Assembly (NCBI GenBank): GCA_965261395.1
Contig: OZ253462.1
Span: 128,001-192,000, forward strand
DNA: 64,000 nt
Source of the DNA: Candidatus Latescibacterota bacterium
GTDB lineage: Bacteria; Latescibacterota; UBA2968; UBA8231
Direction: 5' to 3'
Shown here: positions 1 through 64,000 of the stretch, piece after piece
Position numbering within the stretch: position 1 is the stretch's first letter
Layout: every line of letters starts with the position of its first letter
Made by a program: the position numbers and the translations under genes
Notes under the pieces: generated by a model
The model's database searches: none
Told to the model about the DNA's origin: nothing
Seen by the model: the letters and a program-made list of their open reading frames with translations, nothing else

Positions 1-355
1 ACGCCGTGTGCGGCGAATAGTCGGGCAGGCCCGTAGCGACGCTGATGAGGACGGCCATGAGCAAAAGCGCCACACTGCGGCACACAGCAAGGGCCAACGG
101 CTGGCAACGTACCCTATTCCAACCCCAGAGCAGCAAGAGCATAGGCCAGACGTACGCGGCCAGTCCCATGCTCGCAAAGGCCCCATACGACGTGTACGCG
201 CCGATCCACCCCCCCCAATTCAAACTTTCAGTCATCGACCGGCTCGAATTGGGGGGATCGAGCGGCGAATGAGACATCAAGCAGACGAGCAAAAACGCGC
301 CGAGACCGAGGAAAAGCACCCCTAGCGCTTGGGGTCTCTTCTTGCCTTTTGGCAT
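1..355 (-). CDS. ftsK: DNA translocase FtsK, N-terminal 4TM region (runs off window edge)
   Basis: Not in ORF track. Manual translation from ATG at 355: MPKGKKRPQALGVLFLGLGAFLLVCLMSHSPLDPP...LNWGGWIGAYTSYGAFASMGLAAYVWP; the TM-SxxPxDP-NxGGxxGA pattern is typical of FtsK_4TM. Motor domain not visible. Confidence 0.7.
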   Translation of the reverse strand, partial: MPKGKKRPQALGVLFLGLGAFLLVCLMSHSPLDPPNSSRSMTESLNWGGWIGAYTSYGAFASMGLAAYVWPMLLLLWGWNRVRCQPLALAVCRSVALLLMAVLISVATGLPDYSPHTA

Positions 356-482
356 ATAGTGCAAAAACTCGGACATAGAGGCGCAGACTCCTCTAGTAAG
401 ATTGGAAAGCAATCAGATTGGAGAGGAAGAGGGGGTTACTGAAAAATAAGCAAAAACGCGGTTTTTTGCATCTTGCGGCGCG

Positions 483-2624
483 TCAGATCATGCCACTGCG
501 CTTGCGCCCAAACCACTCAGCGGCCAACAGAGCAATGGCCAAAAGCGCGGGCCATAGCGGCCCCCACAACGGCAGGACCTCGGCCTTCTCGACCCAGCGC
601 TTGCGCGGCGCGAGCTGTTCCAGCATGTCTTCCCAGTCTTCGAGCGGATAGGCGCGGCCGCCACTGGCACGGGCCAGCCCGCCCAAGAGCAACGGGTCGG
701 CGCGCAAATCCCCAAGCTCAATGCTGTACTCTTCAACGACAAAGCGGCCCGTAACCGCGCCCACTGCGGCCTGATCTACTGCGGCCCGGACCTCGTATTC
801 ATACGCGCCGGGGGCCAGCCCACTAGCGACGCCTCGGTAGTACCCGGCTCCTTGTGATTGCAGGTCGAACGCTTCCCGCCCAGCCAGCGCGACCTGCACC
901 GTTGCCCCCGACTGCGGCTTGAGCAACTCGTCGAAGACCTGTACCGCGAAAACCACTTCCTCGCCCGCCCGGTACACGGGTCGCTCGGTCGAGGCGCGGA
1001 CCCGCCCGCCCGGGGCGTCGAGCGCGAGCCACTGGGTGGCATCGCGCCAGAACGTCCGAATGGTCTGCGGCCGGCCATCGACGCCGCTGCTCATTAGGTC
1101 GAGGCGCCAAAAAGACGCAGACAGAGCAGCGATGACCTTGCCCTCGCCATATGTGCCCGCCGCTATGACCGGCTCGCCGCCTAGGCTCTCTACCAGCACA
1201 GTGGTACCCGACCGCTGCTGCGCTGTGCGAAAGTAGCCCGGCAGCGGCGGCAATCGGGGCCACGGATCATCCACGCCCGCGGGCTGGCGCACAATCGGAT
1301 GACGTCGCCCGCCCGCGCTGAGCCGCAACAAGACCTCGTCCGGTACAAAAGGCACTGGGCCGGCCACCTGAAGCGGCATAAGTGCGGCCAGCGGCGAGGC
1401 GGGCCGCCAAGCCCGTGCCATCTTGGGGCCACCGACCACGAGCAAACCGGCACCGGCGTACACGTGCTGGACCAACGCGGCGGCGGGCGGGCCGTTGAGC
1501 AGCCACGCACCCGGATTCACCAGCAGCACCACGTCCCGGTCCTGCAAAACAGCCGGACTCCATGCACCGCCGTAGAACGCGTTCGACTCCCGCTGAATCA
1601 TGGTCTCGACAACCCAACTCGAATCCGCGCTTAAACTGCGGCGTAAAAAGGCCAAATCCTCGCTAGGGCCTCCGGCTAGCAACAACACCCGCGTGCGCCC
1701 TGCAAGAATGTGGGTAAACGCGAGGGCCTCATTGTCAGCCGTCGCGAACTCCCCGGCCACAGGCGCGACGACCACGCGAAAAATGCGTGGCCCAGCCTGC
1801 TGGGGAGTCACCGCAAACGAGACGCGCTGCACTTGTCCATCGCTGTCCAACAGCAAGGATTGTCTCTGGAGCAACCGCTCGCCCTCGTAGAGCTGGACTT
1901 CCACTCGCTGCCCCTCGTACCCCCAACTCCGCACCTCGGCGTCGATTTGCTGGCTTTGACCGACGTATCCGGTCTCAGGCGTGCGCACGTCCACGAGTTG
2001 GACATCAACGGGCACCTCCGCGCGCCCTACGCCGAGCGCGTACACGGACACGCCCAGTTCCGCACTCAGTTGTACCGGGTCGCGGCCCAAGTTGTGGCCC
2101 CCGTCGGAAAATAGGACCACGCCTTGCACGCGCTCCCGTTCGGCGACCGCCTCCAAGCTGGCGACGAGTGCATGGCCTATATCGGTCGCCTGACCGCGAG
2201 TGCTTGCGGCCGCGACTGTATCGAGCGCGAGCGGATGCGCGGACTCGGCAAATCCCCAAGCGCGGACTTCGGCCTGCTGCAAGCGCGCCGACCAACGCTC
2301 GTCGCCCAGCACGGCCACAGCCTGTTGCAGGCGCGTGAAAGGCCCTTCGGCTACCCTCATGCTTGGGCTCGTATCGACCAATACCAGCACCAGCGGCTGG
2401 ATGACCTGCTGGTGCCACCACGTCAAAACCGGCTCGCACAACACCATGACCAGCAAGGCCACGGCCGCGCCGCGCAAAACCACGAGCACTATTCGGAGCT
2501 TGGGCTCAACGTCCGGGTACGTCCGCTGATATACCCAATAAACGAAGGCCAGTAGGAAGGGTAGCAGGACGAGGAATACGCGGGGTCCCGCTAACTGGAG
2601 GTGGCTATCCGACCACTCAGACAC
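483..2624 (-). CDS. Membrane-anchored vWA-domain / glutamine amidotransferase-like fold protein
   Basis: N-terminal TMs, MIDAS-like DTSPSM and SDGGHN, Ig-like middle part, GAGLLVVGG GATase-like region, C-terminal 'EWFGRKRSG' TM motif. Confidence 0.75.
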   Translation of the reverse strand: MSEWSDSHLQLAGPRVFLVLLPFLLAFVYWVYQRTYPDVEPKLRIVLVVLRGAAVALLVMVLCEPVLTWWHQQVIQPLVLVLVDTSPSMRVAEGPFTRLQQAVAVLGDERWSARLQQAEVRAWGFAESAHPLALDTVAAASTRGQATDIGHALVASLEAVAERERVQGVVLFSDGGHNLGRDPVQLSAELGVSVYALGVGRAEVPVDVQLVDVRTPETGYVGQSQQIDAEVRSWGYEGQRVEVQLYEGERLLQRQSLLLDSDGQVQRVSFAVTPQQAGPRIFRVVVAPVAGEFATADNEALAFTHILAGRTRVLLLAGGPSEDLAFLRRSLSADSSWVVETMIQRESNAFYGGAWSPAVLQDRDVVLLVNPGAWLLNGPPAAALVQHVYAGAGLLVVGGPKMARAWRPASPLAALMPLQVAGPVPFVPDEVLLRLSAGGRRHPIVRQPAGVDDPWPRLPPLPGYFRTAQQRSGTTVLVESLGGEPVIAAGTYGEGKVIAALSASFWRLDLMSSGVDGRPQTIRTFWRDATQWLALDAPGGRVRASTERPVYRAGEEVVFAVQVFDELLKPQSGATVQVALAGREAFDLQSQGAGYYRGVASGLAPGAYEYEVRAAVDQAAVGAVTGRFVVEEYSIELGDLRADPLLLGGLARASGGRAYPLEDWEDMLEQLAPRKRWVEKAEVLPLWGPLWPALLAIALLAAEWFGRKRSGMI

Positions 2625-3627
2625 GCCAGCTCAGGCGGGGGGCGGCGTCCACATCGAGACCATCGCGGACGCCGCGGCTGAGGTAAAAGGCCCCGACGGC
2701 CCCCACCATGGCGGCATTATCCGTACACAAATCGTACGCCGGGCAATGGAACGACAAACCTCGGCACTCGACCTCGGCGCGCAGGCGCTGGCGCAGACGC
2801 TGGTTGGCGGCAACGCCGCCTGCGAGGCATACGGTCGCAACGTCTGCTCGCTCCAAGGCCAACAGGGTCTTGGTGACTAAGGCATCCACCACGGCTTCTT
2901 GGAAGCTGGCGGCAATATGGGCGAGCTGCTGCGTGCGCGCGGGCGGGGAAAGCGAGCGCACGTAGTGCAACACCGAGGTTTTGAGGCCGCTGAAGCTGAA
3001 GTCCAGCTCGCCCACGAGCGCGCGGGGAAAGTCAATGGCTGCGGGATCGCCGTCCGCAGCCAGTTCGGCGATGAGCCGTCCGCCAGCCACGGCCCCCTCC
3101 CCAGGCAGCAGGCCCAGCAGCTTGGCGACCTTGTCAAATGCCTCGCCGGCCGCGTCGTCGCGCGTGCGGCCCAGCACCTCGTAGGAGCCGAGCTCGCGCA
3201 CCAAGATCAGCTCGCTGTGCCCGCCCGACACCAGCAGCGTCAGAAAGGGGACCTCGACCTGCGCGGCGACCAAGTTGGAAAACACGTGGGCCTCTAAGTG
3301 GTGGACGCCGATCAGCGGCTTGTTGCGCGCCAACGCCAACCCCTTGGCCAGCGACAGCCCCACGATCAACGACCCGACCAAGCCCGGCCCCCGCGTCGCC
3401 GCTACTCCATCCACTTCTTCCCAACCAATGCCCGCACTCGCCAGGGCCTGCCGCACGACCGGCACCAACGCACGCATATGGGCGCGCGAGGCCAACTCGG
3501 GCACCACGCCGCCGTATGGCGCGTGATCTTGTTGCGAAAAGATGATATTGGAATGCACAACGTACGACTCATCGACGACCGCCGCGGCCGTCTCATCGCA
3601 GGAGGTCTCCAGCCCCAGCACCAACAT
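2617..3627 (-). CDS. tsaD: tRNA N6-threonylcarbamoyltransferase TsaD
   Basis: LGLETSCDET, GGVVPELASRAH, HHLEAH, LVSGGHS, DDAAGEAFDK, GGVAAN, CTDNAAM motifs. Confidence 0.97.
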   Translation of the reverse strand: MLVLGLETSCDETAAAVVDESYVVHSNIIFSQQDHAPYGGVVPELASRAHMRALVPVVRQALASAGIGWEEVDGVAATRGPGLVGSLIVGLSLAKGLALARNKPLIGVHHLEAHVFSNLVAAQVEVPFLTLLVSGGHSELILVRELGSYEVLGRTRDDAAGEAFDKVAKLLGLLPGEGAVAGGRLIAELAADGDPAAIDFPRALVGELDFSFSGLKTSVLHYVRSLSPPARTQQLAHIAASFQEAVVDALVTKTLLALERADVATVCLAGGVAANQRLRQRLRAEVECRGLSFHCPAYDLCTDNAAMVGAVGAFYLSRGVRDGLDVDAAPRLSWRV

Positions 3628-3628
3628 C

Positions 3629-4591
3629 CTAATAGCTCACCAAATCGACGTAGGCCGGCTCGATTTGGCGCACCTCAAAAAGCGCTGTTTCCGCGCTGTG
3701 CACCGGCAGTGTACTCCCCTGATATTCGGCGTAATCCACGTATAGCTCGATGTCGCGAGTTGGATCCAGCCCGGTGATCACGCTGACCCCGCCGCGCACC
3801 TTGACCTGGGCGGTGGCTGGCTCGGGCCGCAGACGCGACGCGCCGGCATGGCGCACGGCAATCGGCACTCCGATTAAATCGTCTTCGGCCAACATCTGCA
3901 CGGCCGCGCGCAGGCGCACGGCCCCAGGCACAAACGCCAGTTGCATGCGCTCGGGGTGCCGCAAGGACTGCTCCACGTCCACGTCTTCTGTAACATCCTG
4001 CAAGACCAGCGAATCCGTCTCCACATAACGCAATGCAGCGACCTGCTGCCGGGGGCCGATCACCCGGACGAACGCGGGATCGGCTTGCAGCGGCGTCACC
4101 TGTACGTGGGCCGCGGCCACGGCTAACTTCGCCTGCACCCGCACCGGCACAGCACGTTCCAGCCTCGGCGCTAGGGTGATTGCTAGCTCTTTTGGTTCGA
4201 GGATTTCCTTGACTTCAACATCCAAGTCGGTCGCCCGTTTGGTGATTTGGGAAGGAGTCAGGCTGTGGATCCGATACCGACCTTCGGCCCGCAGCTTCAA
4301 GATGAAGGAGTCGTCGTCCAAGTCAAACAGCAGGTCCTTGCCCCCTCCCGTGACCAAGACGCGGACCGTGGGAGGCACCTCACTGGCCAGCACCAGATCC
4401 CCTTCCGCGCCCTCGCCCGGTGGCGGCACTTCGACCCGGAGGCGCACTGCAATTTCCTTATCGTAGTACTTCTCTGTAACCGCGTGCAGCCACAGCGCAA
4501 AAGATAGGACCAGTGCTCCAGCCCTGATTCCCCAACTGCTTATACTGATGTTGGCCAACAAGGGACCCCATAAGCAGAAGAGGCTCCGCAA
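3629..4591 (-). CDS. CdaR/YbbR-like domain protein
   Basis: N-terminal TM (ALVLSFALWLHA) followed by repeated YbbR-like modules (PxxVxVxG); exact start uncertain. Confidence 0.75.
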   Translation of the reverse strand: MRSLFCLWGPLLANISISSWGIRAGALVLSFALWLHAVTEKYYDKEIAVRLRVEVPPPGEGAEGDLVLASEVPPTVRVLVTGGGKDLLFDLDDDSFILKLRAEGRYRIHSLTPSQITKRATDLDVEVKEILEPKELAITLAPRLERAVPVRVQAKLAVAAAHVQVTPLQADPAFVRVIGPRQQVAALRYVETDSLVLQDVTEDVDVEQSLRHPERMQLAFVPGAVRLRAAVQMLAEDDLIGVPIAVRHAGASRLRPEPATAQVKVRGGVSVITGLDPTRDIELYVDYAEYQGSTLPVHSAETALFEVRQIEPAYVDLVSY

Positions 4592-4652
4592 AAGGGGGCC
4601 TCTTCTGGTGATCTACTGCTTTTACCGCGTGCCAAAGGCGAAGACGGGACCG

Positions 4653-4847
4653 TTACTTAAACGACTTCTTGAGCTCTTCGCCGATACTCAACTCGCCGTT
4701 GTCTATTCTCATGTGGTATCCGCAACTTGGATTCGTGCAGACCCAGGCCTTGTAGTGAATGGCCGCGCCGTCCCTGCCATAGTCGGAAAGCGGAATTAAA
4801 ACGCCTTCTTTGCACTTCAAACAATCGGGAAATTCAACCTTTTCCAT
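4653..4847 (-). CDS. Small Cys-rich zinc-ribbon-like protein (64 aa)
   Basis: MEKVEFPDCLKCKEG...WVCTNPSCGY with CxxC and CxxxxC; GGGAGG-like RBS before ATG 4847. Confidence 0.75.
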   Translation of the reverse strand: MEKVEFPDCLKCKEGVLIPLSDYGRDGAAIHYKAWVCTNPSCGYHMRIDNGELSIGEELKKSFK

Positions 4848-4924
4848 CCGACCCTCCCTTCCGGTTTTAGCGTGCAGCCGCTCGGCCACGCTTCCATTCA
4901 ATGTACTCGCGCCGCCCTCCTATG

Positions 4925-5413
4925 TCAATCACAACGGGGGCGTCGCGTTTTTGCAAGATGCGCGGCATATTCATATACGGCCCGCTCTTGGGCGGCTGTC
5001 TCCACCGAGCCGGGGCGCAGACTCCGCACCTGGGTCAGGGCGTCCGCCGCGCTGCTGCCCTGACGCACCAAATAACTCGCCAACATCGTACCCGTGCGCC
5101 CCAATCCCGCGCTGCAATGGACCATCACGGGCCGTCCCTGCTCGACTGCCTCATCGACGAATTGGACAAACGCCCGTATATCCCCGAGCGCCGGCGGCTG
5201 CATATCCTGAATGGGCAAGTGCAAATACGCCATGTCGCGCGCCTCCACTTCGCGCACTTGCAGGGCGTTGGCGGTCAGCGACACAATCGCCTTGACGCCC
5301 TGCGCCGCCAGCAAATCGAGATCGCCCTCCAGCCGCTCCATTCCTTCCCAACCGCCAATCTGCCCAGCACCTGCCAACCGCCCTGCTAATAGCCAACCAA
5401 AATTGAACACCAT
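4925..5413 (-). CDS. Dual-specificity / tyrosine protein phosphatase family
   Basis: Catalytic HCSAGLGRTG (HCX5R), IQDMQPP loop, RPGSVE; start moved to MVFNFGW to avoid overlap with moaE. Confidence 0.9.
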   Translation of the reverse strand: MVFNFGWLLAGRLAGAGQIGGWEGMERLEGDLDLLAAQGVKAIVSLTANALQVREVEARDMAYLHLPIQDMQPPALGDIRAFVQFVDEAVEQGRPVMVHCSAGLGRTGTMLASYLVRQGSSAADALTQVRSLRPGSVETAAQERAVYEYAAHLAKTRRPRCD

Positions 5414-5414
5414 C

Positions 5415-5855
5415 CTAGCGGCCTTCGCCGGCTGCCTGTGGCCCTTCAACCCAGCTCTCCCCCCCGACCCCCACTTCCTTCTTCCAGATCGGCACGATCT
5501 GCTTGAGTCGATCAATGGCGTACTGACACGCAGCCAACGCCTCGGCCCGATGCGGGCTAGCAACGGCAATTAACACGCTAATTTCGCCGATTTCGAGCTG
5601 GCCCACGCGGTGAATCATCGCCACATCCGCGACGCCCCACCGCGCCTTCAGCTCGTCGCCAATCTCGGCCATCTTGTTCTCGGCCATCGCCGGATACGCT
5701 TCGTACACCAAGTACTCGGTTTGCCGGTCCCCGGAGTGATTGCGCACCACGCCGGCAAACGTGGCCACCGCGCCATTTTCAGCGCGCAGCACGTCGGCAA
5801 ACAAAGCGCCGGGTTCAATTGGGTCTTCGGTAATTTTGAACACGTCAGCCCCCAC
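5415..5855 (-). CDS. moaE: Molybdopterin synthase catalytic subunit
   Basis: GAVATFAGVVR, YEAYPAMA, HRVGQL, SPHRAEA, PIWKKE. Confidence 0.96.
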   Translation of the reverse strand: MGADVFKITEDPIEPGALFADVLRAENGAVATFAGVVRNHSGDRQTEYLVYEAYPAMAENKMAEIGDELKARWGVADVAMIHRVGQLEIGEISVLIAVASPHRAEALAACQYAIDRLKQIVPIWKKEVGVGGESWVEGPQAAGEGR

Positions 5856-6102
5856 TTACAGGCGGAATAAGCGCCACCTCGTCGCCTGCTTTTAACACGG
5901 TATGCTTCCCCGTGTACTCGGCATTGACCGCAATCGACAACACCTGCTGTACCGCGGCCAGTTGCGGATACGCGGCCACCAGCTCGCGCTGCAAATCCGC
6001 GACCCGGTAGCCTTCGGCAATCTCCCAATCGCAGCTTTTGTGGCCGACGGCATCGCGGCAGGAAGCAAAAAATAAAACCTTTATTTTCATATCCAAGCGC
6101 AA
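5845..6102 (-). CDS. moaD: Molybdopterin synthase sulfur carrier
   Basis: IKVLFFA start and GDEVALIPPVSGG C-terminus; adjacent to moaE. Confidence 0.95.
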   Translation of the reverse strand: MRLDMKIKVLFFASCRDAVGHKSCDWEIAEGYRVADLQRELVAAYPQLAAVQQVLSIAVNAEYTGKHTVLKAGDEVALIPPVSGG

Positions 6103-6134
6103 TAACGCCGCGACCTTGCGACGGGTCGCGGCGA

Positions 6135-6170
6135 CAAAAAGGAAATGGGACCCTTTTGAGGCCCCATTTC
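6135..6170 (-). terminator. Intrinsic terminator after the 682-aa secreted protein gene
   Basis: Minus strand GAAATGGGGCC-TCAAAAG-GGTCCCATTTC followed by CTTTTT. Confidence 0.7.
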
Positions 6171-6205
6171 ACAAACTAATTACTACTGTTTTTCCGCTGA
6201 GGAAC

Positions 6206-8254
6206 CTACCTGAGCAACACCATCTTGCGCTTAGCTACGTAGTCGCCGGCATGGAGCAAGTAAAAATACATGCCGCTGGCGACGCTAGCGCCGCTTTCGC
6301 TCCGGCCATCCCACACGGCTTGGTACTGACCTGCGGCCAGCGACTCGCCGTCAACCAGCTTGCGCACGACCTGACCCGCGATGTTGTAAATCGTCAGCGA
6401 GACGACAGCTTCGCTGCTCAGATCGTAGGGGATCGTCGTTTCCGGATTGAAAGGGTTGGGATAGTTTTGACTCAGCGAATTGGCCAACGGCCGGGCAGCT
6501 AGCGGCTTGGCCGCAGCCCAAGCCGCGCTGAAGTCAATCGTCAAGTCGAGGGTCTTGCCGGCAGCATTCTCCGTGGCAGTGCCCGCCGTAATGCTGAGGA
6601 AAGACACGAGCTCGGCGTCAACCTCAATCGACGAATTGCCGTCAGCATCGGTCGTATTGCGCACGAACGCGCTACCATGAGGGGGAATCGTGCCGATACC
6701 GAGCACGGACACCGACTCCGCGCTCCGGTTGTACACGTCCCACAAGATGGTCTGACCCTCGCCCGGATTGCCCCAGAGATCGGTGAAATTGACCGAGTAC
6801 TGGATCTCGCCGGGACTGCCGTCGTCAACCGCGCCCACGTCGGCCCCAGAAATCAACGCGTTGCCAACCAGCCGCGCGGTAGCGACTAGCACTGGATCCG
6901 GCCGGTTGAGGTACATGCTGCGACTCAACAACTCGGCATCCAAGTAATCGCGCACGCCGGACGACGGGCCGAGGGATACCTGGTGGACCACAATCTCCGC
7001 CTCGGTCTCCTCGGTAAAGTTGTCCGAGGTGACGAGGATGAAGCTCCCTATATGGGCATCGCCATCTACGGCATCGCTAATAACGACTGCGCCACCTCGC
7101 ACCTGATTCCCGGAGACTTCCACGCCCGGACCCGCCAGCCTAAACGCAGCAGAACCCGTAAACGTGGTTTTCTCTAGATCGAAGGCATCGGCGGGCGACA
7201 CCGTCACGGTGGCCTCAATCTGCTTCACGCCGGCTAGCCCGGCCGCCGACAGCACGACTGGGATTTTAGTACCCGGACCCGCGACTAGCTCGTTGAGGGC
7301 CTTGTCGTCGCTATTGAGGGAAACCTGCGAGACGAACATCAACTTGTCGGGATCTGGCACCGCCCAAGTGGCGTTGAAGTCAACCGCCAAGTCGATGGAA
7401 TCACCGACCGGATTTACAGCGGTCGTGCGCGCCCGAACGTCGAGCGAAGTCGCCGCGGCCTTTAAGTTGCCTTCGGAGTCGAACTGAACCACCGCATTGC
7501 CGGCGTCATCGGTCGCATTCCGCAGGCATACGTACACGCCGGAGGGCACCTCGCCGACACCGAGCAGATAGACCGACCGAGAACCCACATTCGTGATGTC
7601 CCAAGCAATGACTTGGCCCTTGGCCGGGGCACCATCATCGGTGAAATTGACCGAGAACTCGATCTCGCCGGGGCTGCCGTCCGCGGCCGCACCTGTGCCG
7701 ACCGAGGAATAGGCCGGGTTAAAGTCGAGCGGTGAGGTCGGCAACATATTCGGCGGAGGCACGGCCCAGTTGACGACAAACAGTCCCTCGGCACCAAGGA
7801 CATCCCGGTCCACAGATGACGACCCTATGGACACGCTGCTCACCACAAGCTCGGCCGGGGACTCCCTGCTAAAACTACTCGACATCGTGAGGGTAAAAAC
7901 ACCCAAAGCACCATCGCCATCTACCGCCTCGCCGAGAGTGGCCGCACCGCTTTTGATCTGCCCGTCTCCTAACAATTCCACACCGGGCGAAAAACCAAAA
8001 GCAGAGGTAAAGGTCGTCGCCTCCAGATCGAAGGCATCCGCGGGCAATACCGTCAGGATAACTTCAAACTGCTTTACCCCGACCATTCCAGCGGCCGACA
8101 GTGGCACCTGCACTTGTTCACCAGCACCGGCGGCGGCATGTTCCCCATCCAGCGAAATGACGACACTTGCGTTGTCCCCGGCGACAGCGGCACCACAGAG
8201 TGCGAGCAACAGGGCGATGGCAAGAGGAAACGTCTTGCGCACGCTGTTCTGCAT
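6206..8254 (-). CDS. Secreted protein with duplicated cohesin-like + Ig-like modules and C-terminal FlgD-Ig-type domain
   Basis: Signal peptide; internal duplication (SAAGMVGVKQFEV..PADAFDL / SAAGLAGVKQIEA..PADAFDL; DGSPGEI..SVNFTD twice); C-terminus QNYPNPFNPETT...WDG...ASGMYFY...KMVLLR. Confidence 0.8.
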   Translation of the reverse strand: MQNSVRKTFPLAIALLLALCGAAVAGDNASVVISLDGEHAAAGAGEQVQVPLSAAGMVGVKQFEVILTVLPADAFDLEATTFTSAFGFSPGVELLGDGQIKSGAATLGEAVDGDGALGVFTLTMSSSFSRESPAELVVSSVSIGSSSVDRDVLGAEGLFVVNWAVPPPNMLPTSPLDFNPAYSSVGTGAAADGSPGEIEFSVNFTDDGAPAKGQVIAWDITNVGSRSVYLLGVGEVPSGVYVCLRNATDDAGNAVVQFDSEGNLKAAATSLDVRARTTAVNPVGDSIDLAVDFNATWAVPDPDKLMFVSQVSLNSDDKALNELVAGPGTKIPVVLSAAGLAGVKQIEATVTVSPADAFDLEKTTFTGSAAFRLAGPGVEVSGNQVRGGAVVISDAVDGDAHIGSFILVTSDNFTEETEAEIVVHQVSLGPSSGVRDYLDAELLSRSMYLNRPDPVLVATARLVGNALISGADVGAVDDGSPGEIQYSVNFTDLWGNPGEGQTILWDVYNRSAESVSVLGIGTIPPHGSAFVRNTTDADGNSSIEVDAELVSFLSITAGTATENAAGKTLDLTIDFSAAWAAAKPLAARPLANSLSQNYPNPFNPETTIPYDLSSEAVVSLTIYNIAGQVVRKLVDGESLAAGQYQAVWDGRSESGASVASGMYFYLLHAGDYVAKRKMVLLR

Positions 8255-8290
8255 GGTTGCTTCTCCTTCTATTTATAAACCTGTTTTATA

Positions 8291-8336
8291 TAGTGAAATG
8301 GGACCCCAATTTGAGGTTTGAGGTCCCATTTCACTA
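8291..8336. other. 15-bp perfect inverted repeat between the two secreted-protein genes
   Basis: TAGTGAAATGGGACC (8291-8305) / GGTCCCATTTCACTA (8322-8336); no U-tract on the minus strand. Confidence 0.75.
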
Positions 8337-8356
8337 ACTCGCTGTACAGTGGGTGC

Positions 8357-11300
8357 TTACTTCAGCAACAGCATCTTCTTGATTTCGAGGAACTCTTCGC
8401 CCGCCTGCAAGCGGTAGAAGTACATCCCCGACGCCAAGCTGTGTCCGTTGTTGTTGGTCGCGTCCCACTCCACCACATAGCGACCGGCGCTCTGATGATC
8501 GGCAACCAGCATCCGCACCGGCTGACCTACTACATTATATACGGTCAGCTGCACGTCCGCCGCCTGCGGCAACGCATACTTGATCGTCGTCGCTGGGTTG
8601 AACGGGTTCGGATAGTTGTTCGCCAGCGCGAACGCTTCCGGCCGCGTCTGCAACTGCACCGGAGCCGGCAGGGCCAGACGATTGAAGCCAAACTCGCTGT
8701 CGTACGTCTGGTTGTCGGTGATCTCGACGACCGTGTTCTCGATCTCCGTGATAGCGCGGAAGACCAAGCTCAGCGGCACCTCGCCTACGGAGACCACGTC
8801 CCCGTAGGCGGCCACCGTCAAGACACCCGCTTGGTCAGCCAGCACCTGCGGCGTGGCCAACTCGCTGCCACTCAGCGGCTGATCGGTCAGCACCTCGACG
8901 AACTCCAGCTTGTCGGTTTCGTACTGCACCTGCAAGCCGTAGCCCTTGATCGCGGCAAAGTCTGCCACCCGCACGTCGAGGACAAAGTCCTCACCCACGA
9001 TGGGCATGACCGTCCGCGCGTCCAGATACATCCGCGCATCGGCATTCAAGCCCGCCAGCATCGGCACGCGCTTGCCAGCAGCAGCCGTGCTGCGACCGAA
9101 GTTGTCGGCAAAGACGAAGAAGTCGTCAAAGTCGATCGTCGCATTGGGTGCCAAGTCAAACGCCGGATCAAATCCAGCGTCTTCCGCGGTCAGCCCAAAG
9201 CTGTCGGCGAAGATGAAGAAGTCGTCGAAACCAATGCGGTTGTCAACACCGAACAGACCGAAGAGTGCGCGGCCTTCGCTATCCAGCACGCTGTTGCGAA
9301 CGGCCATCGCCGTCTGCTCGATGTCGGAACCGGTCTCGTTGTCCAAGTCGTAGGGCCGCACCTGATAGGTGTAGCGCACGCCGTTGAGCGCCGTCTCATC
9401 GACGAAGGACGTAATACCAGCGTCCACCTGTGCGACCGAGACGAACTCGTCTTCGCCCGCAGCGCGGCGATAGATGCCGTAGCCATGGACACCGACGACC
9501 TGCTCAAGCGCGGTCGGGCCAAAGGCCTCGGCAATGACGCCCTGCAAAAGCTGGTCAGACGGCGAAAGCGCCCAGGTCAGGAGGATCCGGCTACCCGCGT
9601 CGTTCGGCGCATCCAAGACGCTGAGCGACGGCACGGCCAACGGCGCGATATCGTCCGTAGCGCGAACCGGCTCTTCCGTCAAGGTAATCGCCGAGGACAG
9701 CACGCCTGCGACCAAGTTCAGCTTCGGAGCCACGCCCTGAGCGTATGCGAAGGCTTCCGGCAGCAGCGAAGCGAACACCGGTGCATCACCGGCTTGCGCC
9801 GCATCTCTGCTAGCCGTCATGGTCTCGGCCATCAGCTCGTAGGGGTTCTCAGCGTTGACGAACACGGCCTTAGCAGCACTGTGCGTGGTCTGACCACCGA
9901 GCTCGGCGGCAATGCCCCAGTTGGTGGCAACATTGTCGAGCGTGGCGACGACAGCGCGGCCAATCTGCACGCCAGGAACGGCGTCCACCATGGCCCAAGG
10001 AACCATCTCATTGCCCAGCACGGGTAGCTCGCGGAAGATGCGATAGCCGTCGATACCGTCGTGGTGCTCCGACAGGTCCCAAGTCAGCAGGACAAAGCCA
10101 CCTTGGTCCCCAGCGCCGTCAGCACCCTTGTAGTCTTCGGCCACCAACGCGTCGGGCGCATCCAGCGGAGGCTCGACGACCGCCACCAGGATCGGCAGCG
10201 AACGCGAAGCACCACTGCCGTCCGTAACCGTATAGGTAACGGCGACCGTCTCGCTCAACGTCGTGGGCGAGCCCGAAACCGTCCGCGTGTCCGGATCAAA
10301 CGACAGACCCGCGGGCAGCCCGGTCAGGCTGTAGGAGTAGGGCGGGGTTCCACCCTCGACCGCCGGTAGCGTCAGGCTGTACGGCTGGCCAACGACGATC
10401 TGGAGTACGCCATCCACATTTTCCTGCGCTGGATTGGCTTTGCCAGCGCCACTAGTGAACAGGCCGAGGAAGTCGCCAAAGGTCAACGGCGGGTTGACCG
10501 TGATGGTGAAGGTCAACGAGACGCTTTCGTCGCCGGCAGTCGCCGTGTAGGTGACCTCGGCGGCACCTTCAACATCGGTGGAGCCCGACAGCGTCCGCGC
10601 TTCCGCGTCAAACAACAGGCCAGCAGGCAACTCGGAGACGGTGTAGGCGATGTCGCCTTCACCGCCCGCAGCTACCGGCAGCACCACAGCACTCATCGGC
10701 GAACCTTTAGTGACTCCGACGTCGTCGATCATCATACCCTCGGCGAAGGCCAAATGATCCATCATCATGTCGTCGTCCATCGCCGCAATGTCGGTGATGA
10801 TGAGCGTTCCGGTGCCGTTTTCCAAACCTTCGATCACACCATTCAGCGTAATCGACTCGCTGTTCTCATCCGCGTCGTCGGCGAGGGGTGAAATGAGACC
10901 GTTTATCGAACCCGAGATCGCACCAGCCACAATCGTGAGCGTCGGATGGAACAGCATCCGGTAGTCCGAATCGCGCATGGCTTCCGAAGCAGGATCAACG
11001 GTGACGGTGACGGTCGCGTCGTCGTCCAGCACCTTGCCGTCCAAAGTCGCGGTGATCGTCAGTTCGGTAGCAGCGTCGCCCTCGGCCACCGTGTGCGGGC
11101 TAACCGACAGCGAGATGGAGGTGCTAGCGGTTTCGTCATCGGCGATCGTGGTATTCGTCGAGGCCGAACCACCGGAACCAGCGGCATGGACGCCGAACGA
11201 CCTGTTACCATCTGTTTCATCGTTGTTGATGGGCGTAAGGGTCAGCGTCGAGGAAGCTTGGGTCGCACCAGCCTCAATGGGAATGTTACCTAGCAGCGAT

Positions 11301-13600
11301 GCGGTGTAATCTACATCGCGGACGGCCGGCATAGCGCCGTCTGTGGCATTACCAATCGTGAAGCTGATCGTCCCGGCAACCGGAGCGGCTTCCGCCAAGG
11401 TAGCTGTAATCGAGATCACAGTCGTCTCCCCGTTTTCGCGGATCGACGTCTGAGTCGCGCTCACACTAGCGACCATAGTCGTGGGTGCCGGTGCCGCATC
11501 AACCTCAATCTTGATAGGCAATGCCACGGCGGCACCATCGGTATCAAGCACCGTGTAGGTGATAGTGGTTACCTCTGTGACCGCCGTCGGCGTACCCGAA
11601 ATCATCTGCGTAGCCGCGTCAAATAACAGGCCAGCAGGCAGGGCCGAGACGCTGTACAACTTATCGTCATCGGTACCACCCATAGCAGCAGGCAGTTCCA
11701 AAGGATCAATCGCCTTGCCAGCAACATAAGTCCAGACCGTGGCCCCCAGATCAACATCAGATTCAAAGGCCAGTGCGCCCGGATCGGCAGGCTCTGTCCC
11801 AGCCGGAGCATCTTTCAGCGTTATCGCTACCGCTTTAGCGTTGACTGCCACCCCATCTTCATTCTTCGTGGGGCTTGCCAACTGCGTCACGAAGAGCTTC
11901 GCATCCCCACCTTTCAAAGCGGTGATGGAGATCGACGTCGAACCACTTATCTTACCAGCCGAAATTGTCAGAGAACGAAGGACTGCGTCAAAGTCTATAT
12001 CGCGCTGCGCGTTTGCTGTACCAGCCACGTTTGCTGCAGTAGCATCAAATACAGTCGTTTTGGCAGCAAGGACCAAGACCACGGTCACATCCTCCTCAAA
12101 CCTCTTGCCGTTTATGGTTCCAGTGACCATGATCTCCTCACTCGTGCCCGCCGTTACCTCATCTGTATCCACTTCCAGCATTATCATATCGGTCGGCGTC
12201 TCGTCGTCGGAGATCGTTATTGTTCCTTTCGTAGAGGGTGCTCCGGTGACGGTAGCCACCACTACGAAGCTTTTATTTACATTCGGCCCATCGTTGTCGA
12301 GGACGGTAAGCGTGAGGGTCGCCGTCCCCTCTTTCGAGCCTGCGGGAATTGTGAGAGCACTGAACCCCGCTCTGTAATCCACATCGCGCTTGGCCGCTTC
12401 GTCCTCCATTGGGTCCTCGATCGTAAACGACACCTGCGCGGACTCCGACAACTCGTTTTTCAACGTAACGACCAAGTCAATCACCACCTCACCAGCGTCC
12501 TCGCGTACTGAGGGAAGAGACGGCTTCACCCCGTCAGGAGCTGCCTTTTTGGTGGCATCTATGAGGATGGGATCCCCAGAGGTAACCGTAAGTGCAATTC
12601 GACGGTTACGTGTCGCGCCTATTTTTACACCGTTAACCGCCGTGTCAAGATAGTCACCATCTCGGTTATAGTCGACCAGACCAGGTACACCAGCTATTAC
12701 TGGTGCGGTTTCATTCAGGGCATCCCGGATGGTTAAGTCCTCATTTGCAGCCCCATCCGTGGCCATGATTACGTATGCAACGATCCCGTACACCTGGACA
12801 CCCGTCGCAGCCTCACCCTCAGCCATGTTCATGTCCGTCGTCGTCAGCGCTATACCACCAGCCTTTTTGTTCAAGGGCGTGATCTCAATCTTCGCCGTTC
12901 CCGACGGGTCGCCTTTTCGGATTACTATTGGGACCCCGTCCCCTTTCCAATCCCGATCGCGTACCGCTCTATCCTCATCCGGGGGGTTTGCAGGATCAAA
13001 GAGCAAGGCAAACCTCAAGTTCTCTTTCAGCGTCGCTCCATCCAAGGTCGCTGTCACGGTGACAGCAGTCCGATCACCATCTTGGTTTATCATGGCCCCA
13101 CCATACGTGAGCTCAATACCCTCGCTTACCCCATCGTCATCGACCAGCGTAATCATCGCGTCGGTGTTAGTGATGGTGTAACCGTTGACGCCGGCGGTAA
13201 GTGTGTCAGGAAGAGTGGATTCAATCGTGATCACCAGATCATCACCGTCGTCGTCCATATTCTGGATGGGAGTTAGGGTGATCGTCAGCTTCGCCTCCTC
13301 CGTATCCTTCGGGATTATGATAGTGGGCAAATCCATATAGAAGCGACTATTGAGCGCACCGAGCGCATCATCATCAAGAGTCAAGCCCACATACGTAGGA
13401 TTATCCGGATCCTTAGTAGCGCGTTTGGCTGTAACGACTATCTCGGTGGCACCGCCATCTTCGCGCACCTTCATCTTGTCCACCGATAAGGTGATCCGTG
13501 TCTGTGCCTGCGCTTCCCCGGCCCAACCCAGCACCAAACCAAACGCCAGCAACCAAGGCACGTAGGCCAAGCGCCGGATTAACAACTTCGTGTGTATCAT
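8357..13600 (-). CDS. Large secreted/surface protein (1747 aa): Calx-beta-like and He_PIG-like Ig repeats, FnIII-like, dockerin-like pair, cohesin-like, FlgD-Ig-type C-terminus
   Basis: Signal peptide ending AQA; repeated A.RD.DY and TI.DDE motifs; three LPAGL.FD...SG repeats; GFDDFFIFADSFG / IDFDDFFVFADNFG; NNYPNPFNPATT...KKMLLLK. Confidence 0.85.
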   Translation of the reverse strand: MIHTKLLIRRLAYVPWLLAFGLVLGWAGEAQAQTRITLSVDKMKVREDGGATEIVVTAKRATKDPDNPTYVGLTLDDDALGALNSRFYMDLPTIIIPKDTEEAKLTITLTPIQNMDDDGDDLVITIESTLPDTLTAGVNGYTITNTDAMITLVDDDGVSEGIELTYGGAMINQDGDRTAVTVTATLDGATLKENLRFALLFDPANPPDEDRAVRDRDWKGDGVPIVIRKGDPSGTAKIEITPLNKKAGGIALTTTDMNMAEGEAATGVQVYGIVAYVIMATDGAANEDLTIRDALNETAPVIAGVPGLVDYNRDGDYLDTAVNGVKIGATRNRRIALTVTSGDPILIDATKKAAPDGVKPSLPSVREDAGEVVIDLVVTLKNELSESAQVSFTIEDPMEDEAAKRDVDYRAGFSALTIPAGSKEGTATLTLTVLDNDGPNVNKSFVVVATVTGAPSTKGTITISDDETPTDMIMLEVDTDEVTAGTSEEIMVTGTINGKRFEEDVTVVLVLAAKTTVFDATAANVAGTANAQRDIDFDAVLRSLTISAGKISGSTSISITALKGGDAKLFVTQLASPTKNEDGVAVNAKAVAITLKDAPAGTEPADPGALAFESDVDLGATVWTYVAGKAIDPLELPAAMGGTDDDKLYSVSALPAGLLFDAATQMISGTPTAVTEVTTITYTVLDTDGAAVALPIKIEVDAAPAPTTMVASVSATQTSIRENGETTVISITATLAEAAPVAGTISFTIGNATDGAMPAVRDVDYTASLLGNIPIEAGATQASSTLTLTPINNDETDGNRSFGVHAAGSGGSASTNTTIADDETASTSISLSVSPHTVAEGDAATELTITATLDGKVLDDDATVTVTVDPASEAMRDSDYRMLFHPTLTIVAGAISGSINGLISPLADDADENSESITLNGVIEGLENGTGTLIITDIAAMDDDMMMDHLAFAEGMMIDDVGVTKGSPMSAVVLPVAAGGEGDIAYTVSELPAGLLFDAEARTLSGSTDVEGAAEVTYTATAGDESVSLTFTITVNPPLTFGDFLGLFTSGAGKANPAQENVDGVLQIVVGQPYSLTLPAVEGGTPPYSYSLTGLPAGLSFDPDTRTVSGSPTTLSETVAVTYTVTDGSGASRSLPILVAVVEPPLDAPDALVAEDYKGADGAGDQGGFVLLTWDLSEHHDGIDGYRIFRELPVLGNEMVPWAMVDAVPGVQIGRAVVATLDNVATNWGIAAELGGQTTHSAAKAVFVNAENPYELMAETMTASRDAAQAGDAPVFASLLPEAFAYAQGVAPKLNLVAGVLSSAITLTEEPVRATDDIAPLAVPSLSVLDAPNDAGSRILLTWALSPSDQLLQGVIAEAFGPTALEQVVGVHGYGIYRRAAGEDEFVSVAQVDAGITSFVDETALNGVRYTYQVRPYDLDNETGSDIEQTAMAVRNSVLDSEGRALFGLFGVDNRIGFDDFFIFADSFGLTAEDAGFDPAFDLAPNATIDFDDFFVFADNFGRSTAAAGKRVPMLAGLNADARMYLDARTVMPIVGEDFVLDVRVADFAAIKGYGLQVQYETDKLEFVEVLTDQPLSGSELATPQVLADQAGVLTVAAYGDVVSVGEVPLSLVFRAITEIENTVVEITDNQTYDSEFGFNRLALPAPVQLQTRPEAFALANNYPNPFNPATTIKYALPQAADVQLTVYNVVGQPVRMLVADHQSAGRYVVEWDATNNNGHSLASGMYFYRLQAGEEFLEIKKMLLLK

Positions 13601-13767
13601 TACTCAACCTCCCCAGGGAAAACGTCCCTGATTAAGAAAGTGATATAAGAAGAAGATGGATTTGCTCTAAACCCACTTAGATGTTGCATTCGTGCATTTT
13701 TCATAAGCCCCCTTTCGCGGCTTTTCCGTTCACAATGCATAGCGCATTATCCTATATAATAGAGTTA

Positions 13768-13796
13768 ATTATACCGAGAAAAAATAGAAGTGTCAA
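13768..13796 (-). promoter_or_regulatory. Perfect sigma70-type promoter for the 1747-aa gene
   Basis: Minus strand TTGACA-17 nt-TATAAT. Confidence 0.85.
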
Positions 13797-13942
13797 GAAT
13801 TAATTACCCTTAAAAACCTTGGCCAAAACGCCTTATCCCCCCTGTGCCATCCCCTATTTTCCACGGCGCGGCCAACGCCAAACCACCCAGCCCGCCAAAA
13901 TCGGGCGCTAGTTCGCTCCTTTTTTCGCGTGACAAAGTCTTT

Positions 13943-13970
13943 AGTATAGGCCGATAACCCCGCCTGTCAA
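13943..13970 (-). promoter_or_regulatory. Second, upstream sigma70-type promoter
   Basis: Minus strand TTGACA-16 nt-TATACT. Confidence 0.55.
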
Positions 13971-14000
13971 GGCCATTATCGATGAAAGGTTTCCCGCCCA

Positions 14001-14507
14001 TCACTCCTCCGGCTCGTACGATTCAGCCGACTCGGCCACGCGGTCGCCCGCATCCGCGCGCTCCACTCGATAAGAAAGCCCTGCCCGAATCGTCTCCAGC
14101 ATCCCATTCATCCGCGCCTGTTCCTGCTCCAACCGCCCCAACCGCTCGGAAAGCCCATCCATCTTATGGTCCTGACGCACCGCCAGCCCATCTATCCTCT
14201 CGTCCTGACGCACCGCCAGCCCATCTATCCTCTCGTCCTGACGCACCGCCAGCCCATCTATCCTCTCGTCCATCCGCACCAACAGCCCATCTATCCTCTC
14301 GTCCATCCGCACCAACAGCGCATCCATCTTATCGTCCATCCGCGCCGAGAGCCCATCTATCCTCTTGTCCAACCGGTCTGAAAGCGCCCGCATATCGGCG
14401 CGAATACCCCGCGTCGTAGCCAGTATTAACCCCGCCAACGCGATGCTGACGCTCGCCAAAGCGATACCAACGCCTATAACAGTCCAATTTATCGCACCAC
14501 TATCCAT
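14001..14507 (-). CDS. Small membrane-anchored coiled-coil protein with 11-aa tandem repeats
   Basis: From ATG 14507: N-terminal TM, then DERIDGLAVRQ-type repeats; the ORF-track extension overlaps the YfhO-like gene. Confidence 0.75.
   Translation of the reverse strand: MDSGAINWTVIGVGIALASVSIALAGLILATTRGIRADMRALSDRLDKRIDGLSARMDDKMDALLVRMDERIDGLLVRMDERIDGLAVRQDERIDGLAVRQDERIDGLAVRQDHKMDGLSERLGRLEQEQARMNGMLETIRAGLSYRVERADAGDRVAESAESYEPEE
14152..14385. repeat. 33-bp in-frame tandem repeat, about 7 degenerate units
   Basis: Unit AGCCCATCTATCCTCTCGTCCTGACGCACCGCC and variants, no spacers. Confidence 0.9.
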
Positions 14508-14563
14508 AGCAGACGCCCCTTCAAGGCCATCGTCGGCTAATATCACGCACCCCCATCCCTTTG

Positions 14564-17005
14564 TCAACCATCCCGCCGCCGCTGCCGCCACGCCCCCACC
14601 CCCACGCCCACCACCACCACCAACCCCAGCAAAGCCGCCACCCGCGCCCCAACCAACACCGGCGAAAAATAGCGCAACTCCACCTCGTGCTCCCCCCCCG
14701 GCAACGCCACCCCCTTCCATATATAGTTCACCCGCAGCAGCTCGGCCTCCTCCCCATCCACCCACACCGACCAATTCGATTGGTAATTCTCCGACACCAC
14801 CAGCACGCGCGGCCCCCCGCTGTGCGTCCGCAGGCGAATCAACCCGTCCTTTGGATCGTACGCCAGCCGCTCCACCCGGTCGCCGGCCCGCTCCCCCGCG
14901 CCATCGAGCCGCACCGCCGGCGCACTCTCCAACAACGCCAGCCGCTGCGGATCCACCCGCCCACTCAACAGCCGCGCCAACACCGCCTCGCCACTATCCA
15001 ACACCTCGGCTTGCGGTACCAAGTAAAACCACGGCAACGCCTGCGGATTTTCGTACAGCCGAAAGCGCGCCCCCTCAAAGCGCCGCGGATACGCCGCCAA
15101 ATTCAATTCTAGCGGTTTAGGCACCGCCAAATACTTCCCATTGAGCAAATTCAACAACGACTGAAACCCAGCCGACGGCGCACCCGTGCGCAGAAACTGC
15201 TGCACCAGCGGCTCAAACTCCTTCAGCATCCGGTCGTAGCGCCCCACCGTCAAATCGTGAAAGCCCGTGATGGACCAAACGCCGTGCAAGTGATAGCCCG
15301 GCTCCTCCAGCACCCGAAAACTCGGCAAAGGCAAGACGCGAAACAGCGACTCATCGCTTTGCAAAAACTGCACCGCGCGCAGATTCTCGCGGCGAATATC
15401 CGTGTACCGGCCTGGATCCCGATAGCTCAAATAAACCCGATCAACGCGCCACGTATCGAACAGCGTCACCACACACAAGCCCGCCACCAACACCGTCGCC
15501 GAAAGCTGGCCCCCCAGCCGCAAATAGAGCAACGCCAACCCCGCACCCAAAGCCACCACCACACACCAACCGCCGCGCGCAATCCAATCGTAGCTCCCAG
15601 CCAACACCGCCCGCTTCTGCGGCGCAATATCTTCGTACAACAAATTCACCCACGCATCGGTCGCCCCCTTGGGAAACAGCGCGACCAGCAGGGCGAACGC
15701 GGCGAGAATACCGCCGACATAGGCCAAGCGACTCCGCAACAACGCCCGCTCATCCGCGTCCGCATCCAACACCCGCTGCAACCCCAACCCGGCCAGCGCA
15801 CACCCGGCAAACGCAAACACAAACGACCCCATGCCAATGGCCCGCTGCACATCCGCCCCAAGCAGCAAGTGAAACGCCAGCCAGTGCACGGGCGTGTGCT
15901 CGCCCAGCACGTAGGCCAACGCCAGCACAAACACGCCCCCCAGCAGCGCCACTTGCGGCCGCCGCCTACACTCCGGCACCATCAGCAAAGCCAACAGCAC
16001 GGCGAGCGCGCCAAAGTACTCGGAATTAATCTTAAACGCATTGCGTCCCCAATAGCGCGAGCCACCCTCTACCAGCACGTCGTCATACCCACCGAACTCC
16101 GGCACCACCAGCGACGCCACTTCCTCGGGATGCAGCGACCAGCTCTGCGCATACGCGAGCTGTTCCTCCGCGGTCTTGCCGCCCACCTCGTCGCCCGTGG
16201 CCCGCTTGGACTCGGCGCGGGTGTAGAGCATCACCGGAAAAGCCCCCTCGGCTCCCAAGGCCAACCCCAGCACCACCGCGCCGATAAAATGCACCACGCG
16301 CCGGATCACGGCTCGCTCGCGGCGCATCTGGTACAGCTTAAATAGGAAATAGACGCCCAGACCCAGCAGCGCGAAGTACGTCATCGGCGGATGGGAATAG
16401 ATGCACGCGCCAATCAGCGCGCCGAGAGCCGCCCAATAGATCAGCCGCCCCTGCGCCAGAGCCTTTTCCAACGCCCAGATAATCCACGGGAACAGGGCGA
16501 TGACGCCCATCTTGGCATAGTGGCCAGCCAAGGGGAACGCCAAAAAGGTCGGCGCGGACATGAACGCTACTCCGCCCCACAGCGCGGCGCGACCGCCCAC
16601 GTGGATTTGGCGCAAGTACGCGTACATACCGAGGCCAGCGGCGAACATCGTCAGGATATAGCGCCAGCCGATATACCGCTGAAAGGTCGTAAAAAAATAC
16701 AAGACGTAGGCCGGGAAGTATTGGGGACGAATGGCCTCGGACTGGGGGAAGCCGCCCATCTTGGGATCCCACATCGGCTGCGCCACCGTCTGCACCTTGT
16801 CCCAAAAGCTCAGGGCCGTGCCCTTGTGGTAGTCCGTGCCCACGTCCATGCCAAAGACGATCTTGTCCGACAGGGGAAATTCGTAGAAGTACAGCAGGCT
16901 CAGGGCGAGGAAAAAGACCGGCGGGAACAAGCGGTGATTCCACAGGGGCGACCCAGCGGCCTTTGCCGGGGCTTGGGTTTTGGCGCGTTTGTTCTTTTTG
17001 ACCAT
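14564..17005 (-). CDS. YfhO-like multi-pass membrane protein (GT-C-like)
   Basis: Many TMs, PMWDPKMGGFP loop, C-terminal LVVSENYQSNWSVWVDG...VALPGGEHEVELRY; start at MVKKNKR. Confidence 0.8.
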   Translation of the reverse strand: MVKKNKRAKTQAPAKAAGSPLWNHRLFPPVFFLALSLLYFYEFPLSDKIVFGMDVGTDYHKGTALSFWDKVQTVAQPMWDPKMGGFPQSEAIRPQYFPAYVLYFFTTFQRYIGWRYILTMFAAGLGMYAYLRQIHVGGRAALWGGVAFMSAPTFLAFPLAGHYAKMGVIALFPWIIWALEKALAQGRLIYWAALGALIGACIYSHPPMTYFALLGLGVYFLFKLYQMRRERAVIRRVVHFIGAVVLGLALGAEGAFPVMLYTRAESKRATGDEVGGKTAEEQLAYAQSWSLHPEEVASLVVPEFGGYDDVLVEGGSRYWGRNAFKINSEYFGALAVLLALLMVPECRRRPQVALLGGVFVLALAYVLGEHTPVHWLAFHLLLGADVQRAIGMGSFVFAFAGCALAGLGLQRVLDADADERALLRSRLAYVGGILAAFALLVALFPKGATDAWVNLLYEDIAPQKRAVLAGSYDWIARGGWCVVVALGAGLALLYLRLGGQLSATVLVAGLCVVTLFDTWRVDRVYLSYRDPGRYTDIRRENLRAVQFLQSDESLFRVLPLPSFRVLEEPGYHLHGVWSITGFHDLTVGRYDRMLKEFEPLVQQFLRTGAPSAGFQSLLNLLNGKYLAVPKPLELNLAAYPRRFEGARFRLYENPQALPWFYLVPQAEVLDSGEAVLARLLSGRVDPQRLALLESAPAVRLDGAGERAGDRVERLAYDPKDGLIRLRTHSGGPRVLVVSENYQSNWSVWVDGEEAELLRVNYIWKGVALPGGEHEVELRYFSPVLVGARVAALLGLVVVVGVGVGAWRQRRRDG

Positions 17006-17080
17006 GAACGATCTCCGTGGGGCAACCAGCAGTGGGTCCCTTAATACACGACCGTAATCCAATGGACGCATCGAGATACA

Positions 17081-17163
17081 AGATGCTTCGACTCCGCTTT
17101 GCTGCGCTCAGCATGACAGCATGGGACGTCAACACCTGTCATGCTGAGCGCAGCGAAGCATCT
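17081..17163. repeat. REP-like palindromic intergenic element
   Basis: 19-bp perfect inverted repeat GCTGCGCTCAGCATGACAG (17101-17119 / 17136-17154) with outer arms AGATGCTTCG / CGAAGCATCT. Confidence 0.7.
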
Positions 17164-17201
17164 CATACCACTCCACTGTCCTGTACTTAGGGTCCGTCCT
17201 A

Positions 17202-18323
17202 TTACCGTCCCCGTTTCATTTCCTCAACAGTCCGCAAATACACCTCCTCCAAATCCTCCGCCAACCGATCCCAACCAAACCGCCTCGCCCACGCACGGCC
17301 CGCCGCCCCCAAGGCCCGCCGCCTTGGGTCGTCAACAATCAGCGCTCGCATCCCAGCCGCCAAGGCATTCACATCGCCGGAGGGCACCAACACTCCGGTC
17401 TCGTCGTGGCGCACGGCATCGCGCAGGCCGTCGATGTTAGTCCCCAACACAGCCTTGCCAGCGGCGGCAGCTTCTACGGCCACCATGCACCAGCCCTCGT
17501 AGCGAGACGGGGAGCAGACCATGAGGGCGCGGCGCAAGAGTTCGCCTTTTTCCTCCTCTTCCACGCTCCCTATGATTTCCATCCGGCCTTCCAATCCCGC
17601 CCGCCGCGCCAAGCTCCGCACGCTAGCGAGTTGCTTAGGGGTGCCGCGTCCAGCCAGCTTGAGGCGGATATCCGGATGCTCGGGGGCCATCTGGGCAAAC
17701 GCGGCGATCAATAGGTCAATCCCCTTGGTGTGTATATCCATGCGACCAAAGTAGAGCAGATACGGGGCTTCCTCGGGGACCAGCGCGAAAAAACGGCGAT
17801 CAACGCCGCTATACACTATATCAACCTCCGCGTCACGCGCGCGCCGCTGAATGCGCGCTTGCACGCTAGGGGCAATCGTCAAAATCCGGCCATAGGCGCG
17901 CAGGGCGCGTTGCTCGCACAGCCACGCCACACCGCCCACCAGCGGATGCTTGACGAGGGCGTGCCGCCCCATGAAGTGATAAAACAGGAGCAAACCCTGC
18001 CGCCGCAGCGCGGCCGGGACGCGCAAGGGCGCGAAGGCCGAAAACTCATTGATCCACAAATCCCACTCCAGCCGCTGCAACTCGGCTACGGCCGCGCGGC
18101 AATAGCCCACACGGCTCAAGGCATAGCTGCGGGCCGAGCCAACGCGTAGCAGGCGCAGCCCGTGCCGTTCGGTCTCTGGCTCGGCTCCGGGGAAAAGGCC
18201 GCTAACCACGGTGATCTCATGGCGGCTGGACAGGCGGCGGTAGAGCTCCATCGCTCGCACTGCGCCGCCGCCGCCTAACCACGGGTTGGCAATATCATCG
18301 TACATCAGGTGGCAGATCTTCAT
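17202..18323 (-). CDS. Glycosyltransferase family 4
   Basis: GGG N-terminal loop, YFGRM..KGID, PSRYEGWCMVAVEAAAAG (EX7E). Confidence 0.92.
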   Translation of the reverse strand: MKICHLMYDDIANPWLGGGGAVRAMELYRRLSSRHEITVVSGLFPGAEPETERHGLRLLRVGSARSYALSRVGYCRAAVAELQRLEWDLWINEFSAFAPLRVPAALRRQGLLLFYHFMGRHALVKHPLVGGVAWLCEQRALRAYGRILTIAPSVQARIQRRARDAEVDIVYSGVDRRFFALVPEEAPYLLYFGRMDIHTKGIDLLIAAFAQMAPEHPDIRLKLAGRGTPKQLASVRSLARRAGLEGRMEIIGSVEEEEKGELLRRALMVCSPSRYEGWCMVAVEAAAAGKAVLGTNIDGLRDAVRHDETGVLVPSGDVNALAAGMRALIVDDPRRRALGAAGRAWARRFGWDRLAEDLEEVYLRTVEEMKRGR

Positions 18324-18340
18324 GGGCGAGTGCCCGCGTC

Positions 18341-18937
18341 TCAGAGCACACCCTTGGTCGAAGGAATGCCCTGGACCCGCTCGTTCCGCTGCGCAGCCAT
18401 CAGCAGGGCGCGGGCGAATGCCTTGAACAGGGCCTCAATACCGTGGTGGGCATTGTGTCCGCGCACGAGGTCGAGGTGCAGATTCATCCGGCCTTGATCG
18501 GCCACGGCGTAGAAAAACTCGCGCACCAAGGACACATCTAGCGCGCCGACCCGCTCCTCATTGAAGGCCGCGGCAAAAACCAGATAGGCTCGGCCCGACA
18601 AATCCACCACCGCCCGCGCCAGCGCTTCGTCCATGGGCACGTAGCTGTGACCGTAGCGTTGGATGCCAGCTTTGTCGCCCAAGGCTTGGCCGATGGCTTG
18701 GCCGAGGCAGATCCCTACGTCTTCCACGGTGTGGTGGGCATCCACGTGCAGGTCTCCTCGGCATTGGACTTCTAGATCGCACAGACCGTGCCGGGCCAAG
18801 GCGTGAAGCATGTGATCGAAAAAGCCGAGGCCAGTGTCAACGCGGCACTGGCCGCTGCCGTCGAGGCCTAGCTGCAACTCGATCTCGGTCTCGGTCGTCT
18901 GGCGCACAATCCGCGCCGTGCGTTGCTCTGCGCTCAT
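18341..18937 (-). CDS. hisB: Imidazoleglycerol-phosphate dehydratase
   Basis: FFDHML, DAHHTVED, PMDEAL, NAHHGIEALFKA. Confidence 0.97.
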   Translation of the reverse strand: MSAEQRTARIVRQTTETEIELQLGLDGSGQCRVDTGLGFFDHMLHALARHGLCDLEVQCRGDLHVDAHHTVEDVGICLGQAIGQALGDKAGIQRYGHSYVPMDEALARAVVDLSGRAYLVFAAAFNEERVGALDVSLVREFFYAVADQGRMNLHLDLVRGHNAHHGIEALFKAFARALLMAAQRNERVQGIPSTKGVL

Positions 18938-20238
18938 GGTGCGGTCCCCTGTTGGCGAATGCGGACGGCTTGCGCGTGGGCCTCAAGGCCCTCGGCCTGC
19001 GCCATGCGGGCGATGTGCTCAGCCGTGTCGGCCAACCGCTCGGGGGTGTAGGCGATGATGCTCGTCGTCTTGACGAAATCGGCCCACCCCAACGACGAGG
19101 CGTAGCGGGCCGCGCCCTGAGTCGGCAGCACGTGGTTGGTGCCGGCAAAGTAATCGCCGACCGGCTCGGTGGCCGCTGCGCCGAGGAACAGCGCGCCGCA
19201 GTGGCGAATGGAATCCACCCAGCGCCACGGGTCGGCCACCTGCAATTCGGCGTGTTCCGGCGCTAGGCGGTTGAGCAGCTCGATCCCCACGGCGAGGCTA
19301 GGAACCACGACAATCGCGCCGTATTCTGCTAGGGCCCTATCTATAATTGAATGGCGCGGCAGCGCCGCTCGCTGCACTTCGAGTTCCGCCTGCACGCGGC
19401 GCGCCAAGGCCGCGCAATCCGTAATGCACACGGACGCCACCCCCCAGCCGTGCTCGGCTTGCGCGAGCAAATCCGCGGCCACCAAGCGCGGATCAGCCGC
19501 CGCGTCGGCGAGCACCACGATTTCCGATGGACCGGGCAACAGCGCGATGCCCACGGTGCCGAAGACCTGCCGCTGCGCGGCCACCGTATAGGGGGAACCC
19601 GGGCCGACGATCTTGTGTACCGGCGGGATGCTCTCCGTGCCATAAGCCAGCGCCCCCACCGCCTGCGCCCCGCCCACGGCGTACACCTCGTCAATGCCCA
19701 ACAAGCGCGCAGCCGCCGCAATTACTGGGGCTGGCCGACCGGCCGCCACCGGCGGCGTGACCACGCAGAGCTGGTCCACGCCAGCCACCTGCGCGGGCAC
19801 GGCCGTCATCAGCAGGCTCGAAAACAGCGGCACCTCGCCAGCCGGGACACACAGCCCCACCCGCTCGATGGGCGTGATTTTCTTACCCAGCACCACCCCG
19901 TCGCCATCTTCGACAAACCAAGAGTTGAGTTTTTGCCGCTCGTGGAAGGCGCGGATATTGGCTACCGCCGCCTCCATAGAAGCACGCAGGCGCGGATCGA
20001 GCGCGGCCTCGGCCTCGGCGAGTACAGACGCCGACACCCGCAACTGCCCGGGGCATATCTCCACGCCATCGAAGCGCTGCGTCAGCGCGCACAACGCGGC
20101 ATCACCTTCTTCCCGCACCTGCCGCAGAATGTCCCGCACCGCATCCTCGACCTCGGAATCGGACTCGGGACGACGCGCCAACAGCGCGGCCAGCGGGGCG
20201 GCCAGCGGCTCGGCGGGATAGGACGCAATGGGCACCAT
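18934..20238 (-). CDS. hisD: Histidinol dehydrogenase
   Basis: GGAQAVGALAYGTE, GPSE, DLLAQAEH, APEH, GDYFAGTNHVLPT, EGLEAHA; start at MVPIASY overlapping the hisG stop. Confidence 0.96.
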   Translation of the reverse strand: MVPIASYPAEPLAAPLAALLARRPESDSEVEDAVRDILRQVREEGDAALCALTQRFDGVEICPGQLRVSASVLAEAEAALDPRLRASMEAAVANIRAFHERQKLNSWFVEDGDGVVLGKKITPIERVGLCVPAGEVPLFSSLLMTAVPAQVAGVDQLCVVTPPVAAGRPAPVIAAAARLLGIDEVYAVGGAQAVGALAYGTESIPPVHKIVGPGSPYTVAAQRQVFGTVGIALLPGPSEIVVLADAAADPRLVAADLLAQAEHGWGVASVCITDCAALARRVQAELEVQRAALPRHSIIDRALAEYGAIVVVPSLAVGIELLNRLAPEHAELQVADPWRWVDSIRHCGALFLGAAATEPVGDYFAGTNHVLPTQGAARYASSLGWADFVKTTSIIAYTPERLADTAEHIARMAQAEGLEAHAQAVRIRQQGTAP

Positions 20239-21116
20239 CAATACACCACCTTGTTGAGCGGGTATTCGATGATGCCTTCGGCCCCGAGCCGCTTGAGCTG
20301 GGGAATCAGCTCGCGCACCACGCGCTCGTCGGCGACGATTTCCAGCGCCACCCATTCGGCGTCCATCTGGCTGGAGACCGTGGGCGTGTGCAGGGCCGGC
20401 AGCCGGGCGATGACGCGTTCGAGCTGGTCGAGCGGCACGTTCATCTTGAGGCCGACCTTGTGCTCGGCTTCGAGCGCGCCCTTGAGCAGCATCAGCAAAT
20501 TCTCGGCCTGCTCTCGCTTCCAGCCATCGGCCCACGCGGCCTTGTTGGCAATCAAGCGCGGCGTCGATTCGCAGACCGTATCGACGATGCGCAGCCGGTT
20601 GGCCTTGAGCGATGCGCCGGTCTCGGTCGCCTCGACGATAGCGTCCACCAGCCCGGGAATGCCGGCCTTGACCTCGGTCGCACCCCACGAAAACTCCACC
20701 TCGGCCTCCACGCCGCGCGCCTGCAAGAAGCGGCGGGTCGCGCCGACTAGCTCGCTGGCGATGCGGCGGCCCTGCAGGTCTTCGACGCATTGGATGGCGG
20801 AATCCTCGGGCACGGCAATGACCCAGCGCAAGGGCCGCGCCGTGCTCTTGCTGTAGGTCAGCTCGCCAACTTCGACTACCTCGGCCTCGCTTTCGAGGAT
20901 CCAATCTCGGCCCGTCAGGCCCACATCGACGACGCCGCGCGCCACGTACTGGGCGATTTCCTGCGCCCGGAACATCAGGCCCGCGATCTGGGGATCGTCG
21001 ATGTCGGGCACGTACGAGCGCGGCGCGAGCCGCACCCGATAGCCAGCGCGGACAAACAGATCAAACGTGGACTCCTGCAAGCTCCCGGACGGGAAGCCGA
21101 TCTTCAATTCCTTCAT
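20238..21116 (-). CDS. hisG: ATP phosphoribosyltransferase, long form
   Basis: PSGSLQE, DVGLTGRDW, GATE, ETGASLKANRL, C-terminal regulatory domain (PTVS...GAEGI). Confidence 0.96.
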   Translation of the reverse strand: MKELKIGFPSGSLQESTFDLFVRAGYRVRLAPRSYVPDIDDPQIAGLMFRAQEIAQYVARGVVDVGLTGRDWILESEAEVVEVGELTYSKSTARPLRWVIAVPEDSAIQCVEDLQGRRIASELVGATRRFLQARGVEAEVEFSWGATEVKAGIPGLVDAIVEATETGASLKANRLRIVDTVCESTPRLIANKAAWADGWKREQAENLLMLLKGALEAEHKVGLKMNVPLDQLERVIARLPALHTPTVSSQMDAEWVALEIVADERVVRELIPQLKRLGAEGIIEYPLNKVVY

Positions 21117-22051
21117 TTCGCTCCTAACTCAGTTCCTCTCATCGCCTCGGCGACTTGGGGGCTTAGCTTGTACAGGGCTTGCCGCGCTGTGGTCTGGTCT
21201 TTTTCCGTGCCCTCTTTCATCAGCCGCTGCAAGTGCGGCACGGCCCGCTCATCGCCCACCTCGGCGAGGGCCTGCACGGCTTTGCTGCGGATGCTCTGCA
21301 ACTCGTCGGCGTCGAGGGCGACTAGCAGGGCCTCGTAGATGGCGTTGCGGGCAGGCGCACCGAGCGTCGCATGGCCGATGTGGCCGAGGGCCTGCACGGC
21401 CACGTAGCGCACCTCATCCGAGGGGTCCAGCGACATGCGGATGACCTCTTCCACTGCGTCGCGGTACCCGTAGGCGCGCAGGCTCTGCAAGGCGGCGATC
21501 CGCCACTTGGGCTTGGCGGCGCGCAAGGCGCGGCGCACCACGCGGAAGGCCGAGTCGCTCAAGGCCGGCTCGGCTGCGTACGAATGGCACGGGCCGAGCG
21601 CGCCGAGCACGTATTGGCGTACTTCTACCGTGGGGTCGCGCACGTACTTGAGCAGCGGGGCGAGCGCAGTGGGCGAGCCGATCTGGCCCAGCGCCCACGC
21701 GGCCGCGGCCGCCACCCGCGGCGACCGGTCTTTTAGGGACGCGACCAAAGTCGGCACGGCGCGCTCGTCCTTAAAGCGACCCAGCAGGTGCATCACCTCA
21801 AACCGCACGCGGATGTAGCCGGAGTCGGCCTCCTCGATCAGCAGCGGTACGACCTCGTCGGCGTCGAAGCGGATGAGCTGGTTGGCGGCTTTGGTGCGCT
21901 CGACTTTTTGCCTGCTTTCGAGCTGGTGAATGTACTCTTCGGGCGAGGCCCCCCCACACGCGAGGCCCAAACCCGCGCACAGCAATAAGGCCCACAGGGC
22001 GAGTCGCGTACTGCTGCCAAATTTTTGCTTTTTAAAAAAAGTGCTGGCCAT
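21113..22051 (-). CDS. HEAT-repeat protein, probable lipoprotein
   Basis: Hydrophobic N-terminus with GLAC lipobox; repeated VR..A..ALG.IG and AVPxL motifs. Confidence 0.8.
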   Translation of the reverse strand: MASTFFKKQKFGSSTRLALWALLLCAGLGLACGGASPEEYIHQLESRQKVERTKAANQLIRFDADEVVPLLIEEADSGYIRVRFEVMHLLGRFKDERAVPTLVASLKDRSPRVAAAAAWALGQIGSPTALAPLLKYVRDPTVEVRQYVLGALGPCHSYAAEPALSDSAFRVVRRALRAAKPKWRIAALQSLRAYGYRDAVEEVIRMSLDPSDEVRYVAVQALGHIGHATLGAPARNAIYEALLVALDADELQSIRSKAVQALAEVGDERAVPHLQRLMKEGTEKDQTTARQALYKLSPQVAEAMRGTELGAK

Positions 22052-22194
22052 ATCGCGTTCTCTATTCAATGATTTAGATATGTATGGAAGCGTCTAAGGA
22101 GTTTGCGGAGGCTACTGTTTATTCAATATATATAGGGTACGTATTTAAAATAAGGGCCGACCATAACATCGTCCACTGCACCCGTTTCCCGTCT

Positions 22195-22223
22195 TTGACA
22201 ATACTCCTAGTGACTTTTATACT
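22195..22223 (+). promoter_or_regulatory. Sigma70-type promoter for the Rdx selenoprotein/TPR/rdgB unit
   Basis: TTGACA-17 nt-TATACT, followed by RBS AGGAGG. Confidence 0.75.
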
Positions 22224-22254
22224 TTTTCAACCCCTATTCCACAGGAGGTTCCCC

Positions 22255-22488
22255 GTGAACTTGGAACTCATTTATTGCTCTGCTTGAGGCTACGAAACCA
22301 AAGCCGCCAGTTTGGCGGAACAGTTACTCGTCGCCTATAAGCAAGACATCGCCGCCTTCTCGCTAGTGCCCTCAGACCGGGGGCGGTTTGAACTCAGCCT
22401 CGATGGCGAACTGATCTTTTCCAAGCTGCAAGAAGGTCGCTTTCCCGACGCCGGCGAAGTCGAGGCCCAGCTCGACGCCCGTCGCTAA
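22255..22488 (+). CDS. Rdx (SelW/SelT/SelH-like) selenoprotein, CxxU, 77 aa
   Basis: Missed by ORF track. MNLELIYCSA-U(TGA 22285-22287)-GYETKAASLAEQLL...GRFELSLDGELIFSKLQEGRFPDAGEV; RBS AGGAGG; typical Rdx C-terminal motifs. Confidence 0.92.
22304..22318 (+). promoter_or_regulatory. Candidate bacterial SECIS hairpin
   Basis: CCGCCA-GTT-TGGCGG; loop begins with G about 22 nt after the in-frame UGA. Confidence 0.65.
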
Positions 22489-22527
22489 ACGCCTGCCCAC
22501 TCCTTTCACTGTATAGGAGGACCCGTT

Positions 22528-23586
22528 TTGAAGTACTGCCGCTTGCTCAGTTTCGCCCTCGCGCTTTTGAGCGCGCCGGCCCTCGCCCAGTCGCCCGAAG
22601 CCCTCGATTACTTCCGCGAGGGCTACGACTCGGTCAAAAAGGGCAACTATCGCAACGCCGTCATCGAGCTCGAAAAGTCCGTGGCGGCCGATTCCTCCTA
22701 CGGCAACGCCCACTACGTCCTCGGCCTTTCCTACAAGGCCCTCAACGAATACGACAAAGCCATCGGCAGCTTTACCGCGGCCTGGGTCCTCGGCACCAAG
22801 CCGGAACAGGCCGCTAAGGCCCTAGCCCAGCTCTATCAAAAGGCCGCCCTCAACAGCTTTCGGCAAAAGAAATACCGCGAGTCCATCAACTATTTCACTA
22901 AAGTGCGCGACTTCAGCACCCAAAGCGCCCAAGCGCTCTACGTCATGGGCCTTGCCCACAGTGGCCTGCACGAAAAAGACAAGGCCAAGGTGGCTTTTGC
23001 CGAGGCCATAGCAGCCGATCCCACCGACGCCAGGCCCTACAATGCCCTCGGCGACATCCAGCGCCTCAGCCGCGACTACGGCAAAGCCATCGTCACCTAC
23101 CAGCGTGCCATAGAGGCCAACCCCGCGTACATGGAATCATACGGCGACTTGGCGCGGTTGAAGTTCAATACCCAAGACACAGAGGGTGTCGTGCCGCTTC
23201 TGCAAAAAGCCCTAAAGATCGACGCCACGTACGCCGAAGGGCAGCGCTTGCTCGGCATTGCGCTCAACCAACTCGGCCGGTTCGACGAGGCCATTGCCCC
23301 GCTGAACAAGGCAGCCGATCTAGACAAGGCCTACTGCGAGACGCATTACCGGCTGGGCGAGGCCCACTACGGCATGGGCAACTTCCGCCAAGCCATTGAG
23401 CACACCCGGCGCGCCACGAGTTGCCAATCTGACTACCGAGCCGCCGAAGTGCTACTGGGCGACGCGCATTTTCAGCTAGACCAACGACAGGAAGCGCGGC
23501 GCTGGTACAACCGAGCGGTAAAAGACACCCGCTACAAGGACTACGTAGCGAGCAAACTCTCAGAGATTGACGAGCAGCCCCAATAG
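22528..23586 (+). CDS. Secreted tetratricopeptide-repeat protein
   Basis: Signal peptide ending ALA; many TPR motifs (AHYVLG, PYNALG, THYRLG). Confidence 0.9.
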   Translation: MKYCRLLSFALALLSAPALAQSPEALDYFREGYDSVKKGNYRNAVIELEKSVAADSSYGNAHYVLGLSYKALNEYDKAIGSFTAAWVLGTKPEQAAKALAQLYQKAALNSFRQKKYRESINYFTKVRDFSTQSAQALYVMGLAHSGLHEKDKAKVAFAEAIAADPTDARPYNALGDIQRLSRDYGKAIVTYQRAIEANPAYMESYGDLARLKFNTQDTEGVVPLLQKALKIDATYAEGQRLLGIALNQLGRFDEAIAPLNKAADLDKAYCETHYRLGEAHYGMGNFRQAIEHTRRATSCQSDYRAAEVLLGDAHFQLDQRQEARRWYNRAVKDTRYKDYVASKLSEIDEQPQ

Positions 23587-23591
23587 CCGCG

Positions 23592-24200
23592 ATGGCGCTG
23601 CTTCTGGCCTCGAACAACGCCGGCAAGCTGCGCGAAGTCCGCGCCCTGTTCGCCGATGTCGAGGTCCTCGCACCGGCGGCACTGGGCCTTGACCTCTGCG
23701 TCGAGGAAAGCGGTCAGACCTTTGCCGCCAACGCCCAACTCAAGGCCCGCGCCTATGCCGCGGCCAGCGGACAAATCGCCCTCGCCGACGACTCCGGGCT
23801 TGAGGTGGATGCCCTCGGCGGTGCGCCTGGGATCTACTCGGCTCGCTACGGCGGCCCCGACCTCGACGACGCCAGCCGATGCCGGCTCTTGCTCGCCCAG
23901 CTTGCGCCCTATCCCGAGCCAGCCCAACGCCGTGCTCGGTTCCGCTGCGTCCTCTGCGCAGCAAGTCCCGACGGCCACCACTGCCAAGCCGAGGGCACCT
24001 GTGAAGGGCTAATCGCCCCGGCCCCAGCCGGGACCAACGGCTTTGGCTACGATCCGGTCTTTTTGCTCCCCGCCTACGCCAAAACTATGGCCCAGCTCGA
24101 CCCGCACATAAAAAATCGGCTCAGTCACCGCGCCCAAGCGCTGGCGGCCATGCGCCCGCTGCTGGCCAGCACCTTTCCCGAGCTTGCCCTCTCCCGCTAA
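23592..24200 (+). CDS. rdgB: Non-canonical purine NTP pyrophosphatase (HAM1 family)
   Basis: ASNNAGKLRE, ADDSGL, PGIYSAR, GFGYDPVF, KNRLSHRAQA. Confidence 0.95.
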   Translation: MALLLASNNAGKLREVRALFADVEVLAPAALGLDLCVEESGQTFAANAQLKARAYAAASGQIALADDSGLEVDALGGAPGIYSARYGGPDLDDASRCRLLLAQLAPYPEPAQRRARFRCVLCAASPDGHHCQAEGTCEGLIAPAPAGTNGFGYDPVFLLPAYAKTMAQLDPHIKNRLSHRAQALAAMRPLLASTFPELALSR

Positions 24201-25936
24201 TGTTTGGTCCGTTTTCCCAATACGCCCGTCCCTATCGAGGGCGCATCCTGCTCGGCGCGCTCTGCATCGGGTTGGGGCAGGCGGCGACGGCGCGCATCCC
24301 ACTGCTGGTGCGCGATGCCGTCGATGCGGTCTCGGCGACGGATCCTACCTCCGAGGAAGTCGCAACCTACGTCTTCCACATCCTCGCCTTAGCCTTGGGC
24401 GTGGCCTTGTGCGGCTATGTCATGCGGATACTGCTAGGCCGCGTCGCCAACCGCATCGAATACGACATCCGCACCGCGTATTTTGCCCACCTGCTCAAGC
24501 TGCCGCTGTCGTACTACCAGCAGCGCCGCACCGGCGACCTCATGGCGCGGGCGACCAACGATCTCCACTCGGTGCATATTTTTTGGGTCTATGGCATTCG
24601 CGGCATCGTCGATACCGCCTTGGGGCTGACCTTCACGCTCGCCTGTATGTGCCTGATCGACTGGAAGCTGGCTCTGCTGGTGCTGATACCCATGCCGCTT
24701 TTTAGCGTCGTGATGATCCGCATCGCCGCGGTCATCCACACCCGCTACAAGGCCATCCAAGAATACTTCGGTCAGATCAGCACCTTCATCCAGGAAAACC
24801 TCTCCGGCATCCGCGTGGTCCGGGCCTACACCCAAGAGCCAGCGCAAAACGCCGCGTTCGACCAACTCAATTTGGCGTACCTAGAAAAAAACCGCGCCTA
24901 TATCCTCACCCGCGCCAACTACCGGCCGCTCTCCTATGTCATCGCCGCGCTCTGCTTGGGGCTGAACTTGTGGCTGGGCGGGCGCGCAGTCATCGACGGC
25001 GAACTCAGCTTAGGGGCCTTCGTCGCCTTCAACGCCTACCTGACCCAACTGATCCGCCCGATCATGTACACCGGCTGGGTCATCGACCGCGCCCAGCGCG
25101 CCCTCGTGTCCATGCAGCGCATCAACGAGATCCTCGCCGTCGAGCCTGAAATCCAAGATCGCGCCCTGCCCCCGGCCAGTCCGCGCCCAATCGCCGGGCA
25201 CATCGCCTTCCGCCAGCTCAGCTTCTCCTACGGCGAGGAGCAAGTCCTACACCAGATTGATCTCGAAATTCCCCAAGGCGCGACCCTCGGCATCATCGGC
25301 CGCGTCGGCTCGGGCAAGACCACCCTAGCCCGCCTCGTGCCGCGCTTGATCCAAGCCGGGCCGGGGCAGCTGCTCATCGACGGGGTGCCGATCGAGGAAT
25401 GGCCCCTAGCGAGCTTGCGCGACGCCATCGGCTACGTCCCGCAAAACCCCTTTCTATTTTCCAACACCCTCCATGCCAACATCGCCTACGGCGCGGACTC
25501 GGCCGCTGCGGCCCAGATCCACGCCGCGGCCGAAGAGGCCCAGCTCAAAAAGGACATCGACCAATTCGACGAGGGCTTCGACACCCTCATCGGCGAGCGC
25601 GGCGTCACCCTGTCCGGCGGCCAGAAGCAGCGCGCGACCTTGGCCCGGGCGCTCATTCGCCGCCCGCAGATCCTCATCCTCGACGACTCGCTCTCCGCGG
25701 TGGACACCCACACCGAGGAAGCGATCCTCGACCACTTGCATACCCTCATGCAGGGCCGCACCACCCTCCTCATCGCCCACCGCATCTCGACCCTGCGCCA
25801 CGCCGACTACATCGTCGTCTTAGAAGAGGGCCGCATCGCCGAGCAGGGCACCCACGACGAGCTGGTCAACAGCGGCGGCTTCTACGCCGAGCTGTACCAG
25901 CGCCAGCAGCTTAGCGCCGAGCTAGAAACGCTGTGA
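24200..25936 (+). CDS. ABC exporter half-transporter (TMD+NBD), MdlA/YheI-like
   Basis: RTGDLMAR, GRVGSGKT, LSGGQKQR, degenerate Walker B ILDDSLSAVD. Confidence 0.92.
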   Translation: MFGPFSQYARPYRGRILLGALCIGLGQAATARIPLLVRDAVDAVSATDPTSEEVATYVFHILALALGVALCGYVMRILLGRVANRIEYDIRTAYFAHLLKLPLSYYQQRRTGDLMARATNDLHSVHIFWVYGIRGIVDTALGLTFTLACMCLIDWKLALLVLIPMPLFSVVMIRIAAVIHTRYKAIQEYFGQISTFIQENLSGIRVVRAYTQEPAQNAAFDQLNLAYLEKNRAYILTRANYRPLSYVIAALCLGLNLWLGGRAVIDGELSLGAFVAFNAYLTQLIRPIMYTGWVIDRAQRALVSMQRINEILAVEPEIQDRALPPASPRPIAGHIAFRQLSFSYGEEQVLHQIDLEIPQGATLGIIGRVGSGKTTLARLVPRLIQAGPGQLLIDGVPIEEWPLASLRDAIGYVPQNPFLFSNTLHANIAYGADSAAAAQIHAAAEEAQLKKDIDQFDEGFDTLIGERGVTLSGGQKQRATLARALIRRPQILILDDSLSAVDTHTEEAILDHLHTLMQGRTTLLIAHRISTLRHADYIVVLEEGRIAEQGTHDELVNSGGFYAELYQRQQLSAELETL

Positions 25937-27717
25937 GCACCGAACTCAACAAAGAAGAAGAAATCCAGCAGCGCGCCTTCAACTTGGGGCTGACGCTGCA
26001 ACTGTTGCGGTATCTCAAACCCCATCGCGGGCGCGTAGTCATCGCCTTCGGCACCATTGCCCTCGCCGCCGGTACCGGCCAGATCGGCCCCTATCTGACG
26101 CAGGTGGCTGTGGACGACTACATCGCCGTCGGCGACTGGTTGGGTTTGCGGTGGATGATCGCGGCCTTCTTTGGCAGTGTCGCCGTGCAGTACGGCGCTC
26201 AATATGCCCAGACCTTGGTCACCGGCATGATCGGCCAGCAGGTCATGTACGACATGCGCCGCGACCTCTTCGCCCACCTGCAACGGCTGCCGCTGCGCTA
26301 CTTCGACCGCACGCCGCTGGGCCGGATTATGACCCGCGCCACCAACGACATTGACGCCCTCAACGAATTTTTTAGCGAGGGCATCGTCTCGGTCTTTATG
26401 GACCTGTTCACCCTGCTGGCTATCGTCGGCTTCATGGCCTATATCGACCTTGAGCTCGCCCTGATCTGCTGCACGGTAGTCCCGGTCATCGCCACCTCGA
26501 CCTTCTACCTCCAAGGCCTAGCGGTGCGCGCCTATCGGGAGTTGCGCACGCGCCTAGCGCGGCTCAATGCCTATTTGCAGGAGAACATCACCGGCGTGGA
26601 GGTGGTGCAGCTCTTCAACCGCCAGCAGCGCAATTTGCGCGACTTCGACGCCGAGCACCTGCCCTATCGCCGCGCCGAAGACCGCGAAATCCACTGCTAT
26701 GCCATCTTCTTCCCCTTCACCGAACTACTCGGCACCTTCGGCATGGCGCTGGTGCTGTGGTACGGGGCCTCGGACGTGATCGACGGCCGCGTCGAGTTGG
26801 GGGTGCTGGTGGCCTTTCTCCAGTACATCCGCCGCTTCTTCCGCCCGATCATGGACATCTCCGACCGCTATGCCCTGTTGCAGAGCGCCATGGCCGCGTC
26901 TGAGCGCATCTTCGAACTGTTGGCCGTCCCCGGCGAACCCGCCGGCGGACCGCGGCGCAAGCTGCCGGTGGCCAGTCGCGGCGGCGCGATTGAATTCCGC
27001 AACGTGTTCTTCAAGTACGATCCAGCGGCCGCAGACTGGATTCTCAAGGATGTCTCGTTTGAACTACAGGCCGGGCAGAGCCTGGCGTTGGTCGGGGCCA
27101 CCGGCTCGGGCAAGACCACGATCGTCAGCCTGCTCTGCCGCTTCTACGACATCCAGCGCGGGGAAATCCTCGTCGATGGCCGCGACGTGCGCCAGTGGCA
27201 CGCCGCGGAATTGCGCCGCCGCATCAGCATCGTCCAGCAGGAGGTGTTCTTGTTTTCCGGGAATATCAGCGGCAACATCCGCCTCGGCGAGGACGCCATC
27301 GACGACGCCCAAGTCGAGCGCGCGGCCCGCTACGTCAATGCCGCGCCCTTTATCGAACGCCTCCCCCAAGGCTTTGCCCACGCCGTGGCCGAAGGCGGCT
27401 CAACCCTGTCGGCTGGCCAGCGCCAGTTGTTGGCCTTTGCCCGGGCCTTAGCCTTCGACCCGCAGATCCTCGTCCTCGACGAGGCCACCTCCAGCATCGA
27501 CACCGAGACCGAACAGCTCATCCAAGACGCCATCGCCAAGCTGATGCACGACCGCACCTCCATCGTCATCGCCCACCGCCTCTCGACCATCCGCAGTGCC
27601 GACCAAATCTTGGTAATGCACCGCGGCGAGGTGCGCGAGCGGGGCCGCCACGAAGAGCTGTTGCTCCAAGGCGGCATCTATGCGCGGCTCCACCACCTCA
27701 ACTACGGCCGATCTTAA
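25933..27717 (+). CDS. ABC exporter half-transporter (TMD+NBD), MdlB/YheH-like
   Basis: GATGSGKT, LSAGQRQL, VLDEATSSID; overlaps its partner by 4 bp. Confidence 0.92.
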   Translation: MSTELNKEEEIQQRAFNLGLTLQLLRYLKPHRGRVVIAFGTIALAAGTGQIGPYLTQVAVDDYIAVGDWLGLRWMIAAFFGSVAVQYGAQYAQTLVTGMIGQQVMYDMRRDLFAHLQRLPLRYFDRTPLGRIMTRATNDIDALNEFFSEGIVSVFMDLFTLLAIVGFMAYIDLELALICCTVVPVIATSTFYLQGLAVRAYRELRTRLARLNAYLQENITGVEVVQLFNRQQRNLRDFDAEHLPYRRAEDREIHCYAIFFPFTELLGTFGMALVLWYGASDVIDGRVELGVLVAFLQYIRRFFRPIMDISDRYALLQSAMAASERIFELLAVPGEPAGGPRRKLPVASRGGAIEFRNVFFKYDPAAADWILKDVSFELQAGQSLALVGATGSGKTTIVSLLCRFYDIQRGEILVDGRDVRQWHAAELRRRISIVQQEVFLFSGNISGNIRLGEDAIDDAQVERAARYVNAAPFIERLPQGFAHAVAEGGSTLSAGQRQLLAFARALAFDPQILVLDEATSSIDTETEQLIQDAIAKLMHDRTSIVIAHRLSTIRSADQILVMHRGEVRERGRHEELLLQGGIYARLHHLNYGRS

Positions 27718-27962
27718 GCCGCCTCTTCCTCCTGTGGGGCCTTTCCGCGCCGCGCCGCAATCCCGTCCACGGCCTTCACCACCTGGTCGCGCGTCTCCTC
27801 GGCTTGGCGCGCGATTAGACGCCGGGTGTCTTCGCCCTTGTGCGGGGCCAGTAACACGCCTATGGCCGCGCCGACCGCGATGCCGGCCATAAAACCGGCC
27901 AAGAGGCACGTCGTGCCGTTGGTTGAATGCTGCTGCCTGGGGTAAATCTTTTCGTAAAACAT
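27714..27962 (-). CDS. YtxH domain protein
   Basis: GFMAGIAVGAAIGVLLAPHKGEDTR matches the YtxH pattern. Confidence 0.8.
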   Translation of the reverse strand: MFYEKIYPRQQHSTNGTTCLLAGFMAGIAVGAAIGVLLAPHKGEDTRRLIARQAEETRDQVVKAVDGIAARRGKAPQEEEAA

Positions 27963-28016
27963 ACAAAGCTCCTTTGGCTATGGGTACATTCTATAATCTA
28001 AAGAAAACTAAGTGTC

Positions 28017-28045
28017 TTGAATAAAACCAATGCAATTTTTATACT
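28017..28045 (+). promoter_or_regulatory. Sigma70-type promoter upstream of guaB
   Basis: TTGAAT-17 nt-TATACT. Confidence 0.55.
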
Positions 28046-28095
28046 TTAAGGCTAAATCCTTCCCCCTTCCCCCCGCCAACGCTGAGAGGACTTCT

Positions 28096-29577
28096 ATGGC
28101 CCAAGTCCTGAGCACCCCTTCGCACAGCCTCAAAGAGTTTCGCATTCTGCCTGGGTACACGCCAACCGACGGCAGCGCCCCCAACGCGTCGCTCAAAACC
28201 CGGCTCTGCCGCAAGGGGGACGGCTTTCTCTATCTGCACGTTCCCTTCCTCAGCGCCGCCATGCAGGCCGTGACTGGCGGCGAGATGGCCATTGCCTTGG
28301 CCCAGCTAGGCGGCATCGGCATCCTGCCCGTCAGCCAACCCACGGACGAGCAGTGCGCCAAAATCAGCCAAGTCAAGCGCTTCAAGGCCGGCTTTCAGAC
28401 CGATATTCTCACCTTGGCCCCCGAGCAGCCCATCGCCGAAGTAGTCGAGATCATCCACCGCACCGGCTATACGACCTTTCCGGTCACCACCAGCGGCCAG
28501 TTCCACGACCAGCTCCTCGGCATCCTCACCGACAAGGACTTCGACGAGCGCCGCGACCTCGACTGCCAAGTCGCCTCGCGCATGAAAACCGACGTGCAGG
28601 CCGGCCGCGAAATAAGCGACCTCAAAGCCGCCAACGAGCTGATGATCCGCTATGGCCGCGGCTTCCTGCCCATTCTATCCAAGGGGGGCGTCCTGCAAGC
28701 GGTGGTCTTCAAAAAGGACCTCGACAAGCACTTGCGGCATCCCAACGAATCGATCGACGAAAAGAAGCGCCTGCTCGTCGGCGCGGCTGTCTCTACCCAC
28801 CCAGAGGACCGCGAGCGGGCCGAAGCCCTCATTGAGCAAGAAGTGGACGTGCTGGTCATCGACGCCTCCGACGGCCACACCGAGTACCAGCGGCAGATGA
28901 TCCAATTCCTCAAGGAGCGCACCGACGCCCCGGTCATCGGCGGCAACGTCGTCACCGCCGAGGGATTTCGCTTTTTGGCCGCGGCCGGTGCCGACGCCAT
29001 CAAAGTCGGCATGGGGATCGGCTCGGGCTGCATTACGCAGGAAGTCAAGGCCACCGGCCGCGGTCAAGGCACGGCCTTGATGGAAATCAGCGCGGCGCGC
29101 AACCAGTGGCAGCAGGATTGCAACGCCTACTTGCCCATCGTCGCCGACGGCGGCATTTCGAGCCCGGCTGAGATCGCCGTGGCCATGGCCTTGGGTGCCA
29201 ACGCCGTGATGATGGGGCACTTCTTCGCCGGCTACACCGAAAGCCAAGGCAACCTCGTGCGCACCGCGGCCGGCGACATCGTCAAAGAGTACTGGATGGA
29301 AGGTTCGCTGCGCGCCCACAACATGCGGCGCTATGCCCAGGCACAAGAGCACTTCTTCGAGGAGGGCATCGCCGGCTACGTGCCCCACATCGGCTCGCTG
29401 CACGACAAATTGCCAATCCGCATCCAAATGCTGCGTGCCACCCTCGCCACGGCCGGTTGCCGCACCATCGACGAGCTGCACGAAAAGGCCGTGCTCGAAA
29501 TGCAGTCGTCCACCGCGCTGATGGACAGCCAAATCCACGACATCGTTCCCACCCCAACCGACCAACAGATCCTCTAG
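28096..29577 (+). CDS. guaB: IMP dehydrogenase family protein with CBS domains
   Basis: SAAMQAVT, GNVVT, catalytic loop KVGMGIGSGCITQE, ADGG, KEYWMEGS; start at MAQVLST with GAGG RBS. GMP reductase activity not excluded. Confidence 0.85.
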   Translation: MAQVLSTPSHSLKEFRILPGYTPTDGSAPNASLKTRLCRKGDGFLYLHVPFLSAAMQAVTGGEMAIALAQLGGIGILPVSQPTDEQCAKISQVKRFKAGFQTDILTLAPEQPIAEVVEIIHRTGYTTFPVTTSGQFHDQLLGILTDKDFDERRDLDCQVASRMKTDVQAGREISDLKAANELMIRYGRGFLPILSKGGVLQAVVFKKDLDKHLRHPNESIDEKKRLLVGAAVSTHPEDRERAEALIEQEVDVLVIDASDGHTEYQRQMIQFLKERTDAPVIGGNVVTAEGFRFLAAAGADAIKVGMGIGSGCITQEVKATGRGQGTALMEISAARNQWQQDCNAYLPIVADGGISSPAEIAVAMALGANAVMMGHFFAGYTESQGNLVRTAAGDIVKEYWMEGSLRAHNMRRYAQAQEHFFEEGIAGYVPHIGSLHDKLPIRIQMLRATLATAGCRTIDELHEKAVLEMQSSTALMDSQIHDIVPTPTDQQIL

Positions 29578-29580
29578 GCT

Positions 29581-30279
29581 ATGCGCATACTCCTTACCAA
29601 CGCCGCCACCTCGCTCGGCCAAGCCCTAGCCGCTGGTCTCAGCGACGCACACCTATTGCGCCTGACCGACCCTGAGCCAGGGGTTGGGATCCAAAGCGAT
29701 CTAGGCCACGGCTCAGAGACCGATGCACTCGTCAAAGACATCGACGCCATCGTCCACCGCGCCTACGCGCCGCGTGCAGGGGACGGCGAGGTCACTTGGC
29801 TGGACCGCAATACGCGCCGCACGTACAATCTGCTCTTGGCCGCGGCCGCCGCGGAAGTCGAACACGTCATCCTCTTGAGCACCCTCGACCTGTTCGCCCC
29901 GTACGCAGAAGATCTCACCGTTGACGAGACTTGGAAGCCGCTGCCCTCCTGCGCGCCGGCCGTTCTCGGCGCTCACCTAGCCGAGTTCACCGCCCGCGAA
30001 TTTGCCCACAGCCACGCGCTCGCCGTCACCATCGCCCGTCTCGGCCACCTAGTCCGCGCCGAAGAGATCGCCGGCCAGCCCTACGATCCAATGTGGCTCG
30101 ACGAGCGCGACGCCGCCCAAGCCGTGGCCCAGATCGTGCAAAAGGGACCCTCCAGTCGCCGCCGCCAGTACGGCGTGATGCACATCCAGTCTGACGCCCC
30201 CCGCGCCCGTTTCTCCATCGAGTCGGCCAAGAGCCACCTAACATTCGCCCCCCAATACAACTTTGAGGCCAACCCATGA
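29581..30279 (+). CDS. NAD-dependent epimerase/dehydratase-like protein with degenerate motifs
   Basis: MRILLTNAATSLG Rossmann start; lacks canonical YxxxK. Confidence 0.7.
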   Translation: MRILLTNAATSLGQALAAGLSDAHLLRLTDPEPGVGIQSDLGHGSETDALVKDIDAIVHRAYAPRAGDGEVTWLDRNTRRTYNLLLAAAAAEVEHVILLSTLDLFAPYAEDLTVDETWKPLPSCAPAVLGAHLAEFTAREFAHSHALAVTIARLGHLVRAEEIAGQPYDPMWLDERDAAQAVAQIVQKGPSSRRRQYGVMHIQSDAPRARFSIESAKSHLTFAPQYNFEANP

Positions 30280-31004
30280 AAGTTCTGCTCCTCGGTGGCA
30301 ACGGCTTTCTCGGCCCGCACGTGGTCAACCAACTCCAAGACACCTACGAGTTGCGCATCACCGACATCGTGCCCATCGATAGCCCGCACGAGACCATGCA
30401 GGTGGACGTCTCCGACCTCGATCAAGTGCGCCGTGCCACCGAGGGCACCGATGTAACCATCAACTGCTCGGTGCTGCGCCCCGACCGCAAGATCGCCTTC
30501 GACGTCAACACCACCGGCACGTACAACGGCATCCTCGCCGCCGTCGAAAACGGCCACACCCGCTTCGTCAATACCGGGCCGCACTTCACCCAAGCCGGCC
30601 CCTCGTACGATCACTACGACTTCGACATCAACGAGGAAGCCCCCCTGCATTCAGGTGTCAACCTCTACGCCCACAGCAAGTCGCTCGGCCAAGAGATTTG
30701 CCGCGTATTCGCCGCCAACCACCCCATCCACGTACTCACCACCCTCTTTTTGAGCTTCCGCGAGGCCGAGACGCCAGCGGAGCAACTCGGCAGCGGCACC
30801 AATCCCTTTTCGGTCACCTTTCCCGACGCTGCCCGCGCCCTGCAAAAGTGCCTGAAGGTGGCCTTGGCGTCCCTGCCCTCGCGCTGCGAGATTTTTCACA
30901 TCACCACGGACACGCCCCACGGCCGCTACAGCAACGCCAAGGCCCGACGGCTGCTCGGCTGGGTGCCGCAAGATCTGCTCGAAGGCTACTGGCGCAAGCC
31001 ATAA
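30276..31004 (+). CDS. NAD-dependent epimerase/dehydratase (extended SDR)
   Basis: GGNGFLG, VNTTGTYN, YAHSK. Confidence 0.85.
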   Translation: MKVLLLGGNGFLGPHVVNQLQDTYELRITDIVPIDSPHETMQVDVSDLDQVRRATEGTDVTINCSVLRPDRKIAFDVNTTGTYNGILAAVENGHTRFVNTGPHFTQAGPSYDHYDFDINEEAPLHSGVNLYAHSKSLGQEICRVFAANHPIHVLTTLFLSFREAETPAEQLGSGTNPFSVTFPDAARALQKCLKVALASLPSRCEIFHITTDTPHGRYSNAKARRLLGWVPQDLLEGYWRKP

Positions 31005-31015
31005 GGCTAGCAGCC

Positions 31016-32041
31016 ATGCCCACGGCCTCCGCACAGATATTCGACGGCCCAGGCCATCCGCTGCGCAGTGAAAACCTGCCTCTGCCCGACTCCCTCGCGC
31101 CCGGTGCAGTGCTCGTCGAAATCGGTCTAGCCACGATCTGCGGCTCCGACCTCCACACGCTGTCCGGCCTGCGCTGTGAGCCTGCGCCCCTGATCCTCGG
31201 CCACGAGGCCGTCGGCCGCGTCGTCACCTCGCAGCGCCCCACCTTCGCGCCGGGCGACCGCATAAGCTGGAGCATTGCCGACAGTTGCGGTACCTGTCTG
31301 GCCTGCACCCAACATCGCTTGCCGGAAAAATGCGCTGCGCTTTTTAAATATGGCCACGCCACCCTCACCGACGGCAGCGGGCTCAACGGCTGTTACGCCA
31401 CCCATCTGCTCCTTAGACCCGGCACCCATATCGCCAAAGTGGACGACCGCTTGCCCGACTCCGTAGTCGCGCCGGCCAACTGCGCCTTGGCCACTGCGGT
31501 CAACGCCGTCGCGGTGCTGCCCATCCCCTGCCACAGGGTCCTAGTCCAAGGCGCTGGTCTGCTCGGCCTCTATACCTGCGCCCTGCTCGCCGAGCGCGGC
31601 ATCGAGCAAATCTACTGCACCGATATCGACGCAGACCGCCTAGCGCTGTCCACCGAATTCGGCGCTATACCCCTAATCGATCCACCACCGGCAGGACTCG
31701 ACGCTGTTTTTGAAGTCGCCGGCAACTCGGACTTGATCCCCGCAGGGATCGCGGCCCTGCGCCCAGGCGGCAGCTACTTTTTCGTCGGCATGGTCCATCC
31801 CGACACCCGGCTAGCGCTGACCGGCGAGCAGATCATCCGCAAGTGCTTGACGATCCGCGGCGTCCACAACTATAGCCCGCGCCATCTCGACGAGGCGCTC
31901 GCCTTTCTCGCCCGCACCGCCGACCGCTATCCGTACCCGTCGCTGGTCAGCGACCCCTTTGCCCTCGCAGCGCTAGAGCAAGCCATCGCCTTGGCCGAGA
32001 CGCGCCAACACATCCGCGTCGCCATTGACCCCAAGTTATGA
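31016..32041 (+). CDS. Zn-dependent alcohol dehydrogenase, phosphonate-catabolism-associated type (TIGR03366-like)
   Basis: CGSDLH, GHE, CxxCxxC...C, GAGLLG, IRGVHNY; directly upstream of phnA. Confidence 0.8.
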   Translation: MPTASAQIFDGPGHPLRSENLPLPDSLAPGAVLVEIGLATICGSDLHTLSGLRCEPAPLILGHEAVGRVVTSQRPTFAPGDRISWSIADSCGTCLACTQHRLPEKCAALFKYGHATLTDGSGLNGCYATHLLLRPGTHIAKVDDRLPDSVVAPANCALATAVNAVAVLPIPCHRVLVQGAGLLGLYTCALLAERGIEQIYCTDIDADRLALSTEFGAIPLIDPPPAGLDAVFEVAGNSDLIPAGIAALRPGGSYFFVGMVHPDTRLALTGEQIIRKCLTIRGVHNYSPRHLDEALAFLARTADRYPYPSLVSDPFALAALEQAIALAETRQHIRVAIDPKL

Positions 32042-33255
32042 TCCAAGTCAATGACCGCGGCTATCGCCCACGCGAGAAAACCATCGTCGGCATCTGCCTC
32101 GACGGTTGCGCCCAAGCCTACCTCGACCAAGCCGCCGCCCAGATGCCCAATCTCCGTGCGATCATTGAGCGCGGCGTCCACGGCCAAGTCCACACCGCGA
32201 TCCCCTCTTTCACCAATCCCAACAACGTCGCCATCATCACCGGTGCGCCGCCGGCCATAAACGGCATTCCCGGCAATTTCTACTACGACCTAGACGCCGA
32301 GGCGGAAGTGATGATGAACGACCCCCGCTTCCTGCGCGCCCCGACGATCCTCGCCGCCTTCCATCAAGCCGGCCAACAAGTCGCTGCCATCACCACCAAA
32401 GACAAGTTGCGCCTGCTTTTGGCCCACGGCTGGCAAGGCATCAATTTCTCTGTGGAAAAAGCGCACGAAGCCGCGCTGGCCACCCACGGCATCGCCGACG
32501 TCCTCGGCCTAGTCGGGCGGGAAAATCCCGGCATTTACGATCCCGAAGCCAGCGTGTACTGCATCGAGGCTGGCACGCGGCTGCTCGAACGCCACGACCT
32601 CGACCTGCTCTACCTTTCGACCACCGATTTCGTCCAGCACAAGTGGGCACCCGGCGAGCCGGAAGCCAACGCCTTCTACGCTCGCCTCGACCGCTTTATC
32701 GGCGCGCTCGACGCCCAGGACATTATCTTGGGCATTACCGCCGATCACGGCATGAACGCCAAAACCAACGCCGACGGCTCGCCCAAGGTGCAGTTTATCG
32801 AAACCCAACTCGTCGCAGCCGGCATCGCCGGAGTTAGGGTCATCCTGCCCATCACCGACCCCTATGTCGTCCACCACGGCGCGTTAGGCTCCTACGCCAC
32901 CGTCTATCTCGACGACGAGCACATCGCACGAGCCACCGCCATCCTCCGCGCCATCCCCGGCGTCGAGCAGGTGCTCAGCCGCGAGCAAGCGGCCGCCACC
33001 TACCAACTCCCTTCCGACCGCATCGGCGAACTGGTCGTTCTCGCCGACCAAGATACCGTCCTTGGCCGCACCCCCGACTGGCACCAACTCGCCGACGTCG
33101 CCCAAGGTCTGCGCTCGCACGGCGGTCTGCACGAAGGCGTGGTGCCCATGATCTGCAATAGGCCGCTAACAGCCCAATACGCCGAGTTATTGGCCTCGGG
33201 CCAAGCGCGCAACTGGGATCTTTTTGACTTTCTCTGCAATGGAGTCCTAGCCTGA
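32038..33255 (+). CDS. phnA: Phosphonoacetate hydrolase
   Basis: PSFTNPNN, YLSTTDFVQHK, TADHGMN, PITDPYVVHHGALGS, LRSHGG. Confidence 0.93.
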   Translation: MIQVNDRGYRPREKTIVGICLDGCAQAYLDQAAAQMPNLRAIIERGVHGQVHTAIPSFTNPNNVAIITGAPPAINGIPGNFYYDLDAEAEVMMNDPRFLRAPTILAAFHQAGQQVAAITTKDKLRLLLAHGWQGINFSVEKAHEAALATHGIADVLGLVGRENPGIYDPEASVYCIEAGTRLLERHDLDLLYLSTTDFVQHKWAPGEPEANAFYARLDRFIGALDAQDIILGITADHGMNAKTNADGSPKVQFIETQLVAAGIAGVRVILPITDPYVVHHGALGSYATVYLDDEHIARATAILRAIPGVEQVLSREQAAATYQLPSDRIGELVVLADQDTVLGRTPDWHQLADVAQGLRSHGGLHEGVVPMICNRPLTAQYAELLASGQARNWDLFDFLCNGVLA

Positions 33256-34679
33256 TGCATCAATTCGGCAGCATCATCGGCGGCACCCAAGTCGAAAGTG
33301 GGCAGTGGATCGATGTCCATAATCCCTTCACCGGCCAGCAAGTCGGCCGCGTCGCCGCCATCGCCCCCGCAAAAGCCGACGCCGTCCTGCGCCAGACCCA
33401 CGCCGCCAAATTCGACCTCAGCCGCTACGACCGCGCCCGAATCCTCAACGAAATGGCCGACGCCATCGAATCCCGTCGCGACGAAGTCGCCCGTCTGATC
33501 ACCGCTGAGTCCGGCCTCTGCCTCAAGGACACCACCTACGAAGCCAGCCGCGTCTGCGACGTATTGCGCGTCGCCGCCATCAAGGCCCTCGACGACGACT
33601 CCGAGGTCTTCCCCTGCGACATCTCCCAAAACGGCCGTCGCCGCCGCATCTATACCACCCGCCAGCCCCTGCACCTCATCGCCGCGATCACCCCCTTCAA
33701 CCACCCGATGAACCAAGTGGTCCATAAGATCGCCCCCGCTATCGCCACCGCTAACGCCGTCGTCCTCAAACCCTCGGAGCAAACCCCGCTCGCCGCCTAT
33801 TACCTAGCGCAACTCGCCCTCGACTGCGGCTTGCCTGCCGACATGCTCAACGTCATCAACGGCCCATCCCCGGCAATCCCCGACCTGCTGGTCAAACACG
33901 AGCTCGTCGACTTGGTCACCTTCACCGGCAGCAGCGCCATCGGCCGCTCCATCGCCGAGCGCGCTGGCTACAAACGTCTGGTCCTAGAGCTCGGTGGTAG
34001 CTCGGCTCTGCTCGTCCTGCAGGACGCCGATGTCGAAGAAGCCGCCAACATCACCGTCGCCGGCCTCTATAAAAACTCGGGCCAGCGCTGCACCGCCATC
34101 CGCCGCATCCTAGTCCATCGCTCCTTGGCCGACGCCTTCGCCACCGTCCTAACCGCCAAGACCGCCGCCCTCAAATACGGCGATCCCTACGACCCTGCAA
34201 ACGACATGGGTACGGTCATCAGTGAGACCGCGGCCAGCGCCATAGAACAGCGCGTCGCCAACGCCATCAGCAACGGAGCCACCTTATTAATCGGCCATAA
34301 ACGCGATGGCGCCCTCTACGCTCCCACCGTCCTCGACCACGTCGAAAACAGCCACCCCCTCGTCGCCGAGGAGACCTTTGGCCCGGTCGCTCCGATCCTC
34401 CGCTTCAACACCCTCGACGAAGCCATCGCCATCGCCAACGACACCCCCTACGGCCTCTCCGGAGGCGTCGTCAGCAACCACTGGCCCTCGATCCAACGCG
34501 TCATCTCCGAACTCGAAGTGGGCACCGTCAACGTCAACGAGGCTCCCAGCTACCGCCTCGAATGGACCCCTTTCGGCGGCATCAAAGCCTCGGGCCTCGG
34601 TTACAAAGAAGGCGTCATCGAAACCATGAAGGCCATGACCAACGTCAAAACCTATTCACTGCCTTGGGACGCGCCCTAA
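33255..34679 (+). CDS. phnY: Phosphonoacetaldehyde dehydrogenase
   Basis: ALDH motifs with ITPFNHPMNQV.HK, YKNSGQRCTA, SGLGYKEGV...KTYSLPW; coupled to phnA. Confidence 0.92.
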   Translation: MHQFGSIIGGTQVESGQWIDVHNPFTGQQVGRVAAIAPAKADAVLRQTHAAKFDLSRYDRARILNEMADAIESRRDEVARLITAESGLCLKDTTYEASRVCDVLRVAAIKALDDDSEVFPCDISQNGRRRRIYTTRQPLHLIAAITPFNHPMNQVVHKIAPAIATANAVVLKPSEQTPLAAYYLAQLALDCGLPADMLNVINGPSPAIPDLLVKHELVDLVTFTGSSAIGRSIAERAGYKRLVLELGGSSALLVLQDADVEEAANITVAGLYKNSGQRCTAIRRILVHRSLADAFATVLTAKTAALKYGDPYDPANDMGTVISETAASAIEQRVANAISNGATLLIGHKRDGALYAPTVLDHVENSHPLVAEETFGPVAPILRFNTLDEAIAIANDTPYGLSGGVVSNHWPSIQRVISELEVGTVNVNEAPSYRLEWTPFGGIKASGLGYKEGVIETMKAMTNVKTYSLPWDAP

Positions 34680-34681
34680 AC

Positions 34682-35815
34682 ATGACCGACCTCAAAGCGG
34701 ATATCGCCGTAGTCGGTGCCGGCATCGTCGGCCTAGCCCACGCTCTTGCGGCCGCCCATCGCGGCCACCGCGTCGTCCTCTTCGAGCGCACTCCCCAGGC
34801 GCAAGGGGCCTCTATCCGCAACTTCGGCATGATCTGGCCCATCGGCCAAGCTCCCGATAAAATCCACCAACGCGCCCTCGCCACCCGCCAAACCTGGCTC
34901 GATCTCGCCCCCAAAGCCGATATCTGGTTAGCTCAAACCGGCTCGCTGCACCTGGCCTACGCCAATGACGAGTACGCCGTACTCACCGAATTCGCCGCCC
35001 TCGCTCCCGAGCTCGGCTATGATGTCGAACTGCTCGACGCAGCCGGCGTCCTCGCTCGCAGCCACGCCGTGCAGCCCGCTGGACTCAAAGGCGGCCTCTG
35101 GAGCGCGACCGAACTCTGCGTCGATCCCCGCCAAGCCATCGCCGCGCTGCCAGGCTACCTAGCACGCGAGTGCGGCGTGGCCCTCCGCTTCTCCACCCCG
35201 GTCCATCACATCGACCTGCCCCTGATCTACACGCCAGCGGAAACCTGGGCCGTTGACCGCGCCATCGTCTGCAGCGGCACCGACTTTGAATCGCTTTACC
35301 CCCAAGTATTCGCCACCAGCGGACTTACCCGCTGCAAGTTGCAGATGATGCGCACCGCACCTCAGCCCGGCAACTGGCGTCTCGGCCCAATGCTCGCCGC
35401 CGGGTTGACCTTGCGCCACTACGCCGCCTTCAAGCAGTGCCAGACACTGGCCGCCTACACCCAGCGCATCGCCACCGAGCGCCCCGAATTCGACCAGTGG
35501 GGCATCCACGTCATGGCCTCGCAAAACGGTCTCGGCGAAATCGTCATCGGCGACTCGCACGAATACGGCTGGGTAATAGATCCCTTCGACAAACCCGCAA
35601 TCGACCAACTAATCCTCGACTATCTCCAGACCTTCCTCGCCGCCCCCGCGCTGCACATTGCCCAGCGCTGGCACGGCATCTACGCCAAACACCCCGACCA
35701 AGCCGACTTTATCGCCGACCCCGCACCCGGCGTAAAAATCGTCAATGGCATCAGCGGTGCCGGCATGACCACCGCTTTCGGGCTGGCCGAGGAGATCTTC
35801 GCCGAGTGGGAGTAA
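34682..35815 (+). CDS. FAD-dependent amine oxidoreductase, TIGR03364-like (phosphonate-associated)
   Basis: GAGIVGLAHA, GASIRNFG, CKLQM, IGDSHEY, RWHGIY, GAGMT; start at MTDLKAD. Confidence 0.82.
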   Translation: MTDLKADIAVVGAGIVGLAHALAAAHRGHRVVLFERTPQAQGASIRNFGMIWPIGQAPDKIHQRALATRQTWLDLAPKADIWLAQTGSLHLAYANDEYAVLTEFAALAPELGYDVELLDAAGVLARSHAVQPAGLKGGLWSATELCVDPRQAIAALPGYLARECGVALRFSTPVHHIDLPLIYTPAETWAVDRAIVCSGTDFESLYPQVFATSGLTRCKLQMMRTAPQPGNWRLGPMLAAGLTLRHYAAFKQCQTLAAYTQRIATERPEFDQWGIHVMASQNGLGEIVIGDSHEYGWVIDPFDKPAIDQLILDYLQTFLAAPALHIAQRWHGIYAKHPDQADFIADPAPGVKIVNGISGAGMTTAFGLAEEIFAEWE

Positions 35816-35819
35816 AAAC

Positions 35820-36614
35820 ATGAGCCTCCGAGAGCGCGTCTATCACTTTATCGAGCCAGACTATGAGCCGGGGCGCATCATCGATGTGGCCATCATCGTC
35901 CTGATTCTGCTCAACATCGTCGCTCTGATCCTCGAAACCGTCGAGCCTATCTACAACCTCAATCGCGCCGCCTTTGAACTTTTTGAAGACTGTTCGCTGA
36001 CCGTGTTCGCGGTTGAGTACTTCGTGCGCCTGTGGGCCATTACCGCCAACCCTCGGTTTTCGCGGCCCGTGACCGGGCGCATCCGCTTTGTCCTCACGCC
36101 CCTCGCCATCATTGACCTCATAGCCATCCTCCCCTTATTCCTGCCGCCCATGGGCGTAGATGCACGCTTTGTCCGCGTGATACGCGTCCTGCGGATCTTC
36201 CGCGTCCTCAAGCTGGTGCGCTACTTCCGCGCCCTGCGCTTGCTCGGCCAAGTCATCGCCGAGCGCAAAGAAGAGCTTGTTAGCATCTTCTTAGTGCTGC
36301 TGATCCTTTTGGCCCTCTCCTCGTCGCTGATGTACTTCGTCGAGCACGAGGAGCAGCCCGAGGTCTTTCCCAGCATCCCGGCCACCATGTGGTGGAGCAT
36401 CGTCACCTTGACGACGGTCGGCTACGGCGACGCCTATCCGATCACCGCCCTCGGCCAGACTATCGCCGCCGTCATCGCCATCATGGGGATCGGCATGTTC
36501 GCGCTACCGGCCGGCATTCTCGGCGCGGGATTTGTCGAGGCCCTAGCGGCAAACCGGTCCGAAGACCCAGAGCGCCGCTGCCCGCACTGCGGCGAGCGAC
36601 TCGACGCGCATTAA
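35820..36614 (+). CDS. 6-TM potassium channel (ion transporter)
   Basis: S4-like RVIRVLRIFRVLK, selectivity filter TTVGYGD, C-terminal CPHC. Confidence 0.92.
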   Translation: MSLRERVYHFIEPDYEPGRIIDVAIIVLILLNIVALILETVEPIYNLNRAAFELFEDCSLTVFAVEYFVRLWAITANPRFSRPVTGRIRFVLTPLAIIDLIAILPLFLPPMGVDARFVRVIRVLRIFRVLKLVRYFRALRLLGQVIAERKEELVSIFLVLLILLALSSSLMYFVEHEEQPEVFPSIPATMWWSIVTLTTVGYGDAYPITALGQTIAAVIAIMGIGMFALPAGILGAGFVEALAANRSEDPERRCPHCGERLDAH

Positions 36615-36646
36615 AAAAGCGGCCGAGGCAAAAGCCCCAGCCGCTT
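36611..36646 (-). terminator. Hairpin terminator between convergent genes
   Basis: AAGCGGC...GCCGCTT stem with an A-run on the left (U-tract on minus). Confidence 0.6.
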
Positions 36647-36671
36647 CTCTAGCTGCTGAACAGGCGTTATT

Positions 36672-36827
36672 TCATTTACTACGCTTTTTCGTTTTAAGTT
36701 CCTCAAGAAAAATCCTGATGATGCTTTTTCTTGGCAGCCGAACCGGGGCCGTTATGACTTGTTCTATCATTTTATACATAACAGCCTTTTTCGCCGCCTT
36801 TCCAACCTTTTTGGCAGAGCTCCACAT
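36672..36827 (-). CDS. Small cationic protein (51 aa), unknown function
   Basis: Below ORF-track cutoff. MWSSAKKVGKAAKKAVMYKMIEQVITAPVRLPRKSIIRIFLEELKTKKRSK; AGGAG 8 nt upstream; terminator downstream. Confidence 0.7.
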   Translation of the reverse strand: MWSSAKKVGKAAKKAVMYKMIEQVITAPVRLPRKSIIRIFLEELKTKKRSK

Positions 36828-36882
36828 AGTCCCATCTCCTTTTCTTTTTTTCCTAAAATGGCCGACTCAAGATAACCTTCTC

Positions 36883-37245
36883 TCAGAAAAACGCGATTTT
36901 GACCAGCAACGCCAAAACGACGGGACCGTATCCAAACTTGAGCAACGCCAAATCGCGCTCAATTTTGGCAAAGCGCTCGTTAAAGCTGGCTTTTAACTCG
37001 TTAAAGCTGGCTTTCAGTGCGTCCAAGTCCTCTTTGGTGGCCGCTTTCAACTCGTCCAAGTCCTCTTTGGTGGCGGCTTTCAACTCGTCCAAGTCCTCTT
37101 TGGTAGCAGCTTTCAACTCGTCCAAGTCCTCTTTGGTGGCCAGCCGCTCGGCCAAGGGAATCGCCCCCGCAGCCGCCTTGGCCTTTTCTTCGGACGTTCC
37201 CGCTTCGATCAGCGCGTCATAGACTTCAGCAACAATCAGACTCAT
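36883..37245 (-). CDS. DUF1640/CCDC90-like tail-anchored coiled-coil protein
   Basis: EVYDALIEAG head, four ATKEDLD.LKA repeats, C-terminal TM; GAGG RBS. Confidence 0.8.
   Translation of the reverse strand: MSLIVAEVYDALIEAGTSEEKAKAAAGAIPLAERLATKEDLDELKAATKEDLDELKAATKEDLDELKAATKEDLDALKASFNELKASFNERFAKIERDLALLKFGYGPVVLALLVKIAFF
36976..37141. repeat. In-frame tandem repeats: 4 x 33 bp plus 2 x 21 bp
   Basis: GCTTTCAACTCGTCCAAGTCCTCTTTGGTGGCC-type units (37010-37141) and CTCGTTAAAGCTGGCTTT twice. Confidence 0.9.
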
Positions 37246-37256
37246 CGTTTCCCTCC

Positions 37257-38282
37257 TCAATCAAGCGGCAGTTCCACCCGCCGCCCTTCGGCCATACTGA
37301 TCTGCACGGCCTCGGTAAACTCCATGTACTTAACCCCGTCGGCAAAGCTAGTATGCGTAACGGGCCGACCGTCGCGGACGGAAGCGACAAAGTCCTCTTC
37401 CACCTGCCAGCCGTCGCGCGGATGCTCGGGGATGTCGAAGGGCTGGTACTCGTCGTCGCCCTCGCCGGCTATCCATATCCCACTCTCGTCCATCTTAAAC
37501 GAGCCTTTGGTGCCGTAAAAGGCAAAGCCAAAGGAAGGGCCTAAGCGCGCGACGCTGCTCAGGTGATAAACCGCTGTCGCGCCGCTTTCCAGCTCGGCGA
37601 CAATGCCCAAGCTCTCCGGCACATCGGCCGGGGCGTTCTCCCCGGTCTCCTCGTCGAGCCGCTCGGTCGTAAACGTCTTGCCGTAGGCTATCACGGCCTT
37701 CTCGTGCCCGGCATAGCGGCGCACCGTCTCATTGCCAATGCCCATCGCCATGATGTTGTTACCCGAAAGATCGCGGCGCTGTCGCCAGTGCAGTGGCGCG
37801 TCCGGGGCGTAGCCGCCGGAGAGGCCAGCGAAGTGAATTTCCAACAAGTCGCCGAAAAAACCGCTGTGCAGCTTGTCGAGCAAGAGCGGTTCGGCCGACA
37901 AATAGAAGGGCGCTGGCACGATCATCGCCACCTTGTCGGTTTGCTGCGAGGCCGCGTACATCTGCCGCGCCTCGGCCAGATTCATGCACATCCGCGCCTC
38001 GGTCAGCACGTGCTTGCCCGCTTCGAGCCCGGCCAGCGTCAGCGGACAGTGCATATAGGGCCACGTGCCGATGCTGATCGCATCGACGTCGTCGCTTGCG
38101 ATCAGCGCCCGCCAATCTTCGAATACCTGCGGGATGCCGTACTCGTCGGCGATCCTTTGGCCCGATTCGCGCGAGCGGTTGCAGACCGCGGTTATTTCTA
38201 CTCCGTCAATACCTTGAAAACCGGGAATGTGCTGCAAGCGGGTATTGGCCCCCGCGCCGATTAGTCCTATGCGAAGTGTCAC
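37257..38282 (-). CDS. Gfo/Idh/MocA family oxidoreductase
   Basis: IGLIGAG, AGKHVLTEARM. Confidence 0.9.
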   Translation of the reverse strand: MTLRIGLIGAGANTRLQHIPGFQGIDGVEITAVCNRSRESGQRIADEYGIPQVFEDWRALIASDDVDAISIGTWPYMHCPLTLAGLEAGKHVLTEARMCMNLAEARQMYAASQQTDKVAMIVPAPFYLSAEPLLLDKLHSGFFGDLLEIHFAGLSGGYAPDAPLHWRQRRDLSGNNIMAMGIGNETVRRYAGHEKAVIAYGKTFTTERLDEETGENAPADVPESLGIVAELESGATAVYHLSSVARLGPSFGFAFYGTKGSFKMDESGIWIAGEGDDEYQPFDIPEHPRDGWQVEEDFVASVRDGRPVTHTSFADGVKYMEFTEAVQISMAEGRRVELPLD

Positions 38283-38352
38283 AGCCGTTTTCCTCCTGTG
38301 TGTTTGTAGTCTGGATTGGAACGGCCTAAGCTAGCCGCCCCTCTCGAACCTG

Positions 38353-39813
38353 TCAACGCCACTCATAGAGCGACTTCCGCGCTAGCCGGTACTCATCGGC
38401 GGGCCGGTCAATCGCCGTCGCCCCACCCGAGGCCACCTCGATTAGGCGCGCACACACCGGTTCATACGCAGCCCTAGGAGCCACCGCGCCCTTGGCCACC
38501 AAGATCCGCTGGTGCTCGGGCTGGATCCCGGCGCAGGTAATCTGGTGAATGCTGTTGGGACAGGCGCGCTCGCTGTTGAGCAAGAGCAGCCCTTTGCGTC
38601 CAGCCCGCTCGACTTGTACAACTGCGGTCGGCCCCTGATTAAAATAGCGGCCCCCACCGTGCCGACGCTCGCGCTCTTCGTACGATCCATCGTGCAGCGT
38701 CCGCACCCGGCCGGCAATTTCCAAGGTCGGCCCGTGCATGTCGTCGGTCTTGCCACCCACGCTGAGCTGGACCTGCCCACCGACGCCAGCCGCAAAGCAC
38801 GCTTGCGCGCTTTCGACATCCCAGATCGACACAACCCAGCCGTCCGCCTCCTGCGCGAGCAATTGCTCCAACACAAACGTCGAGTCCCCGGACGAGCCGC
38901 CGCCGATGTTGTCGCCCATGTCGAGCAGACACACGGGCGTCTCCTCGCTCGCCAAAGCTAACCGCACGGCCTCGGCTGGAGCGGGCACCGCGGGCTTTAG
39001 CTGATCGCGGCTGGCCCACATCTGCTCGCCCAACCGCTCGGCCTCGTGCTGTGCCCTTTCTTCGTCGCCATCGGCAATCACCACCACCGACGGCCCCATA
39101 TAGGGCACGTCCGCGTACTGGTAGCCCCCGGCGATGCTACACCCGAGAATCCCCGCTGCGGACTCCAACTCAATCGCCGCCTGCATCAGCGGCTGCATGG
39201 GCGCGACGCTCGTGTTGTGGAAGTAGATATTGAAAAGCACCTCTGGCTTGACCAACGCCATCTTGGGTTGGACCTCGCCCCGAATCTGCCGCGTCAGGAT
39301 GGACGCGGCCTGCAAGCCTCGTTCCCGCTGGTCGATATGGGGATTGGTCTTGTAGATGATCAAGGAGTCGGCCGCGGCCACCAGTTCCGGGGGCACGTTG
39401 GCGTGGTAGTCGTGGGTCACGGCAATGGGCAAGTCGCCCACCAGCGCGCGCACCCGGCGCACGGTCTCGCCGTCGGCTTGGGGGAAGCCCTCGGCGACCA
39501 TGGCCCCGTGCAGTGCCAACAGCACCCCGTCGAGCTTGGGGGCTGCCTCCAGTCCGCTGAGGATGCGCCCGACAAAGTGCTCGTATGTGGACGCGGTCAC
39601 CGGGCCGCCCGGAGTCGCCGACGTCGCCAAGAGCGGATACAGTTCATAGCCGAACTGTTCGGCCCCGGCGATATAGCCGGCGATCTCGTGGAAGGTTCCT
39701 TCGTACTGGCCGATCAGGTCCGCGCCTTCGCAGCCCCCGAAATCCTCCAATTGCGTCGGCTGCGAATAGAACGAATTCGACTCGTGGGAAAAACCTGCTG
39801 TTGCAATGCGCAT
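38353..39813 (-). CDS. M81 family metallopeptidase (MlrC-like)
   Basis: HESNSF, LHGAM, DYHAN, YKTNPHID, DNIGGG. Confidence 0.9.
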   Translation of the reverse strand: MRIATAGFSHESNSFYSQPTQLEDFGGCEGADLIGQYEGTFHEIAGYIAGAEQFGYELYPLLATSATPGGPVTASTYEHFVGRILSGLEAAPKLDGVLLALHGAMVAEGFPQADGETVRRVRALVGDLPIAVTHDYHANVPPELVAAADSLIIYKTNPHIDQRERGLQAASILTRQIRGEVQPKMALVKPEVLFNIYFHNTSVAPMQPLMQAAIELESAAGILGCSIAGGYQYADVPYMGPSVVVIADGDEERAQHEAERLGEQMWASRDQLKPAVPAPAEAVRLALASEETPVCLLDMGDNIGGGSSGDSTFVLEQLLAQEADGWVVSIWDVESAQACFAAGVGGQVQLSVGGKTDDMHGPTLEIAGRVRTLHDGSYEERERRHGGGRYFNQGPTAVVQVERAGRKGLLLLNSERACPNSIHQITCAGIQPEHQRILVAKGAVAPRAAYEPVCARLIEVASGGATAIDRPADEYRLARKSLYEWR

Positions 39814-39893
39814 TCGGTATCACCTTTCTGGCGCACAGATCGCTCTGCCGCCTCGCTTGTCATAGAATATAATGCTATCTTTCCCAAACGCTT

Positions 39894-40964
39894 ATGAACC
39901 GTTGGCAAAAGATATTCACCTATAAAAAGACCAAGCGTCTAACGCAAATGGTCGCCTGCGGCGGCTGAGCCTCCAAACTGCGCCCCGATCAGTTGCGGCG
40001 CGCCCTGGCAGGTCTGCCAGCAAACAGCGATCCCAACCTGCTGGTCGGCTTCAACCTCGCCGACGACGCCGGCGTCTATCGCCTCAGCGACAGCGAGGCC
40101 CTCGTGCAGACCGTCGATTTCTTCACCCCCATCGTCGACGATCCCTATACCTTTGGGGCCATTGCCGCGGCCAACTCGCTCAGCGACGTGTACGCCATGG
40201 GTGGCAAGCCCCTCACCGCGCTCAACATCGCGGGTTTTCCCGCCAACGAACTCGATCCAGAAGTCCTCAACCAGATTCTCCTCGGCGGTCAGTCCAAGGC
40301 CGCTGAGGCCGGCTGCACCCTCGTCGGCGGCCACACCGTGCAAGACCCCGAACTAAAATACGGCCTCGCCGTCACCGGCCTCGTCCACCCCGAGCGCATC
40401 TACACCAACGCCGGTGCCCAGCCCGGCGACCGCCTCATCCTCAGCAAGAAGCTGGGCACCGGGCTGATCGCCAACGCCTTCAAGGCCGGTCACCTCGCCG
40501 AGGCCGACCTCGCCGAGGCCGTGGAATCCATGCTCGCGCTCAACAAGGCCGCCGCCGAAATCCTGCCGGACTTCGCCGTCCACGCCGTCACCGACGTCAC
40601 CGGCTTCGGCCTTTTGGGACACGCCGCGGAAATGGCCGAGGGCAGCCAGATGGGTTTGGTCTTTCACGCGGCCCAAGTCCCGGCCTTGGCCCTCGGTCTA
40701 GCGCTGGCCGCCAACGGCCTCGAAGGCGGCTCCCGCGATAACCAGCGTTTCTTGGAATCCAAAGTCACCGTCGCCGCCAGCGTTGATCCGGCCCGCGCCA
40801 ATCTCCTCTTCGACGCCCAGACCTCCGGCGGCCTCCTCATCGCCGTAGCCGCAGCCGAGGCCGAGGCCCTCCTCCACGCCCTTCGCCAAAACGGAGTAGA
40901 GGCCGCCGCGCTCGTCGGCGAGGTCATCGGGGAAAACCCCGGCCGCATCCTCGTCGAGCCGTGA
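39894..40964 (+). CDS. selD: Selenide, water dikinase (selenophosphate synthetase), Sec-containing
   Basis: Extends through in-frame TGA 39966-39968: ...KRLTQMVACGG-U-ASKL...; DDAGV, TVDFFTP, NSLSDVYAMGG, GGHT, TDVTGFGLLGH, DAQTSGGLL. Start codon uncertain. Confidence 0.93.
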
Positions 40965-41136
40965 TCTTCTCGACTAGCACCGTTTCCTTGCCGGTGGCGC
41001 GCTCGATCATGCGGACTTCGCCCACGTAGCCGACGGGATGGATAATTGATGAGGTGCTTGCTTATTGGATAAGTTTTAATAATACCAGTACCACTCCGAT
41101 AGTAACTAGTATGGAGGTAGGAGACAGAGGATTGCG

Positions 41137-42720
41137 ATGAGTAACGGATGGAAGGATGTGCGCGGTTATTTTCCTGGAGATTGGGTCAGGCCCAGGCAGA
41201 ACACGGGGCATTGGCGTCCATTGGTCGATTGGACGGAGGTTTTTCCGGGCCATCGCTCCGTCGATCGAACTGGCGCGTTCGAACTCTACGATGCCCCCAT
41301 CGGCGTCCGCTTGGCGGTCGAGGAGGCGGACAAATCGGCTCCGCTCGAGTTCGATGGCGCAGTGGATGGTGACGTCGATGACGTAGGCAATTCCGTGCGG
41401 GTGTGGCAGGCGGATGACCGATACCACCTGCTCTACTACCAGGGGAGACACGTCGCTTATGCGGTAAGTGAAGATGCTTACCGCTGGACCCGTCCCGGCT
41501 TGGGCATCATCGAGCAGAACGGCTCGAAAGAAAACAACCTGGTTACCGATGTAGGGGGCGACCTGCTCAAAGCGGTATTCGAGGATCCAACCGCGCCACC
41601 TGAAGAGCGGTTTAAGGGCATGGGTTGTGAGGGGGCTCTGATCAATTCGGAGACCGGAGAGGTCGCCAACGCGGGTGAGGAGGTTGACGATGAATACATA
41701 CAAAAGTGGTGGGCCGATCAGGAATACTTGGGTCCAGCCTACAAAGGGCCCAGACTGATTCTCAAGGGCCGGGTAATGGGGTGGGTCTCCCCTGACCGCG
41801 TTCACTGGAAGCGGACCGACAAGATTCTCGCCAATTTTCCCATGGATGGAGGCCTCTCCGCCAGATACGACGAGGAATCCGGTTACTACTACGCCTACTG
41901 TCGCATCCAGGGCGTCCCCCAAGAACAGTTCGACCTGATCGGCAGCGGCGTTCCGGAGGATGGCATCTTCCACCGGGCGATCGGGCTGACTCGGACCAAG
42001 GACTTCAACCACTGGCCCGCTCCCAAGCTCCTCCTCTTTCCAGATGGTCAGGATGAGCCCGACCTCTCGTTCTACGGCGGCGACTACTTTCCCTATCCGG
42101 GTAGAGACGATCTGCACTGCATGTTGGTACAGGCCTACCATCATGCCACCGACCACGTGGACAGCCAGCTCGCCATCAGTCGCGACGGTTTGATTTGGCA
42201 GCGGCCGGAGCGCAAGCCGATTGTTCCGGTGGGAGGTCCGGGTGCGCCCGACGCGGCCATGGTCTATTCCTGGGGCAGCGGCATCGCGGAATTGCCGGAC
42301 GGCAATTGGGGGTCTCTCTACGGAGGGCACACGTCGCTGCACAACGAACCGCAGAGAGGAGAGGCGGTGTTACAGTGGGCCCGGTGGCGGCCCCACAGAT
42401 TCTGCGGCATCGAAACGGATGTGGAGGGTCGGTTTACCTTGCCGACCGTAGTGAGGACCGCCAGTCAGCTGAGGCTCAACTACCGCTGTCGCCCGGGTGG
42501 CTGGATCAAGGTCGAGATTCTGCGCAACATTCCCTCGCGGATTCACCCCGACGTCGATCCGATCGCCGGCCTGACCTTCGAAGAAAGCGATCTGCTGAAA
42601 GGAGATTCGCTCGACCAGACGGTCACCTGGAACGGCAACAGCAACTTGTCCGAGGTGGGTGAGATGTTGGCGATTCGGATCCGGATGTTTCAGGCAAAGA
42701 TCTTCGCGTACCACGTTTAA
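41137..42720 (+). CDS. Hypothetical protein, beta-propeller glycoside-hydrolase-like
   Basis: YAVSEDAYRWTRP, VSPDRVHW, TKDFNHW, SRDGLIW (Asp-box-like SxDGxxW repeats); GAGG RBS. Confidence 0.65.
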   Translation: MSNGWKDVRGYFPGDWVRPRQNTGHWRPLVDWTEVFPGHRSVDRTGAFELYDAPIGVRLAVEEADKSAPLEFDGAVDGDVDDVGNSVRVWQADDRYHLLYYQGRHVAYAVSEDAYRWTRPGLGIIEQNGSKENNLVTDVGGDLLKAVFEDPTAPPEERFKGMGCEGALINSETGEVANAGEEVDDEYIQKWWADQEYLGPAYKGPRLILKGRVMGWVSPDRVHWKRTDKILANFPMDGGLSARYDEESGYYYAYCRIQGVPQEQFDLIGSGVPEDGIFHRAIGLTRTKDFNHWPAPKLLLFPDGQDEPDLSFYGGDYFPYPGRDDLHCMLVQAYHHATDHVDSQLAISRDGLIWQRPERKPIVPVGGPGAPDAAMVYSWGSGIAELPDGNWGSLYGGHTSLHNEPQRGEAVLQWARWRPHRFCGIETDVEGRFTLPTVVRTASQLRLNYRCRPGGWIKVEILRNIPSRIHPDVDPIAGLTFEESDLLKGDSLDQTVTWNGNSNLSEVGEMLAIRIRMFQAKIFAYHV

Positions 42721-42756
42721 GAAGCATGAGGATTGGGTTGCCAGGAGGTTGATCGC

Positions 42757-44742
42757 ATGACATGTAATCAGACGGGTGCATCAGGCGCAACTATCGCCGA
42801 CGCGGGCTCATCCCCGAGACCGGGCGCGGTCCCTGGGTTGGTCGAGGTCAGGGCGACGCGAGTATCGCCGCCCCCCGGATGGGCGCTTCTGGAACGCCGG
42901 TTGATGAAGCTGATGGAGGACGCGGTCGAGCCAATGGTCGACAAGTACGCGGAAAAGGGCGGAGCATTCTACTACGCCGACGATGTCGACGACCTGTACG
43001 AAAGGGTGTACAACTGGGGCCTGTTCTACGCCATGGGGGCCGATCGAAAGGTGCTCGACCTCGGGTTGCAGCAATGGCACGCAACCACGCGGTTCTTCGT
43101 CGACGACATCGTCAGCCGCATCCACCCCCGCTTCCATCCCCAGATCCACAACGAGTACTACAACCAGGCCTCCGCCGGTGCGAATGAGTGGTACCACCAA
43201 GGCGAGGGCAACATGGCCTTCTACCATTTCGGCCTGGCCGATCCCACCATTTCGGAAAACGTGCGCCGCGCCAGGCGGTTCGCGGCGATGTTCATGGACG
43301 AGGATCCCGAGGCCCCCAACTACGATCCACGGCACAGGATCTTCCGCTGCCCCATTCAGACCAGCGTCGGCCCCATGCGCCACGCAACGGTCGACAACGC
43401 GATCATGTGGCTGCAGGGAGGGGAAACGGGTTACGAGAAGGGATACCGCCCCTACAAGGTGCGGGCCACCCTTGATCCGGTGGTGACAGACCTCGAGGGG
43501 AACTGGTTCGAGAATCCCGCGCGCCGGGACGAGATCCTAAAGCTGTTCGACCACATCGTTCTCAACGGCGACGTCCCCCACAGCCTCGGCGCCACCGCCC
43601 TGATCACCAACGCCTTCCTCTACACCGGCGAGGACAAGTACAAGCAGTGGGTGCTCGACTACACCGAGGGGTGGATGGAGCGCATCGAGCGCAACGGCGG
43701 CATCCTGCCCGACAACGTCGGGCCGACCGGCAAGATCGGCGAAAACCGCAACGGCCTCTGGTGGGGCGGGCTCTACGGCTGGAACACCTTCGTCGGCCAC
43801 TACATCATGTTCAGCGCCCTCACCATCGCCGCGGAGTGCGCCCTCCTGCTCACCGGCGACTTCGGCTATCTCGAGCTGCTGCGCTCGCAGATCCGGCTTC
43901 TCATGGACAACGCCATCACCCGCGAGGACGGCCAGCTTCTGTTGCCGGCCCGCTACGGTTCTGACGGCTGGGAGTACGCCAGGGACAACTACGACTACGA
44001 AAGAGGCAGGTTCGTGCCCTACCGCATGCAGGAGCTGGCCCACCTCTATCACGCCTCAATGGCCCAAGAGGACTACGACCTCATCGTCCGCATTCGGGAC
44101 ACCGACAAAATGCGCGACTGGAACCACGTGCCCGTCCTCGGAGAGAAGAGCTACGCCGACACCGAACTGGCGCGCTTCCAGTACTACGACGGCAAGAACC
44201 CGGACTGGCCCGAGAAGATCCTGCAGGCCGAGTACCAGAATGCCCAGACTGACTTCCAGTCGATACTGAAAGAAACCCGCGATGCCAAGACCTTGATCGC
44301 GGACAACCCCTCTCCCCCCACTACGGTCTACACCAAGGGGTTGACGCAGGTGACAATGGGGGCACCGCAATCGGTGTACACGGGAGGGCTGTTGCGCGCC
44401 ACCGTCCGCTACTTCGATGCAGACCGCACGCGGCCGGGCCTGCCACCCGACGTGGCTGCTCTCATCGACAAACTGGGAGCTGACAGCGCAGGTCTTCAGC
44501 TTGTCAACCTGAACGCCGGCGAGACGCGCAACCTGATCGTGCAGGCCGGGGCTTTCGCCGAGCACGAATTTGTCGAACTGACGCATGAAGAGCAGACCGT
44601 CGAGGTGGAGTCGAAGTATTTCGCGGTGCAACTCCCCCCCGGCACCTCCATCCGGCTGGATGTGGGCATGCGCCGCTTTGCTCACCGGCCGACCTATGCC
44701 TTCCCCTGGCACGGGGACGCTATCCCGGTGCCGTACCAGTAG
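42757..44742 (+). CDS. Conserved-looking hypothetical enzyme
   Basis: Long ORF with strong GC3 bias; AGGAGG precedes ATG 42757; motifs DDLYE, WYHQGEG, PDNVG, WWGGLYGW. Family not recognised. Confidence 0.7.
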   Translation: MTCNQTGASGATIADAGSSPRPGAVPGLVEVRATRVSPPPGWALLERRLMKLMEDAVEPMVDKYAEKGGAFYYADDVDDLYERVYNWGLFYAMGADRKVLDLGLQQWHATTRFFVDDIVSRIHPRFHPQIHNEYYNQASAGANEWYHQGEGNMAFYHFGLADPTISENVRRARRFAAMFMDEDPEAPNYDPRHRIFRCPIQTSVGPMRHATVDNAIMWLQGGETGYEKGYRPYKVRATLDPVVTDLEGNWFENPARRDEILKLFDHIVLNGDVPHSLGATALITNAFLYTGEDKYKQWVLDYTEGWMERIERNGGILPDNVGPTGKIGENRNGLWWGGLYGWNTFVGHYIMFSALTIAAECALLLTGDFGYLELLRSQIRLLMDNAITREDGQLLLPARYGSDGWEYARDNYDYERGRFVPYRMQELAHLYHASMAQEDYDLIVRIRDTDKMRDWNHVPVLGEKSYADTELARFQYYDGKNPDWPEKILQAEYQNAQTDFQSILKETRDAKTLIADNPSPPTTVYTKGLTQVTMGAPQSVYTGGLLRATVRYFDADRTRPGLPPDVAALIDKLGADSAGLQLVNLNAGETRNLIVQAGAFAEHEFVELTHEEQTVEVESKYFAVQLPPGTSIRLDVGMRRFAHRPTYAFPWHGDAIPVPYQ

Positions 44743-44884
44743 CTCCCCACATAGAGTCAACCATCAACATCAGGGCATCCAGATATTCCACTTGCCATAC
44801 TTTTCCCAGATGCGACAGGCGTCACAGGTACACATCAACCGGAGTGCAAAACGCGGTTTGTTACCAAAACTTTCGAACTCTCAG

Positions 44885-46219
44885 CTATAGCCCCTGCATC
44901 GCTGATTCGGGATCGAGAATTACATCAGCAGCAATCAATCGATCCTGTAGCTCGGCCATCGGCACGCCACGACTATCCACACCTGTTGCCCTTGCTATCG
45001 CAGCGGCCGTGCCAGCAGCCTGCCCCATGCCCATCGAGTTGGCTGTGACTCGACTTGATGCCAGGGCCTCTGAAGTTGCCGAGTGACAACGACCCGCAAC
45101 CCAGAGATTCTCTACGCCCTGCGGCAGCAACGTTCTGTACGAAATATCGTACGGCGGTACGATCGGCTGATCGTGATACCCGGCTGCGTCCTCAGGATGC
45201 CGGTCTATCCTCCACGCCCCAAGCACTACTACGTCATCCTGTCGTTTCGCAGTTCTTATATCGTCGCCGGTCAGCATGTAATCGCCGACGATTCTTCTGG
45301 ATTCTCGCGATCCAGCAGTCGGACCACTGGTGAAAAAGTATGCGTCTTTGAACTCGGGTAGTGCTTCTTTCCAGAGCTCGAACATGGTCCACGCATCACG
45401 TCGGCCCTGGATTTCTGCGTTCGTCCAGTCTTGCGGATTAGTTGCGTTTCTGGGAGTGCGAATCACATTGAAATAGATGTCTCGACCTGAGAAAGTTGCC
45501 GGCCACGGACCACCATAAAGGCCGATCTTTCCTTCGGCACGTGCCTTCTCCAGAACGGCCGCACATTTACGACGCAGCTCAAATGTAAGTTCAACAAAGC
45601 CAATTCGGAAGTGCAAGCTCATCGGCTGAAGCGACTCGGCGACCTCGTATGGACATCCTGCCCAGGCGGCGACATCGGCATCACCCGTGGCATCGATAAC
45701 GTACTGGGGTCGTATAGCGACGAGGCCGTCTTTGTTGCTGACTACGACACTGTCCACCCGGTCACCCTTCACGATCACGTCAGACACCTGTGTGTGGAAA
45801 AGCGGATTTACGCCAGACTCGACTAAAACGTCATCCGCAGCCTTCTTGAACAACTCCGGATCAGTGCGCGGAATTACGCGATCAGGATGCTTTTCGACCT
45901 CGGTGAAATCACCGTTCACGTTGTATGAGAGATGTCGAGCCTGCCCGGGCTCAACCACCCCCATTCGTTCGAGCATCTCAAAGACAAGTCCACCCACAAC
46001 AGGCTTACCAGTCTCTTCGTAGACGAATCCATCGAACGCCGAGCCGATGATGTTCGTAAAGAACCCACCGGCAAATCCCATGCGGTCAACTGCCATCACA
46101 GAAGCACCGTTCCGTGCCGCGCCAACAGCCGCACCAATACCCGCCAGCCCCGTTCCGCAAACGAGAACATCTGGTTCAGCGACTACAGGAAGTGATTTTG
46201 TGTACTGGATTATGGACAT
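44885..46219 (-). CDS. FAD-dependent oxidoreductase (FAD_oxidored family)
   Basis: GTGLAGIGAA, IDATGDAD, RESRRIVGDY, NLWVAGRC, GQAAGTAA. Confidence 0.88.
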   Translation of the reverse strand: MSIIQYTKSLPVVAEPDVLVCGTGLAGIGAAVGAARNGASVMAVDRMGFAGGFFTNIIGSAFDGFVYEETGKPVVGGLVFEMLERMGVVEPGQARHLSYNVNGDFTEVEKHPDRVIPRTDPELFKKAADDVLVESGVNPLFHTQVSDVIVKGDRVDSVVVSNKDGLVAIRPQYVIDATGDADVAAWAGCPYEVAESLQPMSLHFRIGFVELTFELRRKCAAVLEKARAEGKIGLYGGPWPATFSGRDIYFNVIRTPRNATNPQDWTNAEIQGRRDAWTMFELWKEALPEFKDAYFFTSGPTAGSRESRRIVGDYMLTGDDIRTAKRQDDVVVLGAWRIDRHPEDAAGYHDQPIVPPYDISYRTLLPQGVENLWVAGRCHSATSEALASSRVTANSMGMGQAAGTAAAIARATGVDSRGVPMAELQDRLIAADVILDPESAMQGL

Positions 46220-46261
46220 GATTTGCTACTCGACCAGCCCCCAATCCCCAGCCCCCGCTTC

Positions 46262-46999
46262 TCAATGCTTACACGCCACATGTCGATCTTCATATATTCC
46301 CTTTAGAAACTTTTCTGGATTGAGTTCTTCGGGCAAATAATGCCATGCCGTACTATAGCGCGTGCGATTGCTGTGGTTATCATAAGCACCGTGCAAGAGA
46401 TTGGCGGAAAACAGAACAACCGTGCCAGCGGGAATGACCAGATCCACAGCCTGCGATTCATCGACCTCTGTCCAACTGCCATGCCTGCTTGGATCTCTGC
46501 GGTGCTCGACAATCTCGCCCATCCGGTGGCTGCCGGGCACCACCCGCAAACACCCATTCTCCACATCTGAATCTTCCAGATAAATTCCGCAACTGATAAT
46601 GCGATCCGTATCAGTCCCAAAATAAAAACTGTCCTGATGCCAGCCCGTTGACGTGCCGCCGTTGGGCAACTTCGGAAAGAACTTGGTGCCAAACACATCA
46701 AAATTTTCACCAATCAATACTGCTACACGGTCTAAAATCGCCGTTTCACGCGCCAGTTCCAACACGCGGGAATCGACCACGCAAACACCCTGAATTTTGT
46801 GCAACAAACCCGCCCGGGGTTCACCGCACTCGTCCAACTCGAGCGTCCAGTGCGGCACCTGCTCGGTCAGCTTGCGCCCCTCTGCGACTAGTTCATCAAA
46901 CACCTGCTTGTAATAGGCCAATCGCTCGCCTTGAATCAGGGTTTCAAAAACAAGATAGCCATCTTCTCGAAACTGCCGCGCCTGTTCGTCTGTCAACAT
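46262..46999 (-). CDS. PhyH-family Fe(II)/2-oxoglutarate dioxygenase
   Basis: WHQD, NGCLRVVPGSH, LLHGAYDN...R. Confidence 0.92.
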   Translation of the reverse strand: MLTDEQARQFREDGYLVFETLIQGERLAYYKQVFDELVAEGRKLTEQVPHWTLELDECGEPRAGLLHKIQGVCVVDSRVLELARETAILDRVAVLIGENFDVFGTKFFPKLPNGGTSTGWHQDSFYFGTDTDRIISCGIYLEDSDVENGCLRVVPGSHRMGEIVEHRRDPSRHGSWTEVDESQAVDLVIPAGTVVLFSANLLHGAYDNHSNRTRYSTAWHYLPEELNPEKFLKGIYEDRHVACKH

Positions 47000-47016
47000 T
47001 CTTGTTCCTCCTCAAG

Positions 47017-47033
47017 GTATAGGAAAAATAAGG
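47017..47033 (-). repeat. oriIS-like 17-mer (isolated copy)
   Basis: GTATAGGAAAAATAAGG is identical to 53249-53265 and one mismatch from 60937-60953. Confidence 0.6.
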
Positions 47034-47071
47034 GAATTATATATTTGACTTCACAAATCCGTTCAAAACAC

Positions 47072-47115
47072 AAAATCGGCGGTCAGATAGGGTTTCTATG
47101 CTGACCGCCGATTTT
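47072..47115. terminator. Bidirectional-type hairpin terminator
   Basis: AAAATCGGCGGTCAG / CTGACCGCCGATTTT perfect inverted repeat. Confidence 0.75.
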
Positions 47116-47139
47116 TCATTTTAGAAAAGGAGTTATGGG

Positions 47140-47427
47140 TTATGGAGACTCAGAAGGATTGTTTGGATTCGTTAAGGAATCATTTATTTCTTGTTGAATG
47201 TGCTTTACGCCATCTTGGAAACCTTGCTTTACGTGAGGCGGAATATCAGACCTTTGGACGCGATTTTCGTAAAACTCAAGATAAGTGCCAATAACTTGGG
47301 CAATTTGATCTCCATTAGGTATATGATTTTTGATATATCCTAATGTTCCTATTATTGCTTGAGTTGTTGCCATTCTTTGCCCTGAAAGATACTCAGATAT
47401 TTCTTCAGGGCTTTGAGGATTAGACAT
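47140..47427 (-). CDS. Hypothetical protein (AT-rich)
   Basis: 95-aa ORF with GGAG RBS and downstream terminator. Confidence 0.65.
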   Translation of the reverse strand: MSNPQSPEEISEYLSGQRMATTQAIIGTLGYIKNHIPNGDQIAQVIGTYLEFYENRVQRSDIPPHVKQGFQDGVKHIQQEINDSLTNPNNPSESP

Positions 47428-47798
47428 AGCTAAGTCTCCATTGGTTTGGGATGGTTCAGGCCAGAATTGCCGTCAACGTAACGGAATCCAGTAGCCCGGA
47501 TTTGGACGAAATTGCTCAAAATCGAGCGGAATCAGAGAAAGTAAGGAGAGAATTCCTTAAAATCAATACTTGCTCTGGTTGAAAAATCATTTTATTCTAT
47601 GGCCGTTCATACTCTTGTAGAGACCCCGTTTAGTCGGGTCTTCTACCCAATACAACAGCCAGAAAGACCCGGCAACAGGGTAGCTCCCTATTGCCCCGGC
47701 GAATAAGTGGAACTTCTCTGATTCTCTACGAGAGTGTGAACAGGCCCGGCCCCTTTAACGGGGGCCATCCCTGTTCACCTCAACAAAGGAGAATCGCC

Positions 47799-48401
47799 AT
47801 GAAGTTTGCGGTGTTTTTCGTCATTATCGCCCTATTTGCTTGTTCATCGGATAGTCCGGTAGGGCCTAATACGGAGTCTGAACCTGTATTAGAGTCTTCG
47901 GGCAAGGCGGTTGATATAGAAGCAATAGGCGGTCTGTTAAAAGGTCGCTGGTTTAATGTTCACGAACTTAGAGATTCGGATATAATATCATCTATTTGGA
48001 TTTTGGAAGTTCGTGAAATGCCCGGAGAGTCAAGCATTTTTGAATATGACTTAGCCCGGATATATGATGCGAGACAGGAATACTCTCTGAAAGATTACGG
48101 GGAGGAAATAGGTGGTGGAGCTTTCAACGATTTATTGACTTGGGAGTTTGTTGAACGGGGAAGAATCCGGCCATATTCTACGAATGACTCAGGTCATATT
48201 CTATTTGATAGGATATTCAATGATCTCTCTAAAGTCGTTGAAATCGAGATATTTTCTAGTAATCGAGTCATTGTATGGGATTCGATACTTAAAATATCTC
48301 GATGGGATTCATTTGAATATTCTTTAGGCAATCAGATTTTTTTGAATTGTGAAGAATATTCTGATAATGATATATGCCTTTTTGACTACGGTTTCAAATA
48401 A
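47799..48401 (+). CDS. Hypothetical lipoprotein (AT-rich)
   Basis: AAGGAG RBS; MKFAVFFVIIALFA-C lipobox. Confidence 0.7.
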   Translation: MKFAVFFVIIALFACSSDSPVGPNTESEPVLESSGKAVDIEAIGGLLKGRWFNVHELRDSDIISSIWILEVREMPGESSIFEYDLARIYDARQEYSLKDYGEEIGGGAFNDLLTWEFVERGRIRPYSTNDSGHILFDRIFNDLSKVVEIEIFSSNRVIVWDSILKISRWDSFEYSLGNQIFLNCEEYSDNDICLFDYGFK

Positions 48402-48489
48402 AGGAGTTTATGATGGTAAAGCGTGAAGCGATTCCTCAAGAAGTCCATGAGCAGGCCAACTGTCCACGTTCAAGAGAGGGAGGTAAATC

Positions 48490-49095
48490 TTGTCTTATTT
48501 AGTAGGAACTCTCATTGCTGTAATTACAGTATTTGCTTTTTCGCAGCCTTCAGTTGCCCGTGAAAACGAGTTGGAAAGCTGGTACATGTACTGGGGGTTT
48601 GGAGCTTCTGATAATGACCTTTTTGACGATGTAGACCTAGAGGGTACAGGGGTAAGCCATACCTCCCTGTCTGTGGATTCCTTTGGGTTTTATTGGCCGA
48701 GAGGTCAAAAAACACTGGTCGGCGGGGTCATTAATACTTTTGCCGATTTTTTTGAGGGAAGTGATCTTCTTTCTAGTGCCGAGATTAATTCCTATAACTC
48801 GCTTTACTCAATTTCTGCGATGCACTTTCTGTCTCCAAAGATAGGACAGGGATTTTTTGTGCGAGCGGATGCCGGATTAGCCCTTCACTATGCTGAAGTA
48901 AAACTCGATATATTAGGTAATGAAGCAGATTCCGAGTGGACAAGTGAATGGGGATCGGGGTTTCTGATAGGAGGAGGGTACGGACTTCCGATAACAAGCG
49001 GAACGCGATTGCTCCTTAATGCTAATGTCTCTCAGCGGTATGTTGAGGAGGAATCTATGACCAATGTTGGGATCACACTTAACGGGCTGTTTTAG
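48490..49095 (+). CDS. Probable small outer-membrane beta-barrel protein
   Basis: GGGAGG RBS, signal peptide, alternating aromatic/Gly strands, C-terminal Phe. Confidence 0.7.
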   Translation: MSYLVGTLIAVITVFAFSQPSVARENELESWYMYWGFGASDNDLFDDVDLEGTGVSHTSLSVDSFGFYWPRGQKTLVGGVINTFADFFEGSDLLSSAEINSYNSLYSISAMHFLSPKIGQGFFVRADAGLALHYAEVKLDILGNEADSEWTSEWGSGFLIGGGYGLPITSGTRLLLNANVSQRYVEEESMTNVGITLNGLF

Positions 49096-49233
49096 CTGGA
49101 GTTAAGAGCTAAAGAAGTCGATTTCCACTAAAATGGTGCCTGTGAGGGTTTCGACCAAGTGATAAGAGGTAGGCCGGGGAGACTGTCTGACGAATCGCCT
49201 CTTGCAGCCCCCGTGATCGACATTACACAACCC

Positions 49234-49640
49234 TTAGTTACGCACCCGTCCGGTCGCGTGCGTCGCGAGGCAGTTCGCCTCCTGCAAGGAGCCTAGCCGC
49301 CACACCGGATGCACTCGCACCAAGCCGAACTCCCGGTTGCCCCAGTGTCGGGGGGCGTCCTCGGTAGCAGCGCTACTGCGGAGGATGGACGCCCGAACCT
49401 GCTCCATTTCCCGAGCCAGATTCCCCTTGTATGGGAACGAGAGAGGGCACGTCGCAAGCGCTGGCCGGCGCATGCCCCGGTGGCGATGGTCCCTCGCACC
49501 GAGGCCGCCGTCAGGGCGGCCAGCACGGGCTCCTCATCGGCGAACTGATCGGCGTCGAGTAGGCCGTGTTGGGTACACAGGCGGATGATGAGGCGCGCAC
49601 TCGTCTGCACGATCTGCTGCACCTCTGGGTCGGACAACGG
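49234..49640 (-). pseudogene. IS91/ISCR-like (Y2) transposase internal fragment, interrupted by a repeat
   Basis: ...EEPVLAALTAASVRGTIATGACAGQRLRR resembles the segment before FSLHA in ISCR-type transposases; the frame then runs into the repeat at 49357-49445. Confidence 0.6.
49357..49445. repeat. Dispersed repeat, right module only
   Basis: GTCCTCGGTAGCAGCGCTACTGCGGAGG...GCCAGATTCCCCTTG...ACGAGAGA matches 61115-61202 and 55763-55835. Confidence 0.9.
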
Positions 49641-49645
49641 CGGGG

Positions 49646-49852
49646 CTGACAGCCGGAGAAATTGAGATCCTCACGCTGTTTGCCACTGGCAAATCGTACG
49701 CTCAGATAGCAGAGGTGAAGGGCAACAGCCCGATTACTGTTCGGAATGCCATCTACCGCATTTAAGATAGACTTGGAGTAAAGACCAAACAGGAAGTCGT
49801 AGGGTGGGCAGTGCGAAATGGCTTGCTGGGTGACATGCAGCTAGACGACTAG
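49646..49852 (+). pseudogene. LuxR/NarL-type HTH fragment with internal stop
   Basis: LTAGEIEILTLFATGKSYAQIAEVKGNSPITVRNAIYRI*DRLGVKTKQEVVGWAVRNGLL; TAA at 49763-49765; no start codon. Confidence 0.8.
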
Positions 49853-50143
49853 CGCCCGCTGGCAGCGGTCAGGTCAGACTTCGTAGGATGTACGACAGTT
49901 GAGGTTGTCGGTTCGGTTTCAGTTCCATTGAGACCTTCCAGCTGAACATTCGCAATACACAATAGACACGAAAAACTCAGGTAATCGTGGCTGGTGGGGC
50001 TAAAGCCAGCACGTAGTCGGACGACACCATTCGTGTGGGGTGGTATCGTCCCCGAGGAGGACCCGTTGTCTCCCCCTTCGGCATCCGATAGCCACCGCGC
50101 GGCCCGGTGAAAATGTAGGTGGGATTGCCCCACGGCATACCAC

Positions 50144-51616
50144 TCAAGCACCCCCACCTTTCGGTTCCGCCGATTGCGTTGACTGACTTTGCCCGCCCTC
50201 TCCAGCTGACATCACTAAGCGGTCCCAGTCGGGAGCGCTTCCATCTCGCAACAAAGCCAACAGAGTGTCTCGGGCCAACTGCCGACCATCGGACAGCGCT
50301 TTCCCAAGGTCAATCCGTTTCCGCCTTGCCCGTGACCCGTGGACCAAAGCGGAACGCGCACCATAGAAATCCTTGACTTTGCGAAATATCCCTATGCGTT
50401 CTTCACCGTTGGTCCCGAGGAGATACCCGGCGCGGGTTTCCAACTTATAGGTGATCTCTGGTGCGTCCAAGCTGTACATGGTCTCAAGAGCTATGGCGGT
50501 ATCTAGGATGCGGTCTTCTGTACCGAATCGCCCAACTCTCGAAGGCAAACCCCCGAGCCGTCGGATGGCAAGGCCAAGCCGATCCCGGTCGTCCTGGTAC
50601 ATTCGCCAAGCCCGAACCATTTCAAGAAAGACTTCTGCACTGTCCTCAGAAAAGTGATTCTCACGCCACCAGTCGTTCGCCCACCCCCCACCACTGGTCC
50701 ACCCGAATTTAACGTTGGGGTCCAGGTCCTCCATCCATTTGTCCACCCGCACATACTGCCGCCGCGATATTTGTTGTTCTCCAGTTGCAATACAGAGGAA
50801 GTCCCGTACCGTTTCGTGGTCCCTGGGGAATTGGTACGTGGACGACGGGTCTTCCATGGTTTCTTCCTCAAAGGAGAATCGGAACCGGGTATTTAAGATT
50901 TTCTCTGATTCCACCTCCGTCGAGGTAATTGCAGGCCCCCAGGTCAGTTCTCTGACGAGCGCCGCGATGCTCTCCGGAGCTTCATCCAAGGGATGACGCT
51001 GTTCGATGCCCGCTGGAAGGTGCCTAAGATTCAGGAACGGGAACTCGCCACAAATCGCTTTAGCCTCTTCGTAGGGAGCCAGGAACGCGCCATCCCCGAT
51101 GTCAAGGCGGCGATCCAACTTGAGTCCGTAGAATAGAGTAACCTCGTAAGCCTTGAGATCCCGGGCCTCACCCAGCGTCAGGAATCGGTGTAATGTCTCG
51201 GCGGCGTTGCTCCCGTCAGTTTTGATAGCCAGTTTGGTCAAGCTAAGCGCCAAGGTCTTTAGTTCGACACGAAACGCGCCGTATGGTCTTAGAAAATGAA
51301 CAGCTTGGCCTTGGCTGGAATGGTCCAACGCCTGGCGTATCACCGGATGTTCACATAGGGCTGCCTTCACATCGGCCGGGTCGTCATCAAACCATAGGTG
51401 GGATTCTTCGAATGCAACCTCCGCGCCGGGTTCATGTTGCGCCCTACTTGCCAGGGTGCGGTACTCCTCATATGACACCTGTCCGGTATATCTATGGACC
51501 CGTCCGAAATCATCGACTTCCTCATAGGGGACCATTGGTCTTACCCTTGGGGCCAGAGCCATCAGGCTGGCAGCCAACCCTTCAATCCAGCAACTAAGTT
51601 CGAAATCTTGCTTCAT
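50144..51616 (-). CDS. ApeA-like HEPN-domain protein
   Basis: C-terminal DTAIALETMY...ITYKL.TRA...FYGARSALVHG (E...RX4H); GAGGAAGG RBS. Confidence 0.75.
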   Translation of the reverse strand: MKQDFELSCWIEGLAASLMALAPRVRPMVPYEEVDDFGRVHRYTGQVSYEEYRTLASRAQHEPGAEVAFEESHLWFDDDPADVKAALCEHPVIRQALDHSSQGQAVHFLRPYGAFRVELKTLALSLTKLAIKTDGSNAAETLHRFLTLGEARDLKAYEVTLFYGLKLDRRLDIGDGAFLAPYEEAKAICGEFPFLNLRHLPAGIEQRHPLDEAPESIAALVRELTWGPAITSTEVESEKILNTRFRFSFEEETMEDPSSTYQFPRDHETVRDFLCIATGEQQISRRQYVRVDKWMEDLDPNVKFGWTSGGGWANDWWRENHFSEDSAEVFLEMVRAWRMYQDDRDRLGLAIRRLGGLPSRVGRFGTEDRILDTAIALETMYSLDAPEITYKLETRAGYLLGTNGEERIGIFRKVKDFYGARSALVHGSRARRKRIDLGKALSDGRQLARDTLLALLRDGSAPDWDRLVMSAGEGGQSQSTQSAEPKGGGA

Positions 51617-51880
51617 CCTTCCTCACCTCTTTTGGGAATTGGCTTCGTGCTCCGAACCCCCAAGCCGATCTGGAGGACGCATCATCACAGACCCCTTACA
51701 GGTTCTCCTTGTCAGGCGGTCCCTCTGAGTAGGACTGGAACAAAGCCGGCTACGTTCTCATCGAGTCGGGCGCTTTCCCGGTCGGCCCTTCGCCGACAGT
51801 CAGCAGGCCAGCCAAGCACGAGGCGTGGGAGGATGGCTCCACCAGCGCAGTGGAAAACATTCTCGCCCGCCGCAGTATCG

Positions 51881-53188
51881 TCACGGAACAGCCATGTAGA
51901 ACTCCATCAAGTGGGGGAGTAGACTCAGCGCATGGAGGTGCTCTCCTAGCTGAGAGACGAACACTGACTCAGTATCATCTGGGTCAATGTTGTCAGACGC
52001 TACGTGAAACACAATGTTCCGAAAGTATCTAAGCTTGGGCGGAACGGCTTGCGGTCCCGCAATTCCTTCAATCTCATCGTGTCGTAACTCAGGAAACTCT
52101 TCGACAGCCTGGTGGTATATCCTCAGAGGTTCGGCAAGCAATGCGGTACTCACGCGCACCGGAGCAATCAGGTTTTGAGCCTGCTGATCGGTGATTGAGC
52201 TAGTATCCATGACCAATAAATCAAAGGGGCTGTGGGCATCCAGTTCAGTCCGGCTTCTGATTGCTCGTAACTTGCTGATGTCGAGTAGATTCACAAACTC
52301 ATTTGACAGTACCAGAGACCGCATCAGAATTCTCACGCAGTCCGTCTTAGCCTCCTGAACAAAGGATGGATAGCGTGGCCCATGGCTGACATTGTGCTTT
52401 CTGAACAACCCGAGCATATACCATGTTCGCAGGTTAAACGGTGTCTGGGTTGATTCATCAGTTGGGGTGTTGTATAAGCCGGGCAATGGACGCGAGAAAA
52501 CTTCCCACCTCTTATGCAATTTTGAAAGTTTGTCCTTGTCAGCTGGTCCAGAAGATTTGTTGGCGCGAAGTAACTCTTCGCCGACCAACTCGGATAATGA
52601 CCATCGGAGCCATGCTGCATACGCATCAATTGCCGACTGAGCCTTAAACACAGTGGAGTAGTAGTGACCATCTATCCCTCCGCCAGTCTCCATGAAGTTG
52701 TCGAGTGCGTCATGGAGATGTATTCGTTTAGCAGGATGCAACACCTTATCCCTAAGAGTGGTCAGATGTTGAATAGTAGTCTCGTTGGACTGGAACAAGG
52801 CTTCGAGGGGATCGAAGAGGAGGGCTGGGTCTCTTCTTGACTCCCTTCTATAACTCTCCAATTCCGCAGAGAGTAGGCACAAGTACATTTCCCATGGAAC
52901 CCAAGTCACAAACTCCAATATCCTGCGACTATTTAAGTCTGGGTCGAGGTCTTGGTCTTGGAACATCAGGTTATATACGGCGTCAATGTCCCTGTCATCG
53001 ATCAGTTGGGACATGCCTAGATTCTTCATCACACGAGTTTGGTGGTTGATATTGCGGAATGCAATGACGCGAACACCTTCCAATATGACACTCCGGTGAT
53101 ACTGAAGGTTTCGGTAGTGCTTTATTGCCTCATTCGGCAAATGGCTTCGCATTTTCTTATAGGCACCCTTATGTTTATCGGTCATCAT
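51881..53188 (-). CDS. Hypothetical helical protein with two HEPN-like RX4H motifs
   Basis: LRDKVLHP and FRNIVFHV in apparently duplicated halves. Confidence 0.6.
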   Translation of the reverse strand: MMTDKHKGAYKKMRSHLPNEAIKHYRNLQYHRSVILEGVRVIAFRNINHQTRVMKNLGMSQLIDDRDIDAVYNLMFQDQDLDPDLNSRRILEFVTWVPWEMYLCLLSAELESYRRESRRDPALLFDPLEALFQSNETTIQHLTTLRDKVLHPAKRIHLHDALDNFMETGGGIDGHYYSTVFKAQSAIDAYAAWLRWSLSELVGEELLRANKSSGPADKDKLSKLHKRWEVFSRPLPGLYNTPTDESTQTPFNLRTWYMLGLFRKHNVSHGPRYPSFVQEAKTDCVRILMRSLVLSNEFVNLLDISKLRAIRSRTELDAHSPFDLLVMDTSSITDQQAQNLIAPVRVSTALLAEPLRIYHQAVEEFPELRHDEIEGIAGPQAVPPKLRYFRNIVFHVASDNIDPDDTESVFVSQLGEHLHALSLLPHLMEFYMAVP

Positions 53189-53248
53189 TCAAATCCCCAA
53201 TGTTCAATGGATTGCGACGCTCAGATATCGGAGGCGGCTGTATGTTAT

Positions 53249-53419
53249 GTATAGGAAAAATAAGGCCCGATGTCGGTACTATGCAGTTCGCTGAAAACGT
53301 ACGCAAGGGGCCAGCAGGGTCCCTGATGAATCGCTTGTCGTCGTCCAGCATCGTTCGGGACTGCTCTCAGTACCGTTGTAAAGGATTTCTGTGCGTTTCA
53401 GGGGTCAGCCCGGTACTTG
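53249..53419. repeat. Dispersed repeat, left module with oriIS-like end
   Basis: Aligns by eye with 60937-61108 (…CGGTACTATGCA.TTCGCTGAAAACGTACGCAAGGGG…TTTCAGGGGTCA). Confidence 0.9.
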
Positions 53420-53634
53420 AGGGTGCACTCCTCCGTACCGCTCACGGCGCCGGGAGCGAATCGGGAGGAGGTCAGGCAGCGAACTCAAACTGCGGCTGAG
53501 GCGGGCCCTCGGCGGGGGCACCGCCGGCAGCCTTACCCCGCATCAGCACATCACGCCGGTCCGTCTTCACCCGCTCCCCACTGCGACGCGAGATCCGACT
53601 CGGTGCCACCACCTCGCACCGGTGGCCCGCTTGG

Positions 53635-55589
53635 CTACTTCGGTCGCGCGAAGGCAACGAGCGCGGCGTCTGGCCCGGTGCCCGTCGCGATGACGATGAA
53701 CTGCCGCCCCGACCGCGCCCGGTAGGTCATCGGGTTCGCGTTCGTTGGAAACGGCGTCGCGCCACGCCAGACCTCGGTGCCCGTCGCCTTGTCGAACGCA
53801 TATAGGTACGGAGTGCCGCCGCCGAGGAACACGAGGCCCCCCTTGGTCACCATCGGGCCGGAGTTGCCGCGCGTGCCCAGCCGCTCCGGCAGCTCGACGC
53901 CGCGCAGCAGCGGGTGATTGCGGATCTCGGGGCTGCCCTCACCGAACGGTATCTTCCACGCAATCTCGCCAGCATCGAGGTCAATAGCCACTAGGTGCGC
54001 GTACGGCGGCTTGATGAGCGGAATCGGGCCGAGCTTGCTCTCCGGGGTTTGCGCGGTGCCCGGTCCGTCGGCCTCCCGAAACATGAGGAGCGACGCACCC
54101 CATAGGGACAGTTGTTGCTGTACTCGACGTCGACTTCCGGGTCGTTGCCCGCATTCTCGCACAACTGGTTCGTGTCGGCGTCTTCCGATGTCCGAACGTA
54201 CAGCAGCCCGGTCTCGGGATCAAAGGCCGCCCCGCCCCAGTTCGCGCCGCCGCTGGCGCCCGGGCGCTGGAGCGTCCCCTGAAGACTCGGCGGCGTGAAG
54301 AGCGGACCCAGCCGGAACCGCTGCATCTCCTCCACCGCGAGCGCGTGGATCTCCGGCGTCAGATCGTTCGCGTCCTCCAGCGACACCCCCTGCCTGCTGA
54401 AAGGCGGCGGCTTGGTCGGGAACGGCTGCGTCGGATACAGCACCTCGCCCGGCACGTCCGTCGTCGTGTCCACCGCACGCTCCTCGATTGGCCACACCGG
54501 CTCGCCCGTCACCCGGTCGAACACGTACGTGAAGCCGTGCTTGGAAACCTGCGCCACCGCGTCGATCTCGCGCCCGTCCACCGTTACCGTCACGAGGTTC
54601 GGCGCTGCGGACAGGTCGTAGTCCCACACGCCGTGATGCACCGCTTGGAAGTGCCACTGCCGCTCACCCGTGCGCACGTCGAGGCACACCAGCGACTCGG
54701 CGAAGAGGTTCGCCCCCACCCGGCGGCCACCCCAGTAGTCGCTGCTCGGCGTGCTCGTCGGCACGTACAGCAGCCCGCGCTCGGCGTCGAGCGATATCAG
54801 CCCCCACACGTTGGCGTGGCCGGTGTAGCGCCACGACTCGTCCTCATAGGTGTCCGCGCCGAAGTCGTCGCTCGATTGCGGGATGGTGAAGAAGACCCAG
54901 CGGCGCTCGCCCGTGCGGGCGTCGAACGCCTGCACGGTTCCGGGGGTGTCGAACTTTCGCTGCAGCCGGTCAGGCACGCGGCTTCCCACGATCACTAGGT
55001 CCTCGAACACCACCGGCGGCGAGGTCTGGTCGAACTCGTGGCGGGTCACCGGGCGGCCATGGCCCTCGGTCAGCACAACGCTCCCGCTCTCGCCGAAGTC
55101 CGTGTCTAGCTCGCCGGTCGCGGCATCGATTGCGTACAGCCGGTCGCGGCTGTTGAGGAAAACGCGGTCGTCGTCGCCGTCGCTCCAGTAGGCGATACCC
55201 CGGTGCTTGAAGCCCCTCGGCCCCACACCCTTGGGCCCACCTTCGTAGGCCTTGGGATCAAAGGTCCACAGTTCGGCACCCGTCTCCGCGTCGAGAGCCA
55301 CCACACGCGTGTACATGGTGGAGAGGTAGAGGACGTTGCCGATCATGATGGGCGTTGCCTGGAATGGGCCCGGCCGGATGCCGTACTCCGCGAGGGGCAT
55401 CTCGTTCGGCTCCCATTGCCAGACGATCTCCAGTTCGTCGACATTCGCGGCCGTGATCTCCTCAGCCGCCGAGTACTTAGTGGGCGCCTGCTCGGCACCG
55501 ACGTACGGCCATTCAATCATGACGCCCGATTCCTGGGCGCCTGCGAGGGTGGTAAACAAGAGGGCGGCTGTCGCAACGAATCGCTTCAT
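53635..55589 (-). pseudogene. PQQ-dependent (quinoprotein glucose dehydrogenase-like) enzyme, frameshifted
   Basis: FQATP, HRGIAYW, WHFQAVHHGVWDYD, PTQPFP, GGANWGG; the C-terminus (KPPYAHL..., ANPMTY...GRQF) is in a different frame, shift near 54098-54101. Could be a sequence error. Confidence 0.85.
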
Positions 55590-55630
55590 GGAGGGGAATC
55601 CGATTGGAGAATGGAAACTAGTTTCGCGGC

Positions 55631-55666
55631 GTATTCTACGTATTCTAGGTATTCTACGTATTCTAG
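55631..55666. repeat. 9-bp tandem repeat x4
   Basis: GTATTCTAC GTATTCTAG GTATTCTAC GTATTCTAG. Confidence 0.9.
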
Positions 55667-55683
55667 ATATCATGGGTCGGCAA

Positions 55684-55840
55684 TATGCAGTTCGCTGAAA
55701 ACGCACGCAAGGGTCCAGCAGGGTCTCTGATGAATCGCTTGTCGTCGCACAGAATCGTTCGGGCTACTGCGGAGGGTGGATGCCTGAACCTGCGCCATTT
55801 TCCTAGCCAGATTCCCCTTGCCTGGGGACGAGAGAATGCC
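55684..55840. repeat. Dispersed repeat, internally deleted copy
   Basis: Left module up to ATCGTTCGGG joined directly to CTACTGCGGAGGG of the right module. Confidence 0.9.
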
Positions 55841-56145
55841 CCTATCCGCGCTGAGCTACCAGCAGGACTATGAAGAGACCGGGAGATGGCGAAAACACTG
55901 GTGGCAAAAGATCGCAGCACGGGTGAAGAAAATGGATAGAAAGCCTGGGTTGGCTACGCAGTCGACGGCGACAGTCGAAATCGTCGGGACAGGGTACGAC
56001 TTCATGACGAACCACGCTCCCCGAAGATAAAAGGCGTGTAGTACGAACCCGAGGGAAGTTACAGTGTCGAGGTGTAGGGGCTCGTCGGGAAGGCCGAATG
56101 GACCCGTCCGGCGAGATTTGTATGCGATCATTTTGCATCGGCTAC

Positions 56146-56178
56146 TTGACAATCAGCCGTAAACACCGTAAGCTTACA
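56146..56178 (+). promoter_or_regulatory. Promoter for a probably leaderless HTH mRNA, overlapped by candidate operator 1
   Basis: TTGACA-17 nt-TAAGCT ends 6 nt before ATG 56181, no SD; GTAAACACCGTAAGCTTACA at 56159-56178. Confidence 0.7.
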
Positions 56179-56180
56179 AC

Positions 56181-56525
56181 ATGTCCAAGACGTTGGGTGA
56201 GCGTATTCGCGAGCTGCGTGATCAGGCAGATCTCTCCCTACGCGACCTGTCAAAGAGGACCGGTGGCCTGACGGCTGCTTTCCTTTCGGATATTGAGCTG
56301 GGGCGACGTTTTCCCTCAGATGATGCCCTTGTCCGTTTGGCCAAGGCGTTGGGGACGACAGTCGAGGATCTTCGAACCTACGACACGCGTCCGCCAGTAC
56401 AAGAGATCAAGCGGTTATCCGCGCAGAATCCCGCAATCGGTGCGGCTTTTCGTAAGATCACCGAGATGACGCCGGAAGAGATACTGAAGATGGTTGAGAA
56501 ATCGACAAGAAAGAAAAAAAAGTGA
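56181..56525 (+). CDS. XRE-family HTH repressor, CapH-like
   Basis: LGERIRELR...LSLRDL...FLSDIELGRRFPS; coupled to a metallopeptidase gene. Confidence 0.88.
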   Translation: MSKTLGERIRELRDQADLSLRDLSKRTGGLTAAFLSDIELGRRFPSDDALVRLAKALGTTVEDLRTYDTRPPVQEIKRLSAQNPAIGAAFRKITEMTPEEILKMVEKSTRKKKK

Positions 56526-57217
56526 GGAGTCTACGCGCGGATTCGGGTCCCTTCACGGAGAAGCCATTCTTCACCGAGAGCGAGATCGAACGAATGTGCG
56601 AGTGTGCCCTCCGCGAAGCAGGATATTACCCTTCCGAACCGTCGCGGGTGAACATCGACCGGTTTATCGAGAAGCACTTTGATGTTTCGCCACAGTTCGA
56701 GGATCTTCCGGAAGGAGTTCTCGGTTACTCTTGCTTCGGCGGCGATGGAATGATCAGCATGCACATTACGACGGCACTTACAAACGCGGGAACGCGAGTA
56801 GCCGAACGTCGCGTGAACACGACCCTAGCGCACGAGGCAGGTCACGGGCTGTTTCACTCATATCTCTTCAGCCTTGCTGAAGCCGGGTTAGAGCTTTTTG
56901 AGTCTGATCCCGATGTGACAAAGACTAGGATCCTCTGCCGCGATGAGAATACGCAACGGCAGAAGGTCAACGGGCGATGGTGGGAGACTCAGGCAAATAT
57001 GGCGATCGGTCCCCTGCTGATGCCAAGATCACTTGTCGTGGAAGTGGTTAAGCCATTTCTTGTCTCTACAGGCCTCTTGGGAATCGGGGATGTGCCTGAA
57101 GATAAGCGCGAGAATGTGGTCGCGACGCTCTCCGACGTTTTCGACGTTAACCCTGTCGTGGCGCGTATTCGATTGGAGGGAATTTTCAAGCCCTCGGGGG
57201 GGCAGCTGTCGCTCTGA
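56522..57217 (+). CDS. ImmA/IrrE-family Zn metallopeptidase, CapP-like
   Basis: TLAHEAGH, internal ILCR Cys, WETQAN...LLMP, FDVN...ARIRL. Confidence 0.88.
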   Translation: MRSLRADSGPFTEKPFFTESEIERMCECALREAGYYPSEPSRVNIDRFIEKHFDVSPQFEDLPEGVLGYSCFGGDGMISMHITTALTNAGTRVAERRVNTTLAHEAGHGLFHSYLFSLAEAGLELFESDPDVTKTRILCRDENTQRQKVNGRWWETQANMAIGPLLMPRSLVVEVVKPFLVSTGLLGIGDVPEDKRENVVATLSDVFDVNPVVARIRLEGIFKPSGGQLSL

Positions 57218-57234
57218 TTTTTTTTGGATAAGAT

Positions 57235-57254
57235 GTAATCATTGTCAGCTTACA
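57235..57254 (+). promoter_or_regulatory. Candidate operator 2 upstream of the ubiquitination genes
   Basis: GTAATCATTGTCAGCTTACA, 16/20 identical to 56159-56178; both are GTAA-N11-TTAC. Confidence 0.6.
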
Positions 57255-57321
57255 TAAGCTTCTATTGAACCTGAATTCCGGTCTCTATGGACGAGCCGGG
57301 ATTGCGAGTAAAGGAGAAACA

Positions 57322-57390
57322 ATGGAAAAAATTTTGACTTACCTTCGATATGGGAACCAACCGATGTCCATCAGAAAGGAAACCAACTGA
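57322..57390 (+). CDS. 22-aa upstream mini-ORF coupled to the Ubl gene
   Basis: AAGGAG RBS; MEKILTYLRYGNQPMSIRKETN; TGATG overlap with the Ubl start. Confidence 0.4.
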   Translation: MEKILTYLRYGNQPMSIRKETN

Positions 57391-57656
57391 TGTCCACCCC
57401 AAAGAAGATTTCAATCACCGTAGTCGTCAACGGCCAGCCAACTGTGGTCGATGCCAGCCAAGATGAACCCCTCGGTACGATTATTCCTGATGCGTTGCGT
57501 CAGACAGAGAACTCGGGCCAGCCACCAGAGAATTGGGAGCTCCGCGGTGCCGATGGGACGCTTCTTGACCTAGACAAGAAGATCGAGGACTACGGCTTCC
57601 CATCCAAGGTCCGCCTGTTCCTGAATCTCAAGGCGGGGGTTGGAGGCCATGGTTAA
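57390..57656 (+). CDS. bilA: Ubiquitin-like protein (DUF2604-like), Bil system
   Basis: Beta-grasp-like sequence, GQPPENWELR, LFLNLKAGVGG-HG C-terminus. Confidence 0.85.
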   Translation: MSTPKKISITVVVNGQPTVVDASQDEPLGTIIPDALRQTENSGQPPENWELRGADGTLLDLDKKIEDYGFPSKVRLFLNLKAGVGGHG

Positions 57657-58254
57657 CGCGACCGAACAGCATGTAGACCCCGAGGTATCCCGTACCAAGT
57701 TCGATCGCGAGATTACCGAGTACCTTTCCCTTGAGGCTGACTACCGCGCCCGGGGCTGGTTTCTTGTGAAGGCGGACTGGCCTGTGGCAGTCGTTGTTCT
57801 GGCCTCGAATAAGACCAGCCCGCCGGCGATTGTGACCGCCGTCCAGTTCGACTATACGAACTATGACGCCGAGCCGCCCTCAGTTCGCATGACTGATCCG
57901 TTCTCCGGCCGATTTCTTCTAAGCAAGGAGCTCCCCACCCGCCTCCTTCGCGCGATCCCCGGACCGGAGATGCCCCTACCGAACGGCACCAAGGTGCAGC
58001 AGGTATCGGTGCAGGAGCTGATGCAGGCTCACTCTCCGGAAGACCAACCCTTCCTCTGCGTAGCCGGGGTCAAGGAATATCACGACCACCCTGGCCATTC
58101 CGGTGACCAGTGGGAAATACACCGGTCCGCTGGCGAAGGTCGGATGGTTCGCCTGTTGGAGGTGATTTCCAAGTACGGCCTCGAACCGGTGCAGGGGTTC
58201 AACGTCAACCTCGTACCGCAAGTTACCTTCACTGTCTCGGAGCCTCCCCAGTGA
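57649..58254 (+). CDS. bilB: E2-like conjugating enzyme, Bil system
   Basis: DYTNYDAEPPSV, FLCVAGVKEYHDHPGH; position between Ubl and JAB genes. Confidence 0.8.
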   Translation: MVNATEQHVDPEVSRTKFDREITEYLSLEADYRARGWFLVKADWPVAVVVLASNKTSPPAIVTAVQFDYTNYDAEPPSVRMTDPFSGRFLLSKELPTRLLRAIPGPEMPLPNGTKVQQVSVQELMQAHSPEDQPFLCVAGVKEYHDHPGHSGDQWEIHRSAGEGRMVRLLEVISKYGLEPVQGFNVNLVPQVTFTVSEPPQ

Positions 58255-58742
58255 CCCTACGAGGCGTGCGGCGTTTTCGAATCCAGGCGAGTGCCATACG
58301 CGAAACCATGGAGGCGATTCGGTCTGCAGGACAGGATGGCTACGAGTTGTTCGTAGTATGGTCGGGTACGCGTGATGACGACATCTTCACCGTCGCCAAG
58401 GTGCATATCCCTAAACAAACCTCCTACAAACTCGATGCCGGACTCTGCGTACGAGTTGACGGTCCTGAGCTCCATCGCTTGAACATGTGGCTCTACGAGG
58501 CACAGCAGGCCATAGGAGTGCAGGTCCACGGTCATCCAGCCGATGCCTATCACTCGGAAACCGACGACACCTACCCGATCGCCACAATGCACGGAAGCCT
58601 ATCCATCGTCCTTCCCTTCTTCGGCCACGACGGCTGGGAGTCAAGTGATATCGCGGCCTATCGTCTCGGGCAAGACGGATGGGTCGAACTAACCGGCCCC
58701 TTGAGTGACCTGATAGAGGTTGTTGACAATGGCGTTAGCTGA
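58251..58742 (+). CDS. bilC: JAB/MPN metallopeptidase, Bil system
   Basis: N-terminal GYE, QVHGHPADAYHSETDD (HxH-X7-S-X2-D-like); GTG start overlaps the E2 stop. Confidence 0.88.
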   Translation: MTLRGVRRFRIQASAIRETMEAIRSAGQDGYELFVVWSGTRDDDIFTVAKVHIPKQTSYKLDAGLCVRVDGPELHRLNMWLYEAQQAIGVQVHGHPADAYHSETDDTYPIATMHGSLSIVLPFFGHDGWESSDIAAYRLGQDGWVELTGPLSDLIEVVDNGVS

Positions 58743-60234
58743 CTATTTCCCTCGCGACGCGGTCGCCATCTCGCAAGTGCTCCAGGGGTTTCAACGCGAC
58801 GCCTTCATCGAAAAGCTCGAGGGTGTCCGAGTGGCAATCGCCTTCGGCGAGGAGGCGGCTACCAGCCGCGACGGGCGCGAACTCCTTGATCTCTCTGTCA
58901 GGCTAGCGGCTCGCTTGTACCCGAGCCTGACGTTTGCCACCGTTCCTGCCGGAGATCGGTTCGCCGATGAACTGATGGCGTTGGCCAGTAGCATCAACCC
59001 TAACATCGAAGCGTCTAAGACGGGTACTGCTAATGTTGGTCTCTCGATCGGCGGGGATGCACCGGCCCTAAACGCACCAACCGTATATGCTGGCTGCGAT
59101 GGCTGGCTGGCCAAGGTGGGAACTGAGGGCCCATACATGACCAGCGACCTAGGGAACCCCTTTGGAGCCGGCTTCGCCGCCTGCTTGGCGGCAGCCAACT
59201 TGTTTCGCTTCCTCTTCCTCCCCAACGGCACAACTTTGCTGGATACCGACATTAGTTTCCCTCCCGACGACGCCTCTTTCCCCAGTCTTGCGGCGTCCAC
59301 ACTGGCGGATCCCCTGGTGTTGGTCGGCGTTGGGGCGGTCGGCAACAGTGCCTCCTGGGCCCTATCGCGTACGCCGCTCACCGGCCAGATTTACCTAGTC
59401 GATCCACAAGTCGTCGAACTTAGCAATCTCCAGCGCTACGTTCTTGGTGCACGGAGCGACGAAGGCGGCATCAAAGTTGATGTCGCTGCGAAGGAGTTTC
59501 GCGCCGCGCTACAGGCGCTTTCTCATCATGGAACATGGGCTTCCTTCCTCTGCGCCAATGGCTACAAGTGGGAACGCGTTCTAGTTGCCCTCGACTCCGC
59601 CCATGACAGGCGAGCCGTACAAGGGAGCCTGCCACGTTGGATCGCTAACGCATGGACCCAAATAGGCGATCTCGGCGTGTCCTCTCACTCTTTCTTGGGT
59701 CAAGACGCCTGTCTTGCCTGCCTTTACTTGCCAACCGAGAAATCCAAGAGCGAAGACCAGATCGTCGCTGAAGGCCTTAAGATCCCTCAATTCCAGGATC
59801 CGGTTCGCTTTCTGCTCGGAAGCGGGCAGGCGACCGGCAAGGAGCTCTGTGACGCGGTTGCTGCCGCTTGGGGCATCCCGGCCGAGACACTGGAGCCTTA
59901 TATAGGTAGGTCGATACGTGAACTTTGGGTGGAGGGCATCTGTGGCGGCGGTATCATTCCTCTCGGAGAAGCCGGACCTACTCCGGGAGACCGGCAAGTT
60001 CCGCTTGCTTTCCAATCGGCTCTTGCCGGTATGCTGCTGGCCGCGGAAACGGTACGCGACGTGTTGACCGACGGTGCTCAACGCAAGACCCTCATGCGCC
60101 GGCTTGATGTCTTGCGCCCCTTAGGCGATCCTTCACCCCAACCGGCGCTCAAGGCCGGAACGGGTAGCTGTATCTGTGAGGATCGCGATTTTATTACTAC
60201 CTATCGAACAAAGTATGGAGCAGAAACTGGCTGA
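58729..60234 (+). CDS. bilD: E1-like ThiF enzyme with N-terminal inactive-like domain, Bil system
   Basis: GVGAVG, DPQVVELSNLQRY, ALDS, CLAC, candidate catalytic ICGG, C-terminal CIC. Confidence 0.88.
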   Translation: MALADYFPRDAVAISQVLQGFQRDAFIEKLEGVRVAIAFGEEAATSRDGRELLDLSVRLAARLYPSLTFATVPAGDRFADELMALASSINPNIEASKTGTANVGLSIGGDAPALNAPTVYAGCDGWLAKVGTEGPYMTSDLGNPFGAGFAACLAAANLFRFLFLPNGTTLLDTDISFPPDDASFPSLAASTLADPLVLVGVGAVGNSASWALSRTPLTGQIYLVDPQVVELSNLQRYVLGARSDEGGIKVDVAAKEFRAALQALSHHGTWASFLCANGYKWERVLVALDSAHDRRAVQGSLPRWIANAWTQIGDLGVSSHSFLGQDACLACLYLPTEKSKSEDQIVAEGLKIPQFQDPVRFLLGSGQATGKELCDAVAAAWGIPAETLEPYIGRSIRELWVEGICGGGIIPLGEAGPTPGDRQVPLAFQSALAGMLLAAETVRDVLTDGAQRKTLMRRLDVLRPLGDPSPQPALKAGTGSCICEDRDFITTYRTKYGAETG

Positions 60235-60289
60235 CTTTGATGGCTGATTGGAGCGGGTTAGCTGATCGACCCGCTCTAGGCATCGAGTC

Positions 60290-60622
60290 CTACGCCTCAA
60301 CAAGCCAATCCTCACACGGTTTATACCCTTCATTCACCGCATCCTGATAGTAAGATGTGAGGCCAGAGACGGCCCTATTAAGGGCATGCGCAGGATCATC
60401 GGCGCACGGAAGGCTGGTCCGGTAGGCATCCACCTGCCTAGGCGTATGAATCACATGGCTGACCTCAAAGGTTGTCTTTTCGCTGCTCATAAATCTACAA
60501 AGTCTTATGGTGATGTGAGTCTTAAGATCTCCAAGCCGGATGACGAACCTTCCTAGGTCATCATCTCGTTCAAGTACGGTGATGAGATCCTGGTCCAAGA
60601 CGTTATCAAAGGTGTAAGGCAT
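60290..60622 (-). CDS. Hypothetical protein (110 aa)
   Basis: GAGGAGGAG RBS; convergent with the Bil operon. Confidence 0.75.
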   Translation of the reverse strand: MPYTFDNVLDQDLITVLERDDDLGRFVIRLGDLKTHITIRLCRFMSSEKTTFEVSHVIHTPRQVDAYRTSLPCADDPAHALNRAVSGLTSYYQDAVNEGYKPCEDWLVEA

Positions 60623-60936
60623 CGAACTCCTCCTCTGTGAGTTGGTTTAACTTCTCTATGTGCCGGGCCAAGGGAGGAACGTCCGTGCTGACTTCGACCC
60701 CTCCCTTTGGATGGCCCGGCAACTCTTCTCAATCCTGCTTCGTTGGTGGCTAGGGGCCTACTACCGGCTTGAGTAAGGGCTTTGTTTTTGTGACGGTCAC
60801 CGTTAGATCCTCAAAGGCGACTTCTTGGTTGCCACCAACAAAGACACCTACACTCCCTCCATAAGCAGTAAAACCCCGCCAATACCGACTATTCCAAACA
60901 TAGCGTCTGCACTGGCATCTTTTCCTAAATAGAAAT

Positions 60937-61210
60937 GTATAGAAAAAATAAGGCACCGATATCGGTACTATGCAATTCGCTGAAAACGTACGCAAGGGGT
61001 CAGCAGGGTCCCTGATGAGTCGCTTGGTCGTCGCACCGAATCGTTCGGGAATGCTCAGAGCACCGTTGTAAAGGATTTCGGCGCGTTTCAGGGGTCAACC
61101 TAGTACTTCCCCCCGTCCTCCGTAGCAGCGCTACTGCGGAGGGTGGACGCCCGAACCTGCGCCATTACCCGAGCCAGATTCCCCTTGCTTGGAAACGAGA
61201 GAACGCCCTT
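60937..61210. repeat. Dispersed repeat, fullest copy (~270 bp); candidate non-autonomous IS91-like element
   Basis: Contains the oriIS-like end, the left module and the palindromic right module seen separately elsewhere. Confidence 0.85.
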
Positions 61211-61222
61211 TATTATTTCTAA

Positions 61223-63415
<2,193 letters not shown>

Positions 63416-63460
63416 TCTCAGCGGGGTGCTCGGTAACGGTGGTCTCCGGTGCATCTGAGG

Positions 63461-63511
63461 GCCGCCTTGTGACTCCGTCGATGATGCCCGCCGACGGAGT
63501 CGCAAGGTGGC
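63461..63511 (+). terminator. 20-bp stem-loop downstream of katG
   Basis: GCCGCCTTGTGACTCCGTCG / CGACGGAGTCGCAAGGTGGC with two G-U pairs; no clear U-tract. Confidence 0.5.
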
Positions 63512-63585
63512 AACCCAAGGCAAAACAACCGGATACGACGCGAAATTCTTTGGCGGCCCCAAGGTCGCGCTCTTCGAGTCCCACT

Positions 63586-64000
63586 ATGGCCCATCGTCCT
63601 CGCATCCTCTTCCTCGCCCGCCGCTACCCGCCCACCATCGGTGGCATCCAGACCCACTGTCACGCGCTCTATACCCGACTGGCCAACCAAGCCCAAGTCC
63701 GTCTCGTCGCGCTGGGCCGCCAATCGCTTCTGCATCTAACTTGGTTCCTCCCCTATTGCTTCGCTGTCGCCTTTTGGGCCGTGCTCGGCCGCCGCGTCGA
63801 TGCCGTGTACTTCGCCGACGGGGTCGCCGCGTCGTTGGCTCCACTCCTGCGTCCTTTGGGTCCGGCGCGATTCGTCACCACCGTCTATGGCCTCGAAATG
63901 ACCTACAAAAATCCCCTCGCGCGCGCGCTGATGCACTGGGGAGTCCGCGCCTGCGACAAGGTCGTCGTCATCAGCGAACACAGCCGCCGCATTACCGCTG
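63586..64000 (+). CDS. Glycosyltransferase family 4, N-terminal part (runs off window)
   Basis: Not in ORF track: MAHRPRILFLARRYPPTIGGIQTH...TVYGLE...DKVVVISEHSR. Confidence 0.8.
   Translation, partial: MAHRPRILFLARRYPPTIGGIQTHCHALYTRLANQAQVRLVALGRQSLLHLTWFLPYCFAVAFWAVLGRRVDAVYFADGVAASLAPLLRPLGPARFVTTVYGLEMTYKNPLARALMHWGVRACDKVVVISEHSRRITA

Follow-up and report, generated by a model that had tools for sequence, protein, structure and literature searches.

To our knowledge, ISCR elements have been studied almost solely as carriers of antibiotic-resistance genes in Proteobacteria, and the evidence for their mobility is still mostly indirect. The oriIS region of ISCR1 spans 232 bp, contains two outward promoters and raises downstream expression 13-15-fold, and variable genes abut this end, often in the same orientation (PMC6218425, excerpt). 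For IS801 of Pseudomonas syringae pv. phaseolicola, fragment movement was seen experimentally: 26% of events yielded right-end fragments, with lengths of 229, 360 and 679 nt, and upstream DNA was occasionally carried along; the fragments are bounded by defined tetranucleotides, many truncated copies are present per genome, and most genomic fragments were ascribed by the authors to reorganisation rather than to one-ended transposition (PMC3189936, excerpt). IS91 is described as producing no target duplication, as having a subterminal palindrome in oriIS and as using the tetranucleotide CTTG as its target at oriIS (PMC13181058, excerpt).

The window analysed here is a 64-kb stretch of contig OZ253462.1 from Candidatus Latescibacterota, and sequence comparison identifies the repeats within it as decayed remnants of the right (oriIS-side) end of an ISCR-like insertion sequence (IS) of the IS91 family in this phylum. 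The element is of a known kind; the phylum is new for it. Resemblance to ISCR1 and the plasmid ISCR-type elements extends to a Y2/HUH transposase sharing both Pfam domains, a non-coding tail that runs about 225-230 nt past the stop codon and closes in TTCCTATAC, multiple copies in direct orientation and, as in ISCR1, variable and often co-oriented genes abutting the oriIS end. However, the host belongs to an uncultured FCB-group phylum, the site is chromosomal and lacks a class 1 integron, the window contains truncated copies only, and in place of resistance genes the cargo comprises oxygenases, a dehydrogenase, a Bil-like system and HEPN-like genes. The "defence and stress" cargo of the original prediction stands for the Bil-like system, the HEPN-like genes and katG, but the oxygenase and dehydrogenase genes and genes of unknown function fall outside it. 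The features are collected in Table 1.

Table 1. Insertion sequence remnants, cargo and flanking genes in the window
Feature	Position	Strand	Basis
PhyH-family dioxygenase gene	46262..46999	-	Pfam PF05721, E 1.7e-32; co-oriented, immediately downstream of IS end
Solo terminal 17-mer, module A of IS right end	47017..47033	-	Exact 17-mer; orthologous to full-copy end in L005
Mosaic cargo block, 13.9 kb	47034..60934	.	Absent from closest relative; direct 17-mer copies at both borders
Module D alone: GC-rich stem-loop and about 55 nt	49356..49444	-	92% to 61114-61202
Internal IS91/ISCR-family transposase fragment, residues ~202-279	49446..49670	-	87 protein matches; tblastn with P0005 at 49652-49428
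Modules A-B-C, non-coding IS tail ending in oriIS 17-mer	53247..53418	-	88.5% to full copy; contiguous with module E
Module E: last transposase codons (...PQPQFEFAA) and start of tail	53419..53545	-	ORF end compared with C-termini of P0005 and other proteins; hhalign E 1.7e-4
Deleted copy, B joined to most of D	55676..55841	-	Repeat search, BLASTN, locus comparison
Longest copy, A-B-C-D, between cargo and katG	60935..61210	-	Orthologous in L001, L002, L005, L006
katG (catalase-peroxidase), conserved right flank	61283..63415	+	Pfam peroxidase, E 3.8e-73

Five pieces sharing one orientation had been predicted, and BLASTN of positions 60900-61250 against the window recovered all of them within a few bases of their predicted positions and all on the + strand. 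The clear matches ranged in E from 3e-24 to 6e-59 and comprised 53247-53418 (88.5%, E 6e-59), 49356-49444 (92.1%, E 2.5e-32) and the adjoining segments 55677-55763 (E 7e-27) and 55763-55841 (E 3e-24), each at 88.6%; 47014-47033 matched at 18/20 positions (E 0.06), and no comparable match was found within positions 1-47000. A separate repeat search of the window yielded the same repeat families. The terminal 17-mer CCTTATTTTTCCTATAC, with up to two mismatches allowed, was found three times, always on the minus strand (47033-47017, 53265-53249 and 60953-60937), as against none in 100 shuffles. The short piece at 47017 is homologous and not a chance match, as in the closest relative (L005) a full copy ends in this 17-mer at an equal distance of 17 nt from the PhyH start; in the window the PhyH start codon likewise comes 17 nt after the solo 17-mer, which has CTTG directly beyond it. 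The repeats are 170-290 nt long, and module A, module C and the beginning of D have been lost from the copy at 55676..55841.

On the minus strand the order is the transposase 3' end (E), a 223-nt tail of C, B and A, and a terminus closing in the 9-mer given above. Within module E the stop codon occupies 53472-53474 and the C-terminal codons, for the last ~15 residues, 53475-53519; the ORF ending at 53472 closes like the 475-480-aa proteins described below. Module E also follows C in L002, L003, L004 and L006, and twice in L007. Longer stretches of the gene survive in three of these loci: in L004 the segment 9138-9863, with a Pfam Y2_Tnp match (E 3e-14), continues into module E, in L006 transposase residues 306-480 directly adjoin C-B-A, and L003 retains residues 399-479. 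Both in the window and in four related loci, remnants of an IS91-family transposase gene precede the 17-mer by about 223-228 nt, and copies are located at synteny breakpoints, so that the refutation proposed with the original prediction did not come about. Its statement that ISCR oriIS ends contain the 9-mer was borne out on real ISCR records: in three of the five plasmid ISCR-type elements fetched, ISCR1 among them, TTCCTATAC occurs once per element, on the transposase strand, 230, 242 or 343 nt past the stop codon. Conservation of the 9-mer at nearly the same distance from the stop codon despite 38-41% transposase identity points to a conserved recognition or nick site. A palindrome (GCACCGATATCGGTGC), which may correspond to the subterminal one of IS91, finishes 16 nt before TATAC in most copies; shuffled sequences folded as stably as this region (z -0.6 to -1.3). 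Of the target tetranucleotides of the family (CTTG/GTTC), CTTG follows two of 15 ends, which represent one orthologous junction (PhyH), and AT follows ten of the 15. The CTTG at PhyH recalls IS91, with which a lack of target duplication may also be shared. IS91 differs in that CTTG is found here at one independent junction only, and also in its orf121, which the Latescibacterota element lacks.

The transposase fragment at 49446-49670 matches 87 database proteins at E<=1e-3 and is 84% identical to the best of them; PF04986 was found in 69 of the 87 and PF14319 additionally in 19. The full-length proteins among the matches are 475-480 aa long and contain both IS91 domains (Zn_Tnp_IS91 and Y2_Tnp). 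One full-length relative, P0005, is 38-41% identical to ISCR1, ISVsa3 and other plasmid IS91-family transposases and scores highest among NCBIfam models on ISCR_clade_Ia, with 364 bits against a cut-off of 925 bits; on the NCBIfam IS91 model the score is 108 bits, also below the cut-off (125 bits). No intact transposase gene or whole element was found in the 64-kb window or in the seven related loci, and what is left in the window is residues ~202-279 at one place and the last ~15 at another, with none elsewhere. The predicted term "non-autonomous" therefore applies in that every copy in the window lacks a whole transposase gene, a sense limited to this window. The claim that a repeat interrupts a transposase fragment was not confirmed: the piece at 49356-49444 adjoins 49446-49670 on one side, and no continuation was found beyond its far side (score within the shuffle range, hhalign E 0.2).

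Module D may be the left (terIS-side) end of the element. It contains a GC-rich stem-loop, and all three D copies share a sharp boundary at TCTCTCG next to unrelated flanks; comparison of D with the reverse complement of A-B-C gave no significant similarity, and none of the D copies seen lies upstream of a transposase start. Two other classes of element were considered and rejected. A MITE is a short non-coding unit with terminal inverted repeats and a target duplication; the window contains no inverted copy of the end, and D and reverse-complemented A-B-C are not significantly similar. An integron comprises an IntI integrase with attI and attC sites; no integrase or recombinase match was obtained among the 54 ORFs scanned (24 + 30), and the repeat is IS-derived. 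A cassette array resembles the locus in its row of unrelated genes with a same-orientation repeat copy between each, but the Latescibacterota repeat lies upstream of genes, is 170-290 nt long, is joined to the transposase gene and has no attC-like architecture.

At least 17 further pieces were found in seven related loci of six genomes. The genome scan was performed with an exact 23-mer, which matched only seven of the 15 B-containing pieces later found in the same loci, and copy numbers are therefore lower bounds. Five of the seven loci surround the same PhyH/katG neighbourhood with different cargo in each, and none of the seven has the window's cargo blocks, while the flanks are shared; the katG flank is 88-95.5% identical at the nucleotide level in L001, L005 and L006. 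L005 lacks the 13.9 kb lying between two 17-mers, as determined by junction alignment (window 46231-47033 corresponds to L005 9176-9978 at 98.1%, and window 60934-64000 to L005 9959-13030 at 95.5%). The direct repeat bordering the 13.9 kb is the IS end itself, and this "empty site" may itself have arisen by deletion between two copies. Identity among the copies is 77-97%, no two being the same, which indicates that they are old and gives no sign of recent movement. At the place equivalent to 55676-55841, L006 still has the terminal motif, and the copy on the PhyH side in L007 belongs to the E type. The six related genomes form a natural series, with oriIS ends marking the borders of changing cargo, that could be used to weigh transposition against recombination in ISCR-associated gene stacking.

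We consider it probable, with good confidence, that the copies are relics of an ISCR-like element brought in by one-ended or rolling-circle events and later reshaped. Under this model the copies would have arrived by IS91-type events in which the oriIS end was always kept and the other end variably cut, flanking DNA probably being carried along in some of them; deletion and homologous recombination between direct repeats would then have reshaped the array. The pieces would today most likely be immobile landmarks, although some may still drive or permit transcription of a co-oriented gene starting 17-72 nt beyond the end. The remnant reading accounts for the repeats and gene fragments and for the mosaic appearance of the window at 47-61 kb. 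IS801 offers a parallel in its retention of the right (ori) end with variable inner cuts (PMC3189936, excerpt). However, sharp inner boundaries like those of IS801 could not be placed in the Latescibacterota copies. Rolling-circle capture may have caused the stacking of cargo, as originally predicted; recombination and deletion among the relics would account equally well for much of the variation, including the pattern of presence and absence.

That recombination did everything has a little less than an even chance. According to this reading, one or a few old insertions supplied nothing but homology, and stacking and cargo differences all stem from homologous recombination, deletion, inversion and unrelated insertions. 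It is in keeping with the katG-side copy, which is orthologous across five genomes at 88-95% identity, with the inversion between two inverted copies in L001, with the permuted order of the FAD-oxidoreductase and PhyH genes between genomes and with the internal deletion that produced the 55676-55841 copy, and the view taken of IS801 is the same (PMC3189936, excerpt). However, copies at the unrelated loci L003 and L004 show that the element did transpose, and inner ends cut at transposase residues 298, 306, 399 and ~465 with the oriIS end kept form the pattern expected from one-ended transposition.

By analogy with ISCR1, the IS ends may supply outward promoters, as had been suggested. The further proposal that the tail is a domesticated promoter or regulatory module, kept and copied for driving the gene beyond the end like the ISCR1 POUT, appears rather unlikely. 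Five independent ends are followed by co-oriented genes that start 17, 27, 32, 60 and 72 nt away, which leaves no room for promoters of their own, and the predicted distances to the PhyH ATG and to the ATG of the 435-aa double-HEPN gene hold, measuring 17 nt and 60 nt; the katG-side copy has not diverged more quickly than katG. At about ten of 13 independent ends the gene ahead, at some distance, is co-oriented, but this is weak against an expectation of 50%, three ends point at the 3' end of a convergent gene, and the tail upstream of PhyH is reduced to 17 nt in the window. A sigma-70-type scan placed no minus-strand site inside any copy, a type that may not be that of the host phylum.

It is distinctly unlikely that the ISCR-like element built an integrase-free, integron-like array in which the oriIS/CTTG junction beside PhyH was re-used as an entry point, cargo stacked in one orientation, each tail promoted the next gene, and A-B-C-D (~290 nt) was a complete miniature element movable in trans. 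We regard as highly doubtful, too, an active non-autonomous capture element, with tnpA-less A-B-C-D units or solo oriIS ends mobilised in trans by an intact transposase elsewhere, segments entering at the oriIS/CTTG junction and cassettes stacking by PhyH in the manner of an integron attI site. Both borders of the 13.9-kb block are formed exactly by the terminal 17-mer, the CTTG after the PhyH-side end is the IS91 target (PMC13181058, excerpt), and the block nearest PhyH has a GC content of 42% against about 60% elsewhere, as expected for a recent arrival. Intact 475-480-aa transposases are present in related genomes (e.g. the 476-aa P0031 in OZ244619.1), and IS91-family transposases work in trans (PMC3189936, excerpt). 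However, only 17 nt are left at the PhyH-side end, compared with the 82 bp of the IS91 right end tested as sufficient (PMC13181058, excerpt), and the single independent CTTG junction, the divergence of every copy from every other and the lack of an intact transposase in the 64-kb window also argue against current activity.

That the repeats are copies of a structured non-coding RNA gene or leader, as a repeated ~270-nt intergenic unit with local hairpins and a terminator-like hairpin with T-run (60968-60953, minus strand) might suggest, is extremely improbable and was disfavoured by the Rfam and covariation analysis proposed with the original prediction: no Rfam family reached its gathering score in the window, an E-value threshold gave two matches that both lie outside the repeats (E 0.95 and 4.3), folding z-scores were -0.42 and -0.60, an 11-copy alignment had a covariation term of +1.54 with compensatory changes in just three of 46 pairs, and the sequence is continuous with the transposase gene.

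The longest copy of the repeat (60900-61250) was used as a BLASTN query against the whole window and returned four strong matches and one short match, every one on the plus strand, bearing out the five same-orientation pieces described in the original prediction (see table). No comparable match was found by BLASTN in window 1-47000, and repeat finding gave the same families. For the terminal 17-mer (CCTTATTTTTCCTATAC), the window has three minus-strand occurrences, versus zero in 100 shuffles. The repeat family is modular. Common inner boundaries of the E-type copies were suggested by BLAST clusters; however, alignment shows degenerate homology extending further, and a sharp inner boundary can therefore not be claimed for these copies.

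Repeat matches, modules and copies in the window, and transposase residues in the window and related loci
Feature	Position or residues	Strand	Detail
Repeat match	53247-53418	+	88.5%, E 6e-59
Repeat match	49356-49444	+	92.1%, E 2.5e-32
Repeat match	55677-55763 and 55763-55841	+	88.6% each
Repeat match, short	47014-47033	+	18/20, E 0.06
Module A			terminal ~20 nt
Module B			~89 nt
Module C			~64 nt
Module D	61114-61210, 49356-49444, part of 55763-55841		~95 nt; one of two alternatives after C
Module E	53419-53545		other alternative after C
Window copy	47017		A alone
Window copy	49356		D alone
Window copy	53247		A-B-C-E
Window copy	55676		B-D with internal deletion
Window copy	60935		A-B-C-D
Transposase, L006	306-480		tblastn with P0005
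Transposase, L004	298-393		tblastn with P0005
Transposase, L003	399-479		tblastn with P0005
Transposase, window	202-279 and 466-480		tblastn with P0005

A collection scan using one 23-mer of module B as the query identified seven loci (L001-L007) in six Candidatus Latescibacterota genomes, containing 17 A-B-C pieces as located by BLAST in addition to E-only and D-only pieces. The ORF running into module E in L004 matches Pfam Y2_Tnp (E 3e-14). In the window, a 75-residue fragment (49446-49670) yielded 87 protein matches in a large protein search (best 84% identity), with PF04986 in 69 and PF14319 also in 19, the full-length matches being 475-480 aa long. This transposase fragment was recognised solely through that search, the 125-aa ORF at 49293-49670 being unrecognised by Pfam and NCBIfam and the 75-aa piece having no match in a tblastn search of plasmids. 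The C-terminus of the 475-480-aa proteins (...PQPQFEFAA) also closes a window ORF with its stop at 53472. Using P0005, a full-length relative of the transposase, in tblastn, fragments only were found in the window and the related loci. The fragments and the C-terminal match together place the transposase 3' end (E), a 223-nt tail (C, B, A) and the terminus in this order on the minus strand. On the left side of module D at 49356, further transposase sequence was not supported. A LuxR/GerE-type helix-turn-helix gene fragment (49592-49765, plus strand; Pfam GerE E 8.5e-5) is wedged beside the transposase fragment.

The best NCBIfam model for P0005 was ISCR_clade_Ia (364 bits versus a cut-off of 925), and the IS91 model scored 108 bits (cut-off 125). 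P0005 matched at least 5000 plasmid records and, among the 25 listed, was 38-41% identical to the transposases of ISCR1, ISVsa3 and other IS91-family elements. Five plasmid ISCR-type elements were fetched for comparison of their ends. TTCCTATAC is present once, on the transposase strand, in three of them, 230 nt after the transposase stop in ISCR1 and 242 and 343 nt after it in the other two, confirming on sequence the ISCR oriIS motif that the original prediction had named. It is absent from the remaining two, one with sul2 ~90 nt and the other with another IS ~270 nt past the transposase stop. A second TTCCTATAC in L001 (8314-8322) falls within the reading frame of an esterase and was taken as chance. 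For ISCR1, the oriIS region is reported to span 232 bp and to contain two outward promoters, followed by a variable stretch that is mostly co-oriented (PMC6218425). The architecture of the repeat matches that of known ISCR elements, the pieces are shown to be a real feature and their identity as an IS end is established; the element itself is of a known kind, in a host that is new for it. No paper in the literature collection searched joins Latescibacter with IS91, and the literature naming both Latescibacter and ISCR includes community surveys with unrelated titles.

In the closest relative, L005, the flanks of the array adjoin: window 46231-47033 equals L005 9176-9978 (98.1%) and window 60934-64000 equals L005 9959-13030 (95.5%), so that PhyH, one A-B-C-D copy and katG are contiguous there. 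The window has an extra 13.9 kb with the 17-mer on both borders, and its cargo blocks are found in none of the seven loci, which carry different cargo between different repeat copies. The left flank (41208-44864), PhyH, the FAD oxidoreductase gene and katG are present among these loci in changed order. L003 and L004 have unrelated neighbourhoods, indicating that the element is dispersed. The repeat copies are 77-97% alike, none being identical, and five genomes share an orthologous katG-side copy.

The constant oriIS end, the variety of points at which the inner ends are cut and the direct orientation are consistent with IS91-type events. Transposition in this family begins at the right end and terminates at the left end or at sites resembling it. 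With IS801, 26% of events yielded right-end fragments (229, 360 and 679 nt), and upstream DNA was sometimes taken along (PMC3189936). IS91-family insertion is described as producing no target duplication and as placing oriIS beside a tetranucleotide, CTTG for example (PMC13181058). At the PhyH junction, TATAC is followed directly by CTTG. Old insertions later reshuffled by recombination also fit, given the inversion between copies in L001, the gene order permuted between genomes and the copy at 55676, which is a deletion. The empty site in L005, which lacks the 13.9 kb between 17-mers, could likewise have arisen by deletion, with an E-type and a D-type copy as its end points; the difference may be a gain in the window lineage or a loss in L005. 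Capture is a putative mechanism for the stacking of the cargo.

Outward promoters had also been proposed, and the gene distances given with them were reproduced: the ATG of PhyH lies at 17 nt and that of a 435-aa gene at 60 nt. Co-oriented genes start 17, 27, 32, 60 and 72 nt past five independent ends, and three ends face convergent genes. A sigma-70-type promoter scan found no minus-strand site inside any copy; module A may partly match the Bacteroidetes -7 motif. The alternative of a non-coding RNA failed, as Rfam gave no family at gathering score (two weak matches by E-value threshold both lie outside the repeats), full-copy folding of both strands was no better than that of shuffles and the consensus fold of 11 copies was without covariation support. 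A coding reading was dropped because an indel ends the short frame MQFAENVRKG..., open in three copies, after 19 codons.

Three window copies of module D, each with unrelated flanks, share one sharp start, which reads TCTCTCG on the minus strand; the module also contains a GC-rich stem-loop. Since a GC-rich stem-loop (PMC3189936) and a cleavage site CTCG or GTTC (PMC13181058) have been reported for IS91-family left ends, module D may by analogy represent the left end, in which case A-B-C-D would be a miniature element. Module D was seen beside a transposase start in no case in the window and loci, which hold transposase fragments only. Comparison of module D with an inverted, diverged oriIS tail gave nothing significant outside an AT-rich stretch of 12-16 nt, and the single plasmid copy of IS801 was too little to place its left and right ends for comparison. 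Just past module D in L002 (18646-18654, plus strand), facing katG, TTCCTATAC forms another, oppositely oriented end motif, which is degenerate at this place in the other four genomes.

Among the cargo, window 56181-60234 (plus strand) holds a defence-type operon in which a CapH/CapP-like regulator pair (CapH-like HTH, padloc E 9e-15; CapP-like peptidase) is followed by a predicted Bil-like ubiquitin-like conjugation system comprising a DUF2604 ubiquitin-like protein, a Metal_CEHH protein, a BilC-like protein and a BilD-like E2/E1 fusion (Prok-E2_C + ThiF). Two genes at 50144-53188 (minus strand), encoding proteins of 490 and 435 aa, both have HEPN-type Rx4H motifs and may form a defence pair; the 490-aa protein is HEPN-like, resembling HEPN-domain clusters (Atlas score 0.97), and the 435-aa protein has two such motifs and no family match. 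The PQQ dehydrogenase gene (53635-55706, minus strand) is probably frameshifted, as it is split into two overlapping ORFs covering Pfam profile positions 1-452 and 484-595. Just the two ends of this gene are left in L006 (7064-7412). Four tandem repeats of a 9-bp unit (GTATTCTAC/G; 55631-55666) lie between the start of the dehydrogenase gene and the IS piece, and L006 has a single unit at this place. The block 47034-49100 is AT-rich (42% GC versus ~60% GC for the window) and contains a strong hairpin terminator (47065-47122), a lipoprotein-like ORF, a 95-aa ORF and an ORF whose last residue is F, as in an outer-membrane barrel, its small genes having no family matches.

The FAD oxidoreductase gene precedes PhyH in the window (44871-46999) and follows it in L001 (reverse strand) and L006, with the same relative orientation. 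In these loci, an IS right end repeatedly adjoins a dioxygenase gene of the PhyH family (window 46262-46999; L001 6933-7826; L002 9152-9910; L006 3491-4261 and 5299-7209); the four different genes concerned have a mutual identity of only 21-27%. Just downstream of katG, L006 carries a 150-nt copy (19107-19256) of an internal katG segment (window 61547-61696, 83%).

Follow-up and report, generated by a model that had tools for sequence, protein, structure and literature searches.

The protein P0001, encoded on the minus strand of the stretch of DNA analysed here (64,000 nucleotides; from here: the window), represents a new family of the HEPN superfamily with an intramolecular pseudo-dimer, and is a candidate RNase with a role in defence. 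Cas13, Csm6/Csx1, many Abi systems and many TA pairs use HEPN RNases as their effector modules. To our knowledge, almost all of these RNases need two subunits per active site. The P0001 family would meet this need by internal duplication within approximately 435 residues and without CRISPR. We consider it probable that P0001 is a single-chain, internally duplicated HEPN protein that functions as a self-sufficient composite-site RNase, likely with a toxic or defensive effect, which makes it a candidate single-gene anti-phage system.

Two Rx4H motifs in homologous halves

An earlier note on this DNA had described a compact 435-aa ORF and had quoted from it the strings LLSAELESYR...DPAL...LRDKVLHP and LLAEPLRIYH...FPEL...FRNIVFHV. 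Both strings are present in the ORF, at residues 105-152 and 350-396, respectively. The gene and its parts are as follows:

51881..53188, minus strand: gene of the tandem-HEPN protein P0001, a 435-aa ORF with the ATG at 53188 and the stop at 51881-51883
52544..53149, minus strand: N-terminal HEPN-like half, residues ~14-215, with helix 1 (19-56), helix 2 (88-119, with E109), helix 3 (136-150) and helix 4 (158-211)
52736..52753, minus strand: motif 1, R146-D-K-V-L-H151 (Rx4H), read directly from the sequence, at the C-terminal end of helix 136-150
52406..52543, minus strand: linker or insert between the halves, residues ~216-261, placed by alignment and of lower pLDDT (59-81)
51884..52405, minus strand: C-terminal HEPN half, residues 262-435, with helix 1 (275-299, with N296 and E297), helix 2 (334-364, with E353), helix 3 (384-394) and helix 4 (403-432)
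52004..52021, minus strand: motif 2, R390-N-I-V-F-H395 (Rx4H), read directly from the sequence, at the C-terminal end of helix 384-394

The occurrence of the RxxxxH pattern alone is within chance: three instances were seen in P0001 against 1.45 expected from its composition, and three or more were found in 1716 of 10,000 shuffles. Three motifs of the form R[NDH]xxxH occurred in 16 of 10,000 shuffles. The Rx4H motifs exceed chance because they are conserved among relatives, among which the third RxxxxH of P0001 (R26-H31) was not retained as a motif. In an alignment of 41 homologues, the residues R146, H151, P152, R390, N391, F394 and H395 were invariant. Among 109 near-full-length relatives, both pairs proposed in the earlier note were near-invariant, with R146 kept in 108, H151 in 107, R390 in 104 (four gaps) and H395 in 103. 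In the HEPN Rx4-6H motif the residue following the arginine is usually polar (N/D/H). Here, this residue is D, H or N in 106 of the 109 relatives for motif 1 and N, K, H or D in 101 of the 109 for motif 2, and P0001 itself carries the superfamily motif, including the polar position, twice. The superfamily (Anantharaman et al. 2013, PMC3710099) also has an acidic residue conserved close to the motif, in helix 2, and an acid in helix 2 was found in both halves, E109 in 98/109 and E353 in 84/109 relatives, with D at the latter position in another 8/109.

We regard it as unlikely that P0001 has a HEPN fold devoid of nuclease activity and serves as a nucleotide or ligand binder, as a regulator, or as a helical scaffold using its R, H and E residues in other chemistry. 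HEPN-type domains do serve as substrate-binding domains of nucleotidyltransferases. However, the Rx4-6H motif is typically missing from HEPN domains without catalytic function, according to a table in PMC3710099, whereas both motifs, the polar position and the helix-2 acid are largely kept among the 109 relatives; moreover, a patchy, island-borne and often disrupted distribution suits a conflict gene more than a housekeeping binder. The E...H pairs could suggest a diiron or ferritin-like protein, but this was rejected: the histidines are not part of an ExxH pattern, and none of the structure searches returned a fold of that type.

The two halves of P0001 are homologous, as judged by profile comparison. 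Alignment of the N-half with the C-half profile by hhalign, with 101-104 sequences per half, yielded a probability of 95.2% (E 2.5e-8, 85 columns) and in a second run 96.1% (E 3.4e-9, 74 columns), and an independent smaller set of 10 + 9 sequences gave 80% (E 1.4e-5, 65 columns). In all three comparisons both Rx4H motifs were in register, in agreement with the duplicated halves postulated previously. The linker contains a PLP...QTP stretch that is conserved in the alignment, and a subfamily of ~490 aa carries an additional insertion of ~60 aa within the linker region.

The family comprises 48 homologues and 154 representative clusters at 50% identity, and among its 150 best representatives there were no fused forms, all being at most 564 aa long. 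P0001 had no match in Pfam (none at E <= 0.01), NCBIfam, PADLOC or PHROGs, and no family member reached the curated cut-off of any family in these four collections. Sub-threshold Pfam matches were found in 6 of 79 relatives, all of them on the motif regions, to HEPN_Cthe2314 (best 5e-5), HEPN_Swt1 (1.2e-3), HEPN_Apea and DUF4145, which we take to be HEPN-affiliated; the top-scoring relative, P0064, reached 23.8 bits against the HEPN_Cthe2314 cut-off of 27.1. Sub-threshold matches to the HEPN clan were also seen in 2/41 relatives. When the halves were compared by hhalign with a profile of 21 HepT sequences taken from relatives (E 0.31 and 0.034, Prob 0.2-1.5%) and with one of two Cthe_2314-like HEPN proteins (E 0.005-0.017, Prob 3-7%), the motifs aligned without reaching significance. 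Sequence searches of the PDB with the single protein (E 0.46) and the profile (E 1.2) remained at chance level, a six-frame search of the window's genome for PF18730 gave no match, the ESM Atlas returned unnamed clusters only (0.84-0.87, below a useful level), and no relatives were found in JGI metagenome contigs or IMG/VR viral contigs.

Predicted packing of the two halves

The AlphaFold2 model of P0001 is all-alpha with a pLDDT of 85.5 and a pTM of 0.89, and its helix order looks canonical for HEPN. In this model R146-L150 and R390-F394 close the helices 136-150 and 384-394, each histidine opens the next loop, and short inserts are located at 126-134 and 371-377. The motif is placed at the end of helix 3 in the HEPN literature as well (PMC3710099). 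The top structural matches of the N-half were HEPN domains, a tentative similarity. For the C-half, which modelled alone had a pLDDT of only 70.5, structural similarity to solved HEPN domains was observed and these were its best matches; HepT provided the best-matching solved RNases. At E <= 0.001, neither the whole model nor the C-half had a Foldseek match in the PDB, and there was none among the BFVD viral models.

Folded as separate chains, the two halves docked with an ipSAE of 0.73, compared to 0.00 for the best control; 116 of 157 solved complexes attained this mark, as did 2 of 215 mismatched pairs. The docking runs agreed in at least 87% of the contacts with a partner pLDDT of at least 69, but the result may partly reflect memory because HEPN dimers are among the solved structures. 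The predicted interface between the halves includes residues 146, 148-153 and 392-398 together with E109, E353/P354 and E297, and also the invariant N-terminal cluster H31, R32, E37, R45 and H49; R390 itself is absent from the confident interface list. P0001 is thus predicted to hold two HEPN domains in one polypeptide as an intramolecular dimer, the arrangement that characterizes Cas13 and Cas13an. The earlier reading could have failed on motifs that were unconserved or far apart or on a fold other than HEPN; we found conserved motifs, motif segments that in the model lie at the interface between the halves, and best structural matches to HEPN.

We propose that two four-helix HEPN domains (~14-215 and 262-435) pack as an intramolecular pseudo-dimer, which would stand in for the homodimer required by single-domain HEPN RNases. 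Each half would contribute one Rx4H motif (R146/H151 and R390/H395) and one helix-2 acid (E109 and E353), and the motif segments facing the predicted interface would probably come together in a single composite site of putative geometry that cleaves RNA independently of metal ions. P0001 would presumably be held inactive until a putative trigger arrives. If active, it would constitute a small monomeric RNase scaffold in which regulation necessarily resides within the same chain.

Genomic setting and candidate partners

The family was found in MAGs of Acidobacteriota, Chloroflexota, Latescibacterota, Proteobacteria, Acidimicrobiales and Binatia, spanning at least six phyla and mostly of marine origin, while none of 30 further genomes from the same genus had the gene. 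The GC content of the P0001 gene is ~0.47-0.50 compared to 0.65-0.70 in the flanking PQQ-dehydrogenase gene. Neither a sigma-70 promoter-like site on the P0001 strand nor a terminator-like site was detected. The neighbouring 490-aa ORF at 50144-51616 was considered as a paralogue of P0001 but rejected by comparison, and it had no homologue in 16 related loci.

A BilABCD/CapH-CapP-type operon is located 3-7 kb from P0001 in the window. Of 16 related loci, 9 (a raw count that includes the near-duplicates L013 and L014) have restriction or defence Pfam families at a distance of up to ~5 kb, namely GmrSD, Mrr, Eco57I+XamI, AAA_21/RloB, KAP and DruA. Transposase or integrase genes lie within the same distance in 9/16 loci. 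The location in a defence island suggested by the earlier note is therefore plausible, while the nuclease activity and the defence role which it also assigned to the protein are deductions. P0001 would be an accessory cargo of variable regions rich in mobile elements and defence genes, and most likely a toxic RNase in phage defence of the abortive infection type or in mobile-element conflicts. In 6/16 related loci the copies were split, truncated or interrupted by an IS, which fits a costly or toxic gene and equally neutral decay or MAG assembly errors.

The disrupted copies, the location of the gene amid transposases and the TA genes (ParE, Phd) in some related loci would also suit a toxin of a TA pair that mainly stabilises its mobile island and whose protein or RNA antitoxin was missed, the more so as a partner normally neutralises HepT and other HEPN toxins. 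However, no neighbour was conserved across the 16 related loci (no family extended beyond 3-5 loci and none was consistently adjacent), and MNT-type nucleotidyltransferases numbered 0 among 138 neighbouring ORFs of these loci (E <= 1e-5), with none beside P0001. Searches for an RNA antitoxin gave a similar picture: Rfam yielded no match at E <= 1 in the window at 49000-56500, including the upstream repeat and RF03085, and at the gathering score only tRNAs and group II introns, without RF03085, in the 16 related loci. A TA toxin is decidedly unlikely on these grounds.

A non-coding partner, in the repeat at 53249 or in the 265-bp downstream gap, had been entertained previously. This idea found no support. 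The downstream gap shows no more structure than shuffles (z -0.01) and is not conserved among related loci, the upstream region has no excess structure over shuffles (z -0.86), and no non-coding flank is conserved across the family. The upstream repeat turned out to be the end of a transposable element:

53247..53530, minus strand: truncated right end of an IS91-family element, ending in ...CCTTATTTTTCCTATACAT, ~60 nt upstream of the P0001 ATG

It consists of the last codons of a Y2 transposase with a 3' non-coding part of ~230 nt, and in longer copies Y2_Tnp is encoded (PF04986, E 7e-18 and 1e-18). Over 267 nt the segment shares 85% identity with the DNA that precedes the homologue in locus L008, although the two proteins are only ~30-39% identical. 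This shared junction would be expected if P0001 were an accessory protein, such as a transposition helper, of the IS91-type rolling-circle element ending 60 nt upstream. Against this, the junction with the family gene occurs in only 2 of 17 loci, the end motif being missing from the other 15. Further copies exist in the window and its genome; those in the window precede unrelated genes at 47017, 55676 and 60935, and at least 68 matches in genome G041 likewise adjoin unrelated genes. An intact Y2 transposase (PF04986) was not found in the window's genome, a search that was negative in control genomes too. We give the helper function hardly any credence, and the IS91 end, conserved DNA that is present also away from P0001, is context and no functional partner.

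In line with the earlier statement that no CRISPR array is nearby, there was no repeat-spacer array at 49000-56500 of the window, and a k-mer scan of the window at 44000-64000 and of the 16 related loci detected CRISPR-like arrays in 0 of 17. The stand-alone status of the gene is borne out by these results together with the lack of a conserved neighbour. P0001 would accordingly be expected to act on its own, with no conserved gene or RNA partner and no guide array.

Comparison with known HEPN systems

The solved protein Vpc_cass2 (PDB 3jrt) is a single domain of 166 residues, whereas P0001 consists of two fused domains, and their sequence identity is only 8-10%. Vpc_cass2 lies in an integron attC context, P0001 beside an IS91 end. 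As a single-domain HEPN, 3jrt would presumably have to associate with a second subunit to bring two motifs together. It appears as 'Integron cassette HEPN' in Anantharaman et al. 2013 (PMC3710099).

The HepT/DUF86 toxins of the type VII MNT-HEPN systems (PDB 5yep_B, 7ae2_A, 8xdj_A, 1ylm) are one-domain homodimers of ~130 aa that are neutralised by an adjacent MNT. In contrast, P0001 has no MNT neighbour and lacks the H-x-Y extension of HepT. In the single-gene abortive-infection or defence proteins AbiV (PDB 9bj5), ApeA and AbiD/AbiF, each chain has a single HEPN domain and the chains oligomerise, whereas P0001 has two in one chain. AbiD/F is reported to co-occur with the ncRNA RF03085 (PMC12165695); P0001 does not resemble AbiD/AbiF (Abi_2) in this respect, with no RF03085 at its loci and no Abi Pfam match in P0001 or its relatives.

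Close parallels come from Yoon et al. 2024 (PMC12165695). Table S2 of that study contains Cas13an and other 'intramolecular HEPN dimer' clusters, 12 in all, including two uncharacterised non-CRISPR bacterial proteins from Bacillus mobilis (509 aa) and Clostridium sp. DL-VIII (467 aa). The designation of P0001 as undescribed is hence valid for the family, which matched none of the collections searched, but not for its kind, since single-chain HEPN dimers outside CRISPR are already listed there. P0001 resembles these clusters in its mutually paired HEPN domains, two in a chain within the range of 430-580 aa, and in that HMM and Foldseek detect no similarity; the family is probably none of the 12 clusters, judging by signature strings within the first 400 characters per table cell. 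Cas13an is associated with a CRISPR array and guide RNA, which are absent from the P0001 loci, and its HEPN helices are described as rearranged, whereas the helix order of P0001 looks canonical.

The size class and the single-chain layout with two HEPN domains would also be compatible with an RNA-guided or RNA-activated nuclease akin to compact Cas13an ancestors (429-577 aa), using a guide without a recognisable CRISPR array. The absence of sequence similarity to Cas13an is not decisive because Foldseek and HMM comparisons also fail between Cas13an and other Cas13s, according to PMC12165695. Nevertheless, this possibility is extremely unlikely given the lack of arrays, of a conserved non-coding flank and of Rfam matches including the AbiF-associated RF03085; the family's signature strings are missing from the supplementary tables and data of PMC12165695, as covered by the first 400 characters per cell, and beyond the short linker there is no space for a crRNA-binding lobe. 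It is very unlikely, too, that P0001 is a free-living relative of the Cas13-ancestor type, a compact single-chain HEPN pseudo-dimer switched on by a specific RNA (a phage transcript or a guide encoded elsewhere), with H31, R32, E37, R45 and H49 as a built-in gate, and a CRISPR-independent one-protein immune nuclease spread by IS91-type and other transposons.

In Cas13an, both Rx4H motifs are required (PMC12165695, Fig. 3). The P0001 family would be an independent further example of the fused-HEPN route which that paper proposes for the origin of Cas13.

Two homologous halves in one chain

P0001, the 435-aa protein, has a gene with a GC content of about 0.47–0.50, compared with 0.65–0.70 in the PQQ-dehydrogenase gene immediately upstream, and therefore lies in compositionally foreign DNA. 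The strings on which the earlier note had based its two HEPN-like halves are present in the protein as quoted.

P0001 gene and motifs, read from the sequence
51881–53188, minus: open reading frame of 435 codons (ATG at 53188, stop at 51881–51883)
52736–52753, minus: motif 1 in the N-half, R146-DKVL-H151
52004–52021, minus: motif 2 in the C-half, R390-NIVF-H395

The RxxxxH pattern occurs three times, with 1.45 occurrences expected from composition, and at least three were found in 1716 of 10,000 shuffles of P0001. By itself, this occurrence is no more than chance; the conservation of the motifs is beyond chance. Among 5.8 billion clustered proteins, 48 relatives were identified, all of them unnamed and lacking precomputed Pfam domains, and exhaustive phmmer comparison with 1.84 billion representatives gave 154 at E ≤ 0.001 (106 at E ≤ 1e-10, 28 at E ≤ 1e-30). 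R146, H151, P152, R390, N391, F394 and H395 are invariant across an alignment of 41 sequences, as are E109 and E353-P-L-R356. Among 109 near-full-length members, R146 is kept in 108 and H151 in 107, R390 in 104 (with four gaps) and H395 in 103; the conservation of both R/H pairs was a check that the earlier note had proposed. The position following the arginine is D/H/N in motif 1 and N/K/H/D in motif 2. The third occurrence, R26-H31, is not kept as a motif in the relatives.

Profile-profile comparison of the N-half (residues 14–245) with the C-half (265–435) yielded a probability of 95.2% (E 2.5e-8, 85 columns), and a shorter N-terminal segment (85–215) reached 96.1% (E 3.4e-9, 74 columns). 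Independent alignments of the halves from genomic loci only (10 and 9 sequences) still gave 80% (E 1.4e-5). In the first two comparisons the Rx4H motifs were in register together with the 'LL.aE...Y' helices ahead of them, and in the third the motifs were so as well. The two halves are therefore homologous, which bears out the similarity that the earlier note had seen in the sequence.

Predicted fold and packing of the halves

AlphaFold2, run with the 41-sequence alignment, predicted an all-helical protein (mean pLDDT 85.5, pTM 0.89), in which R146–L150 close helix 136–150, R390–F394 close helix 384–394 and the histidine of each motif begins the next loop. The HEPN survey by Anantharaman et al. 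(PMC3710099) places the Rx4-6H motif where helix 3 ends and the conserved acidic residue, if present, in helix 2, and describes helix 4 as often kinked. The model agrees on all three points, with E109 and E353 in helix 2 and kinked final helices at 158–173/176–211 and 403–413/420–432. Foldseek found no significant match for the whole model, including among viral models, and nothing significant for the C-half, for which the top TM-scores (0.50/0.52) belonged to 3jrt, a structure listed in the same survey under the 'Integron cassette HEPN' family.

Folded as separate chains (14–250 and 262–435), the halves docked with an ipSAE of 0.73 versus 0.00 for the best control, passing a mark that 116 of 157 solved complexes attained, as did 2 of 215 mismatched pairs, counts that are only rough here because custom alignments were used. 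Contacts agreed by at least 87% between runs and partner pLDDT was at least 69; since HEPN dimers are solved structures, the pass may partly reflect memory. The confident interface comprises 146 and 148–153 of motif 1, 392–398 of motif 2, residues 108–109 (with E109), 353–354 (with E353) and 297, together with N-terminal residues 31 and 37–38, which are invariant. As in HEPN dimers, both catalytic segments are therefore predicted to point towards the interface between the halves, where the two motifs would form one shared site. The earlier note had allowed that the motifs might prove unconserved or far apart; they are conserved, and segments of both lie in this predicted interface.

The densest conservation apart from the motifs falls in a long N-terminal helix (residues 19–56, window positions ~53021–53134) with H31, R32, E37, G38, A43, R45 and H49 (...HRS.ILEG...A.RN.NH). 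They may contribute additionally to the active site or act as a gate, and several belong to the predicted interface.

Upstream repeat and genomic neighbourhood

Upstream of the gene, 267 nt (53247–53510) share 85% identity with the DNA preceding the homologue in locus L008, from another Latescibacterota genome (G041), despite a protein identity of only ~30–39%. That genome holds at least 68 matches to the repeat, in same-orientation arrays spaced at 2–9 kb over regions of 70–130 kb. Longer copies in that genome carry coding sequence for the C-terminus of a Y2_Tnp transposase (PF04986; E 7e-18 and 1e-18), and the repeat is therefore the right end, in truncated form, of an IS91-family rolling-circle element. 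Its end motif resembles published oriIS ends. Further copies occur elsewhere in the window's genome.

Repeat copies
53247–53530, minus: truncated right end of an IS91-family element, upstream of the P0001 gene
55676–55770 and 60935–61108, minus: partial copies
47017–47034: end motif ...CCTTATTTTTCCTATAC
L008, positions 260, 2303, 4682, 7919 and 10552: copies

These ends recur in one orientation, each ahead of a different gene block, which looks like a cargo array built by a rolling-circle transposon and may explain how the window's island was assembled. A 9-nt tandem unit (GTATTCTAC/G) in 4–5 copies (55630–55677) borders the copy at 55676–55770.

A non-coding partner in the repeat or in the 265-bp downstream gap had been considered conceivable. 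The repeat, an IS91-family end, has no Rfam match and a fold z-score of −0.86, and the gap is neither structured (z-score −0.01) nor conserved; the suggestion is not supported. The absence of a nearby CRISPR array holds throughout, with no CRISPR-like array and no RF03085 in the 17 loci (the window and 16 related loci).

The related loci come from one-genome-per-species contigs, and the labels of their MAGs are Acidobacteriota, Terriglobia, Marinacidobacterales, Vicinamibacterales, Chloroflexota, Latescibacterota, Rhodobacterales, Alpha- and Gammaproteobacteria, Acidimicrobiales and Binatia. The gene was not found in any of 30 further genomes from the window's genus, and of 60 relatives a single one has a fragment. 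In the 16 loci the gene has no conserved neighbour, in keeping with the stand-alone gene proposed earlier. Among the 138 ORFs of ≥100 aa lying within ~5 kb, raw counts at E ≤ 1e-5 gave restriction or defence families in 9 of 16 loci, L013 and L014 being near-duplicates, and transposases or integrases likewise in 9 of 16. L011 has a borderline NACHT match and L004 a Phd antitoxin only.

Defence-related neighbours
L001, L003: GmrSD
L002: Mrr
L006: Eco57I-type, XamI and AAA_15/21
L010: AAA_21
L013, L014: AAA_21 and RloB (also KAP in L014)
L015, L016: DruA
Window, 56.2–60.2 kb: BilABCD-type operon with CapH/CapP

Six of the 16 family copies are disrupted (split in L003, L006 and L015, truncated in L005 and L012, IS-interrupted in L011), to which MAG assembly errors could contribute, and the L004 copy lacks motif 2. 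In L011 the gene is broken by a DDE transposase insertion (8691–10046). In L009 it lies between two DDE_Tnp_1_4 transposase genes (3394–4821, 9742–11169) that are 100% identical and stand in direct orientation, an arrangement resembling a composite transposon. Group II intron RNA domains near the gene in L003 (1885–2021, 9649–9805) and L016 (5848–5923, 15375–15518) are further evidence of surroundings rich in mobile elements.

Directly downstream of the P0001 gene, on the same strand, a 490-aa ORF (50144–51616, minus) has no match in Pfam, NCBIfam or PADLOC, and among PHROGs only a weak one (E 0.0017); it is unrelated to P0001 and was not found in the 16 loci. A 527-aa protein without family match (41137–42720, plus), 9 kb away, has distant relatives in L001 (11666–14002, minus) and L007 (9864–11531, minus) at 21–25% identity (E 9e-15 and 6e-8), 0.35–2.4 kb from the tandem-HEPN gene, and could be a further defence or island gene that moves through the same neighbourhoods. 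The PQQ-dependent dehydrogenase is spread over two ORFs that overlap in different frames (53635–54162 and 53991–55706, minus), the N-part matching PF01011 (E 2e-159) and the C-part the C-terminus of TIGR03074/TIGR03075, which suggests a frameshift, marking either a pseudogene or an assembly error.

Relation to known HEPN systems

No curated family model reached its cut-off. Sub-threshold Pfam matches, in 6 of 79 relatives in one set and 2 of 41 in another, all lay over the motif regions and all were to HEPN-named families or to DUF4145, presumably HEPN-affiliated: HEPN_Cthe2314 (E 5e-5; 23.8 bits, cut-off 27.1), HEPN_Swt1 (E 1.2e-3), HEPN_Apea, DUF4145 and HepT-like. Alignments by hhalign with a HepT profile and two Cthe_2314-like proteins placed the motifs in register, without significance. 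Thus, the proteins constitute a new family of the HEPN superfamily rather than members of a named one.

A tandem-HEPN architecture of P0001 is very likely and an active RNase is the probable prediction, while for a putative role in defence or conflict the chances are even; the three combined are, on balance, the favoured explanation. With this family, a well-studied superfamily gains a clean, unannotated addition but no new principle. The family bears on the origin of Cas13 and serves as a candidate single-gene defence system.

The single-chain HEPN dimer is a hallmark of Cas13. Yoon et al. 2024 (PMC12165695) describe an intramolecular HEPN dimer in twelve AlphaFold-DB clusters, two of them Cas13an (429–577 aa), two uncharacterised bacterial proteins without CRISPR and the remainder mostly eukaryotic; signature strings of the P0001 family are absent from the first 400 characters of each cell of that paper's tables and data. 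The literature on tandem, dual or intramolecular HEPN proteins yielded no description of the family. The earlier word 'undescribed' therefore holds for the family and its form without CRISPR or partner, which are new, but not for the kind, which is known. Cas13an combines an intramolecular HEPN dimer with a length of 429–577 aa; P0001 likewise carries its two HEPN-like halves in one chain, of 435 aa, but has no CRISPR-like array nearby.

Follow-up and report, generated by a model that had tools for sequence, protein, structure and literature searches.

The window, by which we mean the whole 64-kb stretch of Latescibacterota DNA analysed here, carries six co-directional genes on its forward strand between positions 56181 and 60234, and we think it probable that they form a functional-looking Type II BilABCD (CEHH/6C) operon whose expression is gated by an upstream CapH-like/CapP-like pair. 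Behind this reading stand observations of sequence homology, conserved residues, fold, enriched motifs and gene context. The original prediction, made from the sequence, had listed a complete operon of HTH, HExxH, Ubl, E2, JAB and E1 genes, and the list of open reading frames bears out that composition and extent (Table 1).

Table 1. Coordinates of the operon, its candidate regulatory elements and the boundaries of the cassette.
Feature	Position	Strand	Description
Left boundary repeat of cassette	55676..55835	+	Parts A+C of katG-upstream unit
capH promoter candidate	56146..56174	+	TTGACA (56146-56151), 17-nt spacer, TAAGCT (56169-56174); putative
Operator candidate 1	56168..56177	.	Perfect 10-bp palindrome GTAAGCTTAC; sole exact match in 64-kb window
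capH-like	56181..56525	+	XRE-family HTH repressor, 114 aa
capP-like	56522..57217	+	Short HExxH zinc metallopeptidase, 231 aa
Terminator-like hairpin and T run	57199..57225	+	Stem 57199-57215, then GATTTTTTTT; at capP stop codon
Operator candidate 2	57244..57263	.	GTCAGCTTAC (1 mismatch to GTAAGCTTAC), then directly ATAAGCTTCT
bilA	57390..57656	+	Single beta-grasp ubiquitin-like protein, 88 aa; Pfam DUF2604, 9.9e-28
bilB	57649..58254 (ATG 57649; alternative TTG 57640)	+	CEHH-type E2, 201 aa
bilC	58251..58742	+	JAB/JAMM deubiquitinase-like peptidase, 163 aa, GTG start
bilD	58729..60234 (ATG 58729; alternative TTG 58720)	+	E1, 501 aa
110-aa ORF	60290..60622	-	Inside cassette; membership in Bil system not indicated
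Right boundary repeat of cassette	60961..61202	+	Full unit A+B+C, directly upstream of katG

The Type II Bil core

Read at the junctions, the four core genes overlap as had been predicted: bilA and bilB by 8 nt from the ATG or 17 nt from the TTG, bilB and bilC by 4 nt (GTGA), and bilC and bilD by 14 nt from the ATG or 23 nt from the alternative start; capH and capP also share a 4-nt GTGA. The GTG start of bilC lies within a listed open reading frame of 58110-58742 and was chosen from the alignment to the PDB protein, which begins 3 residues past it. All four proteins match the solved Type II BilABCD proteins of Ensifer aridi TW10 (PDB 8TYX, 8TYY, 8TYZ, 8TZ0), with E-values of 3.6e-106 for the E1 (8tyz_A, across residues 4-500 of BilD), 1.5e-49 for the E2 (8tyz_C), 3.9e-31 for the deubiquitinase (8tyx_B) and 6.7e-25 for the Ubl (~7e-25 for 8tyx_A/8tyz_B). 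Matches at 1e-25 to 1e-106 exclude chance. The gene order Ubl-E2-DUB-E1 is that of the E. aridi operon; the two systems also have in common the families DUF2604, Metal_CEHH, JAMM peptidase and Prok-E2_C with ThiF, and a one-domain beta-grasp Ubl whose conserved glycine is followed by a short tail. About one aligned residue in two is identical, as judged by eye from the printed alignments. The Pfam signatures, which include Metal_CEHH in BilB (2.4e-55) and Prok-E2_C (4.8e-22, the inactive adenylation domain) and ThiF (6.9e-10) in BilD, form the CEHH/6C set, and operons of that set were renamed Type II BilABCD by Chambers et al. (bioRxiv 10.1101/2023.09.26.559546). Together with the strong matches to the solved proteins, they uphold both the Bil assignment and its type. 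PADLOC models derived from type I match the core weakly and in part (1.3e-5 to 4.2e-15, with BilC at 1.5e-9) and give no match to BilA; BilC has no Pfam match.

Alignment to the E. aridi proteins also supports the earlier claim of intact catalytic motifs, and every catalytic or structural residue named in the available text of the Chambers et al. preprint is kept. BilD has G200xGxxG and R236 in its active adenylation domain, the catalytic C405 in the CYS domain and the Zn cysteines C328, C331, C481 and C483; C405, R236 and these four correspond to C417, R246, C340, C343, C491 and C493 of the preprint. In their own numbering, BilB keeps the catalytic C137 with E143, H145 and H150, and BilC keeps E32, H93, H95, S102 and D105. 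The most variable stretch of BilB, with indels among eight close sequences, is a loop at about residues 98-125. BilA ends in GVGG86 followed by a two-residue tail, H87-G88, a GG-plus-two arrangement common to five relatives; G86 aligns with G97 of E. aridi BilA, after which that protein is reported to be cut (Chambers et al., bioRxiv 10.1101/2023.09.26.559546), and BilC presumably removes the HG tail here.

Type I BilABCD (the Bacterial ISG15-like system, e.g., of Collimonas) has the gene order and E1-E2-Ubl-DUB logic of the window operon, and its E2 cysteine and adjacent histidine are conserved, but its Ubl has two beta-grasp domains whereas the 88-aa BilA of the window has one. BilB also has the glutamate and the first histidine of the CEHH motif, which are described as type II specific in the accessible part of Chambers et al. 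(10.1101/2023.09.26.559546). Bub operons, as outlined in the material seen from bioRxiv 10.1101/2024.11.21.623953, combine Multi_ubiq, Prok-E2_E and an E1, whereas the window has neither a Prok-E2_E nor a Multi_ubiq domain and instead has a CEHH/6C core, in which E1 and E2 each have a cysteine at the catalytic position and the JAMM peptidase has a gene of its own; many Bub operons carry CapH and CapP, according to a preprint related to that one.

The CapH-like and CapP-like pair and its palindromes

The upstream repressor matches Pfam HTH_31 (1.9e-13) and PADLOC capH (8.7e-15, across residues 1-107), and its best PDB sequence matches are DdrO (6jq1, 3.7e-8) and the CapH N-terminal domain (7t5u, 8.3e-4). 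Its tail holds a conserved C-terminal P84-x2-G-x-A89-[F/L]90-R91, with R91 invariant and F/L90 conserved in 67 family members. This [F/L]-R pair parallels the mapped cut in E. coli CapH, given as F82|R83 in the parts consulted of Lau et al. (10.1101/2022.04.27.489752) and Calloji et al. (10.64898/2026.05.16.725639); by analogy, the P84-R91 motif is a candidate cleavage site.

In the CapP-like protein, which has 2,227 homologues of about 230 aa, HEAGH occupies residues 104-108, and H104, E105, H108 and E155 are invariant columns. A second invariant motif, C139-R-D-E, sits on a strand inserted past the HExxH helix; with its Cys and the acidic residues behind it, the motif resembles the cysteine-switch loop described for CapP and is a candidate cysteine switch. 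Foldseek placed PprI/IrrE and CapP as the top five matches to the AF2 model (pLDDT 83.7), and VIA-align gave Z 14.4 for CapP 7t5t (rmsd 4.0, 165 aligned), 11.3-12.2 for IrrE/PprI and 9.6-10.3 for regulators of M. tuberculosis, below which the first unrelated row scores 5.0. The pair resembles DdrO/IrrE (PprI) of Deinococcus, which provides both the best PDB sequence match of the repressor and top fold matches of the peptidase and follows the logic proposed here, a repressor cut triggered by DNA damage. IrrE carries a GAF-like domain, and its gene is unlinked to ddrO.

As to fold, pairing and context, the label CapH/CapP-like in the original prediction is apt, but the peptidase departs from the canonical one. 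Like CapH/CapP of the E. coli MS115-1 and Thauera sp. K11 CBASS systems, the window has an XRE repressor and an IrrE/CapP-fold HExxH peptidase. CapP, however, is a protein of about 288 aa with a GAF domain, whereas the window protein is GAF-free and has no Pfam match, PF06114 included; PADLOC capP matches it at 4.5e-7 over profile positions 3-123 of 242 only. In E. coli CapP, an HTH-like domain and a 106-residue GAF domain accompany the peptidase, the latter supplying half of the ssDNA groove according to the available sections of Lau et al. (10.1101/2022.04.27.489752) and Calloji et al. (10.64898/2026.05.16.725639). About 65 residues follow the peptidase domain here, leaving no room for a GAF domain, so an ssDNA trigger is uncertain.

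Pairing and context recur across the family. In 74 of 80 related metagenome loci the peptidase gene directly follows a capH-like gene, and five of the other six have no upstream sequence. Among the 35 family loci with at least 2.5 kb downstream, 33 continue on the same strand into CBASS (8), Bil-model (7) or other E1/JAB (18) operons, so that this family, like the canonical pairs, is associated with CBASS and E1-type operons. The short family also precedes a Multi_ubiq/Prok-E2_E/JAB-ThiF operon in one metagenome locus (L015) as well as, more distantly, in two genomes of the same genus (G148, G134). That type II operons occur next to CapH/CapP, as the original prediction stated, agrees with published cases, but in those covered by the part of Chambers et al. 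(10.1101/2023.09.26.559546) at hand the regulators are divergent, lying on the opposite strand with a single exception, as they do in the descriptions seen of canonical CapH/CapP, whereas here capH then capP run in the direction of bilABCD.

Modelled together, the two proteins scored 0.78, against 0.27 for the best of three controls; 116 of 157 solved complexes and 2 of 215 mismatched pairs reach the mark, counts that hold only roughly because our own alignments were used. The runs agreed in at least 100% of contacts, with partner pLDDT of at least 87. The predicted interface joins the CapH HTH domain (residues 10-40) to the CapP peptidase domain; it does not take in the proposed cleavage site, and it differs from the AF3 model published for the canonical pair, in which, as that source presents it, the HTH docks on GAF.

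Both matches to GTAAGCTTAC in the window at one mismatch or fewer sit in the two regulatory gaps. Operator candidate 1 lies 4 nt upstream of the start codon of capH, overlapping a -10-like hexamer; operator candidate 2, the sole one-mismatch match, begins 27 nt past the stop codon of capP and ends 127 nt short of the bilA start, and within it GTCAGCTTAC and ATAAGCTTCT contain a 14-nt palindrome, AGCTTACATAAGCT, an identical copy of which follows capP in a related locus (L083). The palindrome was spotted in the window first, hence post hoc, and the relatives were examined afterwards as an independent family test. With one mismatch at most, 39 of 64 related loci have it in the 120 nt ahead of capH, mostly 7-25 nt from the start codon, and 25 of 62 have it in the 200 nt that follow capP. 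Across the family, the two regulatory windows contain 64 sites in 20,464 nt, compared with 11 in the remaining 430,635 nt, an enrichment of about 120-fold. The canonical operator, in the account available, is a 22-bp element upstream of -35, whereas here the candidate palindrome is 10 bp long and lies at the -10 region. A sigma-70 scan found no promoter site before capH or bilA; the capH candidate fell below its threshold because the second hexamer matches at 3/6. With the ATG 7 nt past the -10-like hexamer, the capH mRNA may be leaderless or have a very short leader.

An exchanged core in a hotspot upstream of katG

DNA homology to seven close relatives, up to 87% identical and across phyla, covers 57358-60225 only, and the summed depth of other contigs over the window rises sharply in the bin that starts at 57349. 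All seven full-length relatives carry a fifth gene with a wHTH in place of CapH/CapP, and all seven have a TTCACT-N6-AGTGAA palindrome (one, L007, as a variant) that is absent from the window. This conserved gene marks a sub-clade of the window's closest relatives and finds no mention in the part of Chambers et al. available; nor does the host phylum figure among the 162 operons of the published table, as accessed (10.1101/2023.09.26.559546). Bil is rare in the phylum, occurring in 2 of 168 genomes.

The cassette lies in a variable hotspot upstream of katG, bounded by copies of a katG-upstream repeat unit kept in 25 of 30 same-genus genomes, and this hotspot carries defence-like HATPase_c_3, HerA-like and DUF4365 genes in further members of the genus. 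The 110-aa reading frame inside the cassette has no Pfam, PADLOC or NCBIfam match, is absent from the seven related loci and matches only unnamed Atlas clusters of 111-112 aa. PADLOC found no other defence system among the 30 further reading frames of the window, so a defence-island context is weak, and no integrase or excision genes appear among the neighbouring frames. The adjoining PQQ dehydrogenase gene is split. Fragments of bilD are present in another genome (L006, L010).

Mechanism and alternative readings

What we infer, by analogy with the E. aridi homologue, is how the operon would work, and its biochemical steps, signal, targets and anti-phage role are all meant conditionally. CapH-like dimers would bind the palindromes at their own promoter and ahead of bilA until stress, probably signalled by DNA damage or by ssDNA from phage as with CapP/IrrE, activated the CapP-like peptidase, which would cut CapH, most likely at F90/R91, and de-repress bilABCD. 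BilC would then trim the BilA tail to expose Gly86, which BilD would adenylate with the help of R236 and load as a thioester on C405; from there BilA would pass to C137 of BilB, itself bound to the C-terminal region of BilD, which Zn stabilises. BilB would place it on target lysines, possibly selected by the variable loop, and BilC may also reverse the conjugates.

The purpose of such conjugation bears the most serious competing reading, that the operon is a DNA-damage-induced stress-response pathway modifying host proteins, which we regard as unlikely. Conjugation to phage structural proteins, as the original prediction had it, is reported for type I (tail fibre, cited in a 2024 preprint), but that preprint, in the part seen, calls the targets, consequences and biological role of type II unknown and allows that the pathways may be stress responses; no demonstration of an anti-phage role turned up in the type II literature available. 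Heterologous E. aridi BilABCD is described as conjugating non-specifically in the available text of Chambers et al. (10.1101/2023.09.26.559546), katG adjoins the cassette, and no recognised defence system adjoins the operon in the window. Against this, the same source, as far as seen, places type II operons near CRISPR and other immune systems, the regulator family also fronts CBASS operons, the hotspot holds defence-like genes elsewhere in the genus, and rarity with cross-phylum transfer is typical of defence genes. Less likely again is a real Bil core with the HTH/peptidase pair as a mere neighbour, e.g., an ImmR/ImmA-type switch of a decayed mobile element that does not control bilABCD. Homology to all close relatives does not extend to the pair, a terminator-like hairpin stands between it and bilA, and repeats bound the cassette in a variable hotspot; the genes of the pair are co-directional with the HTH gene first, as immR precedes immA in ICEBs1 and phage phi105. 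ImmA, however, controls mobile-element excision rather than an enzyme operon, and the lack of integrase genes nearby, the second palindrome copy between capP and bilA, the recurrence of the two-site layout and the same-strand operons that follow in the family all speak against this reading.

Two further readings concern the locus as a whole. That the operon is what is left of a transferred cassette, decaying and no longer functional, strikes us as very improbable: the split dehydrogenase gene, the bilD fragments in another genome and the loss of the relatives' fifth gene lean that way, but six open frames, a full set of catalytic residues and intact coupled overlaps speak against it. A role in cofactor biosynthesis as a sulfur-carrier system (ThiS/MoaD with ThiF/MoeB), to which the ThiF-family adenylation domain and weak ThiF/MoeB NCBIfam matches might point, is in effect refuted; those matches reach 24-29 bits against cut-offs of 266-450 and span some 60 residues around the nucleotide loop only, the locus also encodes an E2 and a JAMM peptidase, and all four proteins match Bil structures.

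Our preferred reading of a gated Type II Bil operon thus concerns a class already described, with the regulator swapped. The bilABCD core is a horizontally exchanged module, joined here to a CapH/CapP-type switch and not to the wHTH regulator of its relatives.

Membership of the bilABCD core

An ORF listing of the window bore out the six same-strand genes of the original prediction, the regulator pair being followed on a single strand by a Ubl, a CEHH-type E2, a JAB DUB and a multidomain E1 (see the table). Neighboring genes share GTGA at capH/capP and bilB/bilC, 8 nt at bilA/bilB and 14 nt at bilC/bilD, and since the bilA/bilB, bilB/bilC and bilC/bilD junctions all overlap when read directly, the four core genes do overlap, as had been claimed. 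Alignment to the Ensifer aridi DUB fixed the start of the JAB-like bilC as a GTG. The G+C content of the operon region is 0.52 to 0.60, versus 0.67 to 0.69 for the flanking PQQ-dehydrogenase gene and approximately 0.62 for katG.

Operons of the 'CEHH/6C' kind were defined as Type II BilABCD from work that includes the E. aridi proteins, in which the functional residues are C417, R246 and the Zn ligands C340, C343, C491 and C493 of the E1; C138, E144, H146 and H151 of the E2, the Glu and first His being type II specific; and E33 and D106 of the DUB. The type II Ubl adopts a beta-grasp fold, and after its conserved glycine come at most nine removable residues; in E. aridi the DUB cuts it after G97 (Chambers et al., 10.1101/2023.09.26.559546). 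In the window, Pfam matched the Ubl to DUF2604 (9.9e-28), the E2 to Metal_CEHH (2.4e-55) and the E1 to Prok-E2_C (4.8e-22) plus ThiF, and the solved E. aridi chains were matched by BilD (8tyz_A, 3.6e-106), BilC (8tyx_B, 3.9e-31) and BilA (8tyx_A, 6.7e-25). The original prediction of intact catalytic motifs stands, as every residue named by Chambers et al. is identical in the alignment. In BilD these are C405, R236, C328, C331, C481 and C483; in BilB C137, E143, H145 and H150; and in BilC D105 and E32, the latter aligning with the E33 that is Ala in mutant chain 8tyx_B, along with H93, H95 and S102. BilA G86 aligns with G97 and is followed by an HG tail.

Three other families share some of these elements. 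PADLOC Bil models, which were built on type I, gave weak and partial matches and none for BilA, and BilA is a single domain of 88 aa versus the two beta-grasp domains of type I BilABCD. ThiS/MoaD-ThiF/MoeB sulfur transfer, the outcome that the original prediction had named as counting against it, could account for the ThiF match of the E1, but its models scored 24 to 29 bits (about 29 for ThiF/MoeB) against cut-offs of 266 to 450, and the locus encodes an E2 and a JAMM peptidase. Bub operons carry a Multi_ubiq Ubl, a Prok-E2_E E2 and DUF6527 and rely on serine-based catalysis; here the Pfam families are DUF2604 and Metal_CEHH, and cysteines occupy the catalytic positions. The matches to E. aridi, the identity of residues, and the weak PADLOC and ThiF scores together identify the locus, on sequence, as a member of Type II BilABCD rather than a type I, Bub or sulfur-carrier operon. 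Pfam signatures and gene order agree with this, so that the Bil-type and type II assignments of the original prediction both hold.

For the E. aridi proteins only, it was shown that the Ubl becomes attached to lysines in a reaction that needs the E1 and the E2, and that the DUB trims and deconjugates it (10.1101/2023.09.26.559546). A 2024 preprint describes the targets, trigger and biological role of type II Bil as unknown. For the operon described here, an anti-phage role, targets and a trigger are inferences.

Coordinates of the features discussed, in the window unless a locus (L) is named
Feature	Position	Strand	Remark
Palindrome before capH	56168-56177		candidate operator
capH	56181-56525	+	XRE-type repressor, 114 aa
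capP	56522-57217	+	HEAGH peptidase, 231 aa
Palindrome copy after capP	57244-57253		candidate operator region to 57263
bilA	57390-57656	+	Ubl, 88 aa
bilB	57649-58254	+	E2, 201/204 aa
bilC	58251-58742	+	JAMM DUB, GTG start at 58251
bilD	58729-60234	+	E1, 501/504 aa
Six-gene operon	56181-60234	+
DNA homology to relatives	57358-60225
110-aa ORF	60290-60622	-	between bilD and right repeat
bil cassette	55835-60961
Repeat unit copies	49356-49444; 53272-53418; 55676-55835; 60961-61202		direct, partial or full
490-aa gene	50144-51616	-
435-aa gene	51881-53188	-
PQQ-dependent dehydrogenase, split	53635-54162; 53991-55706	-	overlapping frames
katG	61247-63415		in L008, 12261-13502
Fifth gene	L002:7518-8285		after bilD
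Fifth gene	L003:7552-8253		after bilD
Fifth gene	L004:7536-8231		after bilD
Fifth gene	L005:7618-8328		after bilD
Fifth gene	L007:7534-8256		after bilD
Fifth gene	L008:7454-8251		after bilD
Fifth gene	L009:7537-8229		after bilD
Apparent Ubl-E2 fusions	L004:4663-5526; L009:4333-5526
bilD fragments	L006:6001-6930; L010:6001-6316
Bub-like operons with regulator pair	L114:2302-6439; L115:2304-6046

The repressor-peptidase pair and its predicted operator

The small HTH protein matched the PADLOC capH model at 8.7e-15 and, in the PDB, DdrO (3.7e-8) and the N-terminal domain of CapH (8.3e-4). Its partner matched no Pfam family at E <= 0.01 and aligned with PADLOC capP (4.5e-7) over profile positions 3-123 of 242 only; sequence and profile searches of the PDB returned chance matches only, leaving fold comparison alone as informative. 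The AF2 model of the peptidase (pLDDT 83.7) had PprI/IrrE and CapP as its top five Foldseek matches, and by VIA-align the closest structure was Thauera CapP (7t5t; Z 14.4, rmsd 4.0 A, 165 aligned), followed by IrrE/PprI (Z 11.3-12.2), Mycobacterium tuberculosis regulators (Z 9.6-10.3) and then an unrelated row at Z 5.0. The two genes encode an XRE-type HTH repressor adjoining an HExxH peptidase of the IrrE/CapP fold. Homologues of the peptidase, about 230 aa long, numbered 2,227 among 2,657 candidates, and in an alignment of 40 family members H104, E105, H108, E155, C26 and C139 do not vary.

In Escherichia coli CapP, the published account places an HTH-like domain at residues 142-182 and a GAF domain at 182-288, the latter building an ssDNA groove together with the peptidase domain. 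In the AF2 model of the window peptidase, by contrast, the peptidase domain is followed only by about 65 residues (167-231) that would form three helices and two short strands, with no apparent GAF domain. The protein also differs from canonical CapP in having no match to PF06114 (Peptidase_M78/DUF955), a family carried by 1 of the 120 homologues listed. Orientation is a further difference, for capP here follows capH and all six genes lie on the + strand, whereas capH/capP are described on the strand opposite the operon in CBASS and, with one exception, in the published type II Bil operons that carry the pair.

Regulatory details of canonical CapH and CapP may have counterparts here. An internal cysteine-switch loop was reported in 33% of CBASS CapP proteins, and here C139, followed by R-D-E, sits on an inserted strand that separates the HExxH helix from the E155 helix in the alignment and AF2 model, making it a candidate cysteine switch. 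Across 67 CapH-like sequences R91 is invariant, with A89 in 99% and either F (56%) or L at position 90. The invariant R91 after F/L90 parallels the published E. coli CapH cut, mapped between F82 and R83 and blocked by R83A, in a pair whose peptidase is activated by ssDNA, and [F/L]-R in the C-terminal domain of the CapH-like protein is the predicted cleavage site.

Complex prediction paired the two proteins with a score of 0.78, versus 0.27 for the best of three controls. Of solved complexes, 116 of 157 reach the mark that was passed here, as do 2 of 215 mismatched pairs, counts that are rough because own alignments were used; the runs agreed in 100% of contacts, with partner pLDDT of at least 87. 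Confident contacts run from residues 10-40 of CapH, within its HTH domain, to residues 44-60 and 84-98 of the peptidase. The predicted interface excludes the proposed cleavage site, and the [F/L]-R motif is not placed in the active site. In the published AF3 model of the canonical pair the HTH domain packs on the GAF domain, whereas here it would pack on the peptidase domain.

A perfect palindrome, GTAAGCTTAC, ends 4 nt before the capH start codon, and a one-mismatch copy sits in the gap from capP to bilA, with ATAAGCTTCT immediately after it; at one mismatch or fewer, these are the only two sites in the 64-kb window. Among family loci, 39 of 64 have a palindrome with at most one mismatch in the 120 nt upstream of capH, and 25 of 62 have one in the 200 nt after capP; the density of such sites in these regulatory windows (64 sites in 20,464 nt, versus 11 in the remaining 430,635 nt) is enriched about 120-fold. 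We predict that these palindromes are the 10-bp operator of the CapH-like repressor. A sigma-70 scan listed no promoter before capH or bilA.

Family context was drawn from metagenomes, where a single-protein scan with the peptidase found no relative and an alignment scan found 116, of which 80 loci were kept. A capH-like gene lies directly upstream of the peptidase in 74 of the 80; of the other six, five lack upstream sequence and in one capH lies elsewhere. In the 35 loci with at least 2.5 kb downstream, PADLOC was run on 119 same-strand ORFs and recognized CBASS cyclases after the pair in 8, Bil-model proteins in 7 and other E1/JAB proteins in 18, with nothing recognized in 2; one locus of the E1/JAB group (L015) encodes Multi_ubiq, Prok-E2_E and JAB-ThiF proteins. 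Family context, palindromes, R91 and the complex prediction together point to the capH/capP-like pair as a probable working regulator of the operon.

Two genomes of the same genus (G148 and G134; loci L114 and L115) also carry a distant capH/capP-like pair, followed there by a Bub-like operon of Multi_ubiq, Prok-E2_E and JAB-ThiF genes. Their peptidase is 32 to 35% identical to that of the window and does match PF06114.

Relatives of the core, hosts and the cassette site

A genome scan with BilD found nine loci with relatives, seven of them full length, in MAGs labeled Spirochaetia, Chloroflexota, Gemmatimonadetes, Dehalococcoidia (three) and Candidatus Latescibacterota. Protein identities to these relatives are 75 to 88% for BilD, 74 to 84% for BilB, 69 to 83% for BilC and 59 to 90% for BilA. 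Homology in DNA is confined to the core, at 87% to the Spirochaetia locus and 76 to 85% to the others, and none of the seven full-length loci holds a relative of capH, capP or the 110-aa ORF. That ORF has no Pfam, PADLOC or NCBIfam match and resembles only unnamed Atlas clusters of 111 to 112 aa, at or below the reliability marks. The two remaining loci (L006 and L010) are separate bilD fragments, 81 to 84% identical, in one Vicinamibacterales MAG, with no other bil genes, and are likely remnants. Two full-length loci, L004 and L009, seem to encode the Ubl and the E2 as one in-frame fusion, L009 with two Ubl domains in tandem.

In place of a regulator in front, all seven relatives have a conserved gene of 230 to 265 aa directly after bilD, for which the best match in the window is at E 0.13, which we count as absence. 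Its product combines an alpha/beta N-terminal domain with a C-terminal MarR-like wHTH (AF2 pLDDT 74.7). Csa3 was the top Foldseek match, at a TM of only 0.28, and we take the protein as a sensor-like domain plus wHTH rather than a CARF member. Upstream of bilA, 50 to 70 nt before it, six of the seven relatives carry a single TTCACT-N6-AGTGAA and L007 a variant; the window has none. The sub-clade with this pairing of fifth gene and palindrome holds the closest relatives of the core, in at least five phyla. Contigs of four other runs gave a summed depth of 0 to 3.7 over capH-capP versus 3.5 to 209 over bins 57349-60246, with many core variants that are 90 to 99% alike; stretches without contig cover in some runs carry no evidential weight, and the depth pattern fits a widely shared bil core with a lineage-specific regulator.

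Compared along the entire protein, RpoB of the window shares 68% identity with its counterpart in the genome of L008, which carries the Latescibacterota label; with the other four genomes tested the figure is 51 to 60%, partly over fragments. For the Spirochaetia MAG, bil DNA at 87% versus RpoB at 51% shows that the core was exchanged across phyla very recently. Metal_CEHH occurs in 2 of 168 genomes of the phylum, this one and a genome of the same class (G057, with the match inside the L008 contig range), and in none of 30 further genomes from the genus; the peptidase family occurs in 3 of the 168. A search with BilB among 1.84 billion cluster representatives matched only 316 at E <= 1e-3. The published table of 162 type II operons has no species of this phylum or of Chloroflexota, Spirochaetota, Gemmatimonadota or Acidobacteriota (10.1101/2023.09.26.559546). 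A literature search for Latescibacter* with Bil, defense systems or ubiquitin-like returned nothing relevant.

The operon lies in a cassette between direct repeats derived from the region upstream of katG. Four local copies of a unit of about 260 bp (parts A, B and C) delimit three cassettes. Of 30 genomes of the genus, 25 have the unit, frequently in several local copies whose intervening DNA differs from genome to genome. One same-genus site looks empty, and others hold an S41 peptidase, a 930-aa DUF4365 protein, a TnpB-like gene, HATPase_c_3 proteins, a radical-SAM protein, a HerA-like ATPase or a 1,652-aa protein. It looks like a genus-wide hotspot for variable cassettes upstream of katG. 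No recombinase was identified at the hotspot, and an integron-like reading of the repeats was dropped, as no integrase or attC-like signature was seen in the general searches of the locus. Rfam (47000-64000, E <= 0.1) and a tRNA search across the window both came up empty, so the boundary repeats are not a known RNA or tRNA att site.

PADLOC on 30 other window ORFs (E <= 1e-10) gave only partial domain matches, to HEAT-ARM_XIII and, twice, to mad3, and no recognized system. Two genes in the same hotspot, encoding 490 and 435 aa (G+C 0.49 to 0.56), have no Pfam or PADLOC match, the 435-aa protein resembling only weak unnamed Atlas clusters at or below reliability marks; they are a candidate accessory or defense cassette. 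The adjacent PQQ-dependent dehydrogenase is split into frames covering Pfam positions 1-452 and 484-595, through either a frameshift or an assembly error; it is also split in G134, a genome of the genus, and is intact at 650 aa in G150. KatG is 86% identical to that of L008, versus 68% for RpoB, and a Bil operon lies a few kilobases upstream of katG in both; katG may travel with the region, or the two genomes may share a hotspot at this site.

A core paired with different putative regulators

The Type II BilABCD class is itself already known and structurally solved. Relative to the published accounts, in the portions used here, the new elements are a co-directional GAF-less regulator whose operator and cleavage site are predicted, the change of regulator with respect to the fifth-gene sub-clade, and the host phylum; those portions make no mention of the fifth gene.

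We regard it as possible, if on balance doubtful, that bilABCD behaves as a plug-in set of enzymes for which lineages exchange the sensor-regulator, with the GAF-less proteases possibly a distinct switch. On this reading the closest relatives would pair the core with the sensor-like plus wHTH regulator and a TTCACT-N6-AGTGAA operator, and this genome would pair it with the GAF-less CapP-like protease and a repressor that binds GTAAGCTTAC. If such a protease senses something other than ssDNA in the canonical groove, for example through docking of the HTH on the peptidase domain, the family of 2,227 matches would be a mechanistically distinct switch, one that would serve Bil, Bub-like and CBASS operons.

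The operon extends the host range of type II Bil to a phylum missing from the 162-operon table, and the same enzyme core wired to two different regulators amounts to a natural experiment. Predictions for the regulator are directly testable, namely the 10-bp operator, the [F/L]-R cleavage site and the candidate cysteine switch. Because this large regulator family also fronts CBASS and Bub-like operons, the signal to which it responds would inform many systems.
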